A stretch of 64,000 nucleotides of DNA from Elusimicrobiota bacterium (GTDB lineage Bacteria > Elusimicrobiota > Elusimicrobia > UBA1565 > UBA9628): assembly GCA_016194705.1 (NCBI GenBank), contig JACQAZ010000010.1:166-64165 (forward strand), given 5' to 3'. Shown here in pieces: positions 1 through 64,000 of the stretch. Within the stretch, counting starts at the first letter, position 1, and the number at the start of each line of letters is the position of its first letter. The notes below the pieces were generated by a model, which was given only the letters and a program-made list of their open reading frames with translations, had not been told where the DNA came from and did not search any database. Both the position numbers and the translations under genes were made by a program.

Positions 1-132
1 ACCATGGGCTGCATCGATTGCAAAAACAAGAACTACACCTTCCAACGCGGCAAGAAGAAGGAATTCAAGCTGGAGATGAAGAAGTACTGCCGGTGCTGCG
101 GAAAACAGACCAATCACAAGGAAGTCAAGTAG
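1..132 (+). CDS. rpmG: 50S ribosomal protein L33 (zinc-ribbon type). It is 5'-truncated by the window edge: the frame is open from nt 1 and the stop lies at 130-132.
   Basis: Translation TMGCIDCKNKNYTFQRGKKKEFKLEMKKYCRCCGKQTNHKEVK carries the CxxC...CxxC zinc-ribbon pattern of L33, including the KLELKKYC-like core. It sits directly upstream of tRNA-Trp, secE and nusG, as in many bacteria. Confidence 0.85.
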   Translation, partial: TMGCIDCKNKNYTFQRGKKKEFKLEMKKYCRCCGKQTNHKEVK

Positions 133-152
133 CGTGGGCGGCTCGAATCTTT

Positions 153-228
153 GGGGGTGTCGGTTAATTGGTTAAACCACCAGTCTCCAAAACTGGAACT
201 CCAGGTTCGAGTCCTGGCGCCCCCGCCA
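153..228 (+). tRNA. trnW: tRNA-Trp (anticodon CCA), with the 3' CCA encoded
   Basis: A 76-nt cloverleaf can be read by eye. The acceptor stem is GGGGGTG/CGCCCCC with one G-U pair. The anticodon stem is ccagt/actgg with loop CTCCAAA. The T-arm is ccagg-TTCGAGT-cctgg. Discriminator G is followed by CCA at 226-228. The position between rpmG and secE is typical for tRNA-Trp. Confidence 0.9.
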
Positions 229-258
229 GTTTTTTAGCGGCCTGAGAGCAACCCGAGA

Positions 259-453
259 ATGAACCCCATTGAAACCGTCGTCCAGTTCGTCAAGGAAGCG
301 TATTACGAACTCCGCAAGTCCTCCTGGCTCTCGCGCCGCGAGGCCGCCGACTCCACTAAGGTGGTCGTCCTGATCGTCGCCCTCATGTCGGTCTACGTCG
401 CCGGAATCGATTTCGTCCTCTCCATCCTCATGACGGCTTTACTGGGCAGATAA
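259..453 (+). CDS. secE: preprotein translocase subunit SecE
   Basis: A 64-aa protein with a single C-terminal TM helix, lying immediately upstream of nusG in the conserved arrangement. Confidence 0.9.
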   Translation: MNPIETVVQFVKEAYYELRKSSWLSRREAADSTKVVVLIVALMSVYVAGIDFVLSILMTALLGR

Positions 454-454
454 A

Positions 455-1000
455 ATGACCAACACGACACTCGAGCGCGGCTGGTATGTGGTCCACACGC
501 AGTCGGGCTACGAAGACCGCGTCTACAAGAACCTCCTGCAGAAGATCCAGACCGAGCGCCTGCAGGATAAGATCTTCTCCGTCATGATCCCGACCGAGGA
601 CGTCGTCGAGGTCAAGAAGAACAAGAAGAAGATCTCCAAGCGGAAGTTCTTCCCCGGCTACATCCTTCTCGACATGAAGGTCGACGAGCAGACCTACTGG
701 CTCGTCAAGGGCATCGCGGGAGTCTCCGGCTTCCTCGGAGAGCCCCGGCCCACGCCTCTTCCCGAGGAAGAGGTCAAGGGCATCCTCGAGCTGACCAACA
801 CCGCGGCCGAAGGCAAGCCGCGTCCCGCCGTGCAGTTCGAGAAAGGCGAGAACATCCGGATCATCGAGGGCCCCTTCCGCCATTTCGTCGGCATCGTCGA
901 GGAGGTCAACGACGCCAAGGCCAAGATCAAGGCCATGGTCACCATATTCGGCCGCCCCACTCCCGTGGAGTTGGACTTCCTGCAGGTGGAGAAGCTTTAG
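455..1000 (+). CDS. nusG: transcription termination/antitermination factor NusG
   Basis: A 181-aa protein with an NGN domain and a C-terminal KOW motif (GEPRP...EGPFRHFVGIVEEV). The ATG lies 1 nt after the secE stop. Confidence 0.95.
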   Translation: MTNTTLERGWYVVHTQSGYEDRVYKNLLQKIQTERLQDKIFSVMIPTEDVVEVKKNKKKISKRKFFPGYILLDMKVDEQTYWLVKGIAGVSGFLGEPRPTPLPEEEVKGILELTNTAAEGKPRPAVQFEKGENIRIIEGPFRHFVGIVEEVNDAKAKIKAMVTIFGRPTPVELDFLQVEKL

Positions 1001-1005
1001 CCGAA

Positions 1006-1332
1006 ATGAACGCGGTCATGGAAGCCGAAGTGGTCGAGCCCGGTCAAGGCCGCCCGCGGGTGCGCCTGACCCACGTCAAGGCGCTGGGCCTCTTCGGCAC
1101 GGCCCTGGCCGTGCTGACCATGTTCGCGGCCTTCGGCGTCGGCCTCCTGGTGCTTTTCGGCACGACGCTGCTCGCGGCGACCGCCGCATGGCTCTTGTGG
1201 GCGCGTGTTTTCGCGCCCGAGTTCACGCAGTGGGTGTTCGGCACTCCCTACGCCCCTTTTTGGAAGCTTTTCGTCCTGTTTTTGGCAGCGGGCTCGCTCA
1301 TGAAGCTCTTTCGCCCGCTAAGGAAGAGGTAA
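1006..1332 (+). CDS. hypothetical small membrane protein (2-3 predicted TM helices) inserted between nusG and rplK
   Basis: A 108-aa ORF in the 336-nt gap between nusG and rplK. It has hydrophobic stretches ([39 protein letters not shown]; [15 protein letters not shown]) and a basic tail RPLRKR. Several overlapping ORFs in other frames are typical high-GC artefacts, so the coding status is uncertain. Confidence 0.5.
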
Positions 1333-1336
1333 CCGC

Positions 1337-1765
1337 ATGGCAAAGAAGGTCAAGACCCAGATCAAGCTTCAGATTCCGGCAGGCGCGGCCAACCCCGCTC
1401 CGCCCGTGGGCCCCGCGCTGGGCCAGCACGGCGTCAACATCATGGACTTCTGCAAGCAGTTCAACGAGCGCACCAAGACCGCGGAGGCGGGAATGACCAT
1501 TCCCGTCGTCATCACGGTCTTCGAGGACCGCTCGTTTAACTTCATCACGAAGATGCCTCCGGTGTCCTCGCTCTTGAAGCGCGCGGCCGGCCTGGCCAAG
1601 GCCTCGGGCGAGCCCAACCGCAACAAGGTCGGCAAGATCACGCTCAAGCAGGCCGAGGCCATCGCTCAGCAGAAGATGCCCGACCTCAACACCAAGGATC
1701 TCAAAGCAGCCGTCGAAATGGTCAAGGGAACGGCCCGCTCGATGGGCATCGACGTCGTTCAGTAA
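1337..1765 (+). CDS. rplK: 50S ribosomal protein L11
   Basis: [43 protein letters not shown]... is canonical L11. Confidence 0.95.
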
Positions 1766-1823
1766 AAATAAAAAAGTAGACCGAGCTCCAACAGGGGCGT
1801 TCGAAGGTCACGGAGGCAGTGAA

Positions 1824-2507
1824 ATGGGAAAGAGACTCGCCGCATTAGAGAAGCAGTTGGACGCCGCCAAGCTGTACCCCCTCGAGGAAGCCGCCGCACT
1901 CGTCAAGAAATGCGCCACCGCCAAGTTCGACGAGACCGTCGAGCTGCACGTGCGCCTGGGCGTCGACCCCAAGCAGGCCGACCAGCAGGTCCGCGGCACC
2001 GTGAGCCTGCCTCACGGCTTGGGCAAGTCGAAGAAGGTCGCCGTCGTCACGCGAGGCGAGAAGCAGAAGGACGCGACCAACGCCGGAGCCGATCTCGTCG
2101 GCGGCGACGACTTGATTGAGCAGATCAGCAAGGGCATGCTCGACTTCGACGTCCTGGTCGCGACGCCCGACTTGATGAAAGACCTCTCCAAGCTCGGCAA
2201 GGTGCTGGGCCCCAAGGGCCTCATGCCCAACCCCAAGAGCGGCACGGTGACCATGGACGTCGCCAAGACCGTCAAGGAGCTCAAGGCGGGCCGCGTCGAG
2301 TACAAGGTCGACGACTACGGCATCATCCACGTCCCGGTGGGCAAGGCCTCCTTCGAGCCCGCCAAGATCGCGGGCAACGCGCGCACCGTCCTCGAGGCGC
2401 TGCTCAAGGCCAAGCCCTCGGCCTCCAAGGGAGTCTACATGATGAGCGTGACGCTCTGCTCGAGCATGGGCCCCGGCGTCAAGCTCGATCCCAGCCAGAA
2501 GTTCTAG
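1824..2507 (+). CDS. rplA: 50S ribosomal protein L1
   Basis: A 227-aa protein with canonical L1 features ([16 protein letters not shown]...[11 protein letters not shown]...LVATPDLM). Confidence 0.95.
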
Positions 2508-2523
2508 CGCCGTTCTCCACAAA

Positions 2524-2560
2524 AAGAAAGGACCCTCCGTCGCCGGAGGGTCCTTTCTTT
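2524..2560 (+). terminator. Rho-independent terminator after rplA. It is effectively bidirectional, with an A-run 5' and a T-run 3'.
   Basis: AAAGAAAGGACCCTCCG-TCGC-CGGAGGGTCCTTTCTTT is a perfect GC-rich stem flanked by complementary A-rich and T-rich arms. It lies between rplA (+) and the convergent RDD gene (-). Confidence 0.8.
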
Positions 2561-2578
2561 GCTAACGCCCCTCAATCG

Positions 2579-3385
2579 TCAGGGACCGTTCAGGGCGACC
2601 AAGGTCCGATTGTCGTCCATCGCGTGGGCCGTGATCCTGTATTTGTCGTCGGTCGCCGTGATCTGGACGCCGGTCTTCGGATCGAACAGGTTGGACATGT
2701 TCCTCATGAACGCCCGCGGTTGAGCGCTCAATGGGGCCAGGGCGAAGAAGTTGTCGGTATAACGGCCATTCTGAAGGCGGTAGATGGTCTCCAGCTGGCC
2801 GAGCTCCTTCATGCCGACCTGGGCGTAGGCCACGTTCATGAGCCTGTGGTAGCGCGGGGAGGCAACGTTGTTCCAATACCAGAGGCCCGCCACCAAGGAA
2901 AGGCAGGCGAAGGCCGCCGCCCGCGTCAAGGCGCGCGCCGCAGCCGCCTTGGGGTGCTCCTCGATGACGACCGAGCCGACCACCATGTCGTGCCAGCATT
3001 GCCGGGCCGGGTTGAACAAAGACCATAGGAACCCGATGTCGAGGATCGAGCTCAACAGGTAGCTCGCCGAGCGCATGCCCGACTGGCCGAGGCTCAGCGG
3101 ATGCCCGTCCATGTCGACGACGCGCAGGCCCAACAGACGCTTGCCCAAGGATGACCTGCCCTCGCCCGAGAAATAGGCCTGGTAGAGCAGGAACAGAAAG
3201 GTCCACAAGGCGGTCCATTCGGCCTGGTGCGCACTCGACAAGACCGAGTCGTGCCTGAAGATGAGCGCATGGGAGAAGATGTAGCCCGCCACGGCCAGCG
3301 AGAGGTCCACGGAAAAGGCGACCACGCGCTCGCTGAACGACGCCAAATTCAACTCCTTCCACTGCCGCTGATTCTCGGATTCCAT
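2579..3385 (-). CDS. RDD-family membrane protein with a C-terminal extracytoplasmic domain
   Basis: The N-terminal polytopic region carries an RDD-like motif (GKRLLGLRVVDMDG). It is followed by about 120 aa of soluble domain. Confidence 0.7.
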   Translation of the reverse strand: MESENQRQWKELNLASFSERVVAFSVDLSLAVAGYIFSHALIFRHDSVLSSAHQAEWTALWTFLFLLYQAYFSGEGRSSLGKRLLGLRVVDMDGHPLSLGQSGMRSASYLLSSILDIGFLWSLFNPARQCWHDMVVGSVVIEEHPKAAAARALTRAAAFACLSLVAGLWYWNNVASPRYHRLMNVAYAQVGMKELGQLETIYRLQNGRYTDNFFALAPLSAQPRAFMRNMSNLFDPKTGVQITATDDKYRITAHAMDDNRTLVALNGP

Positions 3386-3410
3386 AGAGATTCTCCTCCC
3401 AAAGTCCGGT

Positions 3411-5696
3411 TCAAATAGGCTTAAGCCCCAGAACGTCCACGCATTTCTTATCCGTCCACTCCTTCTCTTGGGCCGCAGTGATCTTCCCGGCCTTCCGGAA
3501 CCCCTGAAGCTCGGTGCACCGTTTCTTGAGTAGTGTGGCCGTTCTGAAATCCGTCTCGGGCTTGACTACGGTCGGAGCCGGCATCTCGTAGGTCTCGTGG
3601 TGGTAGTCCTTGAGATAATAAGCCATCAATCTCCCCACGCAGTTGTCCACGTCCTCGCCGTGCCCTTTTCGGACCTGGCTCGGATAGCACCACCCGAATT
3701 TCTTCTGGAAGGTCCCGGTCACCTCGTCGGCGTTCTTGCCGGCCTCCTTCTCGGGCCAGTATGCGTCGAAATAGCTCTTGACGACGCCCGCGTTGACGTC
3801 CTTGATCCACTGGTCGTCGACCTTGACCGCGCCGGGCAGCCCGGCTTGAGCTCTGATCGCCTGTTTGGCGAGCGCCGCCTTTTCACCGGTGCGGCCATCC
3901 TCCGCGAACTTGGTCCGCAGCTGGCCGATCCTGATGTAGGTCTGGGTCTTCAGCGCCTGTTTCTCGTCCTGTTCGATCTTGTCGAGGTCCGCGGCCAGGT
4001 CCTCGCCCTGCTTCTCCTCGCTGCCCAAGCGATCCTGCTCCTTGGCATACCAGGCGTTGGCCTCGTCGATCGCGGCCTTTCTCTGACGGCGGATTTGCTT
4101 GACGTCTTCGCGCTGCTCGTAGGCCTGCGGGCTCTCGAAGCTCTCGCGCCTGGGCAGGGGGTATTCATTTTCGACCGCGGTCAACTTATCGCCATACTGC
4201 TTCTCGACGGCGCGGCGTTCCGCGCTTTGCTTGGCGTCTGTCGAGCGTCTGGCGTCCTGCTTCTCTTTGATCGCGTCCGCAAGGGTCTGGCCCTTGCCGC
4301 AACCCGACTGAAGGCCCGTGATCGGCGAGGGGCCCACGAACGGTCCCAGGGGCGCGGTCTTGTCCGTTTCGAGGGTCTTCGGGTCCCCCTCCTTGGGGGC
4401 TCCCACTCCCTTGAAGGCGAGGCCCAAGGCCTTGAGCTGGGCCGCGGTGGCGCCGTCGTTGATGAAAGTCTCCGCGACCTTGCTCCCCTGGGCCGCCAGA
4501 TCTTCGGCTTTCGAGTCGGCCTTGACCTCAGGAAGAGTATGCACGCCGATCACCGCGGTTTTTCCCTGCCCATCGGTGACCTTATAGCCTATCTGCTTGC
4601 CGCCCTTGCCGATGTCCACGACCTCGCCGGTGGCGCCCTCGGGCATCCGCTCGGCCATTTTGTCGCCGAAGGCCTTCTTGTACGCCTCGAGATTCATATC
4701 CTTGACCTTGGCGGCCCTCTCGCCCTCCATCTTCGCGAGCCCCTCGAGATGCGACTTGAGTCCGTCTGGAGTCTTGTCCACCGTCAACGCGGCGACGCCG
4801 GTCATCTGCTTGAAGACATTCTCCATGTAGGATTCGTAATGGCTCAGCAGGTCATGCGTCTCCTTGTCGTAGTAGGCGATGGGGCCGCCTTTGAGCGGTT
4901 TGCACTCGGCATCCACCATCCCGACGCTGCACCAGTGATGAGTGATCCCGGTCATCCTTGAATTGATCTCGTTCCAGTCCGCGGAGTCCGCGGGGATCGG
5001 CTTGTCCGGAGGCGTCATCGCTCCCGCGAACTGCGGCTGGAGCTTGACCAGAATGCCGCGCAGCTTCTCGGTCTCCTGCAGATAGGCGACGATCTTCTTG
5101 CCGGGGCGCACCTGCTTGGCGTCCTTGCCCTGTCCATCGGGGCCCTGAGCGATTTCGGAGACCGCCGTGGCCTGATCGCCCGCGGAGAGGCCGGACACGA
5201 GCAGGCCGTCCTTGACCAAGGTCTCCTTCTTCGGAAACTGAACGTCGGTGACTGTGGCGACATCTCCCTTGGCGCCCTGGGCGTTGGGCTTGACCGAGGC
5301 GGCGGCCGAGCCGGCCGCAGGGACCGCGATCCCGAGGCTCTCCGCCGACTTGAGGACGTCCTCGGCCTTGCCCAGCACGGCGTCGACTTCGGAGTCGATC
5401 AAGAAAAACATATCATCGACCGTCTTGATGAGCTTGACGCGATCCTCGGGCTTTCCCGCGTCCCACTGCGCCTTGAGCTTTTTGTCCTTGTCGATCAGAC
5501 TCCAGACGTCTTGATTGCAGAGCGGGGTGCCGCCCTGGCCGGCCCGGTCGGCGACGCCCTTTGCGAGCAGATCGGCATTGCAGCGGTGGGCGGTCGCGCC
5601 GCGGTCGGGTATCGCCGAGCCCGCCTTGACGATCGCAAGAGCCGGAAGAGCCGCAAGTCCGGCCAGCGCCAGCAGACAGAGGGTCAATCGCTTCAT
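3411..5696 (-). CDS. large secreted K/E/D-rich hypothetical protein (761 aa) with a signal peptide and a central coiled-coil region
   Basis: The start is placed at MKRLTLCLLALAGLAALPALA (ATG at 5696) rather than the ORF-track start. Upstream there is a GGAGG RBS, a TACACT -10 and a TTGACA -35. I recognise no known domain. Conserved Cys pairs are present (HHWCSVGMVDAECKP; GWCYP...DNCVGRL; KKRCTEL...KKCVDVL). Confidence 0.7.
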   Translation of the reverse strand: MKRLTLCLLALAGLAALPALAIVKAGSAIPDRGATAHRCNADLLAKGVADRAGQGGTPLCNQDVWSLIDKDKKLKAQWDAGKPEDRVKLIKTVDDMFFLIDSEVDAVLGKAEDVLKSAESLGIAVPAAGSAAASVKPNAQGAKGDVATVTDVQFPKKETLVKDGLLVSGLSAGDQATAVSEIAQGPDGQGKDAKQVRPGKKIVAYLQETEKLRGILVKLQPQFAGAMTPPDKPIPADSADWNEINSRMTGITHHWCSVGMVDAECKPLKGGPIAYYDKETHDLLSHYESYMENVFKQMTGVAALTVDKTPDGLKSHLEGLAKMEGERAAKVKDMNLEAYKKAFGDKMAERMPEGATGEVVDIGKGGKQIGYKVTDGQGKTAVIGVHTLPEVKADSKAEDLAAQGSKVAETFINDGATAAQLKALGLAFKGVGAPKEGDPKTLETDKTAPLGPFVGPSPITGLQSGCGKGQTLADAIKEKQDARRSTDAKQSAERRAVEKQYGDKLTAVENEYPLPRRESFESPQAYEQREDVKQIRRQRKAAIDEANAWYAKEQDRLGSEEKQGEDLAADLDKIEQDEKQALKTQTYIRIGQLRTKFAEDGRTGEKAALAKQAIRAQAGLPGAVKVDDQWIKDVNAGVVKSYFDAYWPEKEAGKNADEVTGTFQKKFGWCYPSQVRKGHGEDVDNCVGRLMAYYLKDYHHETYEMPAPTVVKPETDFRTATLLKKRCTELQGFRKAGKITAAQEKEWTDKKCVDVLGLKPI

Positions 5697-5799
5697 GGCT
5701 ACCTCCAAAAGCGAACGGCGCGCGGATTTTCCTCGTCCCGAGGAAGATGCCGACGCGCCGTGAAAGGCCTCGGGACAACTCTGGGGTCGGCCTAGGTCC

Positions 5800-5828
5800 A
5801 GTGTAGACCCGGGGCCTTGATTTGTCAA
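5800..5828 (-). promoter_or_regulatory. sigma70-type promoter (TTGACA-17-TACACT) for the 761-aa secreted protein gene
   Basis: The reverse complement of 5823-5828 is TTGACA. A 17-nt spacer separates it from the -10 TACACT (rc of 5800-5805). It sits about 100 nt upstream of the ATG and is followed by GGAGG 7 nt before the start. Confidence 0.5.
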
Positions 5829-5858
5829 GACCTGGTCAAGGGGACGGGTGGGAAGCGG

Positions 5859-6998
5859 CTATTCCTCGTCCGGCTCGGCCCGACGGGGAGGACGGCCCGA
5901 GGCCTCCCAGGAAAGATACGCGGAGATCAAGGCGTCGAGGTCTCCGTCCATGACGGACTGGATCTGCGAGGTCTGATGGCCGGTGCGCAGGTCCTTGACC
6001 ATCTGGTAGGGCATGAAGACGTAGGACCGAATCTGGTGGCCCCAAGCGATGTCTCCCATGGCGTCGTAGTGCTTTTCCATCGCCGAACGCTTCTTGTCGA
6101 GCTCGATCTGATAGAGCTTGGCCTTGAGCATCTTCATCGCGTTGAGGCGGTTGGCGAGTTGGCTGCGCTCGGTCTGGCAGGCCACCACGAGTCCGCTGGC
6201 CTTGTGGATCAGGCGCACGGCGGTTTCCACCTTGTTGACGTTCTGCCCGCCGTGGCCGCCCGCGCGAAAGGTCTCGAGCGTGACGTCGGAATCCGAGACC
6301 TGGATGTCGATGGTGTCCTCGATGTCGGGCACGACGTCGGCCGAGGCAAACGAGGTGTGGCGCCGCTTGTTGGCGTCGAAAGGCGAGATGCGCACCAGGC
6401 GATGCACGCCGGTCTCTCCTTTAAGGAAGCCGTAGGCGTTGGTCCCGCGGACGAAAGCCGAGAGGCTCTTGATGCCCGCTCCTTCGCCCTTGAGCAGGTC
6501 GGTCACGACGACCTCGAAGCCGTGACTTTGCGCCCAGCGCGTCCACATGCGCCAGAGCATCTCGGCCCAGTCGCAGGCCTCGGTGCCTCCCGCTCCCGCG
6601 TGCAGGCTGATGATCGCGTCGCTCGCGTCGAACTGGCCCGAGAGCTTGAGGCTCGAGTCGAGCTCGGACAGGAGCCTCTGCTCTTCCGCGAGGCTCTTCT
6701 CGACTTCCTTGAGCTCCCCCCGGTCGCGGGCCTCGTGGGCGAGCTCGAAGTGCGCGGAGAGATCGTCGAGGTTTTTCTTGGCCTTCTGCCAGACGCCGAG
6801 CACCTTTTTGAGGTCGTTGAGCTCCTTCGACTTTTTCTTGGCCGCGGCGGAATCGGCCCAAAAGGCGGGCTGAGCGGCTTCAGCCTCGCGCGCGGCGATG
6901 TCTTTCGCGCGCTTGGAGACGTCGAGGAGCCGGCTCAGGCGCTCCAGGAAGTCCTTGGACTCCCGCAGCTTGGTCTCGATGTCGTTGAACTCGGCCAT
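5859..6998 (-). CDS. prfB: peptide chain release factor 2, encoded in a single frame with no programmed +1 frameshift site
   Basis: The GGQ motif is present ([19 protein letters not shown]), together with the SPF-region and the RF2-type N-terminus. The full 379-aa protein reads in one ORF. Confidence 0.9.
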
Positions 6999-7007
6999 TT
7001 GCCTATT

Positions 7008-7889
7008 TTATGAAATTTGCGCGAAGGTCCGGAGGGTCTGGGCGTGCAGCGCCGCAGTATCCTTTATACATGCTGCGTAGCCGCCCCCCAAGACAACCGC
7101 GGCGGCTACGCTCCTTGCGCGGCACGCTTCGAAAACGAGCTTGTCGCGCCGCGCAAGGCCGTCTACAGTGAGCTTCAGTCCCCCGAGCACGTCATGTTCA
7201 TAACAGTCGACGCCCGCTTGATAAACGACAAGTTCAGGATTATGCTCGAAGACTTTATCGATATTCTCTTCCAGCAGGCTCAAGAAAGCCGTGTCGCCAG
7301 TCCCCGCTCTAAGTCCCACGTCCAAGGAGCTCTTTTCCTTTCTTTCGGGATAGATGTCTTCCTGGTGCATCGAGAAGGTGAAGACGTCCTTGTCGCCCGT
7401 GAAGATGGCGGCCGTGCCGTTGCCTTGGTGCACGTCGAGGTCGATGACGGCGGCTCTCTTGATCTTGCCGTCGGCCTTCATCCTCAAGATGCCGCAGGCG
7501 ATATCATTGAGGACACAAAAACCTTCTCCGTGGTTCCTGAAGGCGTGGTGGGAACCGCCTCCGATGTGCAGGCCGACGCCGTGCTCCAGGGCGTGGCGGC
7601 AGGCGAGGATGGTCCCGGAGACGGAGATCTGATGCGCCCCCGAGATCTCGGGTGAGAACGGGAGTTCCATGAGAGTCTCGTCGTCCAAGCTCATCTTGCC
7701 GGACAAGACCTTGTCGATCCAATCGGCGTCGTGGGCGAGCAGCAGGTCCTCCTTGGTCGGCAATGAGGGCTCGATGAGCTCGCCCTCGGTCCCCATGCTC
7801 TCGGCGACGAGGCCGAACTTGCGCGTGGGAAAAACATGATCCCCGATGTCGATGACGTACTTCGGGGAATAGACGAAGCTAGGCGGCAC
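7008..7889 (-). CDS. histone deacetylase-family protein (acetoin utilisation AcuC / acetylpolyamine amidohydrolase-like)
   Basis: HDAC-fold motifs are present: HHAFRNHGEGFCVLNDIA, DLDVHQGNGT and GGGY near the C-terminus. Confidence 0.8.
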   Translation of the reverse strand: MPPSFVYSPKYVIDIGDHVFPTRKFGLVAESMGTEGELIEPSLPTKEDLLLAHDADWIDKVLSGKMSLDDETLMELPFSPEISGAHQISVSGTILACRHALEHGVGLHIGGGSHHAFRNHGEGFCVLNDIACGILRMKADGKIKRAAVIDLDVHQGNGTAAIFTGDKDVFTFSMHQEDIYPERKEKSSLDVGLRAGTGDTAFLSLLEENIDKVFEHNPELVVYQAGVDCYEHDVLGGLKLTVDGLARRDKLVFEACRARSVAAAVVLGGGYAACIKDTAALHAQTLRTFAQIS

Positions 7890-9429
7890 GGGGTCTGCGC
7901 CAGAACGCGAAGCCGGCCCAAAAAGCGGTGACCCACAAGACCATGGTGCCGAACCAGTCGCCGTGGCGCGCGTAGAAAGAACGGCGCGGGAAGAAATCCT
8001 CCGCCGCGACCGCCGCGTCCAGGCGCCCGCGCACGCCCAGATCGAGCTTGGCCGTGATGACGCCCCACGGGTCGATGACCGCCGAGATCCCCGTGTTGCC
8101 GGAGCGGATCACCGTGACGCGGTTCTCGACGGCGCGGTAGACGTTGGACTGGAAATGCTGATAAGGCCCCCAGGTGTCCTTGTACCAGCCGTCGTTGGTC
8201 ACGTTGGCCAGGATGCGCGCTCCGCGCGAGGCGTCTCGCTGCGCCCAGCGCGGGAACATCGCCTCATAGCAGATGGTGACGGCCATGGGCCCCAAAGGCG
8301 TCTCCATGAGAGGCTGGCGCGGCTCGCCCTTGGTCAAATCTCCCATCAAGGAAAGGACCGAGATGTAGCGCTCGAGGAAGCGCAGCGGCACGTACTCGCC
8401 GAAGGGGACGAGCTCCCTCTTGTGGTAGACGCCCCTGAGCTTGGCGTCCGGGCCGATCAGGAAGGCCGAGTTGTAGTTGTGGGTCCTGTCGGTCGAGACC
8501 ACCCCCACGAGCTGGTACGAGCCCAGCTTCCGGCTCCAAGTCGCGGCCTCCGCCACCGGCTGACCCTCATCGACCCATTCGGGCAGGGCCGATTCCGGCC
8601 AGACCACCAGAGAGGGGTTCTCGGGACGCGGCCGGGACAGAAGCTCGATGAAATTGCCGCGGATGCGCTCGACGAAGTTCTCATCGAATTTTTGGTATTG
8701 GTCGACGTCTGGCTGCAGGATCTCCACGCGCGCCGCGGACCCCGCGGGTGGACGCGAAACCAGGCACCACTCCCCGTACATCCAGGCGCCGGCGATCAGC
8801 GCCGCCACCGCGGCGAGGTTGGCGGCCGCGGCGCCGCTCGGCTCCCCGTCGTCAAGTTCGAGCCAAGCCGCCGCGACGCACGCATTGGCTGCGGCAACGA
8901 GCCAGCCCAAGCCGTGCGGGCCGAAAATGGAACCGATCTGCAGGAGACTTAGATAGCGCCATTGGGAGTAGGCCGGCAGATCGCCGGCGAGCCTCGGCGT
9001 CCAGCGTTCGGCGGCGACTGACACGGCAGTCCACGCGAGCGCCCACGCCCAGGGCCTGAGCGCCCGCGGGGACCTGGCGCAAAGCCATCCGCTGGCCGCG
9101 GCCGCGGCCGCCCACTCCAGGGCGAGGAAGCCGGCCAGGACGGCCCAGACGGCGGCCGCCGAGGCGACCTGCACGGCCGGGGAGGCCCAGGGCCCGGGAA
9201 CGTGGGCGAACCGGCAGGTGTTGTAGATCCAGTAGACGACCAGGCCGTGAAAGGCGAACCCCGCGGCGAAGCCCAAGCCCGCGCAGTCCCGGGGCGTGCG
9301 CTTGAAACACAGGCCGGCCAACGGAGCCAAGGCCACCCAACCCAGGGGGCATAGGCCGGCGCGTGGCCAGCACAGCCCTATCATCACCCCGGACAACAGG
9401 GCGATGCCGAGGCTCCTTAGCCGTGGCAT
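7879..9429 (-). CDS. lnt: apolipoprotein N-acyltransferase
   Basis: An N-terminal polytopic membrane domain is followed by a CN-hydrolase domain (VVWPESALP...ICYEAMFP...). The start is set at ATG 9429 (MPRLRSLGIALL), 9 nt downstream of the secA stop. The ORF-track N-terminal extension overlaps secA and is rejected. Confidence 0.85.
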   Translation of the reverse strand: MPRLRSLGIALLSGVMIGLCWPRAGLCPLGWVALAPLAGLCFKRTPRDCAGLGFAAGFAFHGLVVYWIYNTCRFAHVPGPWASPAVQVASAAAVWAVLAGFLALEWAAAAAASGWLCARSPRALRPWAWALAWTAVSVAAERWTPRLAGDLPAYSQWRYLSLLQIGSIFGPHGLGWLVAAANACVAAAWLELDDGEPSGAAAANLAAVAALIAGAWMYGEWCLVSRPPAGSAARVEILQPDVDQYQKFDENFVERIRGNFIELLSRPRPENPSLVVWPESALPEWVDEGQPVAEAATWSRKLGSYQLVGVVSTDRTHNYNSAFLIGPDAKLRGVYHKRELVPFGEYVPLRFLERYISVLSLMGDLTKGEPRQPLMETPLGPMAVTICYEAMFPRWAQRDASRGARILANVTNDGWYKDTWGPYQHFQSNVYRAVENRVTVIRSGNTGISAVIDPWGVITAKLDLGVRGRLDAAVAAEDFFPRRSFYARHGDWFGTMVLWVTAFWAGFAFWRRPRAA

Positions 9430-12134
9430 TTCTTGTATTTCTTTCCGGAGCCGCAGTAGCAGGGGTCGTTGCGGCCGAGCTTGCTGATGTCGCGCGGGCC
9501 TTCGTCCTTTTTGAGGATCGATTTCTTCTCGCCGTTGGTCGACGATGGGGCAGCGGGCTGCTGCGGCTGCCCGGGCCGCCCTCCCTCGATGCGCGCGGCG
9601 GGCGGCGGCGGAGGCAGGCGCGGCGCCTGGACGCGGAAGACGTACTCGACGGTCTGCTCGCGGATGCGCGCCATCAGCGCCTCGAAGAGGATGAAGGACT
9701 CCTTCTGGTATTCGATCTTCGGATCCTTCTGCCCGTAGGCGCGCAGGCCGATGGATTTCTTGAGGTGGTCGAGGTCGTAGAGGTGGCCCTTCCAGGCGCG
9801 GTCGATCATCTGGAGCAGGATCATCTTCTCGATGTCGCGAAAATTGTAGCCCTCGAAGTCCTTCTCCCGGCCGGCGTAGCGCTCCTTGACGGCGGAAAGC
9901 AAGGTCTCTTTGAGCGAGGCCCGCTCGAGCTTGGAGATCTCTTCGGGCCGAGGGCTGTACTCGATGCCGAAGGTGCGCTCGAGATAGGCCTTGAGGCTGG
10001 CCAGGTCCCACGACTCCGGATAGGCGTCCTCGGGGCAGCAGACCCCGAGCTTCTCCTGCAGGTCTTCTTCGATCATCATCTGCATCTGCTCGGAGACCGA
10101 CTCGTTGTCGAGGATGCCGTTGCGCAGCTTGTAGATGACTTCGCGCTGCTTGTTCATGACGTTGTCGTAGTCGAGAAGCTGCTTTCTGATGTCGAAGTTA
10201 TGGGTCTCGACGCGGCGCTGGGCTCCCGCGATCTGCCGGGAGACCAGGGGAGACTCGATGACCTCGCCCTCGGTCATGCCGAGCCTCTCCATGATGCCGG
10301 AAAGCCGGTCGCTGCCGAAAAGGCGCATGAGCTCGTCGTCAAGCGCGAGATAGAAGCGCGAGGAGCCGGGGTCGCCCTGACGGCCGCAGCGGCCTCTGAG
10401 CTGGTTGTCGATGCGCCGCGCCTCGTGGCGCTCGGTGCCCAAGACGTGCAGCCCGCCGAGGCCCTTGACGACTTCGTACTCGGCCAGGTCCTGGGGATTG
10501 CCGCCCAGGAGGATGTCGGTGCCGCGGCCGGCCATATTGGTCGCAATCGTCACCGCGCCCTTGTGGCCGGCCTGGGCGATGATCTGGGCTTCCATCTCGT
10601 GGTACTTCGCGTTGAGGACTTGGTGCGGTATGCCCACCGTCCTGAGCATCGCGGCGAGCTTCTCGGACTTCTCGATCGAGCGCGTTCCCACGAGCACGGG
10701 CCTTCCGGCCTTCCAAAGCTCCTTGATCTCGGCGACGATCGCGTTGTATTTCTCGCGCTCGGTGCGGTAGATGAAGTCCGGCTCGTCCTTGCGGACCATC
10801 TTGTTGTGCGTCGGGATTTCGTAGACGCTGATGTTGTAGATCTCGAAGAACTCGTCTTCCTCGGTCATGGCGGTGCCGGTCATGCCGCCCATCTTGCGGT
10901 AGAGCTTGAAGAAGTTCTGGAAGGTGATCGTGGCCAGCGTCTGGTTCTCCTCGCGCGGCGCCAGATTCTCCTTCGCCTCGACGGCCTGGTGCAGGCCGTC
11001 CGACCAGCGTCTTCCGGGCATCAGGCGCCCCGTGAACTCGTCGACGATGACGACCTCGCCGTCCTTGATCACGTAGTCGACGTCGCGGTGGTAGAGATGA
11101 TGCGCGCGCAGGGCCTGGGTGATGTGGTGGACCCACTCGCCCTCCAGGTCGTCGTAGAGGTTGGCGATGCCCAGCAGCTTCTCGCACTTCTGGATGCCAT
11201 CCTCGGTCAAGATCGCGGTGTGGTTTTTCTCATCGACGATCGCATCGTACCCTTTGCCGAGCTCCTCGCCCTTATACTTGGCCTGTATCTCCTCTTCCTC
11301 GGTGATCTTGCGCGCGTTGATCATCGGGATGATGCGGTTGATGATGGCGTAGCGGTCGGTGGATTTCTCGGCCGCGCCCGAGATAATCAGGGGGGTCCTG
11401 GCCTCGTCGACGAGGATCGAGTCGACCTCGTCGATGATGGCGTACTGGGTGGGACGCATGACTCGCTCTTCCTTCGAGGTCACCATGTTGTCGCGCAGGT
11501 AGTCGAAGCCGACCTCGTTGTTGGTGACGTAGGTGACGTCCGAGGCGTAGGACTTGCGGCGGTCCTCGTTGGGCATGTCATGCTGGACAAAGCCGACGCT
11601 CAAACCGAGGAAGCGGTAGACCGGGCCCATCCACTCGCAATCGCGCTTGGCGAGGTAATCATTGACCGTGACCAGGTGGCAGCCTCGGCCGAGCAGGGAG
11701 TTGAGATAGACGGGCGCGGTCGCGACCAAGGTTTTTCCCTCGCCGGTTTTCATCTCGGCGATATTGCCCTCGTGCAGGACCATGCCGCCGAGCATCTGGA
11801 CGTCGTAGTGGCGCAGGCCGATCGTGCGGCGGGAAGCCTCGCGGACCAAGGCGAATGCCTCCGGCAGTATCTCATCGAGAAGCTCCTGCCAGAGCTTCTT
11901 CTCGGCCTTGCGGCGTTCCTCCTCGTCCTGAGGCAGGTCCTGCATCAGGGGCTCGAGCCGCTCCTTAAGCTGCTGCTTGAGGTAGGCCGTTTTCTCCGGG
12001 AAGGCCGAGTCCGGCAGGGCCTTGACCTGTTCTTCAAAGGCGTTGATCTTATCGAGGGTCGGCTTGTAGCGCTTGAGCGTGCGCTCGCTGGGGCTGCCGA
12101 AAATGCGGTAGAAGAGCCAGCGTAGGAAATTCAC
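9417..12134 (-). CDS. secA: preprotein translocase ATPase SecA
   Basis: A 905-aa protein with DEAD-motor motifs and the C-terminal zinc-binding tail CYCGSGKKYKKCHG. Confidence 0.95.
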   Translation of the reverse strand: MNFLRWLFYRIFGSPSERTLKRYKPTLDKINAFEEQVKALPDSAFPEKTAYLKQQLKERLEPLMQDLPQDEEERRKAEKKLWQELLDEILPEAFALVREASRRTIGLRHYDVQMLGGMVLHEGNIAEMKTGEGKTLVATAPVYLNSLLGRGCHLVTVNDYLAKRDCEWMGPVYRFLGLSVGFVQHDMPNEDRRKSYASDVTYVTNNEVGFDYLRDNMVTSKEERVMRPTQYAIIDEVDSILVDEARTPLIISGAAEKSTDRYAIINRIIPMINARKITEEEEIQAKYKGEELGKGYDAIVDEKNHTAILTEDGIQKCEKLLGIANLYDDLEGEWVHHITQALRAHHLYHRDVDYVIKDGEVVIVDEFTGRLMPGRRWSDGLHQAVEAKENLAPREENQTLATITFQNFFKLYRKMGGMTGTAMTEEDEFFEIYNISVYEIPTHNKMVRKDEPDFIYRTEREKYNAIVAEIKELWKAGRPVLVGTRSIEKSEKLAAMLRTVGIPHQVLNAKYHEMEAQIIAQAGHKGAVTIATNMAGRGTDILLGGNPQDLAEYEVVKGLGGLHVLGTERHEARRIDNQLRGRCGRQGDPGSSRFYLALDDELMRLFGSDRLSGIMERLGMTEGEVIESPLVSRQIAGAQRRVETHNFDIRKQLLDYDNVMNKQREVIYKLRNGILDNESVSEQMQMMIEEDLQEKLGVCCPEDAYPESWDLASLKAYLERTFGIEYSPRPEEISKLERASLKETLLSAVKERYAGREKDFEGYNFRDIEKMILLQMIDRAWKGHLYDLDHLKKSIGLRAYGQKDPKIEYQKESFILFEALMARIREQTVEYVFRVQAPRLPPPPPAARIEGGRPGQPQQPAAPSSTNGEKKSILKKDEGPRDISKLGRNDPCYCGSGKKYKKCHG

Positions 12135-12137
12135 TTC

Positions 12138-12611
12138 TTAATTCATCGAGAGATTCTGGCGGAACTTGTCGGTGTTCTCGAGCATGTTCTTGAGATTCTC
12201 GATGGCCTCCTTCCAGGCCTCGGCCTGCCAGGCCCGGGCCTTTTCCCATTGCGAGCCCGAACCCCAGCCCGTGTGGACGAAGCGCAGCAAGGTCCCCCCC
12301 TCGCGGGGTTCCAGGCGGACGAACACCTGCGTCCGGGAGCCCATGACGGTCTCGTACTCCTCCGGGCCGCGCCAGTTGAAGCTCAACTCGGAGTTCGGGA
12401 CGATGTCGGTGATTCGGCAGCCCTTGGTGCTGTTGTGCTCGGGCCGCTCCGGCTCCCAGAATAGCTCGTAGGCCCCGCCGACCGCCGGATCGACGTTGGC
12501 CTTGCGCGTGAGCCAGCGCTCGAGGAGTTCGGGCTTGATCCAGGCCTCGAAGACCTGATCGACCGGATTTTCAATGACGACCGAGATGTCGATATCGCGC
12601 GCTTTGGACAT
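12138..12611 (-). CDS. SRPBCC / AHSA1-domain protein (activator-of-Hsp90-ATPase-homolog-like)
   Basis: A 157-aa protein with an Aha1_N/SRPBCC-like pattern (VIENPVDQVFEAW...ELLERW...). It ends 3 nt upstream of the secA start. Confidence 0.65.
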   Translation of the reverse strand: MSKARDIDISVVIENPVDQVFEAWIKPELLERWLTRKANVDPAVGGAYELFWEPERPEHNSTKGCRITDIVPNSELSFNWRGPEEYETVMGSRTQVFVRLEPREGGTLLRFVHTGWGSGSQWEKARAWQAEAWKEAIENLKNMLENTDKFRQNLSMN

Positions 12612-12683
12612 GGGTCCCCCGCGGGGTTTTCCTCAATAATGAGTTTAGCATTTCAATGGCCGCGTCGTCTTAAACGCGGCGCT

Positions 12684-13460
12684 CTAGCCCCGCAGCTCGA
12701 GTATGCGCTGGCGGGCCGCGAAGAGCTTCTCGCCGAAATGGGCGGGAGCCGTGTCGAGGAAGCGTTGATAGGAGGCCGCCGCCTCGGACTTGAGGCCGAG
12801 CGCCTCCTCGGTCAGGCCCTTCTCGTACCAATGCCCGGGATTGGCGCCGTCCTTCGAGACGGCCTCGCTGAGGCAGACCAGAGCGTCGCCGAGACGCCCC
12901 AGGCGCCTCAAGCAGCCGCCCTTCTCGGCCAGAACTGGCGCCGGCGGCGAGCCAAAAGACAAGGCCTTGTCGAGACATTCCAACGCCAATTGGTCCTGGT
13001 TGATCGCCCCGAGGCAGACGCCCTTGTTGAACCAGGCCATCGCGCTCTTGGGGTCGAGGGTCAGGGCCTGCTCGTAGGAATGGGCCGCTTCGTCGAACTG
13101 GCGCAGCTCCTGCAGGCAGCGCCCCCGGCTTAAGTGCGCGGCGGGCTCGCGCGGATCGAGCGAGATGGCCTTGTCCAAGAGGGCCATCGCCTCCTCGGCG
13201 CGCGCGAGCATCGTCAGGCACACGGCCAGCCCGCCGATGACTTCGTACTCGCCCGGGACAAATTCGACCGACCTTACGAACGCCTCGAGGGCCTGATCGT
13301 ATTGTCCCGCGGACATGAGTTCGGCGCCTTGGCTGGCCAAAGCCGAGGCCTGGTTGCGGTCGGCATCCGAGGGGACGCTCTTGCGGCCCTCGCCGAAAAT
13401 AAGGGCTATTTTATTGCGCAGGTCCATGCCGGTGTTAAGGGATTCCCCTAATCCTAGCAA
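12684..13460 (-). CDS. tetratricopeptide (TPR) repeat protein
   Basis: Repeated 34-aa A/L/Y-rich TPR units are visible (e.g. AWFNKGVCLGAINQDQLALECLDKALS and AHLSRGRCLQELRQFDEAAHSYEQALTLDP). The exact start is uncertain. Confidence 0.75.
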   Translation of the reverse strand: MLGLGESLNTGMDLRNKIALIFGEGRKSVPSDADRNQASALASQGAELMSAGQYDQALEAFVRSVEFVPGEYEVIGGLAVCLTMLARAEEAMALLDKAISLDPREPAAHLSRGRCLQELRQFDEAAHSYEQALTLDPKSAMAWFNKGVCLGAINQDQLALECLDKALSFGSPPAPVLAEKGGCLRRLGRLGDALVCLSEAVSKDGANPGHWYEKGLTEEALGLKSEAAASYQRFLDTAPAHFGEKLFAARQRILELRG

Positions 13461-13482
13461 AAGGACTGCGCGACGAGCGCTA

Positions 13483-15372
13483 TTATTTCAGATGGGCGCG
13501 GCGGATGCGGTCGCCGGGCTCGAGACGGTCGACGACGTCCATGCCGGAGACCACCGAGCCGAAGACCGTGTAGCGCCCGTCGAGGTGCGGGGTCGGTATG
13601 TGCGTGATGAAGAGCTGGCAGCCTCCCGTGTCCTTGCCGGCCTTGGGCATCCCGACCGAGCCGCGCACGAAGGGCAGGCGGTTGATCTCGTCGCGCAGCG
13701 AGAAGCCGGCGTCGCCCCAGCCGCTGCCGCGGGGGTCGCCTCCCTGCACGACGAAGCCCGAGACCACCCGGTGCCAGATGGTGCCGTCGTAGAGACCGCG
13801 CTTGACGCTCCGAAGGAAGCTGGCGGCATGCAACGGCGCCTCGTCGGCGGCCAAGGAAAGCGCGATGTCGCCTTTGTCGGTCTCGATGACCACGGTCGCC
13901 GGGGCGGGGAGGCGCGCCAAGTCCGGCGAAGGTTCAATGTGGCTCTGAGCCACCATTTTTGCGGCCTGGCTGAATAAGTTGAACCAATTGCTCGGGCACG
14001 ACGACGGATGGACAGAATTGATCTCTTGCAGCGCTTTCGTCGCATCATCATTAAGTTCTGGATATCGATGAGCGGTCTCGCCTTGGAGTAGTGATATCAA
14101 TCCTTGGCAGAGTGCCGCTGATTTTCTTTCACCGGCAGCCTCGGCCGCCGTCCCGACAAGCTCGAGAGAGGCCTTCGGGTCGCGCAGGACCGCATCGAGG
14201 ATATCGTCAACCTCGGTCGAGCTGCTCTTGGCCAGCGCCTCCAGCGCGGCGGATGCGACGCGCGCATCCTTGTCCTTGATTGCCTCCTTCAATAGCGCCT
14301 CGCCGCCGGGAACGGCTCCCAGACCTTCATCGGCGCGAGACCGGACCCACCAATTCTCCGAGCGGGCTCCGCGGCCGAGCGCATCCAATGCCTGATTGGG
14401 CCGCAGCTTGGCCCAGGCGAGCAGAGTTTGGCCCAGCACCATCGGCGAATCGTCGTTGATCAGCTCATCGAGCCAATAGGCGAGTTTGGGGTTGCCGGTG
14501 GCGGCCAGGGCGTCGGCGGCCGCGGCGCGCACGTGAGCGGACTCATCCGAAAAAATCTTCTGGTCGATGTAATCCGCCCGGCCGGCCAGGCCCAAGGCGC
14601 GCGCGGCCTCGGTGCGCACGAGGTAATCGTTGTCGGTCAGGTCCTTGGCTAGATTCTCCCAGGGTGCCGCGGTCTTGAGCTGGGCCAGCGCCCGGCAGGC
14701 GAAGAGCCGCACCGAGTTGTAGGGATCGCCCGCGGCCTCGGCCAAGGCCTTGGCCGCCCGGGACTCGGGAAAGCGGCTGAAGGCGTAGACGGCGCGCCAG
14801 CGCACGTCGGGCTGGGAATCCTTGAACAGCGCGGTCAGACCCTCGACGGCGGCGCTCGAGTACTCGGGCACGCGCTTCAAGAACCTCTGGCGGAAAAGAG
14901 CCAGGGCCGCCTCGCCGCGCACGGCCGGGTCCTCGTCCTTTAGATAGGCGAGCAAACGAGGCTCGGCCTCGGGGCCAGCGGTCTTTCCCAGCGCCTCGAC
15001 CGCGGCTTGCTTGAGCCCTCCGCGAACGCCGCTGGAGAACACCGCCAGGGCCGCGGCGGCCCGCAGGCGGGTCGTCGATGAGACCTCCGGCTCGGCCAAG
15101 CCCATTTGTCCCAACGAAAAAACCGCCTGCTCGTTGACTCCGACATCTCGGTCTGAGAGCCCGCTCAGGAGCGCTTGGAGATACGCCTGCGACTGTATGC
15201 GGCCCATCGCGAGGTACGCGGCCTTGCGGGTCTTGGCCGAGGAAGCGGCGGCGGCCTCGAAGAGCACGGCGGAGTCCGCAACTCGCAGGTCTTGCTCCCT
15301 CAATATGGCTTGCCTTGGGATGTTCGCGCAGCCGGCGAGCACGACGAGGGGCAGAGCCCTGAAGAAGCGCAC
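13483..15372 (-). CDS. lipoprotein fusing N-terminal HEAT/PBS-lyase-type repeats (about 470 aa) to a C-terminal cyclophilin-type peptidyl-prolyl isomerase domain
   Basis: The N-terminus has a lipobox (MRFFRALPLVVLAGC). Repeated DxxVRxxAxxAL HEAT units follow. The C-terminal 150 aa match cyclophilin (HRVVSGFVVQGGDP...GSVGMP...QLFITH...LDGRYTVFG). Confidence 0.8.
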   Translation of the reverse strand: MRFFRALPLVVLAGCANIPRQAILREQDLRVADSAVLFEAAAASSAKTRKAAYLAMGRIQSQAYLQALLSGLSDRDVGVNEQAVFSLGQMGLAEPEVSSTTRLRAAAALAVFSSGVRGGLKQAAVEALGKTAGPEAEPRLLAYLKDEDPAVRGEAALALFRQRFLKRVPEYSSAAVEGLTALFKDSQPDVRWRAVYAFSRFPESRAAKALAEAAGDPYNSVRLFACRALAQLKTAAPWENLAKDLTDNDYLVRTEAARALGLAGRADYIDQKIFSDESAHVRAAAADALAATGNPKLAYWLDELINDDSPMVLGQTLLAWAKLRPNQALDALGRGARSENWWVRSRADEGLGAVPGGEALLKEAIKDKDARVASAALEALAKSSSTEVDDILDAVLRDPKASLELVGTAAEAAGERKSAALCQGLISLLQGETAHRYPELNDDATKALQEINSVHPSSCPSNWFNLFSQAAKMVAQSHIEPSPDLARLPAPATVVIETDKGDIALSLAADEAPLHAASFLRSVKRGLYDGTIWHRVVSGFVVQGGDPRGSGWGDAGFSLRDEINRLPFVRGSVGMPKAGKDTGGCQLFITHIPTPHLDGRYTVFGSVVSGMDVVDRLEPGDRIRRAHLK

Positions 15373-15393
15373 GCAAAATTATATATTGTTCGC

Positions 15394-16452
15394 GTGAGGA
15401 CGCCCAAGCGTTTGGCCCCCTGGCTGCTCGCGCTGACCCTCGGTTCATGCGTCTCGCTCGAGGACACCCACATGCCCCGCGGCGGCATCCTCAAAGACCA
15501 GCGCACGGTGGTTCTGGTCTTCGCCGGACCCGGCCCCGTCATGAGCCAGGAGGACAACAAGGCCGAGACCGCGGCCAAGATCACCCCGGGCCTGGCCTAC
15601 ATCGTGCAGTCCTCCCAGGACGAGAGGGACCTCGCCTCCTCGCGCGACTTGGCCCAGTACCTGCCGCCCTTCGAAGCGGCCAAGGAGTTCGCGGCCGAGC
15701 TCGACAAGGTCTTGGCCTCGGTCGGGCATCCGGGCAAGTTCCTCTCGCCCGCGGAGGCGGGCATCGCCAAGGAACAGCTCGACGCCTTCAACAAATCCTC
15801 GGACCTGCTCGATTGGCGGCTGCGCTACTACATCCAAAACCCCGACCACCCGGTCCCGCGCAACTACTCGACCTTGCTTGAGCTCGACGACGCGTTGATC
15901 TTCGAGGCCGACCTCGCCTACGGAGTCGCCCAGGACGACCAGCAGAACGCGACGCCCACGCTTACGGCGGTGGTCAAGCTCTACAAGGCCGGCACGATGC
16001 GCCTCTTGTGGCGCCACGAGGCCGCGCTCGAAGACAAGCCGGGGCAGCGCCTGCTCTACGACTTCAAGCGCGACGGAGGCGACCTCATCAAGAAATACCG
16101 CAGGATGATGCCGGCCCTTGCGCAAAAGCTCGGCGACGACTACAAGAAGGAGCTGCAGGGGGCCGGCCTCTATCTCCCGGCGCGCCCCGCGGCAGTGGCG
16201 GTCTCGACTTCCGCGCCTTCGGGCTTTACGCCTTACAGCTTCGCGCCCTCGGCCCTTCCCGGGATGGCCGTCTCGACGGCGGCGGCGCCGGCGCCCTTCG
16301 TGCCGCCGCCCGGAGTCTCGATGTCGACGACCACGGCCGCGGCGCTCGGGCTGACTCCCATCGGGGGCGCATCGGCGGAGACTCAACCCGCACAGCAGCC
16401 GCCGACCCAGACCCAGATGCAGGGGCCCAAGTCGGGGAACTCTCCGCGCTAG
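15394..16452 (+). CDS. hypothetical lipoprotein with a Pro/Ala/Thr-rich low-complexity C-terminal tail
   Basis: A GTG start at 15394 gives VRTPKRLAPWLLALTLGSC, a lipobox. The ORF-track ATG at 15175 overlaps the convergent gene and is rejected. Confidence 0.6.
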   Translation: MRTPKRLAPWLLALTLGSCVSLEDTHMPRGGILKDQRTVVLVFAGPGPVMSQEDNKAETAAKITPGLAYIVQSSQDERDLASSRDLAQYLPPFEAAKEFAAELDKVLASVGHPGKFLSPAEAGIAKEQLDAFNKSSDLLDWRLRYYIQNPDHPVPRNYSTLLELDDALIFEADLAYGVAQDDQQNATPTLTAVVKLYKAGTMRLLWRHEAALEDKPGQRLLYDFKRDGGDLIKKYRRMMPALAQKLGDDYKKELQGAGLYLPARPAAVAVSTSAPSGFTPYSFAPSALPGMAVSTAAAPAPFVPPPGVSMSTTTAAALGLTPIGGASAETQPAQQPPTQTQMQGPKSGNSPR

Positions 16453-16453
16453 G

Positions 16454-18037
16454 CTAGGGGATAGCGCTGGTCTCGAACATCTTCTCGGCCGGCACGACCC
16501 TGACATTCTGCTTGGGAATGTCGAGCGGTTCGTTGGCCCAGACGGCGTCGCGCCGCAGGATGTCAAGTTTGGGCTGCGGAACGAGGTAGAGCTTCCTGCC
16601 GTCCTCTTCCTTGACGTCGATGTTGTAATCGTGAGGGTCCTTGCCCCAGACCGGCGCCTCGGAGGCGATGCCCTCGATGATCTTGGCCGTCTCGCCCTTC
16701 TTCGTCACGACCACATACTTCATGTCCTTGGCCTGAAGGTACTTCTTGATCGCGGCGTTGACCTGCCCACAGGTGACGGCGTCGACGCGCGCGAGGTAGC
16801 CGGGAAGATACCCCGGTTCCATGCCGTAATAGGCGTCGTCCAAGCGGCTGGCGAGCAATCGATCGGCGGTCTCGGCGAAGCTCAAGTACAGGATCTTGGC
16901 CTTGTTCTTCGAGAGCGCGCACTCCTCCTCGGTCAGGCCCGTCCGGATGAAGTTCCCGAGCTCCCAGGTCAGCGCGCGCAGTATATGCGGCGCGAACTGG
17001 TGCGCCACGGGCCGGGCCCATAGGCTGAAATACTGATAGCGCCTCGGAACGTTCAAAGGCGGGAAGAGGTTCTCGGGACGGCCCTCGAAGTGCTCGATGT
17101 AGGAGTAGTCGCCGTAGTTGTAGCCGCGCTCCTCCCTGATGACGTGGTACAGGTGCGAGAAGTCGTCGCGATGCGTGCCGAACCAGACGTTGGCGATGTA
17201 AAGAGGCCAAAAATCCGCGTCCTTGCGCGTGAGCGGAAGCGGGTAGCCCGCGTGCAGGCCCGTCGAGATCGCGTTGGGGAGCTCGATGACCAGCGCGCTG
17301 CGGCCGTGGACCGCCGCCGGAGCCTGAGGAACTTGGCTCTCGTAGGGCTCGGCCTTGACCTCCCCCATGCCGGCGACGGCATTCCTGATCTTTTCGATGA
17401 GGGCCTTATCGTTCGAGCTCACGCCCACGGTGATGTTCTCGGGCCGGTAATGGGTCTTGTAGAAGCGCAGCAGCGCCTCGCGGTCGACCTTCAGCAGCCC
17501 TTTCTCGGTGCCGCCGTCCCAATGCGCGTACGGCGTGCCCTCGAAGACGACGTTGTCGAGCGAGGTGAGCCCGAAATTTTCAATCTCCTCGAGGCGCAGT
17601 CCCGAACGCAGATATTGGAGGACCTCGCCCCTGACGCGCTCGAGTTCCTTGGGGTTGAATAGCGGCTTGGTCAGCATGGGCCGGAGCACTTCATCGATGT
17701 ACCGATCGGCCACCTCGCGCGGCGCCGAAAAGTGGATGACGGTGGTCTCCTTGGCGACCTGGGCGTTTGGGTAGGCAGCCGTGCCCCAGGGACGCGTCAA
17801 GTCGGCGAGCTTCTCCTTGGTGACGGGATGCAAGGGATCTCCGAAACTCCCCTCGCGGAGCATGGCGCCGGTCAGCGCCGCTAAGCCCTCCAAACCTGGC
17901 GGATCTGACGCAGAACCGGCCCTGACCATCACCTTGATCTTGACGAGCGGCGCCTTCGAATCCAAGGTCACGACTTCGAGCGCCCGCGCCGACGGCGCGA
18001 GCAGGACGGCGAGGATCAAAATCTGTCTCATGGTCAT
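16454..18037 (-). CDS. M16-family (insulinase-like) peptidase subunit lacking the HxxEH zinc motif, a probable non-catalytic partner
   Basis: A signal peptide is followed by the M16 inactive-domain fold. Its start overlaps the upstream M16 gene by 4 nt. Confidence 0.75.
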   Translation of the reverse strand: MTMRQILILAVLLAPSARALEVVTLDSKAPLVKIKVMVRAGSASDPPGLEGLAALTGAMLREGSFGDPLHPVTKEKLADLTRPWGTAAYPNAQVAKETTVIHFSAPREVADRYIDEVLRPMLTKPLFNPKELERVRGEVLQYLRSGLRLEEIENFGLTSLDNVVFEGTPYAHWDGGTEKGLLKVDREALLRFYKTHYRPENITVGVSSNDKALIEKIRNAVAGMGEVKAEPYESQVPQAPAAVHGRSALVIELPNAISTGLHAGYPLPLTRKDADFWPLYIANVWFGTHRDDFSHLYHVIREERGYNYGDYSYIEHFEGRPENLFPPLNVPRRYQYFSLWARPVAHQFAPHILRALTWELGNFIRTGLTEEECALSKNKAKILYLSFAETADRLLASRLDDAYYGMEPGYLPGYLARVDAVTCGQVNAAIKKYLQAKDMKYVVVTKKGETAKIIEGIASEAPVWGKDPHDYNIDVKEEDGRKLYLVPQPKLDILRRDAVWANEPLDIPKQNVRVVPAEKMFETSAIP

Positions 18038-19410
18038 TTCCCCTTCTTGGCCGAAGGCTCGAAGGCCAAGGTCAGCACGACTCTGTTCTCCGGCCTGAAG
18101 TAATTCTGCGCGAGCCGGTCGATGTCTTCGGGCTTAAGCTTCTGAACGGAATCTAGAAGCTGGTCCAGGGCCTGGGGATCGCGATTGAAGCGGTAGTACT
18201 GGGCCATCACGTTGGCAACGTTGCGAGGGCTCGAGAGGCCCGAGAGAAAATCGTAGCGGTACTTGCTTTGGATGACCTTAAGGAGGTCCGCGGCGCCCGG
18301 AGACTTCGAGAAGCTCTTCAGGGCGTCGAGGCCATCCTCGATGTCCTTGATCGCGTCGTCGAAGTAGGCGTCGCCCTTCGCTGCAAGCTTCTCTTTGAAG
18401 AGTTCGGCCGAAACGATGATCGCACGCGGCTCGGCGCTCTCGAAGCCGTTGGTGCCCTCGTCGAAGCCGATGCCGCTGGCGGTCTGCTTCTCGTACCGCA
18501 ATTTCTTCTGCAGGGGTGCTGCGGGCGAGATCAGCAGCTCGTCCAAGAGTTCGGCGGCTCCCGCCTCGGGCGAGCCGAGCTTGAAGGCCGGCATCCGATA
18601 CGCGACCCAGGCCTGGGGCGCGATGTCGGAGTCCCAGGCGACGCGTTCGCGGCGGTCTCCAGAGGGTTCGGGGCCCTTCTCCTTGACCGGCGGGATGGGC
18701 TGGGCCTTCCAGTCGGAATAAAGCGGCCCGAGAGTCTTGAAGACCTCCTCGGCCTTGACGTCGCCGGCCACGACGACCACGACGCCGTTGGGACGGTAGT
18801 AAGTGTCGTAGAACTTCTTGGCCGCCTCGTAGTGCTTGGGCATGTCGATGACGTCGTCGTAGTAGCCCATCGTCGTGTGGCCGTACGGATGATTGGGGTA
18901 GAGCAGGTCGTAGACCCTCTCCTCCATCTTCATCGATGGGTTCGAGGCGACTTTGCGGTACTCGCCGAGTACCGCGCCCGTCTCTGTCTGGAAGATCTTC
19001 TCGTTGATCGAGAGCGCCTTGAAGCGCGAGGACTCAAGCAGGGCTAGCCCCGCGAGGTTCGAGGTGAAGGTCAGCGGGTGGTAGTAGGTGATGTCGAACC
19101 AGGTCCAGGCGTTGTTGTCGGCGCCCATGCGGTTGATCGCATCGTTGTAGCCGCCGTCCTTGCCTTTGAAGCGGTGCGTAAACAGTATGTGCTCGAAGAG
19201 GTGCGCGAGGCCCGTGGCGCCCCGCTGCTCCTCCTTTCCAGAGCCCGCGAGCACCATCGTATTGTAGCTCAGCACGTCCTTAAACTCGGGCATCTCGATG
19301 ACGAGGATGTCGAGGCCGTTGGGCAAGGTCTTCTTCTTGACCGGATAGGGGAACGCGCCCGCCGAGGCCCAGCCGGAGCAAAGCGCCAAAATCAGGGATA
19401 GGGTCTTCAT
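18034..19410 (-). CDS. M16-family zinc peptidase, catalytic subunit
   Basis: A signal peptide is present, and HLFEHILF is the HxxEH inverzincin motif. Confidence 0.85.
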   Translation of the reverse strand: MKTLSLILALCSGWASAGAFPYPVKKKTLPNGLDILVIEMPEFKDVLSYNTMVLAGSGKEEQRGATGLAHLFEHILFTHRFKGKDGGYNDAINRMGADNNAWTWFDITYYHPLTFTSNLAGLALLESSRFKALSINEKIFQTETGAVLGEYRKVASNPSMKMEERVYDLLYPNHPYGHTTMGYYDDVIDMPKHYEAAKKFYDTYYRPNGVVVVVAGDVKAEEVFKTLGPLYSDWKAQPIPPVKEKGPEPSGDRRERVAWDSDIAPQAWVAYRMPAFKLGSPEAGAAELLDELLISPAAPLQKKLRYEKQTASGIGFDEGTNGFESAEPRAIIVSAELFKEKLAAKGDAYFDDAIKDIEDGLDALKSFSKSPGAADLLKVIQSKYRYDFLSGLSSPRNVANVMAQYYRFNRDPQALDQLLDSVQKLKPEDIDRLAQNYFRPENRVVLTLAFEPSAKKGK

Positions 19411-19463
19411 GCACCGATTATAGCCATTTCGACGCCGCGCGCCAAAGATGCTAAAATCCTCCT
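19411..19463. promoter_or_regulatory. divergent promoter region giving near-leaderless mRNAs in both directions
   Basis: On the minus strand, TATAAT (rc of 19417-19422) lies 6 nt before the M16 ATG, with TTGGCG 17 nt upstream. On the plus strand, TGcTAAAAT (an extended -10) ends 9 nt before the 19464 ATG. Confidence 0.45.
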
Positions 19464-19955
19464 ATGAAAGGAAGGCTCGTCATCCCCCTGTGTCTCGCCG
19501 TGGCCGCGCTCGGCTCGGCGTGCGCCGGCATCAGCTTCGGCCGCAGGGTCACCGACGACGAGGTCATCCTCCAGCAGGAGATCCACTCCTACTACAACCA
19601 GGTCCAGGAGGCCTTCGCCACGGCCAATCCGGACGCCCTGGTCTCGCTGTTCTCCCCGTCGATCACCCACCCGATGTCCCACCAAGAGATCAAGGCCTGG
19701 GCCGAAAAGTTTTTCAAGGAGAATAGGAACGGCCACTTCAAGATCGAGAAGCTCTCTTTCGAGGGGCTGAGCTACATCAAGGCCTCCGTGGTGCTGACCT
19801 ACAAGGTGGAGACCCCTGAACACAAGGGCGACTTCGGCGGCACAGAACGCGACACCTTGGTCAAGGACCACGGCCACTGGTACGTCGCGGGTTGGGACAA
19901 GGTCGATCCCAACGAGAAAGCGAAGATCGAGACCCTGCTTCACTCCCCTTACTGA
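19464..19955 (+). CDS. lipoprotein, possibly with an NTF2/SnoaL-like fold
   Basis: A lipobox (LGSAC) is present. Pairing it with the 150-aa mixed alpha/beta size is my fold guess, not a match. Confidence 0.55.
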   Translation: MKGRLVIPLCLAVAALGSACAGISFGRRVTDDEVILQQEIHSYYNQVQEAFATANPDALVSLFSPSITHPMSHQEIKAWAEKFFKENRNGHFKIEKLSFEGLSYIKASVVLTYKVETPEHKGDFGGTERDTLVKDHGHWYVAGWDKVDPNEKAKIETLLHSPY

Positions 19956-19958
19956 GCT

Positions 19959-20834
19959 TCAGCGGAAGTAGCGCAGAAAACAATAGGCTCCGTGCCCGAG
20001 CACGGTCAACGCGGGCAGCAGCAGCGCGCCGATTGCCTTGGCGGGATTGCCCGCTTCCAAGGTCCCGCCGGGCCCCGTACGGATGAGGCCGGGCAAGGTG
20101 TCCAAGGTCGCCATCCGGGACGGGTTCTGCGGGTCGTAGAGCAGGTTCTCCCTCTCCTGATCTTCCAGCAGCTCGGGCATATGAGTTTTCGTTGACGCCC
20201 GCCGCTCGAGGCCGTGGTCGTCGACGAAGGAGAAGACCATCTCGTAGACCGTGCGGTCGTTGATCTTCGTGTTCGTCGGTTTTTTTTCGACGAGCTTGCC
20301 CGAAGCCAGCTTGCCGCGCGCGAGCAGCGCCACATCCTTGAGCCCGGAGCGCAGGCCGAAGAAGGCGCAGACAAGCCCCACCAGCGGGAAGATCAGCACG
20401 AAGGCGACAAACGAAGGCATGACGCTCGTGCGCAGGCCCTTGATGCGCGAACGCTCGGAGCGGCCCGCGGGCCACTCGACGCCGGCCGACGACTCCGCCG
20501 GCGGACAGCCGCCGAGCCTGTAGGAGGTCCCGGAGCGCTGGACCCCGCCCGGCCCGGGGAAGACATAGGACAGGGCGTAGACCGCCGTGTTGTTCTCCGA
20601 GAAATTGGTCCTCTGGCAAGAAACGAGCCGGCCCTCGGCCGTTTCGAGCGGGCCGCGGAAGTCGTACCACGCCCTGAAGTCGGCCTGGGCTACGAAGATC
20701 CAGACGAAGACCATCCCGAAGCCGATGAAGATGAAGCCGAACTGGGTCAGAAAGTCGCCGAGAAGCTCCTGGATGAAAACAGAGAGAGGCACCTCGCGGG
20801 GCGGCGGAGCCAGCGTGAAGGCGGGTTCGTTCAA
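19959..20834 (-). CDS. hypothetical membrane protein with three TM helices separated by beta-rich domains (DUF3592-like repeats)
   Basis: TM segments are FGFIFIGFGMVFVWIFVA, FVAFVLIFPLVGLVCAFFGL and AIGALLLPALTVLG. The proposed start is TTG at 20834 in a TTGA overlap with the upstream stop. An alternative is GTG at 20792. Confidence 0.5.
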   Translation of the reverse strand: MNEPAFTLAPPPREVPLSVFIQELLGDFLTQFGFIFIGFGMVFVWIFVAQADFRAWYDFRGPLETAEGRLVSCQRTNFSENNTAVYALSYVFPGPGGVQRSGTSYRLGGCPPAESSAGVEWPAGRSERSRIKGLRTSVMPSFVAFVLIFPLVGLVCAFFGLRSGLKDVALLARGKLASGKLVEKKPTNTKINDRTVYEMVFSFVDDHGLERRASTKTHMPELLEDQERENLLYDPQNPSRMATLDTLPGLIRTGPGGTLEAGNPAKAIGALLLPALTVLGHGAYCFLRYFR

Positions 20835-21898
20835 GGCAGCGGGAACTCGCGGCCGTCGAGTGCGTGGACGGTCTCCGCGATGCGCCCGGGGCCGAGCTTG
20901 ACCTCGATGTGGTGCGCGAACAGGCACTGGGGCTCGGTGAGGGGCAGGGGATAGAGCGGGGAACCGCCGCCGCCGCTGAGCACGTAGCGCGTGCCGCGGT
21001 GCTCGGCCACGCCGAAGGCGTGGATGTGGCCGAAGTAGACGCGCTCGACGTGGCGCTCGGCCATGAGGTCGTCGAAGGCCTGCGCGTTCTCGTCGAAGTA
21101 CGCCGTCAGCACGTCGTGGACGTAGCCTCCCTTCTTGGGCTTGTTCTCGAACTGGGGCGCGACGCAGGCGTTGAGCTTGCCCTTGAGGAACTTGGGCGGC
21201 ACGTGAGTGAAGACGAGGATTCGGCGGCCGGGGATCAGGACCTTCTTGAGCCAACCCAGCTGCGCGTCGCTCAAGGTCCGATCGGCCGTGTCGAGACCAA
21301 CGAGGAGCCAGCCGTTGTAGTCCACGACGAAGTCGCCGGAGCCGAAGACCGCTTCATATAGGGCTTTGTCGGCCCTCCCGTTAGGCGCCGAGCGGTCGTG
21401 GTTGCCGATGACGGAGAAGATCGGGATGCCGGGATGGCCATCGAGGTACTTCACGCGGCCGCGATAGCCCGCCTGGGTGCCCTTGCTGACCATGTCGCCG
21501 AGTTGGAAGACCAAGTCCGGAGCGTCGGACGCGATCGAGCTCATGAGCTTCTCGTAGGCTCCCTTGCCCGGCGAGAAGACCCGCTCCCAGGCGAAGCGCC
21601 CGGGCTCGGCGTCGCCGATGACGGCGATCGTGAAGCGGTCCTTGGGACGGGGGCTCTTGCGCGCCAAAAGCTCGGCCTGAGCCTGATTGCCCACGCGGCC
21701 CCGCGCGTCCGAGAGGTCCTTGGGCACGAGCACCTTGCCGCGCGCCGCGGGCGGGGGCGGCGGCAGGACCGGCCGCTGCCCCGCGGTCGTCTTGCCGCCG
21801 TCGAAGAAGCCCGAGAGGCCGCCGTTCGGTTCCTGCGCCGCAGCCCAGACCGCGATGGAGGCCACGATCAGTCCGGCCGCAGCTCGCCGATGTCTCAC
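20831..21898 (-). CDS. secreted calcineurin-like metallophosphoesterase
   Basis: A signal peptide is present. MPE motifs are visible: IGDAEPG, GDMVSKG, GNHD and GHIHAFG. Confidence 0.8.
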   Translation of the reverse strand: MRHRRAAAGLIVASIAVWAAAQEPNGGLSGFFDGGKTTAGQRPVLPPPPPAARGKVLVPKDLSDARGRVGNQAQAELLARKSPRPKDRFTIAVIGDAEPGRFAWERVFSPGKGAYEKLMSSIASDAPDLVFQLGDMVSKGTQAGYRGRVKYLDGHPGIPIFSVIGNHDRSAPNGRADKALYEAVFGSGDFVVDYNGWLLVGLDTADRTLSDAQLGWLKKVLIPGRRILVFTHVPPKFLKGKLNACVAPQFENKPKKGGYVHDVLTAYFDENAQAFDDLMAERHVERVYFGHIHAFGVAEHRGTRYVLSGGGGSPLYPLPLTEPQCLFAHHIEVKLGPGRIAETVHALDGREFPLP

Positions 21899-21979
21899 GC
21901 TTCGATTCTAACATAAGACGAGACGGGACTGCAGGCGAGGCGGCGGAGCGCGGCCCCCGGATTTTGTAGACTCTCCGTC

Positions 21980-23284
21980 ATGCGCACCATCCACGTCGCA
22001 GTCGCGGGCCTGGGCTTCGTCGGCCGGGAGACCGTGCGGCTGCTCCGGGCCAACCGCGAGCGCTTCCGCGGTCGCCTGGGCGCCGACGTCGAGCTCGCGG
22101 CCGTGGCCGACCGCGACGTCCACCGCGAAGCCCGCCGACTCGGTCTTCCCGTGTCGGTCCTGCGCGTGCGCGACCCGCGCAGGCTCGCGAGCCTCCCCGG
22201 CATCGACATCGTCGTCGAAGTGCTCGGCGGCCTCGACGCGCCAAGAGCCCTGGCGCTCTCGTCGCTCAAGACCGGCCGTCATCTGGTCACCGCCAACAAG
22301 CGGCTGCTCTCCCACTGCTGGGACGAACTGCGGCGCGCCGCCGCGAGGGGCTCGGCGCGACTCTATTTCGAAGCCTCGGTGGCCGGCGGCATCCCCGTCC
22401 TGCAGGCCCTCGACAACGGCTTCGCGGCCAACCGCATCGAGGCCGTCTACGGCATACTCAACGGGACGACCAACTACATCCTCTCCTCGCTCGAGCACGC
22501 GGGCCCCGGCGCCACGATGCAGAGCGCGCTGGCGCAGGCCCAGGCCGCGGGCTTCGCCGAGAAGGACCCGACGATGGACTTGAGCGGAGAGGATTCGGTG
22601 CAAAAGGTCTCTGTGCTGGCCTCGCTTTTGACCGGGCGCGCGCTGCCCCCCGGGCGCATCGCCCGCCAGGGCATCACCGGCATCGAGCGCCAGGACATCG
22701 ACTTCGCGCTCGGGACCCTCTCGCGCACGCCGCGCCTGCTGGGCGTGCTGCGCCTCGACTGGGGCAAGACCGTGCGGCTCGAGGCGCATGTCTTTCCGAC
22801 CCTGGTGCCCCTCGAGCACCCCTTAGCCGCGGTGCGCCGCCAGTACAACGCGGTCATGGTCAAGGCCTCGCACGCCGACGACCTCATGTTCTACGGCAAG
22901 GGGGCGGGGCCCGGCCCCACGGCGAGCGCCGTCGTGGGAGACGTCTTCATGCTCTGCCGCGACATACTGGGCGCGGCACCCTCAAAACCCCGACCTCCAG
23001 TCAAAGTCGAATTGATCCCGGTCTCGGAGTCGGTCTCTCCCTATTATCTGCGTCTTTTCGCCCAGGACAAGCCGGGTGTGCTGGCCAAGATCGCAGCCGC
23101 GCTCGGACGCCGCGGCATCTCGATCGCCTCGATCCACCAGTCGGACGTCCCCGCGAAGGACGGCGTGCCGATCGTTCTGACGACGCATCCCGCGAAGCTC
23201 GGCGCCTTCAAAGCGGCCCTGCGCGAGATTCTGGGTCTGGGATCCGTGGCCCGGCGCCACACCATGCTCCGGATGCTGCCGTGA
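21980..23284 (+). CDS. hom: homoserine dehydrogenase with a C-terminal ACT domain
   Basis: VAGLGFVGRE (NAD-binding) and LVTANKR are present. ACT-domain tail. Confidence 0.9.
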   Translation: MRTIHVAVAGLGFVGRETVRLLRANRERFRGRLGADVELAAVADRDVHREARRLGLPVSVLRVRDPRRLASLPGIDIVVEVLGGLDAPRALALSSLKTGRHLVTANKRLLSHCWDELRRAAARGSARLYFEASVAGGIPVLQALDNGFAANRIEAVYGILNGTTNYILSSLEHAGPGATMQSALAQAQAAGFAEKDPTMDLSGEDSVQKVSVLASLLTGRALPPGRIARQGITGIERQDIDFALGTLSRTPRLLGVLRLDWGKTVRLEAHVFPTLVPLEHPLAAVRRQYNAVMVKASHADDLMFYGKGAGPGPTASAVVGDVFMLCRDILGAAPSKPRPPVKVELIPVSESVSPYYLRLFAQDKPGVLAKIAAALGRRGISIASIHQSDVPAKDGVPIVLTTHPAKLGAFKAALREILGLGSVARRHTMLRMLP

Positions 23285-24303
23285 CGCAAGGCATCCTCGC
23301 ACGCTACCGCGACCGGCTCCCTGTCGGCGCGAAGACCCCGATCATCACGCTCGGCGAGGGCGCAACGCCCCTGGTCCAAGCCGACGCGCTGGCGCGCCGG
23401 GCGGGGCTGCCGAAAGGCTCGCTCTATCTTAAGCTTGAGGGCTCCAACCCCACAGGCTCCTTCAAGGACCGCGGCATGACTTTGGCGATCTCGAAGGCTT
23501 TGGAATCGGGCGCCCGCGGCGTTCTCTGCGCCTCGACGGGCAACACCGCGGCCTCGGCCGCGGCCTACGCCGCGCGCGCGGGGCTGCGCTGTGTGGTCTT
23601 CCTGCCAAAGGGCGGCGTCGCGATGGGCAAGCTCGTCCAATCGCTGATGTACGGCGCCGAGGTCGTCGAGGTAAGAGGCAATTTCGATGAGGCTCTGGCG
23701 CTGGCCATGTCGACGGCCCGCCGCGAGGGCTTCACCGTGGTCAACTCATCGAATCCCTTTCGCATCGAAGGCCAGAAGACCGGCGCCTTCGAGATCGTCG
23801 AACAGCTCGGGGCGGCGCCCGAGTACCAGTTCATGCCCGTCGGAAACGCCGGCAACATCACCGCATACTGGAAGGGCTACCGCGAGGCGGGCCCGGGGCG
23901 GCCCAGGATGATGGGCTTTCAGGCGGCGGGCGCGGCCCCGCTGGTGCTGGGCCGGCCGGTCCTTAAGCCCAAGACCGTCGCTACCGCGATCCGCATCGGC
24001 AACCCGGTCTCACGCGAAGGCGCGCTGCGCGCCCGCGACGAGTCGCGCGGCCTCATCGGCAAGGTCAGCGACGCGCAGATCATCAATGCCTACCGCCTCC
24101 TCGCCCGCCTCGAGGGCGTGTTCTGCGAGCCCTCCAGCGCCGCCGGCGTCGCCGGCTTATTGAAGATACGGCACGAAGGTTATCCGATCAGGGGTCGTGC
24201 CGTTTGCATACTGACCGGCCACGGGCTCAAGGACCCCGATACTCCTTTGCAGTTCGCTTATAAGAGGAAGATCGTCGCACCGGGAGGAAAGCTGCGGCTA
24301 TGA
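23281..24303 (+). CDS. thrC: threonine synthase
   Basis: PLP-fold motifs are present (LEGSNPTGSFKDRG...STGNTAAS). A GTG start sits in a GTGA overlap with hom. Confidence 0.9.
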   Translation: MTQGILARYRDRLPVGAKTPIITLGEGATPLVQADALARRAGLPKGSLYLKLEGSNPTGSFKDRGMTLAISKALESGARGVLCASTGNTAASAAAYAARAGLRCVVFLPKGGVAMGKLVQSLMYGAEVVEVRGNFDEALALAMSTARREGFTVVNSSNPFRIEGQKTGAFEIVEQLGAAPEYQFMPVGNAGNITAYWKGYREAGPGRPRMMGFQAAGAAPLVLGRPVLKPKTVATAIRIGNPVSREGALRARDESRGLIGKVSDAQIINAYRLLARLEGVFCEPSSAAGVAGLLKIRHEGYPIRGRAVCILTGHGLKDPDTPLQFAYKRKIVAPGGKLRL

Positions 24304-25217
24304 GGCGCCCACGTCGGGTCAAGGTCACCGTGCCCGCCTCGACGAGCAACCTGGGGCCCGGCTTCGACTGCCTGGGCCTGGCCCTGGGGCTCTACAACGA
24401 GCTCGTCGTCGAGGAGCATCCCGAGCCCGGCGAGACGACCATCGAGATCTCCGGCGAGGGCGCCGAGACCTTGCCGCGCGGCCCGGAGAACATGATCTTG
24501 AAGGCGGCAAACGCCGTCATCGCCGGGCGCGAGCACGGGCGCTTGCTCTTCAAGGCGGTCAACCGCATCCCCTTGGCGCGGGGCTTGGGCTCGTCTGCCG
24601 CCGCCATCGTCTCGGGCCTGGTGGCCGCCAACGAGCTTTTCAAGCCCTCCGCGCTGACGCCGCGCGAGCTCTTCCAATACGCCGCGACGCTGGAAGGGCA
24701 TCCCGACAACGCCGCTCCCGCGCTTTTCGGCGGGCTGACGGTCTGCGTCAAGCAGCGACAGGGTTCCGAGCCTTTCCCTTTGAAGGTCCACAAGGACCTC
24801 TGCGCCGTGGTCTGCGTCCCGGACTTCGAGCTGGCGACCTCGAAAGCCCGCGCGGTCCTGCCGCACACCGTGCTGCTGAGCCAGGCCGTCGACAACATCG
24901 CGCGCGCGGCCCTGCTGACGGCGGCGCTCGAGCGGGGGATTTGGGGGGCTCTCTCCGAGGCGACCCAGGACGTCCTCCACCAGCCTTACCGTTCCTCTCT
25001 GGTGGCCGGGCTCGACGAAGCGCTCTCGGCGGCGCGGCGCGCAGCGCCCTGCGGGGCCGCCCTCTCGGGCTCGGGGCCGACGACCGTGGCCTTCTGCAAG
25101 AAAGGGCCGCACGCGCGCCGCATCGGCGAGGCCATGCGCTCCGAGTTCTCGCGGCGAGGCGTCAAGTGCAAGGTCCTGGTATTGGCGGTGGACCGGAGGG
25201 GAGCCCGGGCGCAATGA
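24300..25217 (+). CDS. thrB: homoserine kinase
   Basis: The GHMP-kinase motif is present (PLARGLGSSAAAIVSG). There is an ATGA overlap with thrC. Confidence 0.9.
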   Translation: MRRPRRVKVTVPASTSNLGPGFDCLGLALGLYNELVVEEHPEPGETTIEISGEGAETLPRGPENMILKAANAVIAGREHGRLLFKAVNRIPLARGLGSSAAAIVSGLVAANELFKPSALTPRELFQYAATLEGHPDNAAPALFGGLTVCVKQRQGSEPFPLKVHKDLCAVVCVPDFELATSKARAVLPHTVLLSQAVDNIARAALLTAALERGIWGALSEATQDVLHQPYRSSLVAGLDEALSAARRAAPCGAALSGSGPTTVAFCKKGPHARRIGEAMRSEFSRRGVKCKVLVLAVDRRGARAQ

Positions 25218-26440
25218 GGATCACGGTCATGAAGTTCGGCGGGACCTCAGTGGCCGATCCCGAGAAGATCCAGCGCGCCGCCGAGCGCGCGGTCGCGGAG
25301 CGGCGCAAAGGCCGGGGAGTCGTCGTGGTGGTCTCGGCTCCCGGCCAGATGACCGACGAGCTGCTGACCTTGGCCGAACGCGTAGCACCTCGGCCCGACG
25401 AGCGCGAGCTCGACCAGCTGCTCTCGACCGGCGAGCAAGTCGGCATCTCGCTGTTCTCGATGGCCTGCCTCGCCCGCGGGGCCGCCGCGGTCTCGATGAC
25501 CGGCGCCCAGGCCGGCGTCGAGGCGCAGGGCCCGCATACTCGGGCCCAGATCGTCCGGATCCGCCCGGCCAACATACTGCGCGAACTGCATGCGGGCCGC
25601 ATCGTGACCGTCGCCGGCTTCCAGGGACTCAACGACGCCGGCGCCGTGGCGACGCTGGGACGCGGCGGCTCGGACCTGACCGCCGTCGCGCTGGCTTCCG
25701 CGCTCAAGACCGGATCCTGCGAGATCTTCTCCGACGTCAAAGGCGTCTACACCGCAGATCCAAGGATCGTCTTCGAGGCCCGAAAGCTTACCCGCCTCGG
25801 CTTTGAGGAAATGCTCGAACTGGCCGGCGCCGGTTCGCAGGTCATGCAGGCCCGTTCGCTCGAGGTCGCCGCATCGCATGGCGTGTCCATCCATGTGCGC
25901 TCGGCCTTCCACCGCGAGCCCGGGACGTGGATCGTCCCCAAGGAGAACAACACCATGCTGGAGAAAGCCCGCGTCTCGGCCCTGGCCCTCGACAAGAACG
26001 AGGTGCGCCTGAGCATCGTCGACGTCCCGGACCGCCCGGGCGTGGCCGCCGAGGTGCTCTCTGTCCTGGCAAAGCGCGACATCCCCGTGGACATGATCAT
26101 CCAATCCGCCCCGACCCATCGCGGCGTCAACGACATCTCGTTTATGACCCCGCGCGCCTGGGCGTCCAAAGCCCGCGAGGCCCTGGCCAGCGCCGCGAAG
26201 GAGCTCAATGCCAGGGTCGACCTGCACGAGCACGTGGCCAAGATATCCGCCGTTGGCACGGGATTTCGCCACCACCCCTGGGTCGCCGCGCGCATGTTCG
26301 AGACCTTGGCCAAGAACAAGATCAACATCCACATGATCGTGGCCTCCGACCTGCGCATCTCCTGTGTGGTCGACGCCAAGCACGGCGAGACGGCCTTGCG
26401 GGCCCTGCACCGCGCCTACGGGCTGGGAAAGTCCAGATGA
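25214..26440 (+). CDS. lysC: aspartate kinase
   Basis: The start is ATG 25214 (MRITVMKFGGTSV), in an ATGA overlap with thrB. The upstream ORF-track extension overlaps thrB and is rejected. Two C-terminal ACT domains are present. Confidence 0.9.
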   Translation: MRITVMKFGGTSVADPEKIQRAAERAVAERRKGRGVVVVVSAPGQMTDELLTLAERVAPRPDERELDQLLSTGEQVGISLFSMACLARGAAAVSMTGAQAGVEAQGPHTRAQIVRIRPANILRELHAGRIVTVAGFQGLNDAGAVATLGRGGSDLTAVALASALKTGSCEIFSDVKGVYTADPRIVFEARKLTRLGFEEMLELAGAGSQVMQARSLEVAASHGVSIHVRSAFHREPGTWIVPKENNTMLEKARVSALALDKNEVRLSIVDVPDRPGVAAEVLSVLAKRDIPVDMIIQSAPTHRGVNDISFMTPRAWASKAREALASAAKELNARVDLHEHVAKISAVGTGFRHHPWVAARMFETLAKNKINIHMIVASDLRISCVVDAKHGETALRALHRAYGLGKSR

Positions 26441-26970
26441 GGCTCAGGGACTGCTGCGCCGCAGCGGCGCTGGCGCTGGCCGGCTGCGGCGCTCCCGGCC
26501 CCTCGACAGTGAGGCCGCCGCTGGCCGAGTCGCAGAAGCTCGACATCCGACTTTGTCTCTCCGAGGACACGCCCAAGAGAAAGCTCGGCGCCGCCGTCCG
26601 CCACCGCTACTACACCGAGCGCCGCCCGCCGTTCAAGCGCGTGCATCTGATGCCCCACGACGGACTGACCCGCAGGTGCGACATCATCGCCGTGCTCACG
26701 AGCTCCGATAATGATTCCGGGACCCATCGCGCGGACGCTGTCTCCCCGGTCTCGAACAAGACCCTGTTCTCAGCCTCCGCCGAGGGCGCCTTGACGGCCG
26801 CAGCGGCGTCCTTGGCAGACCAGCTCTTCGCGGCCTTCGACCGCGGCACGGCTTTGCACGACGCCGTGATCGCCGAGCGCGACGCGCGGGCGGCCGCGCA
26901 TCCGCTGCCCCCGCAGGCTCCGGGGGCCGACGAGGACAAGGCCGAGGCGGAGGGTCCGCATGAGCCTTAA
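26437..26970 (+). CDS. hypothetical lipoprotein
   Basis: ATG 26437 sits in an ATGA overlap with lysC. A lipobox (LALAGCG) is present. I recognise no domain. Confidence 0.6.
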   Translation: MRLRDCCAAAALALAGCGAPGPSTVRPPLAESQKLDIRLCLSEDTPKRKLGAAVRHRYYTERRPPFKRVHLMPHDGLTRRCDIIAVLTSSDNDSGTHRADAVSPVSNKTLFSASAEGALTAAAASLADQLFAAFDRGTALHDAVIAERDARAAAHPLPPQAPGADEDKAEAEGPHEP

Positions 26971-27337
26971 GGCGGCGCTCATCCCCCTGGCGCTGCTGTG
27001 CGCCGCGACGGCCGCCGAGCGCGTCGTCGGCGTGGGCCTGGTCATCAAGATCGTCGGCCGCTATCCGGCCGTCGAGTCGCTGGTCCCCGGCGGCCCGGCG
27101 CTGCGCGAGGGCAACCTCAAGCCCGGCGACCGCATCGAGGGCGTGGCCCAGGGAGACGGGCCTTGGGTCGACACGGCCGGCCTCAAGCTCGAGGGCGTGG
27201 TCGCCCTCATCCGCGGCCCCCGCGGCAGCTCGGTGCGCCTGCGCGCCGTGCGCGTCGAGGAAGACGGCGGCCGCCGGCAGATCGTGGTCGCCCTCAAGCG
27301 CGACGTCCTCAAGGACGAGCAAGGAAAGAAGCGATGA
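26960..27337 (+). CDS. small secreted PDZ-domain protein
   Basis: A signal peptide is followed by a PDZ-like GLGL-type fold ([37 protein letters not shown]). Confidence 0.65.
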   Translation: MSLKAALIPLALLCAATAAERVVGVGLVIKIVGRYPAVESLVPGGPALREGNLKPGDRIEGVAQGDGPWVDTAGLKLEGVVALIRGPRGSSVRLRAVRVEEDGGRRQIVVALKRDVLKDEQGKKR

Positions 27338-27849
27338 CCCCGGATTTCGTCGCCATCGATTTCGAGACGGCCGACCAAGGGGCGGACAGCGCCTGCGCGG
27401 TGGGCCTGGTCAAAGTCGAGGGCGGAAGGATCGTGAGGAGCGAATCCCACCTGATTCGCCCGCCGCGGCGGACCATCCTGTTCACCTATATCCACGGCAT
27501 CGAGTGGCGGCACGTCGCCGACAAGCCCGTTTTCAAGGACGTGTGGCCGCGCGTTGCTGAGATGCTCAGCGGGGCGCGCTTCATCGCGGCTCACAACGCG
27601 CCCTTCGACCGCGGGGTCTTGAGTGCCTGCTGCGCCGCCGCCGGCGTGCGCGCCCCCTCCCAGCCGTTTGTCTGCACGGTGCGCCTCGCCCGCAAGGCGT
27701 GGAATCTGCGGCCGACGAAGCTTCCCAACGTGTGCGAGCACCTCGGCATCGCCTTGAACCACCATGAGGCGCTCTCGGACGCCACCGCCTGTGCTAAAAT
27801 CGTCCTGGCCGCCCTTGCCGAAGGCAAGGGCGGCCTCACGGAGGCTTAA
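27334..27849 (+). CDS. DEDDh-family 3'-5' exonuclease (DnaQ / RNase T-like)
   Basis: FVAIDFETA (Exo I), AHNAPFDRGVL (Exo II) and HEALSDATA (Exo III with the catalytic His) are present. ATG 27334 sits in an ATGA overlap. Confidence 0.85.
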   Translation: MTPDFVAIDFETADQGADSACAVGLVKVEGGRIVRSESHLIRPPRRTILFTYIHGIEWRHVADKPVFKDVWPRVAEMLSGARFIAAHNAPFDRGVLSACCAAAGVRAPSQPFVCTVRLARKAWNLRPTKLPNVCEHLGIALNHHEALSDATACAKIVLAALAEGKGGLTEA

Positions 27850-29156
27850 TGAGGCCGAAAAAACTGGAGTGGGTCCTCTCGCTGCTGGCCCTGGCCGCCG
27901 CGGGGCTTTTGGGGGTGCTGGTCCCGTGGACGCCTCCGGGAGTTTCGGGGGGGCCGATCGTGGCCGGGGACGTGGCTTGGATGCTGACGGCCACCGCGCT
28001 GGTTCTCCTGATGACGCCCGGCCTCTCCTTCTTTTACGGCGGCATGGTCCAGCGCAAGAACGTCATCTCGACGATGCTGCAAAGCTTCATCTCGATGGGG
28101 GTCTTGAGCATCCTCTGGGTGCTCGTGGGCTTCTCTCTCTCGTTTGGGGACTCGATCGGCGGCTTGATCGGCGATCCGAGGACCTACTTTCTTTTCCGAG
28201 GCGTCGGAGGCGCGACGCACCCGGACCTGGCGCCCACGATCCCTTTGGCGTTGTTTGCGATGTTCCAGCTCAAGTTTGCGATCATCACGCCGGCGCTGAT
28301 TACGGGTTCGTTTGCCGAGCGCGTGCGCTTCTCGAGCTACATCCTCTTCATCACCCTGTTCTCGCTCTTCATCTACTGCCCGCTCGCGCATTGGACCTGG
28401 CACCCGCAGGGCTTCCTGCGACAGTGGGGCGTGCTCGACTTCGCGGGCGGCACGGTCGTCCACATGTCGGCCGGTTTCGCGGCCCTGGCCGGAGCGCTGT
28501 ACCTCGGCCGCCGCAAGGTCCACTTGGCGCAGGAAGCTCACGTCCCGGCCAACATCCCCTTCGTTTTGCTCGGCACCGGCATGCTTTGGTTCGGCTGGTT
28601 CGGCTTCAACGCGGGCTCGGCCCTGGCCGCCAACGAGACCGCGGTGCTTGCCTTTATCAACACCAATACCGCTTCCGCAGCCGCTATGCTCGCCTGGGTC
28701 TTCTTCGACGCGGTGCGGGGGCGCAGGCCCTCGGCGCTGGGGGCCTCGGTGGGGGCGGTGGTGGGCCTGGTCGCGATCACGCCGGCCGCCGGCTACGTTC
28801 CGGTGGGCTCCTCGATCGCCATCGGAGCGGTTGCCGCCGTTGTGAGCAACCTCGCCGTGCATTGGAAGTCGAAGTCGAGCGTGGACGACACCTTGGACGT
28901 CTTCCCCTGCCACGGCGTCGGCGGAATCGTCGGCATGATCGCCACCGGCGTCTTCGCCGACAAGGTCGGCCTCGTTCACGGCGACCCGACGATCTTCCTG
29001 CGCCACATGGCCGCGATCGTGGTCGTGGGAGTCTTCAGCTTCGGCGGCTCCTACGTGATCTACAAGATCACCGACGCGCTCATCACCCTGCGCGTGCGCC
29101 CCGAGCAGGAGGAGCAGGGCCTCGACCTCTCCCAGCACGCAGAGAGCATCGCCTGA
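27849..29156 (+). CDS. amt: ammonium transporter
   Basis: A 435-aa polytopic Amt/MEP protein (DFAGGTVVHMSAGFAALAGAL...). The ATG overlaps the upstream stop by 1 nt (TAATG). Confidence 0.9.
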   Translation: MRPKKLEWVLSLLALAAAGLLGVLVPWTPPGVSGGPIVAGDVAWMLTATALVLLMTPGLSFFYGGMVQRKNVISTMLQSFISMGVLSILWVLVGFSLSFGDSIGGLIGDPRTYFLFRGVGGATHPDLAPTIPLALFAMFQLKFAIITPALITGSFAERVRFSSYILFITLFSLFIYCPLAHWTWHPQGFLRQWGVLDFAGGTVVHMSAGFAALAGALYLGRRKVHLAQEAHVPANIPFVLLGTGMLWFGWFGFNAGSALAANETAVLAFINTNTASAAAMLAWVFFDAVRGRRPSALGASVGAVVGLVAITPAAGYVPVGSSIAIGAVAAVVSNLAVHWKSKSSVDDTLDVFPCHGVGGIVGMIATGVFADKVGLVHGDPTIFLRHMAAIVVVGVFSFGGSYVIYKITDALITLRVRPEQEEQGLDLSQHAESIA

Positions 29157-29161
29157 GGAAG

Positions 29162-29785
29162 CTGGGCTCTCGCGCGAAACTCGGGAAAAAAGAGCTTCTC
29201 TTCTCCGCGGCCGCATTTGCGGCGGCCCTCGTCGTCAATTATTTTGCCGACGCCTACGTCGAGCGCGTCGGCGAATTGGCCCGGCCTAATCCGGACTCAC
29301 TTCTTCCGCTTCTTCCCTTCATGGACCTGCGCGCGGTCTATCTGTGGGGCGCCGTCGCATTCATCGCGCTTTCGGTCTACGCCGCTGTCTTCCTCGAGCG
29401 TCCGCGGATTGCCTACATAGCGCGCGTCTACGCCGCGCTGATCACCATACGCAGCGGGCTCATGGTGCTGACCCCGATGCACATCCCCGAAGAGGCCCTG
29501 CCTTTGAGCGGCTCAGCGCTCTACGACGGCGCGGGCCGGCTTTTCACGGTGCGCCACGACCTGTTCTTCTCGCTGCACACGGCTTTGCCCTTCCTCGGCT
29601 TCTTGGCCTTCCGCACCGACTGGGTGCGCTGGTCGTGCCTGGCCTTCTCGATTGTGCTGGGCACCACCGTGCTTTTGGGGCGCAACCACTACAGCCTCGA
29701 TGTCGCCGCGGCCTACTTCATCACCTACGCGGTCTACCGTCTGGAGGCCCGTTTCCTCGAGGCGCGGTTTCTGTCCCGGCGCTAG
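29162..29785 (+). CDS. PAP2_C-like (PAP2 superfamily) membrane protein
   Basis: Motifs SLHTALPF (S-x-H) and RNHYSLDV (R-x-x-H-x3-D) are present. There is no ATG before the first TM helix. The first in-frame ATG is 29321; the proposed start is CTG 29162 or an unrecognised start in 29157-29320. Confidence 0.55.
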   Translation: MGSRAKLGKKELLFSAAAFAAALVVNYFADAYVERVGELARPNPDSLLPLLPFMDLRAVYLWGAVAFIALSVYAAVFLERPRIAYIARVYAALITIRSGLMVLTPMHIPEEALPLSGSALYDGAGRLFTVRHDLFFSLHTALPFLGFLAFRTDWVRWSCLAFSIVLGTTVLLGRNHYSLDVAAAYFITYAVYRLEARFLEARFLSRR

Positions 29786-31053
29786 AACCCGACCGCTCCT
29801 CCCACGGTCCAGATCCAACCGCCGGCCCAAGGCTGACCCGGCATGTCGCCCTCGGTCTTTCGTCCCACGGTCAGGCTCGCGTCGAATTTCTTGCTCAGGT
29901 TCACGGTCTCGCCCAAGAGCAGCGCCCCGCCCGGCCGTTGAGCTCGCGCGGCGTCTGCCCAGGCTTGCGCTTCGCCGCTCAGTCTCAGCCGGTCTCCCGC
30001 CGCCTTGAGACCGTCGAGCTTGACCGACATCGCCTCGCCCGCCGGACCCCAGCGGGGCGCAAGCGTCGCCGTCGTCCCGCTGGCGGGACTGCGGACGATC
30101 ATGTCGACGACCTGCCACGACCCATGTCCCACGAAGTTCGAGAACCCGCCGGTCCAGTCGAGACCGCCCAGGCGCACGACCGGTCTGCCGAAATCGGCGC
30201 TGCCGCTGAAAAACTGCCAAGCCCCGAAGGCGACGGCCGCCGCGTTCATCGGGTCGAGCGCGCTGGCCCAAAGCCGCCGCAGCGCCTGGCCGGGATCGGC
30301 CCGGTACAGCGCGTCGTTTTCCCCGAGACCGCCTGGGTAACCGCCCGGCACGGCGGCGGCGTCGAGCCGGTAACGGCTTTGGCCCTTGCCGCCGCCGGGC
30401 AAGTTCAGCCCGGCGAGGGAGAGCAGGTCGTTGACCACGAGGGGCCCGAGCCCCGTGTCGGCGGACTTCGCGCTCGAGCCGTCCACGCGGGGAGGGCCGA
30501 GCGCGACGAACGGCAGCGGGGGCTCGGAGGCCCCGGCGAGGATCGCCTCGAGCTCGCTGCCGGTGCCGCGCGGCCGGGGGCCCCCGTCGAAGTCGAACTC
30601 GGTCGGACCGTCGAGTCGACCGAGCATCGCGCGCGCGTCCTCGGCGAGCTCAGGGATTTCTCGCGCTCGCGTGGATGCGGCGAAGCGGCTGCCCCACGGG
30701 TCGCCCAGGATCGCGCCGGCCACCGCGGCCCAGCCGCAAGGGCTCATCGCGCCGGGCGGCTCGAACCAAGGGAATTGATCCGGAGGGATCTCGGCGACTT
30801 TGAGCGCCTTCAAAAGATAGGCGGAGAGGACCTGCTCTTCGGTCCCCGGCTTGAGGTCCTGCAGGACGGCGGTCAAGGCCGCGACCTCGACGGCGTCTAG
30901 AATCCTCGTCTGCGTCGGATACCCCGGATAGCCGAGGCGCCGGTACTCCCAGCCCTTGCCGGTTTCTATGAGGCCGAGCTTCTCGGTCAGCCCCGCGGAG
31001 GCCGACGCGGAGAGAGCGAGGACGATCCCAAGAATCGCGCCGATCGCCTTCAT
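29782..31053 (-). CDS. secreted Gly/Pro-rich hypothetical protein (423 aa)
   Basis: A signal peptide is present (MKAIGAILGIVLALSASASA). No recognisable domain. Its stop overlaps the convergent PAP2 gene stop (CTAG). Confidence 0.6.
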   Translation of the reverse strand: MKAIGAILGIVLALSASASAGLTEKLGLIETGKGWEYRRLGYPGYPTQTRILDAVEVAALTAVLQDLKPGTEEQVLSAYLLKALKVAEIPPDQFPWFEPPGAMSPCGWAAVAGAILGDPWGSRFAASTRAREIPELAEDARAMLGRLDGPTEFDFDGGPRPRGTGSELEAILAGASEPPLPFVALGPPRVDGSSAKSADTGLGPLVVNDLLSLAGLNLPGGGKGQSRYRLDAAAVPGGYPGGLGENDALYRADPGQALRRLWASALDPMNAAAVAFGAWQFFSGSADFGRPVVRLGGLDWTGGFSNFVGHGSWQVVDMIVRSPASGTTATLAPRWGPAGEAMSVKLDGLKAAGDRLRLSGEAQAWADAARAQRPGGALLLGETVNLSKKFDASLTVGRKTEGDMPGQPWAGGWIWTVGGAVGF

Positions 31054-31187
31054 GCTTTGAGGATAGCCGGCCTCGACCCGGAGCTCATGGGGAGAGCGGC
31101 CCCCGACCGGCCGGCGGAAGGCCGTTTCGCGAGATGAGAGAAGGGGCCCAATATTTATCGTTCCTTGATAATGTCGCCGCGCCGGCC

Positions 31188-31216
31188 TTGACAGCGCAGC
31201 GCAGGCCTGTTATAAC
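31188..31216 (+). promoter_or_regulatory. near-consensus sigma70 promoter, TTGACA-17-TATAAC
   Basis: TTGACA at 31188-31193, a 17-nt spacer, then TATAAC at 31211-31216. It lies 67 nt upstream of proC, in an otherwise GC-rich intergenic region. Confidence 0.6.
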
Positions 31217-31235
31217 ATGGGCGAAGCGCCGCCCA

Positions 31236-31272
31236 CCCGAACCGCCGAACGGGGGTTCGGGTTTTCTGTTTT
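31236..31272 (+). terminator. terminator-like hairpin plus U-tract inside the proC 5' leader (candidate attenuator)
   Basis: CCCGAACC-gccgaacggg-GGTTCGGG is followed by TTTTCTGTTTT. It sits immediately upstream of the proC RBS (AAGGA) and ATG 31283. Confidence 0.5.
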
Positions 31273-31282
31273 AAGGACAACC

Positions 31283-32107
31283 ATGCTCAACAACAAGAAG
31301 ATCGCCGTGATAGGCGCGGGGAACATGGGCAAGGCCCTCATCGGGGGCATGCTGAGCGCGAAGCTCACCCCGCCCAAGAACATCGTCGCCTCGCGCCGAA
31401 ACGAGGAGGCCTTGAAGGAACTGCGCCGGCGGTGGTCCATACACGCGATCGCCGACAACAAAAAAGCGGTCAAGGGCGCCGACATCGTCATACTCGCGGT
31501 CAAACCGCAGCTGGCCCAGGCCGTGCTCGCCGAGATCGCGCCGGTGGTCGACAAGAAACAACTCATCATCAGCATCATGGCGGGCCTGACCACCACCACG
31601 ATCAACAAGAAGCTTAAAAAGTCCTGTCCCGTCGTGCGCGCGATGCCCAACACGCCGTGCCTGGTCGACGCAGGCGCCACCGCAATCTGCGCGGGAGCGC
31701 ACGCGACCGACAAGGACCTCGCCGCGGCCGAAGCGATCTTCAAGTCTGTCGGCAAAGTCGTGACCTTGCCCGAAACCTCCCTCGACGCCGTGACTGGACT
31801 CTCGGGCTCCGGTCCGGTCTACATCTTCATGGTCATCGAAGCGATGATCGACGGCGGCGTCAAGATGGGCATACCGCGCCCCATCGCAGCACAGCTCGCC
31901 GCGCAAACGGTCTTCGGCGCGGCCAAGCTCGTGCTCGAGACGGGCCGCCACCCCGCCATCCTCAAGGACGAGGTCACCACCCCCGGCGGCTGCGCGATCA
32001 ACGCCATCCACATTCTCGAAAACAAAGGCTTAAGGAGCGTGCTCATTGATGCCATCGTCACTGCAACCAACAGGTCCCAAGAGCTCAGCCGTCTTTACGC
32101 CGACTAA
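31283..32107 (+). CDS. proC: pyrroline-5-carboxylate reductase
   Basis: The Rossmann motif IAVIGAGNMG is present, along with the P5CR C-terminal dimerisation region. The start is set at ATG 31283 with RBS AAGGA. The upstream in-frame ATG 31217 overlaps the -10 box and is rejected. Confidence 0.9.
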   Translation: MLNNKKIAVIGAGNMGKALIGGMLSAKLTPPKNIVASRRNEEALKELRRRWSIHAIADNKKAVKGADIVILAVKPQLAQAVLAEIAPVVDKKQLIISIMAGLTTTTINKKLKKSCPVVRAMPNTPCLVDAGATAICAGAHATDKDLAAAEAIFKSVGKVVTLPETSLDAVTGLSGSGPVYIFMVIEAMIDGGVKMGIPRPIAAQLAAQTVFGAAKLVLETGRHPAILKDEVTTPGGCAINAIHILENKGLRSVLIDAIVTATNRSQELSRLYAD

Positions 32108-32111
32108 AACG

Positions 32112-33260
32112 ATGGACCCAAAGTCACTCGAGAACATCCCGCAGCCGACCCTGGTCACGGCCCGGGAGCATCTCGAGGAGGTCGTCTCGGACCTCAAACG
32201 CGCCACGCGCCTGGCTCTCGACATCGAATCCAACGGCTTCTACGCCTACCGCGAGAAGGTCTGCCTGCTGCAGATCTCCTCGGCGGCCGAGGATTACATT
32301 GTAGACCCCATCGCGGTCGCGGACCTCTCCTGCCTGGGTCCGTTGATGAAGGATCCCGCCATCGAGAAGATCTTCCACGCTGGGGAATACGACGTCCTGT
32401 GCCTCAAGCGCGACTACGGCTTCACCTTCGCCAATCTCTTCGACACGATGATCGCAAGTCGCCTCTTGGGGATCAAGGAGCTTGGGCTAGCCGCGCTCAT
32501 CGAGCGGCATTTCGGGCTCAAGCTCTCGAAGAAGCTCCAGCGCGCCGACTGGGGACAACGGCCTATGACCCACGCCCAGATCCGCTACGCCCAGCTCGAC
32601 ACCCACTTCTTGATCGCGCTCGCCGACATCCTCAAGGAGCAGCTCAATCTCAAGGGACGCCACGAGGACGCCTCCGAGGCCTTCGTCGAGCTGACCGCCG
32701 TCGAGCCCAACGAGAAGGTCTTCGATCCCGAGGGCTACTGGAGGCTGGCGGCCCGACAGAAGCTCTCGGGCCCCCAGATCGCCTGCCTGCGCGAAATCTA
32801 CCATTTCCGCGAGGAGCAGGCGCAATCCCGCGATCGAGCCCATTTCCGCGTCATGGCCGACGAACTCATGCTGCGCGTGGCCCACGCCATGCCCGCAACG
32901 ATGGGAGAGCTCGGCCAGGTCCGCGGGATGACGCCCTATCTGCTCTCAAAATTCGGACACGCGCTCCTCAAGGCCGTCTCGCGCGGGCGGGAGAGCGAGC
33001 CGCCCTCGCAAGAGCCCCGCCCCCGAGCGCGCCGAGACATGCGCGAGCTTAAAATTTTCGAGGCCTTGCGGCAGTGGCGGAAAGGCCAGGCTTCGACGGA
33101 AGGCGTCGAGCCGGTCGTCATCATGTCGAGCGAAGTCCTTCGCGAGATCGCCCGCTCGGCCGTCGAGACCGAGGCGGACCCGCTGGGGAAGCTGAGTTCG
33201 CTCAAGCGCGGGCGCTACGGCGAGGCCCTGGAGCGGGTCCTTAAGAGCGCGGGGCGCTAA
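32112..33260 (+). CDS. rnd: ribonuclease D (DEDDy 3'-5' exonuclease plus HRDC domain)
   Basis: LALDIESNG and YAQLDTHFL (the Exo III Y-x3-D) are present, with a C-terminal HRDC region. The start is ATG 32112. Confidence 0.85.
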   Translation: MDPKSLENIPQPTLVTAREHLEEVVSDLKRATRLALDIESNGFYAYREKVCLLQISSAAEDYIVDPIAVADLSCLGPLMKDPAIEKIFHAGEYDVLCLKRDYGFTFANLFDTMIASRLLGIKELGLAALIERHFGLKLSKKLQRADWGQRPMTHAQIRYAQLDTHFLIALADILKEQLNLKGRHEDASEAFVELTAVEPNEKVFDPEGYWRLAARQKLSGPQIACLREIYHFREEQAQSRDRAHFRVMADELMLRVAHAMPATMGELGQVRGMTPYLLSKFGHALLKAVSRGRESEPPSQEPRPRARRDMRELKIFEALRQWRKGQASTEGVEPVVIMSSEVLREIARSAVETEADPLGKLSSLKRGRYGEALERVLKSAGR

Positions 33261-34735
33261 AACGGGCCCGCGGACCGGGCCGGGGTGTAGCCGTGCAGCT
33301 CGCGCAGAGTCTTGAAGACCCCGGGGCCCGCGCTGATCTCCACGTCGTCGGCCGTGAACTGGCAGGGATGCTCGTAGCCGCAGGCGTGCGTGACGGCCAT
33401 GAGCTCGTTGCGAAACGACTGGCAGAAGCGCGCGAACCGCAGCGACTGGACCGCGGGCGAAAGGCCCCGTTGAAGCCACTTATTATGCGTCGTGACTCCC
33501 GTGGGGCAGCGGTCCGAGTGGCACTTCTGGGCTTGGATGCAGCCGATGGAAAGCATCGCCTCGCGCGCGATGTTGACCAGGTCGCAGCCGAGGCAAAAGG
33601 CCACGATGGCCCGGTCCGGGAAGCCCATCTTCGCGCTTCCGATCCACACGACCTTCTCCGCCATGCCCTCTTCGAGGAATAACTGGTAGACCCGCGGGAA
33701 GCCCACGCGGAAAGGCAAGGAAACATGATCGGCGAAGGTCAAGGGAGCGGCCCCGGTGCCGCCCTCGCCGCCGTCGATGGTGATCCAATCCGGCCCGCGT
33801 CCGGTCTGCTTCATGGCCGAGGCCAAATCCTTCCAGAAACCAAGTTGTCCCACGGCCGATTTGATCCCGACGGGCAGGCCCGTCTCTTTGGCGATGATCT
33901 CGATGAAGTCGATGAGTCCGCGCACGTCCTTGAAGGCCGAGTGGGAATTGGGGCTGATGCAGTCGACGCCGACGCGTACCCCGCGGATGGCCGCGATCTC
34001 GGGGGTCACTTTCTTGCCGGGCAAGACGCCGCCCTTGCCCGGCTTGGCTCCTTGGGAAAGCTTGAGCTCGATGCCGCGCACGCAAGGCGCTCCCGCCAAA
34101 GTCTCAAGCAGCTTCTCCATCGAGAAGCGGCCCTCTAAGTCGCGGCAGCCGAAATAGCCCGTGCCGATCTGATAGATGAGGTCGGCTCCCATCTTGTGGT
34201 AGGGCGAGATGCCGCCCTCGCCGGTGTTGTGCCAGCAGCCCGCGACCTTGGCCCCCTTGTTGAGGGCCTCAACGGCGGGTGCGGACAACGAACCGAAAGA
34301 CATCGCCGAGATGTTGACGATCGAGGGCGGCCGCCAGGCCTTGGCCCGGCCGTGGACCTCGCCCAGGACCTTGGCGCAGGGCAGCTCGAGCAGCTTGTCG
34401 TGGATCGAGGCCGTGAAGCTGACCTCGCCGTAGGGAAAGACCGCGTGCTTGATGATGGGATAGCCGATGCCCAGGATTTGATCGTCGGTGCCGAAGCCGA
34501 AGTAGTTGTTCTGGCCGCGCGCCGAACGGTAGATCCAGTCGCGCTCCTCGCGGTTGAACGGCAGCTCCTCGTGGTTGCCGGCGACGATGTACTGCCTCAG
34601 CTCCGGCCCGAGCTCGATGAGCAGGTAGCGCAGGTGCCCGACGATGGGGAAATTGCGCAGGACGTTGTCGTCCGAGATGAACAGATCGTGGACGAGAAGC
34701 GCGCCCAAGGCGGCCAAAGACAGCCACAAGAGCAT
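33257..34735 (-). CDS. FMN-binding glutamate synthase-family protein (GltB central-domain homologue)
   Basis: An N-terminal TM helix is followed by a GltS FMN domain (GAKPGKGG...; CHSDRCPTGV...). The stop overlaps the rnd stop convergently (TTAA). Confidence 0.8.
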   Translation of the reverse strand: MLLWLSLAALGALLVHDLFISDDNVLRNFPIVGHLRYLLIELGPELRQYIVAGNHEELPFNREERDWIYRSARGQNNYFGFGTDDQILGIGYPIIKHAVFPYGEVSFTASIHDKLLELPCAKVLGEVHGRAKAWRPPSIVNISAMSFGSLSAPAVEALNKGAKVAGCWHNTGEGGISPYHKMGADLIYQIGTGYFGCRDLEGRFSMEKLLETLAGAPCVRGIELKLSQGAKPGKGGVLPGKKVTPEIAAIRGVRVGVDCISPNSHSAFKDVRGLIDFIEIIAKETGLPVGIKSAVGQLGFWKDLASAMKQTGRGPDWITIDGGEGGTGAAPLTFADHVSLPFRVGFPRVYQLFLEEGMAEKVVWIGSAKMGFPDRAIVAFCLGCDLVNIAREAMLSIGCIQAQKCHSDRCPTGVTTHNKWLQRGLSPAVQSLRFARFCQSFRNELMAVTHACGYEHPCQFTADDVEISAGPGVFKTLRELHGYTPARSAGPF

Positions 34736-34748
34736 GGGCGGGGGTCCT

Positions 34749-35180
34749 TTACCAGGCCGGAGGCTTGCCTGTCATCGGGGGCTTGGTTTTTAGCAGCATG
34801 TGCAAAGTCATGCCCAGCGCCATCGCGTTGACGGGTTTCTCGTAGTAGCCCTTGACGTTGGGCTCCTTGCGCAGCTGCTCCTCGTTATTGCGTTCTCCGC
34901 CGTGGCCGGTCACGATGAGCACCGGGATGCCGGAAGTTGAGCCTGTCTGAAGCATGCGGACGATCTGCACGCCGTGGAATTTCGGCAGCATCATGTCCAG
35001 CATGATAAGGTCGGGCGCGAGGCTCTGCGCCTTGTCGAGCCCCTGCTGCCCGTCGAACGCGGTCGCGCAGCGGAAGCCCTCCCTCTTGAGGATGGTCTCC
35101 ATGAGCTCGCGCGAGCTCTCATCGTCCTCGATGACGAGGATGAGCTTGTCGCCGGCGGGCGCGAGTCCTCCTTCGGCCAT
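34749..35180 (-). CDS. single-domain response regulator (CheY-like receiver)
   Basis: Receiver motifs are present: ILVIEDDESSREL, the phospho-acceptor in LIMLDMMLPKFHG, and PVLIVTGHG. Confidence 0.85.
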   Translation of the reverse strand: MAEGGLAPAGDKLILVIEDDESSRELMETILKREGFRCATAFDGQQGLDKAQSLAPDLIMLDMMLPKFHGVQIVRMLQTGSTSGIPVLIVTGHGGERNNEEQLRKEPNVKGYYEKPVNAMALGMTLHMLLKTKPPMTGKPPAW

Positions 35181-35210
35181 GCCCCATTACACCATTTGGG
35201 GCGGGCTCGT

Positions 35211-36926
35211 TCAAGACGGGTTTTTGAGGCGCACCGAGGCGCGGTAGACCAGCAGCCCGACGGCGGTAAAGCCCGCGCAGATCCACAGCAAAGCAGGTCC
35301 CGTGCCGGCGTAGTCGAGCAGCCACCCCAGACCCAAGGACACCAAAGCCGTACCCGCGATAAACAGGCCGTTGAGAAAGCTCATGACGCCTGGCTGCTCC
35401 TTTTGAGAGACCGCGCGCTGGACGTCGCTGTCGAGGCTCAGCTGGCTGGCCGCCCAGGTCGAGCTGAAGACGAAGATCGCGGGAACGAGCAGCCCGAGAG
35501 CCAGGGCGATCGGCAGGTGGAGGCCGGCCAGTGGGAGCATCCAGCCCGCGAGCAGGCCGAAAGCGCCCCAGCGCACCCAGGCGGAAGGCCCCGGGTAGCG
35601 TTGAGAGCGCTTGAGGATCAAAGAGGCGCCTCCGAGCTCGCCGAAATTCGAGGCCGTCAGCAGGACCGCTGCCAAGGCGCCCGCGCCGAGCAAGGTCTTG
35701 GCGTAGACCGGCAGCAGAAGATTCTCGAAGACGCGGTGGATGATCTGCGGCAGGACCATGGCCGCGGCCAGCCAACGGAAGCGGCGGTCGGTCAGGACTT
35801 TCTTGGCCCCCTTGAAGACATCGCCCCAGGAAGCCGAGTCCTCGTCGACGGTCTGGGCGGAGACCGGCTTGCGCACCTTCCAGAGCAGAAAGGCGGATAT
35901 GAGATAGGCGGGCGGCTGGATGAGCATCGCGTAGAGAGGCCCCACAAGCGCGATCATGGCGCCGCCTAAAGCCGAGCCGATCACGCCCGCGGTCTCGTAG
36001 CGCCGGTGCATGCGCGCGTTATACACGCGCAGGGCCTCCTCGTCGTGACCGAGCAGAAGGGACGGCATCAGGCGTCGACAGGTGTCGGCCACGCCGATGG
36101 CCGCGCCGATGAGGCCGTAGACCGGGAAGACCAGGCTCGCGGTCACCGCGTGCGCCGCGGCCAGTGCCAGCAGGCCGCCGACGAGAACGCCCTGGGCGAG
36201 CACGCTGGCGGCGAGCACCTTGCTCGCGGGGAATCGGCGCAGCAAGGGCGGAGTCAGAGCACCCCCGACGGCCTGTGCGAGTTGATAGACGATGAGCAGG
36301 CCCGCCACCATAGTCGCCCCGCCCAGGCTCTTCATGACGAGAAGGGGGAAGCTCAAGGTCACGACCTCGGCGCCAACCTTGTAGGCGGGCGTGCCCCACA
36401 TCATGAGCTTGACGTCGCGCTGCCGTTCGGGCGAGAGCGGGGCGGACTTACTCGACTGCAGACCAGATGTGTGGGGGGCCTCCTCGGGCAGCGCTGCGGC
36501 GACAGAGGGCACTGCCTCGGGAGCGCCGCCCTGCAAGAGCCTGATCTCTCCCTCGGAGCTCTGAGCTCCGATTTCACCCGAGACGCGGCCCGAGTTTTCG
36601 ATGTCGCCTGCGACCGTTTCGGCGATGGGTTCAAGCCGCGACGCGAGAGCCGCCTGGGGCGTTTCGGCACCGGCGCCCGGCAAGACAGCCTGCGGACCGG
36701 CGAGACCCGTGCTGACTTGGCCGGGCAGGACGGCATCGGCCGCGGCGTCAAGGGAGGGAATATTCGGCAAAACCGGGACGGTGTTCGCGCCGATCTCGGG
36801 GAGCTCGATCTTTGGAACCGGGGAGGTCGGGCGCGCGGCGGACGGCAGACGTCCCTCCGGCAGGCGTTCGAAGGAGGCGGCCAAAGCCGGCTGGGCGGCG
36901 ACGAGGATCTCCAGGAGAATGCGCAT
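35211..36926 (-). CDS. MFS-type transporter with a 174-aa Pro/Ala-rich N-terminal extension of uncertain reality
   Basis: The 12-TM MFS core starts at MMWGTPAYKVG, where an alternative start at ATG 36404 is possible. I see no clear RBS at either candidate start. Confidence 0.65.
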   Translation of the reverse strand: MRILLEILVAAQPALAASFERLPEGRLPSAARPTSPVPKIELPEIGANTVPVLPNIPSLDAAADAVLPGQVSTGLAGPQAVLPGAGAETPQAALASRLEPIAETVAGDIENSGRVSGEIGAQSSEGEIRLLQGGAPEAVPSVAAALPEEAPHTSGLQSSKSAPLSPERQRDVKLMMWGTPAYKVGAEVVTLSFPLLVMKSLGGATMVAGLLIVYQLAQAVGGALTPPLLRRFPASKVLAASVLAQGVLVGGLLALAAAHAVTASLVFPVYGLIGAAIGVADTCRRLMPSLLLGHDEEALRVYNARMHRRYETAGVIGSALGGAMIALVGPLYAMLIQPPAYLISAFLLWKVRKPVSAQTVDEDSASWGDVFKGAKKVLTDRRFRWLAAAMVLPQIIHRVFENLLLPVYAKTLLGAGALAAVLLTASNFGELGGASLILKRSQRYPGPSAWVRWGAFGLLAGWMLPLAGLHLPIALALGLLVPAIFVFSSTWAASQLSLDSDVQRAVSQKEQPGVMSFLNGLFIAGTALVSLGLGWLLDYAGTGPALLWICAGFTAVGLLVYRASVRLKNPS

Positions 36927-37003
36927 ATGACTATTTTAAGGAATAGCCGCCGGAAGCGACTACGGCCCTAGGACCTAGGGCGCCGCGGGCTTAGGGCCCA
37001 GGC

Positions 37004-37477
37004 TTACGGCATCAGCTTGACGATCAGGTCTTTGGCTTGGGGGAATTGCGCGAGGAGGCGGGCCTTGTCGCCGATCTCGAAGTCCGCGAAATCGAAGCCC
37101 GGCGCCACAGTGCAGCCGATCAGGCAGAAATCGCTCTCATCCTCGGGATAGGCCCCGAACCAGGTGCCGGCCGTGATCACATGCTGGAGTTGGCATCCCG
37201 AGCCGACGTCGTGGCCGAGGCGGACGATCTCGACGCGACCATTGGGGGAGATCTTGACGAGGACCAGCGGTCCGCCTAGGTAAAAATGAAACAGCTCGTC
37301 CCACTTGAGGCGGTGCAGGCGCGAGCGTGTCCCTTTAGGCAGAAGGTAATAGATCGCCGTCGAGAAATTGCGGTCGAGCTCCTTGATCTTGCCCGCGGCG
37401 CGATGAGTTTCCTTATAATAGCCGCCTTCGGGGTGAGGCTGCATGCCGTACAGCTTCACCAACTCGTCAGCGGTCAC
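37004..37477 (-). CDS. cupin-superfamily protein (DUF985-like)
   Basis: A 157-aa protein with a single cupin barrel (HRLKWDELFHFYLGGPLVL...). Confidence 0.6.
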   Translation of the reverse strand: MTADELVKLYGMQPHPEGGYYKETHRAAGKIKELDRNFSTAIYYLLPKGTRSRLHRLKWDELFHFYLGGPLVLVKISPNGRVEIVRLGHDVGSGCQLQHVITAGTWFGAYPEDESDFCLIGCTVAPGFDFADFEIGDKARLLAQFPQAKDLIVKLMP

Positions 37478-37478
37478 C

Positions 37479-38198
37479 CTAGTCCTTGAGCCGGAACTGC
37501 ATCGGGACCTTCATGCCCACGGCCCGAGGACCTGAGGAGTCCCGAGCTGGGGAGAAGCGCATCAAGAGCGCGACCTTCTGGGCCGCCGCGCCGAAATCGT
37601 CGCTGTCGGCGTGGACGATTTCCGAGCCGCCGACGATGCCGTCGACGCCGATGTGGATCTTGAGCAGGACGTCGCCCTCGCGGCCGGCGCGGCGCTCGCT
37701 CTCGGGGTAGAACTTGCGCAGCATGGCCAGCAGCTCATCCTTATTGAGGAGCTTGGGCATCTCCAAAAGCGGCGCGCCCCCGTCGCCGGTGCCGGTAGGG
37801 GTGCCGTACGGGGATTTCCCATCGATGCCGCCCGGCAGGGGAGAAATACCGGCGCCGCCGGTGACGCCGCCCGGAGTCGCGGGGCTTTCCGGTTGTTTCT
37901 CGACTTTCTTCGTTTCGGGAGTGCTCGCGGTCCAGTCCTTGGCCGGTTCCACCGGCTTTGTCGCGTCGACCGGCTTGTCAGGCTCCACAGGCAAAGGGAT
38001 CCCCTTGGCGTCCTGGATTTTCGCCTTGGGAGGAGCCAGCCTCGCGGGTCCCGTGCCGAGGAAGGGGCTCGTGATCTCGACTTCGACGGGCGGCCGTACC
38101 CAGAATGAAGGGAGGCCTCGTGCGATCAGGAAGAACAGCGCGTGCAGGACCGCGGAGGCGGCCAGCGCCTGCCGCATGTTCGGGATTCCTTCATTCAC
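37479..38198 (-). CDS. tonB: TonB-family energy transducer
   Basis: An N-terminal TM anchor, a Pro-rich spacer (PLPVEPDKPVDATKPVEP) and a C-terminal TonB domain are present. The start is in an ATGA overlap with exbD. Confidence 0.8.
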   Translation of the reverse strand: MNEGIPNMRQALAASAVLHALFFLIARGLPSFWVRPPVEVEITSPFLGTGPARLAPPKAKIQDAKGIPLPVEPDKPVDATKPVEPAKDWTASTPETKKVEKQPESPATPGGVTGGAGISPLPGGIDGKSPYGTPTGTGDGGAPLLEMPKLLNKDELLAMLRKFYPESERRAGREGDVLLKIHIGVDGIVGGSEIVHADSDDFGAAAQKVALLMRFSPARDSSGPRAVGMKVPMQFRLKD

Positions 38199-38599
38199 TT
38201 TCTCGAGACCTCGAGGCCTATCTTTCTGACACCGGCGCCGCGCACGAGATCCAGGACGCCCACGATGTCCCCGTAGGGGATCGTCTTGTCCGCCGAGAGC
38301 GTCACGTGCAGGTCAGGGTCGGCCCGGGTGCCCGCGGCCAGCAGGCTCTTGAGCTCATCGGAGGACAGCTTCTTGCCCTCGAGAATAAGCTCGCGCTTGG
38401 CGTTGTAGACGATCGACTTGGCCTCGGTCGCCGCGCGGTCGTGGTGGGCGGCCTTGGGAACGTCGACCTTGATCGCTCGTCTTGCGATGATCGGGGCGGT
38501 GGCCATGAAGATGATGAGCACGACAAGGATGATGTCGACGAACGGCGTCACGTTGATCGCGGTGATGGGGCCGTCGTTGTTTCCCGATGCGGTGGCCAT
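38195..38599 (-). CDS. exbD: biopolymer transport protein ExbD/TolR
   Basis: INVTPFVDIILVVLIIFM is the ExbD TM signature. Confidence 0.85.
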   Translation of the reverse strand: MATASGNNDGPITAINVTPFVDIILVVLIIFMATAPIIARRAIKVDVPKAAHHDRAATEAKSIVYNAKRELILEGKKLSSDELKSLLAAGTRADPDLHVTLSADKTIPYGDIVGVLDLVRGAGVRKIGLEVSRK

Positions 38600-38604
38600 G
38601 GGAG

Positions 38605-39228
38605 TCAGCGTTTGGCTCTGCCCTCGCGGATGTGCGCCATCAAGTACCGCCCCAGCGACTCGGTCCCGCCGAGCAGGTCCTTGACGTTTTTGGAGAAGTA
38701 GTTGTACGCGATCACACAGGGGATGGCCACAAATAATCCGACCGCCGTGGCGACTAGCGCCTCGGAGAGGCCCTGCATGACGACCTCGGGGCCGCCGGTG
38801 GTCTGGGCCAGATCATGGAAGGCGCGGATAACGCCCAAGACCGTGCCGAAGAGGCCGATGAAGGGCGCGTTGCTTCCGAGGGTTCCCAGGACGAGCAGCC
38901 ATTTCTCGAGCCCCTCCTTCTCGGCCAGGCTCGCCGCGATCAAGAGGTCCTCGACGCCCTCGGGGCCGTGGTGAGAGCGCGCGAGCGCCGTCTTGAGTAT
39001 CCGCCCCGCCGCTCCCGGATGCCGCTGCACGGTTTTTTCGAGCGACGGGAGATCCTCGCCGAGCCCCGCCATCACGGCTTGGCGCAGGGCGCGAAAGCCC
39101 TGGTCCTCGCGCCTCAGCGCGAAGAAGCGCTCGAATATGATCGCGACCGCCGCCAATGAGCACAACAGCAGGGCGTAGATCACCCAGTCGCCGCCCGTCA
39201 GGGCCAAGGCCCTCAGAACCGAAACCAT
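38605..39228 (-). CDS. exbB: MotA/TolQ/ExbB proton-channel protein
   Basis: GLFGTVLGVIRAF is the ExbB/TolQ signature. A GGAGG RBS is present, and the ATG overlaps the upstream stop (TAATG). Confidence 0.85.
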   Translation of the reverse strand: MVSVLRALALTGGDWVIYALLLCSLAAVAIIFERFFALRREDQGFRALRQAVMAGLGEDLPSLEKTVQRHPGAAGRILKTALARSHHGPEGVEDLLIAASLAEKEGLEKWLLVLGTLGSNAPFIGLFGTVLGVIRAFHDLAQTTGGPEVVMQGLSEALVATAVGLFVAIPCVIAYNYFSKNVKDLLGGTESLGRYLMAHIREGRAKR

Positions 39229-40883
39229 TAGTCCTCCTTGAACTTCTGCAGACGCAGCAGCGACGAGACCAGTTCGGCCTTGACCGACGGATTGGCCTCG
39301 TTCTGCAGCTCAATCATGAGCTTGCGGTAAAGATCGCCGGCGTCCGATGGCCCGCCGAGTTCGCCCAGGTAGTGGGATGCCATCGCCCGCACGAACCAGT
39401 CCTTATGCTGATAGAGCCGCAGCAGGATTTCGCGCCCAAAAATATTCCCCATACGCCAGAGCCCAGCCGCGGCGTAGACCTGCATGGCCAGCGAGGAGTC
39501 GGCGCGCGCCGCCCCGTCGACGATGAACTGGTTCCCCGTTTCCCCCTGCACGAGCAGCGATTCGAGAGCCCCGAAGCGCACCGTGATGTTGGCGTTGTTG
39601 AGCATGCCCTGGAAGAGAGGCGTGTAGCGCAGCTCTTTGGTGTAGGCCAAGGCGACCATCGCCGCCGCCTGAATCTGCACGTTGCTGCCCAGGCGGGCCG
39701 CGTCCTCGAGAGCCTGGTCGATGCCGTAGTCCTTCGAGCCGGCCAAGCCGTCGGTGAGCAGGAAGCCCAGCTGGGTGTAGCGCGTCTTGAGGTTGTAGCC
39801 GTCGAGCGTGCTGATCTTGTTAAGATTGCCGACAGAGGCGTCGAGCTGCGCTTGCGGGTCGGGCCTGGCGTCCTGACGATCGCGCAGCAGGCGCAGCAAG
39901 GTCGACCCGATCGAAGGGTCGAGGATGGCGTCGGCGGCGAGCTTGACGCGCGGAGCCGAGATGACCAGAGCCTCGAGTTGGAAGACCGGCTCCGAGTCGG
40001 GGATCGCCGACTTCGAGGCCGGGGCCGGCTCCTCCTTGACCGGTGCCCGAGCCGCCTTGTTGGCCGCCCGCACCGCGGCCGCTTTTTGCGGGAAGAGCTT
40101 TAACGCCGCGATGCAGTCCTCCGCGAGCGTAAAATCGTTCTGCTGCTCGCGGCCCAGGCGCGAGACCAACTCATCGTAGTCGGCCGCCGAGCCGTAGTCG
40201 CCCAGATACCGGGCGGCCATCGCGCGCACGAGCCAGGAGGCGTTGTCGAGGTAGCCGCGCAGCGCGGGCAGGCCGCGCGCGTCGCCGGCGCCAGCCAGCG
40301 CGCGGGCGGCGAACACGCGGAGGATCGGTTCGGGCTCGTTGCGCGAGTCCTGGCCCATCGCGAACCACTGGAGCGACTTGTCGGGATGCCCCCAAACGGT
40401 GAGGGCCTCGAGCGCTCCGAAGCGCACGGCCGGGTCGAGGTTGATGAGGGCCTCGCGAAAAACGTCGAAGTCGGCGAGGTCGTGGGCCCGGGCCAGCGCG
40501 ATGAGGGCGGACGCGCGGGTCTCCCCATCGCGCTCCCAGCGCGCCAGCTCGATGAGCTTCTTGCGAAAATCGGGATCGTCATTGCGGGACAAGGCCTCGG
40601 CCAATGGGACACCGATGCTCAGGTACCGGTTCCGCAGAGTGAAGCCGATCGGGGAGCCCAGGGCCAATATGTCGGCGGCGGGAGTTCCGGAGATCGCAAT
40701 CATGTCGACTTTCTCGTGGTCCTTGTTCTGGAGCAAGTCGACCAGGGCGTTGTTGATCGCGGCGTCGGTCTTGACGGGCCCCCCGGGCACGACCGGCCCC
40801 GAGGTCTCCTTGACGGTGATCTCGCCGCAGGCGCAGAACAGGGCCGCGGCCAGAATGAGGGCGCTCTTGCTCATGCCGTGCAT
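39228..40883 (-). CDS. HEAT/PBS-lyase repeat lipoprotein (551 aa)
   Basis: A lipobox (LFCACG) is present. Repeated units include DPAVRFGALEAL, SWLVRAMAARYLG, ITVRFGALESL and DWFVRAMASHYLG. Confidence 0.75.
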   Translation of the reverse strand: MHGMSKSALILAAALFCACGEITVKETSGPVVPGGPVKTDAAINNALVDLLQNKDHEKVDMIAISGTPAADILALGSPIGFTLRNRYLSIGVPLAEALSRNDDPDFRKKLIELARWERDGETRASALIALARAHDLADFDVFREALINLDPAVRFGALEALTVWGHPDKSLQWFAMGQDSRNEPEPILRVFAARALAGAGDARGLPALRGYLDNASWLVRAMAARYLGDYGSAADYDELVSRLGREQQNDFTLAEDCIAALKLFPQKAAAVRAANKAARAPVKEEPAPASKSAIPDSEPVFQLEALVISAPRVKLAADAILDPSIGSTLLRLLRDRQDARPDPQAQLDASVGNLNKISTLDGYNLKTRYTQLGFLLTDGLAGSKDYGIDQALEDAARLGSNVQIQAAAMVALAYTKELRYTPLFQGMLNNANITVRFGALESLLVQGETGNQFIVDGAARADSSLAMQVYAAAGLWRMGNIFGREILLRLYQHKDWFVRAMASHYLGELGGPSDAGDLYRKLMIELQNEANPSVKAELVSSLLRLQKFKED

Positions 40884-40904
40884 AGTATCAAATCGCGCTG
40901 CGCC

Positions 40905-42380
40905 TCATTCCCGCACGATCTCGACCGAAAAGACCTTTAACCGGGCTGCGGAGTCCTTCCAGCACTGCCGCGAAAGATGCGCCTTCTGCGAGCACAGTTC
41001 GCCCAGGAATGACTCCTTGTCCTTGAGCTGCTCCCAGACCTGCGGGAGGAAGACCCCGGAGCTTCCCCCTTCCTCGACGATGACCCCGTCGCCCTTGCGG
41101 ATCTCGGAGGCCGACTTGACCTCCTTGGACTGGGAGAGCCGCGAGACCTCGATGCGCAGGCCGGGAAGCTCGGCGGCCTGCACGGGCTTGAAGCGCGAGT
41201 CGCTGACAGCACTTGCCACCGCGTTGTGGGCCACGGACTCGACGAGGCTCTCCTGGGCCTGCAGCGAGCCGATGCAGCCGCGCAGCTCGCCAGAGGCCTT
41301 CTCGAGGGTCACGAAAACCGCGGCGGGCAGGTTCAGCCTGGGGTCCTTCGACAGCGCGACGGCGGGCATCTTGCCCGAGGCGAGGTAGCCTTCGATGCTG
41401 CGGCGCGCCAGGACCAAGAGCTCTTTTTTCTCGGAACCGTCGAGCGCGGCCGGGACCGCGGCGGAGACTCCCTTCAAAAAGACGACCGCGGCGTATCCTA
41501 CGACATGATGATAATCCCGCTCGGAGACGACGTCGCCCGAGTTGATGTGCGAGAGAACGCGCGCCTGCGTCGCGCCCAGCTCGCGCGCCGCGGTCATGAC
41601 GGCGGTCACGGCCCCCTCGCCGCAGTAGGTCACCGCAAGGCTCTCGAGGCCGCGGTTCATGAGCAGCCGGTTGGTCAGCCAGAAATAGGCGGGGTCCAAG
41701 GTCTTCAAGGCCTCGAGCGTCGTCCGATCGACGATGTCGGAGAGAGGCCCGCTGGGGTAGTGAGATTGATCGGAGGAGGCCACGAGAAGCACGCGCTTGC
41801 CCTTGATGGCGGAGGCCAGCGCGCGGCCGATGATGCGCGCGGACTCGAGGTCCTGCGTGTTCATGACCATGCCGACGATTTTGACGGATCCCAGACGGTA
41901 CCGCAGGAATGGGACCTGGACCTCGATCGAATGCTCCTTGTCGTGAGCCCGAGCGTCGAGCTTGATCAAGCTCGTGGTCTTGACCAATGCCCCGGCCAAG
42001 GCCGCGTCGTACTCCAGCGAGCCCTCTGGGGTCGCGTAAGCCCCAGGGTAAATCGCCGCGCCCTCGAGCTCCTTGTAATGCCCGGTTCCGAGCACGACCA
42101 CGGTATCCCAGTGCCCGGGAGCGAGCAGCTTGTAGGCGCGCGCCGCGGTCGCGCCCGAGTACTCAAGCCCGGCGTGAGGGACGAGCACGGCGACGATCTC
42201 GCCCGGGACTTTCTCGTTTGGCGCGGCTTTCAAAAGGCTCTCTACGAGCGCCTCGAGAGCCTTGGCGGACAGGGGATAGAAGCGGCCGGCCACCGACGGC
42301 AGTCTAACCGCCGCGGCCGCCGCCGCGGCGGTCAAAAAAGACAGGAAAATCCAGCCCGATCTCTTTAATAATCCGTTCAC
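40905..42380 (-). CDS. fusion of a Memo-like domain (AmmeMemoRadiSam system protein B family) with a C-terminal AMMECR1 domain (protein A family), preceded by a predicted signal peptide
   Basis: The GTG start at 42380 gives a signal-peptide-like N-terminus (MNGLLKRSGWIFLSFLTAAAAAAA). The conserved Memo start VRLPSVAGRFYP...LVPHAGLEYSG follows. The C-terminal AMMECR1 region carries RGCIGSL and VFLPQVWE. Confidence 0.8.
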   Translation of the reverse strand: MNGLLKRSGWIFLSFLTAAAAAAAVRLPSVAGRFYPLSAKALEALVESLLKAAPNEKVPGEIVAVLVPHAGLEYSGATAARAYKLLAPGHWDTVVVLGTGHYKELEGAAIYPGAYATPEGSLEYDAALAGALVKTTSLIKLDARAHDKEHSIEVQVPFLRYRLGSVKIVGMVMNTQDLESARIIGRALASAIKGKRVLLVASSDQSHYPSGPLSDIVDRTTLEALKTLDPAYFWLTNRLLMNRGLESLAVTYCGEGAVTAVMTAARELGATQARVLSHINSGDVVSERDYHHVVGYAAVVFLKGVSAAVPAALDGSEKKELLVLARRSIEGYLASGKMPAVALSKDPRLNLPAAVFVTLEKASGELRGCIGSLQAQESLVESVAHNAVASAVSDSRFKPVQAAELPGLRIEVSRLSQSKEVKSASEIRKGDGVIVEEGGSSGVFLPQVWEQLKDKESFLGELCSQKAHLSRQCWKDSAARLKVFSVEIVRE

Positions 42381-42483
42381 AGGTTCGAAATCAATTCCGA
42401 ACAGGTTTCCGCTAAACTAACCCCAGAGGCGCACAACAGTACGGCATCTAAGTTCGACAACTGAAGACAACGACCACCAGGAG

Positions 42484-42524
42484 CCCGCCCCTGCATGACT
42501 CTCCGCATGCAGGGGCGGTTTTTT
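42484..42524 (+). terminator. plus-strand intrinsic-terminator-like hairpin with a U6 tract in a minus-strand gene region. It may mark the 3' end of a small RNA on the plus strand.
   Basis: CCCGCCCCTGCATG-actctccg-CATGCAGGGGCGG is followed by TTTTTT. Genes on both sides are on the minus strand, and on that strand the T-tract is on the wrong side of the hairpin. Confidence 0.45.
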
Positions 42525-43077
42525 ACTCCGGTTTTCCCACCTTCTCGAAATTGCGCATGATCGTCTCGAGCCAGCGCTGATCCATCTCGTCGAAAGCCGA
42601 CTTGGCTTCGCTGTCGGCGTCGAAGACCGCCCAGACCTTGCCGTCCTTGTCGTAGACCGGGACCGCGATCTCGCTTTGGTTCTTGGGGTCGCACTCGATG
42701 TGCTGGTCTCCCAACGCCTTCACGTCCGGCACGATGATCGTCTTGCCTTCCTTGAGCGCCTTGCCGCAGACTCCGCTCAGCGGCAGCGGCGAGCAGGCCG
42801 GCTTCTCGCGATGGGCTCCGAGGATGAGCTCCTGGCCGCCGGGCGGGAGAACATAGAAGCCGCACCAAGAGTACGGGCTTTGCGCGAAGGTGTCCCACAA
42901 TTCGTCGACGATCTCGCGCATCATGCGCTCGCTTTTGAGCTCGCGGCGGCGCCATCTCTTCTCGAGATTGGCGTGCGCCTTGTCGTAGCGCGCCCGCGAG
43001 GGACGCGACCTCATCGCGTTGGCGTCCTTGATCTCCTGCATCTCGTTGGTCAGCTCACGTTCCTTTTCATTGGCCAT
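42523..43077 (-). CDS. GAF-domain protein of the free-methionine-(R)-sulfoxide reductase (fRMsr/YebR) type, with a basic N-terminal extension
   Basis: WCGFYVL, ACSPLPLSGVCGKA and SEIAVPV match the fRMsr catalytic Cys pattern. The start is uncertain because several Met codons are available. Confidence 0.7.
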   Translation of the reverse strand: MANEKERELTNEMQEIKDANAMRSRPSRARYDKAHANLEKRWRRRELKSERMMREIVDELWDTFAQSPYSWCGFYVLPPGGQELILGAHREKPACSPLPLSGVCGKALKEGKTIIVPDVKALGDQHIECDPKNQSEIAVPVYDKDGKVWAVFDADSEAKSAFDEMDQRWLETIMRNFEKVGKPE

Positions 43078-44110
43078 GTGTTCTCTCCAATACCACGAGC
43101 TGCCCGCAGGCGCCCTGGATGTCCCGGCCGAGGTTCTGGCGCACGGTCGCGTGGACGCCCGCGTCCAGGAGGACTTTCTGGAAGCTCCTGGCGTTCTCCT
43201 CGGACGAGGCCCGGTGCGGCGTGTCGGTCTCGTTGAAAATGATCAGATTGACGTGGATGAGCTCGCGCGGCCCCAGGCCCTTGGCGTAGGCGACGAGCCG
43301 GGCTGCGTCCTCCGGACGATCGTTCTCCTCCCGGAGCAGCACGTATTCCAAGAAGACCTTGCGCGGGGTCTCGCAGAGGTAGTTCTTGATCGCTTTGGCC
43401 AGCGCCGCCAGGGGATAAGCCTTGTTGACGGGCACAAGCCGCGTGCGCAGGGCGTCGTCGGCCGCGTGAAGGGAGAGGGCGAGGTTGACCTGCGGAAAAT
43501 CCCGGCCGAAGCGCTCTATCTGCGGGGCGATGCCCGACGTCGAGACCGAGATGTGCCGCGCGCCGATGCCGAATTGCTTCTGGTCCATGAGCGCCCGCAG
43601 GCTCTGGGCGAGCGTGTCGTAGACCGCGAAGGGCTCGCCCATGCCCATGTAGACGACGTTGTCGAGGCGCCCCTCCAGGGACTCGCGCTTCATGTACTGC
43701 CGCCAAAACAGGACCTGATCGGTGACTTCCTCGACGCTCAGGTTGCGCTGCAGGCCCATGAGGCCGGTCGCGCAGAAGGTGCAGCCCACCGCGCAGCCGA
43801 CCTGACAGGAGATGCAGGTCGTCCAGCGCACGGGGCTGGGGCGCAGCAGGACCGTCTCGACGATCTTGCCGTCGCCGAGCTCCAAGAGGGCCTTATGGGC
43901 GCGGCCGTCGGAGGAGACCTCGACGCGGCGCTCTTTGAGGCTCAGGATCGGGGCTTGGCTCTTGAGGCCGTCCCGCAGTTCGCGGGGAAGGACCGCGACG
44001 TCGTCGTAAGACGCGGCGGCCTCGGAGAAGACCGCGCGGCGCACCTGATCGAGGCGGTAGCGCGGCGCATTGAGCGCCGACAACGCGGCCTCGACTTTGT
44101 CCAGGTCCAC
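43067..44110 (-). CDS. rlmN: 23S rRNA (adenine2503-C2)-methyltransferase RlmN (radical SAM)
   Basis: CISCQVGCAVGCTFCATG is the RlmN/Cfr radical-SAM cluster motif. The start is GTG. Confidence 0.9.
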   Translation of the reverse strand: MDLDKVEAALSALNAPRYRLDQVRRAVFSEAAASYDDVAVLPRELRDGLKSQAPILSLKERRVEVSSDGRAHKALLELGDGKIVETVLLRPSPVRWTTCISCQVGCAVGCTFCATGLMGLQRNLSVEEVTDQVLFWRQYMKRESLEGRLDNVVYMGMGEPFAVYDTLAQSLRALMDQKQFGIGARHISVSTSGIAPQIERFGRDFPQVNLALSLHAADDALRTRLVPVNKAYPLAALAKAIKNYLCETPRKVFLEYVLLREENDRPEDAARLVAYAKGLGPRELIHVNLIIFNETDTPHRASSEENARSFQKVLLDAGVHATVRQNLGRDIQGACGQLVVLERTHGQ

Positions 44111-44743
44111 CTAGTATGTCACCTCGATGACCTCGTGCGATTCCAGGAGCTTCTTGAGGACCGCATGCTGCTCCTTGCGCGCGGCCGAGGTCAGCCATTC
44201 GCTGTAGTAGAGGTTGTTCTTCTTCATCGTCTTGTGACGGATGATGTGCACGCGGGCGTCGCGGAAGATGGCGGTCACCTGGGCGAGACTCTTGTCGTCG
44301 AACTTGGAGGTGATGCGGAAGGTGTGGCGCTGCTGCCAGTCGTCGATGAGGATGTCGAGCGGCGTGAAGGCCAACTGGACGACGAGCACGACGATGGTCA
44401 CCAAGGCCGCGAGGTTGAAGTGCCCGTAGCCGACCGCCATCCCGATGGCGGCGACGATCCAGATCGTTGCCGCGGTGGTCAAGCCCGTGATGCGCTCGCC
44501 GTCGCGCATGATGGCACCGGCGCCGAGGAAGCCGATGCCGGAGACGAGCTGCGCCGAGATGCGCGCCGGGTCGTTCGGGAAGGCCTGGGAGATCATCGTA
44601 AACAATGTGGCTCCCAGGCAGATCACGATGTTCGTGCGAAGTCCCGCGGCCTTGTCGCTGAGCTCGCGCTCGAGTCCGATGACGGCGCCCAGGACCAAGG
44701 ATACGGCGATCGTCACGATATCACGATTGACGTGTTCGAGCAT
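44111..44743 (-). CDS. mgtC: MgtC/SapB-family membrane protein
   Basis: The start is ATG 44743 with a GGAGG RBS. The N-terminal TM region has an MgtC pattern (LVLGAVIGLERE), followed by a C-terminal ACT-like domain. Confidence 0.8.
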   Translation of the reverse strand: MLEHVNRDIVTIAVSLVLGAVIGLERELSDKAAGLRTNIVICLGATLFTMISQAFPNDPARISAQLVSGIGFLGAGAIMRDGERITGLTTAATIWIVAAIGMAVGYGHFNLAALVTIVVLVVQLAFTPLDILIDDWQQRHTFRITSKFDDKSLAQVTAIFRDARVHIIRHKTMKKNNLYYSEWLTSAARKEQHAVLKKLLESHEVIEVTY

Positions 44744-44756
44744 CACACAACCTCCT

Positions 44757-46193
44757 TCACGACTGTCTCGCCGAGGCCTGCGCGGAGCCTCGGGCAAGAA
44801 TCCTTCTATAGGCCTGCGCGGCCGCCTCGCGCCCGGAACGGATGCAGTCGGGCAGTCCAACGCCTTCGTAAGAGCAGCCCGAGAGATACAGCCCGGGATG
44901 ACCCTGCAGGCAGGACGCGATGCGCTTGAGGCGCAAGGCGTGGCCGACATTGTACTGGGGGTTGGCCTTCTCCCAGCGCTGGGACCGGCTGAATTTGGGA
45001 TGAGTCTCGCCGAGCCGGAGAATCTCGGCGAGCTCCTTGCGCGCGGTGCGAGAGAGGCCCGCCTCGTCGGCCGCGACGGTCTCCTCGCGCCCGGCGCCTC
45101 CCATGAAGCAGCGCACCATGACCTGGCCCTGCGCCACGCGCTCCGGGAATTTCGTCGAGGTGTAGGTCGCGGCGGTGACCGCTCGGCCCTCCGCGCGCGG
45201 CACGATGAAGCCGAAGCCGTCCAAAGGGTCGGGGAAGCCGGCCCTCTCATAGACCAAGGAGACCGTCGCCGTAGTGACGAAGGGGATCTCGTTCAGCACG
45301 CAGGAGAGTTCGAAATCGAGGTCGGAGGCGACGGCGGCCAGCGCGTTGGCGGGCAAAGCGGAGATGACCGCGTCGGCCGAAAAAACCGCGTCCTTGGTCG
45401 CGACCTGCCACTCGGAGCCGCGGCGCTTGAGGCTCAGCACGTTGGCTCCGGTGCGCACCGTGCCCCCCGGCAGCTGATGCGCGAGCGCCTCGACGAGGCG
45501 CGAGAGTCCGCCCCTGAGCGTCATGAACATCGTGAGTTCCGAGGAAGGCTTCGGACGCTGTGCGGCGGCCCTCATGCCCTTGAATATGCCGCCGGAGAGC
45601 TCGAGTTCCTTGAGCTGAGGGAAGGTGCTCTGTAGGCTCATTTGCTCGGGGTCGCCCGCGTAGATCCCGGCGAGCATGGGGGCCGCGATCTTCTCGAGCG
45701 CCTCGCGCCCAAGCCGGCGGCGCACGAAGGAGCCCAACGACTCGTCGAGCTCTTCTCTGGCGGCCGGGATGAACGGCTCGAGCGCGAGGCGGAGCTTTGC
45801 CTTCCAGGAGAGCAGCCTCGTCGTCAGGAAGGGCAGCACGCGCGACGGAAGCAAGGTCATCCCTTCCGGCAAGGGCTCGAGTTTGCCGTGAGAGAGGACA
45901 TAGATCGTTTTTTGGCTCTCGTTGGTCTTCACGAGCTCCCCCGAAAGCCCAAGTTCGCGCACCAGGGCGAGCGCGTCGGGCTTGGCGGTGATAAAGGAGT
46001 CGGGCCCGAGCTCGAAGACGACTCCATCCTTGGTCTCGGTCATGACCTTGCCGCCGACGCGGTTTGACGCTTCGAGGACGACGATCTCGAGCTTGCGCCG
46101 GTCCCGAGCGGCGCGTTTATGGAGCTCGTAGGCGGCGGCAAGGCCGGTGATGCCGGCCCCCAAGATGACGACGCGCGGCGATGACGAGCTCAA
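44757..46193 (-). CDS. hemY: protoporphyrinogen/coproporphyrinogen oxidase (HemY/CgoX type, FAD-dependent)
   Basis: VVILGAGITGLAAAY is the FAD-binding motif, and the overall HemY pattern is present. The proposed TTG start at 46193 sits in a TTGA overlap with the hemE stop. The ORF-track extension overlaps hemE and is rejected. Confidence 0.85.
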   Translation of the reverse strand: MSSSSPRVVILGAGITGLAAAYELHKRAARDRRKLEIVVLEASNRVGGKVMTETKDGVVFELGPDSFITAKPDALALVRELGLSGELVKTNESQKTIYVLSHGKLEPLPEGMTLLPSRVLPFLTTRLLSWKAKLRLALEPFIPAAREELDESLGSFVRRRLGREALEKIAAPMLAGIYAGDPEQMSLQSTFPQLKELELSGGIFKGMRAAAQRPKPSSELTMFMTLRGGLSRLVEALAHQLPGGTVRTGANVLSLKRRGSEWQVATKDAVFSADAVISALPANALAAVASDLDFELSCVLNEIPFVTTATVSLVYERAGFPDPLDGFGFIVPRAEGRAVTAATYTSTKFPERVAQGQVMVRCFMGGAGREETVAADEAGLSRTARKELAEILRLGETHPKFSRSQRWEKANPQYNVGHALRLKRIASCLQGHPGLYLSGCSYEGVGLPDCIRSGREAAAQAYRRILARGSAQASARQS

Positions 46194-47221
46194 TTGAGGC
46201 TCCACGCGTGTACCCAGTCGACGACGGCCTTCACGTTTTCGACCGGGGTCTGCGGCAGGATGCCGTGGCCCAGGTTGAAGATGAAGCCCTTGCGGCCGCA
46301 CGCGCGCGCCAGTATGTCCCTCACGGCCGACTTGAGCACGGGCTTGGCCGCGAAGAGCACCGTCGGATCGAGGTTGCCTTGGATGGCGCGCGCGCCGATC
46401 TTTCCCCAAGCCGCGTCGAGGTCAAGGCGCCAGTCGACGCCGATCACGTCGCCGCCGGCCGAGGCGAAGTCCTCGAGGAAGCCGGCGGTGCCGGTCCCGA
46501 AATGGATGACGGGAACGCCGGAGGATTTGAGGGCCGAGAGCACGAAACGCGAATGCGGCAGGACGCACTTGCGGTATTGTTCCGGCGAGAGGCAGCCGAC
46601 CCACGAGTCGAAGAGCTGCACGGCCTGCGCGCCGGCCTCGACCTGGGCCTTCAGGTAGGCCGCGGTGATCCGGCGCACCTTGCCCATCAACTGGTCCCAC
46701 GCTTTGGGCTGTTCGAGCATGAAGGCCTTGGTCTTTAGGAAGTGGTCCGAAGGTCCGCCCTCGATGAGGTAGCTCGCCAAAGTGAACGGCGCGCCGGCAA
46801 ACCCGATCAAGGGGATCGGCCCGAGTTCGCGCCGCGCCAAGGCGATCGCCCGGAGCACGAAGGAGAGCCCCTCGCGCGAGTCGAAGTCCTTGAGGCGCCG
46901 AACATCCGCGGCCGAGCGCACGGGGTTGTCGATGACGGGACCCGGCGCGAAGCGCAGCCGCGCGCCCATCGGCTCGATGGGCAGCAGGATGTCGGCGAAG
47001 ATGATGGCCGCATCTATCGGCATGGCGCGAATGGGCTGCAGAGTGACCTCGCAGGCCAACTCGGGCGTCTTTGCCAGCTGAAGGATCGAATACTTCTTGC
47101 GCAGGTCGCGGTATTCCTTCATATAGCGTCCGGCCTGGCGCATGAACCACACGGGGGTCCGGTCGACCTTCTGGCGAAAGCACGCGCGGACAAAGCGCGG
47201 GGCTCCCTGTAAGCTGGGCAT
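46190..47221 (-). CDS. hemE: uroporphyrinogen decarboxylase
   Basis: PVWFMRQAGRYM is the URO-D N-terminal signature. Confidence 0.95.
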   Translation of the reverse strand: MPSLQGAPRFVRACFRQKVDRTPVWFMRQAGRYMKEYRDLRKKYSILQLAKTPELACEVTLQPIRAMPIDAAIIFADILLPIEPMGARLRFAPGPVIDNPVRSAADVRRLKDFDSREGLSFVLRAIALARRELGPIPLIGFAGAPFTLASYLIEGGPSDHFLKTKAFMLEQPKAWDQLMGKVRRITAAYLKAQVEAGAQAVQLFDSWVGCLSPEQYRKCVLPHSRFVLSALKSSGVPVIHFGTGTAGFLEDFASAGGDVIGVDWRLDLDAAWGKIGARAIQGNLDPTVLFAAKPVLKSAVRDILARACGRKGFIFNLGHGILPQTPVENVKAVVDWVHAWSLN

Positions 47222-47263
47222 ACGGCGTATGATACAAAATAGTGTCCGGGGAGGCTTGACGCC

Positions 47264-47926
47264 ATGAAAAAGGGCTTGATTTTCTTGGTCTTAGCCGTAG
47301 GCGCGGGGCTCTTCCTGCGGCATCAGTACCGCTCTTCGCGCGCGAGCCTTACGCTCGACACGCGCGCCTTCGTCAACGGCATTCCCACGATCAGGCCCGA
47401 TATGAAACTGGTCGTTGCCTCCCTCGAGTTGACTCAAAGCCTTTCCGCCGAGAGCCCCAAGGTCGCCTGGGGCGTCGATTGGGGCACGACCAAGGCTGTG
47501 GTCTCGGCGCCGGCGCGCGTGCATTACGCGATCGATCTTTCCGGCGTCCGGCCAGTCGAGTTCCGACTCGACTCTCGCAACAGGCTGATCACGGCCGTGT
47601 TTCCCGATCCCGAAGTGCAGGCCGTGGAGGTCTTCTTTGAGTCCAAGCAAGCCGTCGTCGAGGCCGGTTGGGGCCGGTTCAAAGCGTTCTCAGGCCGCTC
47701 GTTGGTGGACGACCTCGATCGACGCCTCTACGCGGGCGCGCGCGCCGAAGCCGCAGCCGAGCCTGCGCTGCGTCAGGTCAGAGATCAAGCCAGGCCTGGA
47801 CTGGAAAAATTGGTGTCGGCCTATCTCCTCGGGTCGGGAGAAAGAAATCTACGCGTCGCGGCGCATTTCCGGTCGGAGCTTCCCGGCCCGGCGCAGTTCC
47901 CGTTCCAGACGGCCAGCCGAAATTGA
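47264..47926 (+). CDS. hypothetical membrane-anchored protein (possibly DUF4230-like)
   Basis: An N-terminal TM helix is followed by about 190 aa of soluble domain. The family assignment is tentative. Confidence 0.55.
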   Translation: MKKGLIFLVLAVGAGLFLRHQYRSSRASLTLDTRAFVNGIPTIRPDMKLVVASLELTQSLSAESPKVAWGVDWGTTKAVVSAPARVHYAIDLSGVRPVEFRLDSRNRLITAVFPDPEVQAVEVFFESKQAVVEAGWGRFKAFSGRSLVDDLDRRLYAGARAEAAAEPALRQVRDQARPGLEKLVSAYLLGSGERNLRVAAHFRSELPGPAQFPFQTASRN

Positions 47927-47955
47927 GTTTTCCACCGACTGGGCCCGGACCCAGT

Positions 47956-47984
47956 TTGTGCACAAGTCCGGTCCGAAGTATAAT
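47956..47984 (+). promoter_or_regulatory. sigma70-type promoter (TTGTGC-17-TATAAT) predicting a leaderless transcript for the Cys-rich lipoprotein gene
   Basis: The -10 TATAAT at 47979-47984 ends 6 nt before ATG 47991, so the transcription start would fall at or next to the A of the ATG. No SD sequence is present. Confidence 0.5.
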
Positions 47985-47990
47985 CCTGGG

Positions 47991-48425
47991 ATGAAGAGCC
48001 TGGCCACAGCACTTCTCTGCGCGCTGGCCTTCATTTCCTCGTGCCGCTACGTGGGCAATCATGCCGCCTGCCGCGCGCACGCGGACTCGGCCTCCTGCAG
48101 GGCCGACCCGCGCTGCTTCCCGGTCTTCGGCTGCGAGAAGGACCCGGCCCTGGCTCCGCGCTGCTCTGCCGACTGCTCGCCTTACATCAATTCGAGCTGC
48201 TGGATCAACGTCCCGAACCGGCCCGACGGCTGCATGCCCGACTTCCGCGGCGGACGCTTCAACGGCTGCCTCAGCACCGACAAGGACCCCAAACGTTGCG
48301 AGACCGTCCCCGACGACAAGGGCGGGCAGACCTGCCTCGACCACGACCCCGCCTGCGCGGGCTGCCGGCAGAAACTCTCTTTCTGCGACGCCCACCCGAA
48401 TTGCGTCGGGGTCATCTGCATCTAG
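47991..48425 (+). CDS. small cysteine-rich lipoprotein (144 aa; 17 Cys in the mature chain)
   Basis: The lipobox is FISSC. The spacing of the Cys residues suggests a disulfide-knotted or metal-binding fold. I recognise no family. Confidence 0.6.
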   Translation: MKSLATALLCALAFISSCRYVGNHAACRAHADSASCRADPRCFPVFGCEKDPALAPRCSADCSPYINSSCWINVPNRPDGCMPDFRGGRFNGCLSTDKDPKRCETVPDDKGGQTCLDHDPACAGCRQKLSFCDAHPNCVGVICI

Positions 48426-48433
48426 GCCGCAGC

Positions 48434-49936
48434 TCAGGCCGCGAGCATCGTGTCGGCCGTGCGCAGGATCTCGAGCATCGACTCGGCGGTCTTGGCGCGA
48501 AGGAGCTTGCGCCGAAGGTTCTCGTTGGTCACCAAGGATGCGATGCGGCCGAGCACCTTGAGCTGGATGACCGGCGTTTGGGCGGGCGTCAGGATCAAGA
48601 AGATCAGACGCACCGGCACGTTGTCGGGCGCGGCGAAAGGCACGGGCTTGGAGAACCTCCCCAAAGCCACCAGAGGCTTCGAGAGGTCCATGAGCCGGCC
48701 GTGCGGGACCGCCACGCCGCGACCGACCGCGCTCGAAAATTTCTGCTCGCGCTCCCAGACGACGCTGAAGACCTCGTTCTCCTTAAGTTCGGGCGCGGCC
48801 ACGACGAGCTTGGCGAGGAGCTGCCGGATCGCCGACTGCCGGTCGGCGGCCTGCAGTTGGACCGCGACGGCGGTGCCCACGACGACGTCCATGAAGGACC
48901 AAGCCTGCGGGTCGAACTCGTCGTGGACCTCGCCGATGAGCTCCTCGATGATGTCCTCGAGGGTCAAGAGGCCCACGATGCGGCCCAGGCCGTTGCGCAC
49001 GAGCGCCATATGCACGCCCTTATCGGGGAACGACTTGAGCAATTTCTCGAGCGGCTCCGTCTCTAGGACCTCGGTGAGGTCCCGCCTGAGCCGCTTGAGG
49101 TCGGGGGCGGGGCCGTCCGCCTTGAGGATGAGGTCCTTGAGATGCAAGAAGCCCGTCGCGGAATCGAGCTCGCCCTCGCAGATCGGATAGCGCGAGAAAC
49201 GCTTGGAACGGATGAGCTCCAGGTTCTCCGCCCAAGGCTTGGACAAGGAAAGGAACTTGATCTTGTCGCGCGGGACCATCGCCTCCGAGACCTTGGCCGA
49301 GCCGAAATCGAAGAGGTTCTCCAGCAGCAGCAGGCGCTCGAGCGGCAGCGTGCCCCGCTCCTGGGTCTCGCCGAGCAGGATGCGCATCTCTTCCTCGGAG
49401 ACCACCGACTCGGACTGCGCCGCGGGCTTGAGGCCCATGAGCTTGAGGATCGAGAGCGAGCAGAACGACCAGAACGCGACCGGAAGCCGGAATACGGCCG
49501 CGAAGAGCTTCAAGGGGGCCGCGCCCCAGAGCGCGACGGCCTCGGCTTTCTGGATTCCGATCGAGCGAGGCAGGAGTTCGCCGAAGACTCCTTGGGCCCA
49601 GGCGAGCAATACGAGCGCCGCGCCGAACGAAACGCCGAACAGGGCGTGATGCGGGAGCTCGACGCCGGCCTTCGCAAGGACCGACTCGATGACGTGGGCC
49701 AAGGCCGGCTCGCCAAGCCAACCCAAGGCCAAGGCGATCATCGTCAGACCGACCTGGATGGCCGCGAGGTAGTCGTCGAGGTGGGTCTGCATCTCCTGGA
49801 CGGCCAGGGCCTGGCGGTTGCCCCTGCGCGCGAGCATCTCGACGCGAGAGGCTCGGACCTTGACCAAGGCGTATTCCATCAGCACGAACAGCGAGTTGAG
49901 GAAGATCAGGAAAACAGAGACCAGCACCAAGGTCAT
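48434..49936 (-). CDS. CNNM/CorC-type transporter (DUF21 plus CBS pair) fused to a C-terminal PTS EIIA(Ntr)-type (PTS_EIIA_2) domain
   Basis: A DUF21 4-TM region (starting MTLVLVSVFLIF) is followed by a CBS pair. The C-terminal 150 aa carry SSAVGRGVAVPHGR, with the phosphorylatable His, and a LIFLILTP...LLRAKTAESMLEIL tail typical of PtsN/FruA-type EIIA. The start is set at ATG 49936. Confidence 0.75.
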   Translation of the reverse strand: MTLVLVSVFLIFLNSLFVLMEYALVKVRASRVEMLARRGNRQALAVQEMQTHLDDYLAAIQVGLTMIALALGWLGEPALAHVIESVLAKAGVELPHHALFGVSFGAALVLLAWAQGVFGELLPRSIGIQKAEAVALWGAAPLKLFAAVFRLPVAFWSFCSLSILKLMGLKPAAQSESVVSEEEMRILLGETQERGTLPLERLLLLENLFDFGSAKVSEAMVPRDKIKFLSLSKPWAENLELIRSKRFSRYPICEGELDSATGFLHLKDLILKADGPAPDLKRLRRDLTEVLETEPLEKLLKSFPDKGVHMALVRNGLGRIVGLLTLEDIIEELIGEVHDEFDPQAWSFMDVVVGTAVAVQLQAADRQSAIRQLLAKLVVAAPELKENEVFSVVWEREQKFSSAVGRGVAVPHGRLMDLSKPLVALGRFSKPVPFAAPDNVPVRLIFLILTPAQTPVIQLKVLGRIASLVTNENLRRKLLRAKTAESMLEILRTADTMLAA

Positions 49937-50009
49937 GGGGATTTCTAGTGTAGCGGGACCACCACCCCCTGTCAAGCCCGACCGGGCGCCAATTTGGTAG
50001 TATTGGCTC

Positions 50010-50468
50010 ATGGCCGAATCGCGCGAATTCAAGCCGCTCAAGGAGGCCGGGGCCATCCCGATCTCTGACTCGAGCGAGCTCAAGTTCTACGTGGACGAGT
50101 ATCGCGGCTACAAGTACGCCTCGGTGCGCACCTTCGTCAAAGGCGACACTTACTCTGGTCCGACCAAGTCAGGCGTCACCCTCAACGCGGCGGTGCTTGA
50201 GGGCGTCATCGCGACCCTCTCCAAGCTCCCCCCCGAGCCCGACGTCCTGGAAGAGAAGGAGCTCGCGCGTTTTCCCAAGAAGATGGGCGTCGAGCTCGTC
50301 GTGCGCATCACGATCTTCCGCGACTCGACCGGCGTCGACCTGCGCGAATGGGTCGAGGACGTTGACTACAAGGGCTGGTCCAAGAAGGGCGTCCGGATCC
50401 CCTACAAGGACGTCCCCAAGAGCTTGGAATTCCTCAAAGAGATGCAGAAGCTCGTCGCAAAAGCCTGA
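50010..50468 (+). CDS. tandem PC4/YdbC-like ssDNA-binding-fold protein
   Basis: Two repeats fit the PC4 pattern. Repeat 1 is KFYVDEYRGYKYASVRTFVKGD...TKSGVTL. Repeat 2 is VELVVRITIFRDSTGVDLREWVED...SKKGVRI. Confidence 0.6.
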   Translation: MAESREFKPLKEAGAIPISDSSELKFYVDEYRGYKYASVRTFVKGDTYSGPTKSGVTLNAAVLEGVIATLSKLPPEPDVLEEKELARFPKKMGVELVVRITIFRDSTGVDLREWVEDVDYKGWSKKGVRIPYKDVPKSLEFLKEMQKLVAKA

Positions 50469-50542
50469 CCTCGCCACCCTGGCATAGTTAAGGATTCCTG
50501 TTATACTTAGGATGTTCGGGCCCCGCCGCCCGCCAAGCATCC

Positions 50543-52489
50543 ATGAAACCCCTCTTCCTTCGCCTGTTGCTGGTCTTTTCGCTGGCTCGGCCGGCCGCGG
50601 CGGGCAACCGCGCGACTCCCGAGCTTCCCGGCGAAGGCCAGGCCGTCCCCGGCGGAAAGATCGTGTCGCCCGGGACCCCTCCGGTCCAGATCGATCTCAA
50701 AGTAGCGCCCCTCAATACGATCGCGGTCGACGCGGTCAAGACCGTCGAGACACCGGCCGCCGATGCGGCGCTCTCGCAGGTCCAACTGCCGGTCCTCGAG
50801 CCGGCTCCGGGCCTGATCGTCGGCCCCAAGCCGGAGGCGTCGCCGGAATTCACGCCGCCAGCACGGGGCCCGGCGCCGTCGGTCGATGGGCAGGTCGTCT
50901 CGGGCCGCGCGCAATTCGACCTTCAGACCGCCAAGTACGCGCCGGCTCCCCCGGCGCCTTCCTTTACAGGCTGGCTTTCGGCTCTGTGGACAGGCGCGGA
51001 CAAGGTCCCGGACTGGCCCGGCAAGGCCGGCGACAAGGTCAGGCTCGACGGGAAGACCTATGTCCTAGAACGCCGCATCGGCGAGGGCAACAGCGCGATC
51101 GTCTGGAGGGCTCGGAACGGCGGCCATGACGTCGCGGTCAAGTTCATCCACCCGGCGTTCAAGAACATACCGCAATACGGCGAGGAGGTCTCGGCGCTCG
51201 AGGCCATCGCTCATACCGACATCCGCCACGCCAAGCTCCTGGCCAAGGGCGCCGACGGCCTCGTGCTCGTCAAGGAGTTCGTCGACGGCGAGAAGGCCAG
51301 CGAGCTCCTGGCCCGAGGCGCCCTCCTCCGCAGCCAGCGCGAGGGTTATATGGAGTTGGCCGCGCGCCTGATCCGAATCGGCTACACCGGCGACATCCAC
51401 CCCAACAACCTGATCTGGGAGAAATGGAGAAGCCGCTACGCCTTGGCCGACGTCGGCGGCTTCGAGTTCGGACGGCCCTGGGCGGTGCTCTCGCAGATAC
51501 TCGAAGGGCCCCCGGTCAAGAGCGGTGAGGTCAAAGCGGTGGAGTTCCTTTCCGGCCTGCGCGGCAGGCTCGGGCCAGACTCCGACGGCTGGCGGCGGGT
51601 CCAAGACGACGCGGCCCAGACCCCCGCCTTGGCCCGGCATCTCGCGGAACTATCCGCCTACGACCGGAGTCTTAAACCCGCGCCGCGGCTGCGATTGGGG
51701 CCGGCCAAGGAGGAGGCGGTCTTGAGCAACGCTTTGGTCTCGGCCTCGGAGTTGCGCAAACGCCTGGGCTACGATCCACTTTTGGTCAAGCCCCGTCACA
51801 TGCTTCATGGCGACGATCCGGGCAAGCTCAACACCGTGGTCTTCCAGATCGACCCCAATGGGATGGACTCCGTCGTCGTGAAGATCGCGGAAAAGGACAT
51901 CATCCGACATGAGCTCGCCATGCGCCGCATCGTCAGGCGCTTCTTCGGGCAGCTTTTTCGAACGCCGGGGGCGCTGGCCATCGACGGCGGGCATGAATCC
52001 TACATGGTGATGTCGCTGGCAAAAGGCTCCAAGAGCTACTCCTCTGACGCGATGGACCTCGAGCACAGGGTCGCCATGGCCATGCTCTCCCAGACATTCG
52101 GCCTTTACGACGTCAACCAGGGCAACGTGCTCTCCCTCTCGAAATCCGACGTAGCTCTCATCGATTTCGAGCAGGCCTTCGGCCGGCGCGCGCCGCTGGT
52201 CTCGCGGCTCCCCGACGAGCGCATCGCCCAAGAAATGCCGTGGGTGAGCCTCCACGAGAAAAACCGCATCGAGGATTACCTGCCCGCAATCAAGTCCTGG
52301 CGGGGGTTGTTTCTCAAGCCCGAAACGCAGGTCGAGCTGGTCCAAATCCTGCGCCAGAGCGGCTTCTCCGACAAGGAGATTCCGGGCTATCTGGCGCAAT
52401 TCCGCGCCAACGCGGACGATCTCGAGTGGGCCATACAGAACGACGTGGAATTTGCTAACTTGTTCGTGGAAAGGCGCTCCTCCAGGTGA
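50543..52489 (+). CDS. secreted protein with two tandem protein-kinase-like (Kdo/WaaP/RIO-like) domains
   Basis: A signal peptide is present (MKPLFLRLLLVFSLARPAAAG). Domain 1 has IGEGNSAIVWRA (Gly loop), VAVKFIH (beta3 Lys), GDIHPNNLIW (catalytic loop) and ADVGGFEF. Domain 2 has DVNQGNVLS and ALIDFEQAFG. Confidence 0.6.
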   Translation: MKPLFLRLLLVFSLARPAAAGNRATPELPGEGQAVPGGKIVSPGTPPVQIDLKVAPLNTIAVDAVKTVETPAADAALSQVQLPVLEPAPGLIVGPKPEASPEFTPPARGPAPSVDGQVVSGRAQFDLQTAKYAPAPPAPSFTGWLSALWTGADKVPDWPGKAGDKVRLDGKTYVLERRIGEGNSAIVWRARNGGHDVAVKFIHPAFKNIPQYGEEVSALEAIAHTDIRHAKLLAKGADGLVLVKEFVDGEKASELLARGALLRSQREGYMELAARLIRIGYTGDIHPNNLIWEKWRSRYALADVGGFEFGRPWAVLSQILEGPPVKSGEVKAVEFLSGLRGRLGPDSDGWRRVQDDAAQTPALARHLAELSAYDRSLKPAPRLRLGPAKEEAVLSNALVSASELRKRLGYDPLLVKPRHMLHGDDPGKLNTVVFQIDPNGMDSVVVKIAEKDIIRHELAMRRIVRRFFGQLFRTPGALAIDGGHESYMVMSLAKGSKSYSSDAMDLEHRVAMAMLSQTFGLYDVNQGNVLSLSKSDVALIDFEQAFGRRAPLVSRLPDERIAQEMPWVSLHEKNRIEDYLPAIKSWRGLFLKPETQVELVQILRQSGFSDKEIPGYLAQFRANADDLEWAIQNDVEFANLFVERRSSR

Positions 52490-54657
52490 CACCCATGATC
52501 CCCAGGAAAAAGACGAACCTCTTTCTCGCGGCCGCGATCCTCGTCCTGAACTCATGGGCTGGGGCCGCCCCCGAGCCCGATCCCTCGGCGCCGGTGGTCG
52601 GCCAGCTCGTGGCCCGCATCCTCGAGCAGAACCACTACCTCCATCATCCGCTGGATGCCAAGACCTCCAAGGAGCTCCTGGCCAACTATCTCGAGATGTA
52701 CGACTACAACCGCATGTTCTTCGATAAGACCGATGTCGACGAATTCACCGCCCGCTACGGCGACGGCCTTGCCGACCGCATCAAGGAAGGCGACGTGGCG
52801 CCCGCCTACGAGATATTCGACCGGTTCCTCAAGCGGCTCGAGGAGCGCACGGCCTTGGTCGCCGAGCTCACGGCATCATCCATGACCTTCACGGCCGATG
52901 AGTCGATCGTCGTCGACCGCCACGAGTCGGCGTGGGCGGCCAGCGCCAAAGAGGTGCGCGAGCTCTGGCGCCTTCGGGTCAAGTACGAGCTCCTGCAGGA
53001 GAAGCTCAACAAGACCAAGCCCGAGGAACTCGCCAAGACCGTCAACCTGCGCTACGAGCGGCTCCTGCGCAGCTACAAGGAGTACGATTCGGGCGACATA
53101 CTTCAGAACTATTTGTCGGCCCTGACGCGCACGTTCGACCCGCATTCCGACTACATGGCCGCCCCGCAGAAGGAGAATTTCGACATCAGCATGCGGCTCT
53201 CCTTGGTCGGCATCGGGGCCGTGCTAAGATCCGAGGACGGCTACGCCAAGATCGTCTCGCTGGTGCCGGGCGGGCCCGCCGACAAGGACAAGCGCCTCAA
53301 GCCCAACGACAAGATCGAGGCCATCGCCCAGGGCGACGGCCCCTGGATCGAGGCCGTCGGCATGAAGCTCGACCGCCTCGTGCAGATGATTCGCGGGGAG
53401 AAGGGCACGACCGTGCGCCTGCGCGTGATCCCGGCCGACTCCATCGATCCCGGCACCCGGGTCGCGATCTCGCTGGTGCGCGACGAGATCAAGCTGACCG
53501 ACCAGGAGGCCAAGGCCAAGATCATCACCCTGCCGCTCTCGGGCGGCAAGACCGCCAAGGTCGGCGTCATCGACCTGCCGTCCTTCTACGCGGACATGAA
53601 GTCGGTCATCGAGGCCAAGAGCACCACTCGCGACGTCGAAAAGCTGCTGATCGCGCTCAAGAAGAACAACGTCGACGGCGTCATCCTCGACCTGCGCCGC
53701 AACGGCGGGGGTTCGCTCTCGGAGGCCGTCAGCCTGACGGGCCTCTTCATCCCCGAAGGACCCGTCGTGCAGGTCAAGGACGCCCGCGGCATCACGAAAG
53801 TCCTGCGCGACACCGAGCCCGACATGCTCTACAACGGCCCGCTCATCGTGCTGACCTCGAGGGCCTCGGCCTCGGCCTCGGAAATTCTGGCCGCCGCGCT
53901 CCAGGATTACAATCTGGCCGTGATCGTCGGCGAGAAGAGCACGTTTGGCAAGGGCACGGTGCAGTCCATCATCGAGCTCTCCCAATATCTCCCGGGAGCC
54001 CTGCGCTCGTACAAGCCGGGCGCGGTCAAGCTCACGATCCAGAAGTTCTACCGCGTCTCCGGAGGCTCGACGCAGAACCGCGGCGTCATCCCGGAGATCC
54101 ATTTGCCGAGCCTCGAGGACTCCATGGACATCGCCGAATCCTCGCTCAAGAACGCCATGCCCTACGACGAGACTGAAGCCGCCGCGTTCTCGCGCACGGC
54201 GGGCCTAAGCCTTCCCAAACTCAAAGAACTGGCCCGGCTCTCGGCGGAACGCGTGGCCGCGAACGCCGAATTCGCCTACGTGCGCGCCGACATCGAGCGC
54301 TACAAGAAGCAGAAAGAGGAGAAGACCATCTCTCTGTCCGAGAAGAAGCGCTTGGCCGAGAAGAAGGCCGACGAGGACCGTGCGTCGGCTCGAAAAAAAG
54401 AGCGGGCCGCCCGCAAGGAGAAGGAACTTGTGGCCCAAGAGATCACTTTGGAATCCATCGACGGCGCCGAGCCTCCCAAAAAGTCGACCGCGGCGGTCAC
54501 CATGGAGGCCGAGGGTCCCGACTACGAGAAGGCGCCGCCGACCCCGGATTACGTCCTCGAGGATGCCGGGCACATCCTCGCTGACATGATGGGGGCGCTG
54601 CCGTTGTCCTCGAGCAACAACGCCGCCAAAGCCACGCCGGACACCTACATCCCCTGA
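52486..54657 (+). CDS. prc: S41 carboxyl-terminal processing (tail-specific) protease
   Basis: A signal peptide is followed by a PDZ domain and an S41 catalytic region (RRNGGGSL...[11 protein letters not shown]...STFGKGTVQ), with a charged C-terminal extension. The GTG start sits in a GTGA overlap with the upstream gene. Confidence 0.85.
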
Positions 54658-54677
54658 TTAAGGCGGGTTCAAGTCAA

Positions 54678-57221
54678 ATGAATCTCGATCGATGGACCAC
54701 CAAGTCGCAGGAATGCCTGCAGGCGGCCCAACGGCTGGCCGAAGACCGCGGCCACCAAGAACTCGGCGAGGAGCACCTGCTCAAGGCACTGCTCGAGGCC
54801 GACGGCGGCGTCGTGCCCGAGGTCGTGCGCCAGGCCGGCGCTGATCCGGCAGCTCTCCTAAAGGGACTCGATCGCGAGCTCTCGCGCCGGCCGCAGGTCT
54901 CCGGCGGACAGCTCTACCCCTCCGCGGGGCTCTCAAAAGCCCTGCGCCGGGCCGAGGACCGCATGAAGGCGATGAAGGACGAATACCTCTCCGTCGAGCA
55001 CCTGCTCTTGGGCCTGCTAGACAACGCCGGCGCCGGCGCCAAGGTCTTCGCGGAGGCGGGGCTGACCCCGGACAAGATCCTGGCCGCCTTGGCCAAGGTA
55101 CGCGGGGCCCAGCGCGTGACTTCGTCAGAGCCCGAAGGGACCTTCCAGGCTCTCGAGAAGTATGGGCGCGACTTGACCGCGCTCGCCCGGCGCGGGAAGC
55201 TCGATCCAGTCATCGGCCGCGACAACGAGATCCGCCGCGTCATCCAGGTCCTCTCGCGCAAGACCAAGAACAATCCCGTCCTCATCGGCGAGCCCGGCGT
55301 CGGCAAGACGGCCATCGTCGAGGGCCTGGCCCAGCGGGTGGCGGCCGGCGACGTTCCCGAAGGCATCAAGGACAAGAGGATCGTCGCGCTCGATCTCGGC
55401 TCTCTCGTGGCCGGCGCCAAGTTCCGCGGCGAGTTCGAGGAACGCCTCAAGGCCGTCTTGAAGGAAGTCTCCTCCAAGGAGGGCCAGATCATCCTCTTCA
55501 TCGACGAGCTCCACACCTTGGTCGGCGCCGGCGCGGCGGAGGGCGCCATCGACGCGGCCAACATGCTCAAGCCGATGCTCGCGCGCGGCGAGTTGCGCTG
55601 CGTCGGCGCCACCACCCTCGACGAGTACAAGAAGCGCATCGAGAAGGACGCCGCCTTGGAGCGCCGCTTCCAGCCCGTGACGGTCGGCGCCCCCTCGGTC
55701 GAGGACACCATCGCCATATTAAGAGGCCTCAAGGAACGCTACGAGGTCCACCACGGCGTGCAGATCCGCGACTCGGCCCTGGTCGCGGCGGCGGTCCTCT
55801 CGGACCGCTACATCGCCGACCGCTTCCTGCCCGACAAGGCCATCGACCTCGTCGACGAATCCTGCAGCCGCCTGCGCATGGAGATCGACTCGATGCCGCT
55901 CGAGCTCGACGAGACCGAGCGCAGGTTGCGCCAGCTCGAGATCGAGGCCATGGCGCTAAAAAAAGAGAAGGACGCGCCCAGCCGCGAGCGGCTCTGCGTC
56001 ATCGAAGCCGAGCTCTCCGCCCTCAAGGAGAAATCGAAGAAGCTGCGGACCCATTGGGAGATGGAAAAGAAATCCATCTCCGCGCTGCGCGAGCTCAAAG
56101 CGAAGACGGACGAGCTTAAGACCGAAGAGACCCGCGCCGAGCGCCAAGGCGACCTCACTCGCGCGGCCGAGATCCGCTACGGGAAGATTCCCGAGCTGGG
56201 CAGGAAGATCGAGGAGGCCCAAAAGGAACTCGCCAAGCTGCAGTCGACGCAGAAGCTGCTGCGCGAGGAAGTCGACGAGGAGGACATCGCGTCCGTCGTC
56301 TCGCGCTGGACGGGAGTCCCCGTCGAGCGGCTTCTCGAGGGCCAGACGCAGAAGCTGCTGCGCCTCGAGGAGGTCCTCCACGCGCGCGTGGTGGGCCAAG
56401 ACGCGGCGGTCAAGGCGGTCGCCGACGCCGTGCGCCGCGCGCGCTCGGGCCTCTCGGATCCAAACCGGCCGCTGGGAGTCTTCCTTCTGCTTGGTCCCAC
56501 GGGTGTCGGCAAGACCGAGCTCGCCCGCGCCCTGGCCGAGTTCCTGTTCGACTCCGAGAAGAGCATGGTGCGCCTCGACATGTCCGAGTACATGGAGAAG
56601 CACGCCGTCTCGCGCATGATCGGCGCGCCTCCGGGCTACGTCGGCTTCGAGGAAGGCGGCCAGCTCACCGAGGCGGTGCGCCGCAAGCCTTACTGCGTGC
56701 TGCTCCTCGATGAGATCGAGAAGGCCCATGCCGACGTCTTCAACGTGCTCCTGCAGGTCATGGAGGACGGCAGGCTCACCGATGGTCAGGGCCGCACCGT
56801 GAATTTTAGGAACGTCCTCCTGTTGATGACGTCGAACCTGCCCGCCGCCGAGCTCAAGGTCCGCTTCCGCCCGGAGTTCCTCAACCGCGTCGACGAGACT
56901 TTGATCTTCCACGCGCTTTCCGAGACGCACCTGCGCAAGATCGTGGACATCCAGCTCGCCGCGGTGGCCAAGCGCCTGGCCGAGCGGCGCATCACGCTCA
57001 CCCTGAGCGACGACGCCAAGGACTTTCTGGCCAAGGAAGGCTACGACCCGGCCTATGGGGCCAGACCCTTGAAGCGCGCCATCCAAAAGAGGATCGTCGA
57101 TCCCCTGGCCAGGCTTCTGCTGACCGGCGAGGTCAAGGACGGCGACACGATCGCGGCCGCCGCGGGCCGCGAGGGACTCTCCTTCAAGTCCGTCAAGAAG
57201 AAGGAAAGCAAAGCGGCTTGA
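54678..57221 (+). CDS. clpB: ATP-dependent chaperone ClpB
   Basis: An 847-aa protein with two AAA+ modules (GEPGVGKT; GPTGVGKT) and a coiled-coil middle domain. Confidence 0.95.
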
Positions 57222-59974
57222 ACGCCAGCTGGCTGCTCGTACTAGCGCTCTCGCCGGTCCGCGCGGCTCAAGTCTCAACGGGCACCGCGCGACTGGTCCT
57301 CATCGAGCCCGCCTCCATCTCGGCCGGCACGATCCTCGACGCTCCGCTCGAGCGTCTCCTGCGCCTCTCCTCGTCGAGCGTCCGTTTGCTCGACATCCAG
57401 TCCGTGCCCTGCTACCATTCGGGCACCGATTACCGACTGCGCCTGCCGGCCGCGCCTGGGCCCGCGGACGAAGCCGTTTTCTCTACCATGTCGGCGGTCG
57501 CGCTCGAGGCCGAGTCCGAGGCGGCCCTGATTTTTCCGCCCGAGCCGGAACTGATCTCGGGCCTGCAGACACTCGCCGAGGATCCCGCCAGCTACCGCGT
57601 CCCTTGGACGGTGCGCACCGCGACCAAGACCTTGAGCCTCATGCAGATGCGCGGGCCGAGCGGCGAGGCGCTGGTCACGGTCCAGCTCGATCCCAGCGCG
57701 GGAGAGGGCGCGCAATGGCTGCCGGCGGTCGCGCAGTCCTATCGCCTGAGCTGGAGAGGGCGCGAGGTTTCCATCGTGCTCGTGGCCAAGCTGCACGGCG
57801 GCCTCGGGCGATTGGCGACGGTGCTGGCGCGCGAGCAAAAGAGGGGCCCCGTGCTCGGAGTGGCGCGCAGCGACGCGTTCGGCTCCAGCTTCACCGAGCC
57901 CAAGGGGCGGGCGCTGGCCGAGAAGCTTGAGAGCCTCGGGCTCAAGTACTCCGCGGCGGGCTCGGCCGAGGTCCGACGCTGGCGAGAGGTCCAGCAGTAC
58001 CGGCGAGAGCGTCCCGAGGGCATTGAGTTCCTGTCGGCCAACCTGGTCTACGCCTCCGCGCCCGCCAAGACCATCCTTCCCGACCACGCGGTCGTGAGCG
58101 TCGGCGGCATCAAGCTCTGCCTCGTCGGCATGACGCCGCCCGAGGCCGCGAAGTACCTCGGACAAGGGGGCCTTGCCGACGCGGCGGTCGCCGATCCCGT
58201 GGAAGCCTTCCGCTCCAAGGCCGTCTCGTATCGGCGGGAATGCGAGCTCGTCGCCATCCTCGGCGCGCTCACACCCGAGGCGGCGCGCCTGCGCTTCGAG
58301 GCGCTGGGCGCCGATCTGATCGTCGGCGAGGATTACGAGTCGCCCTACCACCAGGGCGAGCGCCCTGAAAGCCACGTGCACCGGGCCCGGGTCTACGACT
58401 TCGACCAACCCCTCTGGATCATGAAGGCGTGGGACGAGACTCTGAACATCTTGGAAGTCGGCGTGCGCAAGGAGGGCGAGGCGCGCTCGGTCGACATCAT
58501 CGAACGCCACGTCAGCCTCGACGAAAGCGTACCGTGGGCTCTTGGGATTCCCGTCTTCGCGCCCGAGACCTACGCGACCGCGCTCTCCACCGAGCCTCCG
58601 ATCCTGCCATCGGCGCGGCGCATCCTGCCGGCGTCCGCGGGAGAGGGCGGATTCCCGCAGATCACGGCCGAGAATTTCTGGACACTGGCGGCCGGGATGC
58701 TCGCGGATTCGACTCGCTCCGAGGCGGGCCTCTTGCGCGTGCTCCCGCTGCCGATCCAAGAGGACACCGACATCCCGGAGTCCGTCGTGCGGGCTTGGCT
58801 CTCCGACGAGGACCAGGCCGTGGTGCTCTACCTCAAGGGCTCGGAACTCAAGGCATTGCTGGCAGAGGCCAAGGTGCAGTCCGAGCGCAGGGCGAAGGGA
58901 CTTCCCAAGGGCTCCAAGATCGCCTTCACTGCCGGCGGCGTCGATCGTGGGGGAAAGATCCACGGCGTGCCAATCGAGGACCGGCAGGTCTACCGCGTGG
59001 CCACGACCCAGGTGCTCGCCGACGCGCTGGGCCTCTCACCCGGCCGCGATCCTCAGCCCGTCGGACGCACGGCCGACGAGCTGATCCTGGAGGGCTTGCG
59101 CAAACGACGCGGCGCGCAGCCTTCGGCCTATCAAGGCTGGATGCAGGGCCAGCCGGTCTCGAGGCGCGGGCTTTGGCGGCTCGATTTTCGCGACGTGGGG
59201 CTCAACATCCAGAACACCTCGGTGGTGCGCGACGACGCCTTCGACGCGGTCCCCAACGCGCGCATCCAGGGCTTCAATCAATATACCATCGGCGGCTTCC
59301 TCAAGACCGACGCGGACTATTTCTACGAGCCCTACAAATGGTCCAACACCGTCGAACTCGAATATGCCAAGACGCGCCTGCGCCCGCGGCAAGGCCCCCC
59401 CGTCACCAACACGCCGTCCAACCGCATCATGGCGCTCACAAGTGCCACGCGCCGCGCGGGCGCCATCAAACAGGCCTGGCTGGCCCAGTCGTGGGGCCCC
59501 TCATTGGGCTTCCAGTTCGACAGCGAGTTCGATCCCGCCCCAGGCCTGCCGCGCAAGCAGGTCTACAGCGCCTTCCCCGGCGTCGAGTTGTACGACGGGA
59601 CCTTCGTGCGCAAGTGGGAGCTCACCCTCAACCTCAAGCGCGATCAGTCGCGCGACCCGCCCAACACCCAGGGCGGCCTGCACACGCGCATGCTGGTCTC
59701 CAAGGACCTCGGCAAGGCGCCGGTCAACCTCCAGGGCGAAGTCTACGCCAACTATTTCTTCCTGACCCGCCGCGACACGATCCAGGACCTGCGCTTCGAG
59801 GGCGACATCAACTTCAAGCTCAAGGTCCCGATCCGGAAATACCTGACGGTCGCCCCGTTCCTCGACCTCTACGCCTTCGAGCTCAAGCTCAGGCCGCTCG
59901 CGGGCTACTCCATCATGACCGGGATCTCGATCGGCTTCTCGCGTCTCTGGAAGCCGCAGTATGAGAGCTTCTAG
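57218..59974 (+). CDS. large secreted protein (918 aa) with a C-terminal beta-barrel-like region ending in an aromatic residue; putative outer-membrane protein
   Basis: A TTG start sits in a TTGA overlap with the clpB stop. A signal peptide is present ([19 protein letters not shown]). The C-terminus ...[13 protein letters not shown] fits the terminal-Phe OMP signature, and the last 350 aa have alternating hydrophobic residues. Confidence 0.6.
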
Positions 59975-60497
59975 CCTAGCCGCTTTGCTCCTGCTCCTCC
60001 CCGCCGCGGCCCATGCCGACGCCGCTATGCCCATTCTGTATGTCTTCGCGCCGATCCTCGTTCTCTCATTTTTTCCCGTCGTCTTCATCGAGGCCTTGCT
60101 CTACCGGAACCGCCTGGCGATCTCCTTGCCGGCGGCGCTCTCGTCCTCGCTCAAGGCCAACCTCGCCTCCACTTTGGCCGGCCTCCCGCTGGCCTGGATC
60201 ATCGTGACGGGTTTGGGCGGCTTGGTCCACCCCGGAGGAGCCTTCGACCCCGGAGGCTTCAGCACCGAGCTGCTCTGGCGCGGACGCTACGGCGAGTTCT
60301 TCTTGGTGGTCCTGCTGCAGCTCGGGCCGGCGTATTTTGTCTCGGTGTGGATCGAGCGCGCGGTGCTCGTGCAGTCCTTCCAATCCGTGGACAAGGACAA
60401 GCTCCTGTCGCTGAGCTGGGCCGCCAACACGGCGAGCTACGCGTTTTTGTTCGTGCTCTGCTTCCTCCTGCCGGCCGTTTTCTCCCCCCGCGGCTAG
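59961..60497 (+). CDS. hypothetical membrane protein (178 aa, 4-5 TM helices) with a signal-like N-terminus
   Basis: The ORF overlaps the upstream stop by 14 nt. Strongly hydrophobic helices are present. Confidence 0.55.
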   Translation: MRASSLAALLLLLPAAAHADAAMPILYVFAPILVLSFFPVVFIEALLYRNRLAISLPAALSSSLKANLASTLAGLPLAWIIVTGLGGLVHPGGAFDPGGFSTELLWRGRYGEFFLVVLLQLGPAYFVSVWIERAVLVQSFQSVDKDKLLSLSWAANTASYAFLFVLCFLLPAVFSPRG

Positions 60498-60536
60498 GCC
60501 TTACGACCCTGGCGCCCGACGAGGATTCGTGAGATA

Positions 60537-62483
60537 ATGGTGGGAATGGCCGCCAACCGCTTCCTGCCGATGACCCGCCGCGAGATGAAGGATCGCGGGT
60601 GGGACGAGGTCGACGTCATCTTCGTGACCGGCGACGCCTACATCGACCATTACTCTTTCGCCATGGCGATCCTCGGTCGAGTGCTCGAGCACGCGGGCTT
60701 CAAAGTTGCGATCCTCTCCCAGCCCGACTGGCGCTCCTGCGAGCCCTGGAAGACCTTCGGCCGTCCGAGACTGTTCTTCGGCATCAGCGCCGGGAACATG
60801 GACTCGATGATCAACCACTACACCGCGAACAAGAAGGTGCGCAACGACGACGCGTATTCTCCCGGAGGAAAGATCCATCTGCGTCCCGACCGCGCCACGC
60901 TAGCGTACTGCCAGCGCGCGCGCGAGGCGTACGAAGGCGTCCCGGTCATCGCCGGCGGCGTCGAGGCGAGTCTGCGGCGCCTGGCGCACTACGACTACTG
61001 GAGCGACACGGTCAAGCCCTCGATCCTGCTCGACTCGAAGGCCGATCTGGTCGCCTACGGCATGGGCGAGGAGACCATCGTAGAAATAGCCAAGCGCTTC
61101 GCCGCCGGCAAGACCGTCAAGGACATGCGCGACCTGCGCGGCATCGCCTATGCTTTGGGCGCCTCCGAGCCGCCTCCCGCGCCCGACGAGAAGACTTTGC
61201 ATATCCCGAGCTTCGAGGAGGTCAAGGCCGACAAGGACAAGTTCCTTCGCGCGACTCACTTGATCCACCGAGAGACCAGCCCCTTCAACGCCAAGACCAT
61301 CGTCCAGAAGCACGGCGCCCGCCACGTGGTGCAGACCCCGCCCCAGCTGCCGGTCAGCCAAGAGCGCATGGACTTCTATTACGGCCTGCCCTACACGCGC
61401 CGCCCGCATTTCAGCTATCGCGAGGCGATCCCGGCTTTCGAGATGATCAAGGACTCGGTCACGATCATGCGCGGCTGCTTCGGCGGCTGCACCTTCTGCT
61501 CGATCACCGCGCACCAGGGCCGCACGATCCAGTCGCGCTCGCAGGACAGCGTCTTGAAGGAACTCAAGGCGCTGGGCCAAGACCCCGAGTTCAAGGGCAC
61601 GGTCTCCGACATCGGCGGGCCGACGGCGAACATGTACCAGATGCGCTGCACCAAGCCCGAGATCGAGAAGATCTGCAAGCGCCTCTCGTGCGTGAGCCCG
61701 ACGATCTGCAAGTGCCTGGGAACCGACCACGGCCCCCTGACCGAGTTGATGAAAAAGTCCCGCGAGGTCGACGGCGTCGACAAGGTGCTCGTCGCCAGCG
61801 GCATACGCATGGACTTAGCGAGGCTCTCGCCCGAGTACATGACCGAGTTGACAGCCCACCACATCGGAGGGCGCCTCAAGGTCGCGCCCGAGCATACCGA
61901 CCCGAAGGTGCTCGCCGCCATGAAGAAGCCGGCCCACGACACCTTCGAGGATTTCGCCGAAAAATTTAAGGAAGAGAACCGCAAGGCGGGCAAGAACCAG
62001 TTCCTCGTGCCTTATTTCGTCTCCGGCCACCCCGGCTCGGACTTGAACGCTATGATCGATCTGGCGATTTTCCTCAAGCGCAACGGCTACAAGCCCGACG
62101 CCGTCCAGGATTTCATCCCGGCGCCCTTTGACGTGGCGACCGCGATGTACTACACGGGCAAAGACCCCGAGACCGGGCGGGAACTCCCGATCGCGCGCAA
62201 CCTGCGCGACCGCAAGCTGCAGCGAGCTCTTTTGCAGTTCTTCAAGCCCGAGAATTATTTCGAAGTCAGGGAGGCTTTGCTCAAAGCCGCCCGCAAGGAC
62301 CTGATCGGAAGCGGCTGCGACTGCCTGATCCCGTCGAACCCGCCGCGCCAGGCGATCCTCGCCCGCCGTTCGATGGCCAACCGCGACGCGGACGAGCACG
62401 TTCACGCGCGCGAGTTCCCGAAGAAGCATGGCGGACCGAAGGGCTATCGTCCGCAGAGACCCTCGGCCCGTCGTCGAAGTTGA
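60537..62483 (+). CDS. ygiQ: YgiQ-family radical SAM protein (UPF0313)
   Basis: The CFGGCTFCS radical-SAM motif is present. The N-terminal YgiQ domain and the characteristic basic C-terminal tail are also present. Confidence 0.9.
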   Translation: MVGMAANRFLPMTRREMKDRGWDEVDVIFVTGDAYIDHYSFAMAILGRVLEHAGFKVAILSQPDWRSCEPWKTFGRPRLFFGISAGNMDSMINHYTANKKVRNDDAYSPGGKIHLRPDRATLAYCQRAREAYEGVPVIAGGVEASLRRLAHYDYWSDTVKPSILLDSKADLVAYGMGEETIVEIAKRFAAGKTVKDMRDLRGIAYALGASEPPPAPDEKTLHIPSFEEVKADKDKFLRATHLIHRETSPFNAKTIVQKHGARHVVQTPPQLPVSQERMDFYYGLPYTRRPHFSYREAIPAFEMIKDSVTIMRGCFGGCTFCSITAHQGRTIQSRSQDSVLKELKALGQDPEFKGTVSDIGGPTANMYQMRCTKPEIEKICKRLSCVSPTICKCLGTDHGPLTELMKKSREVDGVDKVLVASGIRMDLARLSPEYMTELTAHHIGGRLKVAPEHTDPKVLAAMKKPAHDTFEDFAEKFKEENRKAGKNQFLVPYFVSGHPGSDLNAMIDLAIFLKRNGYKPDAVQDFIPAPFDVATAMYYTGKDPETGRELPIARNLRDRKLQRALLQFFKPENYFEVREALLKAARKDLIGSGCDCLIPSNPPRQAILARRSMANRDADEHVHAREFPKKHGGPKGYRPQRPSARRRS

Positions 62484-62516
62484 AGAGCTGCGCATCTGTA
62501 GTCATTCCGTTGGTCT

Positions 62517-62592
62517 GTTGCTTTAAAGCAACAGTGAGCCGAATAGATCGCTTAATTTTCTTCGTTTAGGCCCCGCGTTGCTTTAAAGCAAC
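62517..62592. repeat. two identical 16-nt AT-rich perfect palindromes, GTTGCTTTAAAGCAAC, 60 bp apart
   Basis: The copies sit at 62517-62532 and 62577-62592, between convergent ygiQ and the 62583 gene. Copy 2 overlaps the minus-gene stop codon. Neither copy is followed by a T-tract. Confidence 0.7.
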
Positions 62593-63092
62593 GGACCAGG
62601 CCGGGACTCTGGGCAGGCCGTCTTGGGATCGGGAACGAACATCGCCTTGCCTTGCGGCACGCAGACGGCCGTCTTGCCGGCCGGAGCGGGTCCCAGCATG
62701 ACGTCCTCGCAGAGAAAGTCCGAGCAGTACGCCAGGGACTCTCTGGCGTCCCCGTTCTCGGTCCACTTCACCCAGAACAACCCCCTTTCCTTGGCAAGAA
62801 CGCCGGCCCTCGGGTCCGTCTTGCGCGGATGGCCGTTCCACGGGCGCGTCTCGAAGGTCTTCTTGGCGAGCGAGAATCCCTCGTAGGGCCGCCATGCGCC
62901 CGCCGTTTCGTCGTAGCGGCAGGCCGAACGCACGGCGATCGCCGCCCTCTTCACGTTCAGCGCCATCGCCCAACTTTCGTTGTAGCTGATCACGCAGGCC
63001 TTGCTCGTCTTGTCCCAGCCGAAGTTGAAAAGCGGGCTTCTTCTCTCGGCCGCGGAGGCCGAGAGCGCAAGCAGGAGCAGCGCGGCCTTCAC
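62583..63092 (-). CDS. secreted hypothetical protein (169 aa, 6 Cys)
   Basis: A signal peptide is present (MKAALLLLALSASAA). I recognise no domain. Confidence 0.55.
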   Translation of the reverse strand: MKAALLLLALSASAAERRSPLFNFGWDKTSKACVISYNESWAMALNVKRAAIAVRSACRYDETAGAWRPYEGFSLAKKTFETRPWNGHPRKTDPRAGVLAKERGLFWVKWTENGDARESLAYCSDFLCEDVMLGPAPAGKTAVCVPQGKAMFVPDPKTACPESRPGPLL

Positions 63093-63096
63093 GAGG

Positions 63097-63441
63097 TCAG
63101 ACGCGCTCGACGACGACCGCGGTGCCGTAGCAGAGCACCTCGGTCGCCGGGCCCGTCTTGGCGCCGACTTCGGAGGCGTCGTAATGCAGGCCCACGACCG
63201 CGGTGGCGCCCATTTGCTTGGCGTGCGCGATCATGAGCTCATAGGCCTGCTCGCGCGCCTGTTCGCACATCTCGGTGTAGGCCTCGATGTTGCCGCCGAT
63301 GATGGACTTGAGGCCGCCCATGAGACCCTGCAGGACGGTCGGCGAGCGAACGACCAGGCCGCGCACGATGCCTTTGTATTCCTTGATGCGGTAGCCGTCG
63401 ATGGCGAATGTGGTGGTCACGGGGATATCCATGGAGGTCAT
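63097..63441 (-). CDS. ybjQ: YbjQ-family (UPF0145) protein
   Basis: A 114-aa protein. The segment IVGGNIEAYTEMCEQAREQAYELM...ATAVVGLHYD matches YbjQ. Confidence 0.8.
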   Translation of the reverse strand: MTSMDIPVTTTFAIDGYRIKEYKGIVRGLVVRSPTVLQGLMGGLKSIIGGNIEAYTEMCEQAREQAYELMIAHAKQMGATAVVGLHYDASEVGAKTGPATEVLCYGTAVVVERV

Positions 63442-63450
63442 CTTATCATT

Positions 63451-64000
63451 TCAGCCCAAAGGGGTCTCGCGCACGATCCCATAAGCCGGGCCTTGGGTCG
63501 AGAGCCGGCTCTGGTAGAGGACGAGCTTCTCGGCGCGGCAGACGAGGCCGGGCGGGATTTTCAAAGTCTTGAGGGCCTCGACGAGGCTCTTGATGTTTTT
63601 TGGGCCTCTCACGCGTCCCAAGGTCAGGTGCGCCGAAAACTCACGCCCGGGCTCCTCTTGGGGAGCGATCGCGGTTTTCTTAAGCTCGCAGCGCAGAGCG
63701 CCGGCGAGTTTCGAAAGGACCTGCGCGCCCCGACCGACGCCTAGCCACAAGACTTTGGGGCGCGCAGGCGCGCCGAAGGCGCCCAACCGGTCGAACTCGA
63801 GGTCGAAGGGACTGTGTCCGGACACAGCCGTCTCCGAAGCGCGGGAGATTTCGGGGAGCCGTTCCTCTGCGGTCTCGCCGAGAAAGCTCAAGGTCAGGTG
63901 CAGGTTCTCGGACGCGACCCATTTCACGTCCGCGCCGCTCTTGATGAGCCCGGCGATGATCTGCGACGCCGCGGCTCTGACCCGCTCGTCGACGGAAACG
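63451..64000 (-). CDS. thpR: RNA 2',3'-cyclic phosphodiesterase (2H family, ThpR/LigT). The N-terminus runs off the window edge.
   Basis: Two H-x-T-x motifs are present (HLTLSFLG and HLTLGRV). The frame stays open to nt 64000 with no upstream start codon, so the gene is 5'-truncated by the window. Confidence 0.8.
   Translation of the reverse strand, partial: VSVDERVRAAASQIIAGLIKSGADVKWVASENLHLTLSFLGETAEERLPEISRASETAVSGHSPFDLEFDRLGAFGAPARPKVLWLGVGRGAQVLSKLAGALRCELKKTAIAPQEEPGREFSAHLTLGRVRGPKNIKSLVEALKTLKIPPGLVCRAEKLVLYQSRLSTQGPAYGIVRETPLG

Follow-up and report, generated by a model that had tools for sequence, protein, structure and literature searches.

A CNNM/CorB-type transporter carrying a PtsN-like PTS EIIA domain in place of its CorC_HlyC tail: a widespread fusion with a conserved candidate phosphorylation site

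The protein encoded at 48434..49936 on the minus strand of the 64-kb stretch of Elusimicrobiota DNA analyzed in the present study (hereafter the window) is a fusion in which a CNNM/DUF21 transmembrane domain and a CBS pair are followed by a PtsN-like PTS EIIA domain at the position occupied by CorC_HlyC in related transporters. The tail has the EIIA fold with an intact and conserved phospho-site, the CBS pair retains the conserved ATP-binding Arg, and the architecture is spread over several phyla. We regard it as moderately probable that phosphorylation of H412 by an HPr-type carrier modulates how the CBS/ATP-gated CNNM module exports cations. The original prediction, which was made from the sequence only, took this for an architecture that had not been characterized, and the literature yielded no paper describing DUF21-CBS-EIIA_2 and no published description of a CNNM+EIIA, DUF21+PTS_EIIA_2, or EIIANtr fusion; therefore, the protein appears to be an uncharacterized variant from little-studied phyla that nobody has studied.

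The coding sequence is complete (500 aa plus stop), as judged from the ORF, Pfam matches, and homologs, and runs as a single uninterrupted reading frame from an ATG at 49936 to a stop codon at 48434-48436. A longer ORF beginning with TTG at 50083 is unlikely because it would overlap a divergent gene (50010-50468), because the homologs are ~500 aa in length and align from residue 1 of the ATG form, and because the extension contains a promoter-like site immediately upstream of the ATG. This site, which resembles a sigma-70 promoter (TTGACA-17-TACACT; 49947..49975, minus strand), is a pattern match only, obtained in a consensus scan with 10 of 12 consensus matches, and the region contains three such sites against 0.3 expected from shuffled sequences. 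Since 11 nt separate the end of its -10 element from the ATG, its position implies that the leader of the fusion gene is very short (no more than ~11 nt) or absent. An Rfam search of the window revealed neither a Mg2+ riboswitch nor any other RNA leader, the sole match at the gathering threshold being a tRNA. The GC3 value of the fusion gene was 0.89, and ORFs on the opposite strand across it show an antisense codon-position GC pattern (GC1 0.88, GC3 0.65). The gene is flanked by a convergent gene for a Cys-rich lipoprotein on one side and by the divergent PC4-like gene on the other; it has no operon partners and is monocistronic. The local synteny, which includes PC4-like, Ctp, and hemE genes, is common to close relatives only.

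Regarding the domains, all of which are given here in minus-strand coordinates, a Pfam scan bore out the predicted combination of DUF21, a CBS pair, and PTS_EIIA_2 without CorC_HlyC. The CNNM/DUF21 domain (PF01595) was matched at residues 5-198 (49343..49924; E 1.1e-38, 133 bits, cut-off 28.4), which also match MtCorB, and an acidic helical linker at residues ~176-210 (49307..49411) was delimited by an alignment with MtCorB and an AF2 model. The CBS pair occupies residues ~215-338 (48923..49294; Pfam and Foldseek), with a CBS match at residues 284-334 (35.4 bits, cut-off 24). In the C-terminal ~150 aa, PTS_EIIA_2 (PF00359) was matched at residues 357-492 (E 1.4e-25, 90.4 bits, cut-off 27), and the domain as delimited by Pfam, PDB, Foldseek, and BLASTP (residues ~346-500, 48437..48901) wholly explains residues 346-500 by the EIIA fold, while CorC_HlyC (PF03471) gave no Pfam match at E <= 0.1 in the protein. 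The swap point falls exactly after GE(V/I)xDEFD, the conserved motif at the end of CBS2, from which relatives run into CorC_HlyC-type tails.

More than 230 distinct homologs of ~500 aa have the same three-domain architecture. All three domains were present in 120 homologs from Elusimicrobia (487-515 aa, 57-83% identity), which come from independent assemblies, and in a further 120 from other phyla (494-532 aa). Approximately 45 cluster representatives at 50% identity were colinear with the protein from residue 1 to ~495, and the match extended through residues 491-500 in 10 GTDB Elusimicrobia genomes. Besides Elusimicrobiota, the phylum of the window, the named carriers are Planctomycetota/Pirellulales, Verrucomicrobiae, and Treponema/Rectinemataceae. 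Far from being rare, the fusion makes up a large family spanning four phyla or more. An artifact in which a truncated corB and an adjacent ptsN were joined by a frameshift or misassembly is refuted by these colinear homologs in independent assemblies and other phyla, with nothing found in its favor, and we assign it a negligible probability. The same comparative data support the prediction of one gene rather than two separated by a frameshift or stop. Databases label the fusion as a "CNNM domain-containing protein". When the EIIA domain alone was used as the query, almost all of the matches were fragments of the same fusion family, and, thus, this search says little about the origin of the domain.

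The closest solved relative of residues 1 to ~340 is MtCorB (7m1t; phmmer E 3e-23, Foldseek E 1.5e-18). The pi-helix motif of TM3, which is G-E-x-x-P-K/R in the family, reads G119-E120-L-L-P123-R124; N14, E21, Q61, T65, E120, and P123 were invariant in 41 of 41 diverse family representatives, and position 124 was K in 35 of them and R in the remaining 6. The acidic linker aligns with MtCorB residues ~160-195, has a pLDDT below 50 in the AF2 monomer model, and corresponds in position to the CorB acidic helical bundle, which is a dimeric element in MtCorB (PMC8242095). The CBS pair superimposed on CorC/CNNM CBS-pair structures with TM scores of ~0.84-0.89 (Foldseek), and R249, which is invariant in the family, aligned with the ATP-binding Arg235 of MtCorB that is mutated in 7m1u (R235L).

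The substrate is uncertain. Mg2+ is coordinated in TpCorC and CNNM2/4 by Ser43, Ser47, Asn90, Gly129, and Glu130 (PMC7875539). Two of these five ligands of TpCorC are kept (G119 and E120) and three are replaced, with N14 and V18 standing for Ser43 and Ser47 and, depending on the alignment, L64 or A68 for Asn90. The pattern N14/V18/L64-A68 is also found in the nearest relatives with CorC_HlyC tails, from Bacteroidota and Bacillales, and is, thus, a trait of the subfamily. Since Ser43, Ser47, and Asn90 are not conserved, the substrate may differ; a divalent cation, probably Mg2+, may be exported. The divalent-cation substrate of the original prediction is, thus, assigned from the family only. 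Equivalence to the polyamine exporter PaeA was rejected (134 bits, cut-off 500).

The EIIA domain shares 33% identity with E. coli PtsN (BLASTP, E 4e-20) and matched the PtsN structures 3urr, 4gqx, 2a0j, and 1a6j in the PDB (E 4e-17 to 1.5e-13), while Foldseek gave a TM score of 0.86-0.92 and an rmsd of 1.6 A against 1a6j (E. coli IIA-Ntr) and 0.89 and 1.4 A against 3urr. The predicted phospho-His context, GRGVAVPHGR at residues 405-414, is intact: His412 (codon CAC, 48701..48703, minus strand), the predicted phosphorylation site, aligns with His73 of E. coli PtsN, and R396 aligns pairwise with its active-site Arg57. Conservation at these positions is strong. H412, R396, and R414 were invariant in the 120 Elusimicrobia homologs at 57-83% identity (H412 in 121 of 121 aligned sequences) and present in 116 of 116 mostly Planctomycetota-type members at 34-41% identity; among 41 representatives of 50%-identity clusters, which extend down to 29% identity, the three residues were retained in 38-40, the pair of H412 and R396 in 39-40, and H412 in 39. 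Purifying selection on the phospho-site is strong: overall, the His-Arg pair and the motif GxGxAxPH(G/A)R were near-invariant in over 270 sequences with identities as low as 29%. His120 of PtsN, which is the other conserved active-site His in EIIA_2, is replaced by Gln458; approximately two thirds of the family have Gln at this position, with Q in 24 and H in 14 of the 41 representatives, and Q in 77 and H in 39 of the 116 members described above. The tail resembles PtsN most closely, but the scores against TIGR01419, the PtsN equivalog model (62.1 bits, cut-off 138.7), NF008145 (59.2 bits, cut-off 221), and the model of the fruA EIIA domain (68.6 bits, cut-off 103.5, slightly above the score for TIGR01419) indicate that it falls short of a PtsN equivalog. 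A weak Pfam match to Band_3_cyto at residues 413-489 was below the threshold (21.9 bits, cut-off 34.3).

The partners that would phosphorylate such a tail were sought in the 64-kb window and in the flanks of homologs. Six-frame ORFs of the window and of 10 Elusimicrobia loci were searched by phmmer with E. coli HPr, NPr, PtsI, Crr, RapZ, RpoN, and PtsN, and the fusion gene alone was matched, by the PtsN query. Genes for EI, HPr/NPr, HPrK, RapZ, and RpoN were found neither in the window nor within 10 kb on either side of the 10 Elusimicrobia homologs, Pfam scans detected no PTS families among the ~50 genes of the window, and two Planctomycetota-type homologs had no PTS neighbors. EI-Ntr (ptsP) has been reported from Proteobacteria only, and the carrier phyla have been reported to possess a different, "regulatory" EI/HPr chain, which in Planctomycetes occurs without PTS permeases (PMC2405797). 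A mannose-type PTS is described for Endomicrobiaceae within Elusimicrobiota (PMC11257099). A phosphodonor is, therefore, plausible in at least some of the carrier phyla. In contrast, the coupling of ion flux to the nitrogen PTS proposed in the original prediction is unlikely because EI-Ntr is reportedly restricted to Proteobacteria and because rpoN, ptsP, npr, and ptsH were not present in the window; neither an rpoN-hpf-rapZ-npr association nor ptsP was found in the window or in the flanks of the 10 Elusimicrobia homologs.

Considering the lack of PTS genes in the window and beside the homologs, the replacement of PtsN His120 by Gln458, and the sub-threshold Band_3_cyto match, the EIIA-like tail may never be phosphorylated and may instead serve as a structural, dimerization, or ligand- or partner-binding module that modulates the CBS pair. 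Such a role would parallel that of the CNBH domain of eukaryotic CNNMs or of the cytoplasmic domain of Band 3/SLC4, which has an EIIA fold, and the C-terminal domains of CNNMs are able to work without covalent modification (PMC8242095). However, a near-invariant His-Arg pair together with the GxGxAxPH(G/A)R motif is not expected of a mere scaffold, and we consider a tail of this type to be rather unlikely.

In the phosphorelay model, which we prefer, the protein would be a CNNM/CorB-type exporter that moves cations across the inner membrane as a homodimer, and the CorC_HlyC tail of which has been exchanged for a PtsN-like EIIA domain. Enzyme I would charge an HPr/NPr-type cytoplasmic phosphocarrier from PEP, and this carrier would reversibly phosphorylate His412; the phospho-state would alter the packing of the tail on the CBS pair or on the dimer twin, and this altered packing would shift the open/closed equilibrium of the transporter that is controlled by the CBS pair. 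Cation export would then track a metabolic state of the PEP/pyruvate type besides Mg-ATP. Phosphorylation of H412, its donor, the sign of its effect, and the cation exported are all parts of the model that we infer. It builds on the conserved phospho-site and transport machinery (E120, P123, K/R124, N14, Q61, T65, and R249) and on three precedents. In E. coli, the K+/H+ antiporter YcgO is inhibited when unphosphorylated PtsN attaches to its CorC_HlyC domain, a contact that becomes weaker upon phosphorylation of PtsN (PMC11808508); LacS of Streptococcus/Lactobacillus includes an EIIA(Glc)-like domain as a fusion, and its phosphorylation by HPr modulates transport (PMC10710835); and CNNM/CorB proteins differ between lineages in their C-terminal domain, which touches CBS2 (PMC8242095). 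The model is weakened by the lack of PTS genes nearby, by Gln458 in place of His120, by the replacement of three Mg2+ ligands of TpCorC, and by the inter-domain geometry of the AF2 monomer model, which is not confident (pTM 0.42).

The conserved phospho-site and the ATP-binding Arg retained by the CBS pair would also suit signaling in the reverse direction, in which the fusion acts as a "trigger transporter" that reports cation or Mg-ATP status to the PTS: depending on its state, the CBS pair would expose or hide the EIIA tail, and the tail would in turn drain or spare HPr~P, thereby altering other HPr/EIIA targets. A purely regulatory PTS has been reported for these phyla (PMC2405797). However, the full conservation of transport motifs in the membrane domain points to a functioning transporter and not to a sensor alone, and this reading appears to be improbable. 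Reverse signaling and the regulation of transport are not mutually exclusive.

The phosphorelay model may be extended, more tentatively, to phyla without PTS permeases, the orphan regulatory PTS of which may possess a direct, hard-wired output that leads from HPr~P through the EIIA tail to the PEP/pyruvate-gated efflux of Mg2+ or another cation. The phyla concerned are Planctomycetota, Elusimicrobiota, Verrucomicrobiota, and some Spirochaetota. If true, this would be the first covalent switch between the PTS and a cation transporter, and a cis version of the PtsN:CorC_HlyC (YcgO) interaction of E. coli. A CNNM tail with a defined and switchable phosphorylation site would offer a practical means of studying control of the CBS pair and of gating by the tail, and, since several phyla retain phosphorelays of the EI/HPr type, with few known outputs, in the absence of a sugar permease, the fusion represents a concrete candidate target. 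An EIIA tail in the position of CorC_HlyC also fits the docking of PtsN on CorC_HlyC recently described in E. coli, suggestive of an ancient functional relationship of the two modules.

Among known systems, prokaryotic CorB/CorC (TC 1.A.112; MtCorB 7m1t, TpCorC 7cff/7cfh) have DUF21, the acidic linker, the CBS pair, the TM3 motif, and the ATP-binding Arg in common with the fusion protein, which differs from them by the lack of CorC_HlyC and by N14, V18, and L64/A68 at the positions of S43, S47, and N90 of TpCorC. Eukaryotic CNNM1-4 are built on the same DUF21-CBS core, and their lineage-specific C-terminal CNBH domain influences CBS dimerization (PMC8242095), but its fold is distinct and is without a phosphorelay. 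Band 3/SLC4 likewise combines an EIIA_2-like fold with an ion transporter; however, its domain is N-terminal and lacks His phosphorylation, the transporter family is unrelated, and the Pfam match is sub-threshold. LacS is similarly a secondary transporter with a covalent C-terminal PTS EIIA domain, but differs in having an EIIA(Glc)-class tail, which belongs to another fold family, a GPH sugar transporter as its carrier, and hosts with full sugar PTSs. In comparison with E. coli PtsN and YcgO/CvrA, the EIIA domain of the fusion is covalently attached and replaces CorC_HlyC instead of binding it, the transporter is a CNNM and not a CPA1 protein, rpoN context is lacking, Gln replaces His120, and the domain is not an NCBIfam PtsN equivalog; nevertheless, the PtsN fold, the phospho-His, and the Arg are alike, and the same types of modules, EIIA and CorC_HlyC, meet in the fusion family.

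The fusion gene (48434..49936, minus strand) is a single ORF of 500 codons plus a stop; its GC3 of 0.89 matches that of the real genes of the window (65% G+C), and the long ORFs running across it on the opposite strand have an antisense codon-position GC pattern. Regarding its product, Pfam assigned a CNNM/DUF21 domain to residues 5-198 (E 1.1e-38), a CBS domain to residues 284-334, and PTS_EIIA_2 to residues 357-492 (E 1.4e-25; 90 bits against a cut-off of 27), with no match to CorC_HlyC. The NCBIfam models PaeA, GldE, and CorC span residues 1 to ~345 and those for PtsN and the FruA EIIA residues ~353-494, all far under their equivalog cut-offs. The best solved-structure match of the N-terminal two thirds was the archaeal Mg2+ transporter MtCorB (7m1t, E 3e-23), and those of the tail were the PtsN proteins 3urr, 4gqx, 2a0j, and 1a6j (E 4e-17 to 1.5e-13). 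AlphaFold2, given 121 sequences, produced a model with a mean pLDDT of 86 that was confident for every individual domain; its inter-domain arrangement is undefined because the linkers 176-210 and 336-343 were poor and pTM was only 0.42. A Foldseek search of the PDB with this model returned MtCorB as the top match, CorC/CNNM CBS pairs at TM ~0.84-0.89, and, for the tail, E. coli IIA-Ntr (1a6j) at TM 0.86-0.92 and an rmsd of 1.6 A. The domain junction directly follows the conserved CBS2 terminus (…EELIGEVHDEFD, residues 331-342), where CorC_HlyC-type tails begin in the closest non-fused relatives. The DUF21-CBS-EIIA_2 architecture without CorC_HlyC put forward in the original prediction was thus confirmed by Pfam, NCBIfam, and Foldseek, and as far as architecture goes the interpretation offered there is largely right.

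The ORF can be extended to a TTG at 50083, but translation from there is unlikely because the added stretch would run into the divergent gene (50010-50468), homologues are ~500 aa in length and align from residue 1, and a sigma-70-like promoter (TTGACA-17-TACACT, 10/12 matches; 49947-49975, minus strand) lies just before the ATG. Since the -10 element ends 11 nt before this ATG and no Shine-Dalgarno sequence is evident ahead of it, the mRNA is suggested to be leaderless or near-leaderless. No terminator-like site or Rfam element was associated with the gene.

Whether the fusion is a frameshift or assembly artefact was decided by comparative data. A search of 5.8 billion proteins gave 496 matches, the best 120 of which were 487-515 aa in length and 57-83% identical, carried PF01595 and PF00359 without exception and PF00571 in 119/120, and belonged, where named, to Elusimicrobia/Elusimicrobiota MAGs. 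In GTDB, searched at one genome per species, matches extending to residues 491-500 were confined to ten Elusimicrobia loci (33-73% identity), with Elusimicrobiaceae and Candidatus Elusimicrobium euhamitermitis among them; the remaining matches all ended at ~residue 345. When 1.84 billion cluster representatives were scanned exhaustively with HMMER, ~45 clusters (50% identity) were colinear to residue ~495, down to 29% identity, with Planctomycetota, Treponema sp., and Rectinemataceae among the named members of distant clusters. A profile from distant members recovered another 120 three-domain proteins, those named being Planctomycetes/Planctomycetota, Pirellulales, and Verrucomicrobiae. These many colinear homologues exclude an artefact and establish the fusion as genuine. 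Judged from sequence, the CNNM-CBS-EIIA fusion is a large family of at least four phyla, and it is common rather than exceptional. Its automatic database label is "CNNM domain-containing protein" and that of JGI [quoted passage not shown]; our literature search found no published description of a CNNM-EIIA fusion.

In the transporter part, the TM3 pi-helix motif G119-E120-x-x-P123-K/R124 is conserved in the fusion family, as is the ATP-binding Arg (R249, aligned to R235 of MtCorB). The Mg2+ ligands in TM1/TM2 of TpCorC are Ser43, Ser47, and Asn90 (PMC7875539). Their positions are occupied by N14, V18, and L64/A68 in the fusion protein, and the N/V/Q-x-G-x-T pattern is common to the nearest CorC_HlyC-tailed relatives in Bacteroidota and Bacillales. 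On these two grounds, the membrane domain is assigned to a populous CNNM subfamily with a predicted ion site unlike that of the crystallised CorB/CorC. We take MpfA, the Mg2+ exporter of Firmicutes, to be a member of the same subfamily. "Mg2+/Co2+" is a family-level designation only, and the divalent-cation substrate originally proposed is too specific with the TpCorC ligands replaced.

Pairwise alignment of the tail with E. coli PtsN (33% identity, E 4e-20) placed H412 on the phosphorylation site His73, R396 on Arg57, and Q458 on His120. H412, R396, R414, and Q458 were invariant in 121 close sequences. Among 116 mostly Planctomycetota-type members (34-41% identity), the first three were each retained in 116/116 and position 458 was Q in 77 and H in 39; among 41 diverse cluster representatives, H412 was found in 39, R396 in 40, and R414 in 38, with Q (24) or H (14) at position 458. 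The retention of the His-Arg pair over such wide divergence argues that the predicted H412/R396 site is in use. The rival explanation, that the tail serves as a non-phosphorylated regulatory or scaffold domain, is to be weighed against this conservation and alongside our search for PTS partners: HPr, NPr, PtsI, Crr, RapZ, and RpoN (E. coli queries, phmmer) were absent from all ORFs of the window and the ten Elusimicrobia loci, and no PTS component besides the fusion's own EIIA was found in Pfam scans of ~50 window genes or at two distant fusion loci. The literature offers partial reassurance on a predicted phosphodonor; Planctomycetes and relatives reportedly lack PTS permeases but retain EI/HPr as a "regulatory" chain (PMC2405797), and Endomicrobiaceae, within Elusimicrobiota, have a mannose-type PTS (PMC11257099).

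By analogy, phosphorylation-tuned CNNM gating is the best-supported reading. An HPr-type carrier would reversibly phosphorylate H412, the phosphorylation state would change the contact of the tail with the CBS pair or the dimer partner, and this contact would bias DUF21-dimer gating, which is under CBS/Mg-ATP control. The mechanism is made reasonable by three precedents. Among CNNM/CorB proteins, MtCorB has its CorC_HlyC tail against CBS2 according to HDX data, and in human CNNMs CBS dimerisation is promoted by the CNBH tail (PMC8242095). In LacS, a fused EIIA(Glc)-like domain phosphorylated by HPr tunes transport (PMC10710835). In E. coli, the K+/H+ antiporter YcgO is inhibited by PtsN, which in its unphosphorylated form binds the CorC_HlyC domain, this binding being weakened by phosphorylation (PMC11808508). 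It is of note that the lost module, CorC_HlyC, is a docking site for the gained one, a PtsN-like EIIA. A further rival explanation has the signal running the other way, with the transporter informing the PTS.

The fusion gene stands alone in its neighbourhood. The first gene downstream is convergent, ends with its stop codon just 8 bp from that of the fusion gene, and encodes a Cys-rich putative lipoprotein (47964-48425, plus strand; signal/lipobox-like MKSLATALLCALAFISSC…) that matched no Pfam family and lacks homologues at the ten related loci; it is followed by DUF4230, hemE, and a hemG/Y-like gene. Upstream are a divergent gene for a 152-aa PC4-like protein (50010-50468, plus strand) with two stretches of PC4 (PF02229, ssDNA-binding transcriptional coactivator p15), a kinase-like gene (50543-52489, plus strand), ctp, and clpB. 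Only close relatives share the PC4-like, ctp, and hemE neighbours, the PC4-like adjacency being preserved in Elusimicrobia loci L001-L004, and distant homologues have unrelated neighbourhoods. The 648-aa kinase-like product has an N-terminal signal-like sequence, a sub-threshold protein-kinase match (22.9 bits, cut-off 31.7), and, among the ten loci, a homologue in L014 only (46% identity). The longest ORF of the protoporphyrinogen-oxidase-like gene (44757-46409, minus strand) overlaps the 3' end of hemE (46190-47221, minus strand) by ~220 bp and is Arg/Pro-rich over its first ~80 residues; its true start probably lies downstream because the Amino_oxidase match starts at residue 87.

Three large ORFs with coding-type GC3 had no Pfam match at E <= 1e-6: 57218-59974 (plus strand, 918 aa), with a 46%-identical homologue in L004 at the same place after clpB, 3411-5828 (minus strand, 805 aa), and 29782-31053 (minus strand, 423 aa). 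A 108-aa ORF (1006-1332, plus strand), also with coding-type GC3 and no Pfam match, lies between nusG and rplK, which is unusual because the nusG-rplK-rplA cluster is otherwise conserved. Some 15-20 kb away from the fusion gene are genes for an ammonium transporter (Amt; 27849-29156, plus strand) and for a protein with a glutamate-synthase domain (33257-34735, minus strand); no gene for PII (GlnB) was detected beside amt, and the adjoining 125-aa ORF (26960-27337) had no Pfam match. At another compared locus, L083, on a 4.5-Mb contig, a gene for a sodium:solute symporter (SSF; 10465-12207) begins within that of a stand-alone EIIA_2 protein, P0152 (10001-10468), which shares 42% identity with the fused tail; this is a further EIIA-transporter pairing, in the form of an apparent operon.

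Compared with known systems, the fusion protein qualifies for the CNNM/CorB superfamily through its membrane domain, CBS pair, and TM3 motif, but departs from the prokaryotic CorB/CorC architecture in lacking CorC_HlyC and from TpCorC in lacking its type of ion site. The tail qualifies as PTS_EIIA_2 through its model score, fold, and phospho-site, but is not a PtsN equivalog, has no rpoN context, and carries Gln where the family has its second active-site His; with EI-Ntr (ptsP) reported as confined to Proteobacteria (PMC2405797), the "nitrogen PTS" label of the original prediction was too specific. The protein is uncharacterised and represents no new category; in its working, it may be likened to LacS-IIA or to PtsN-YcgO made covalent.
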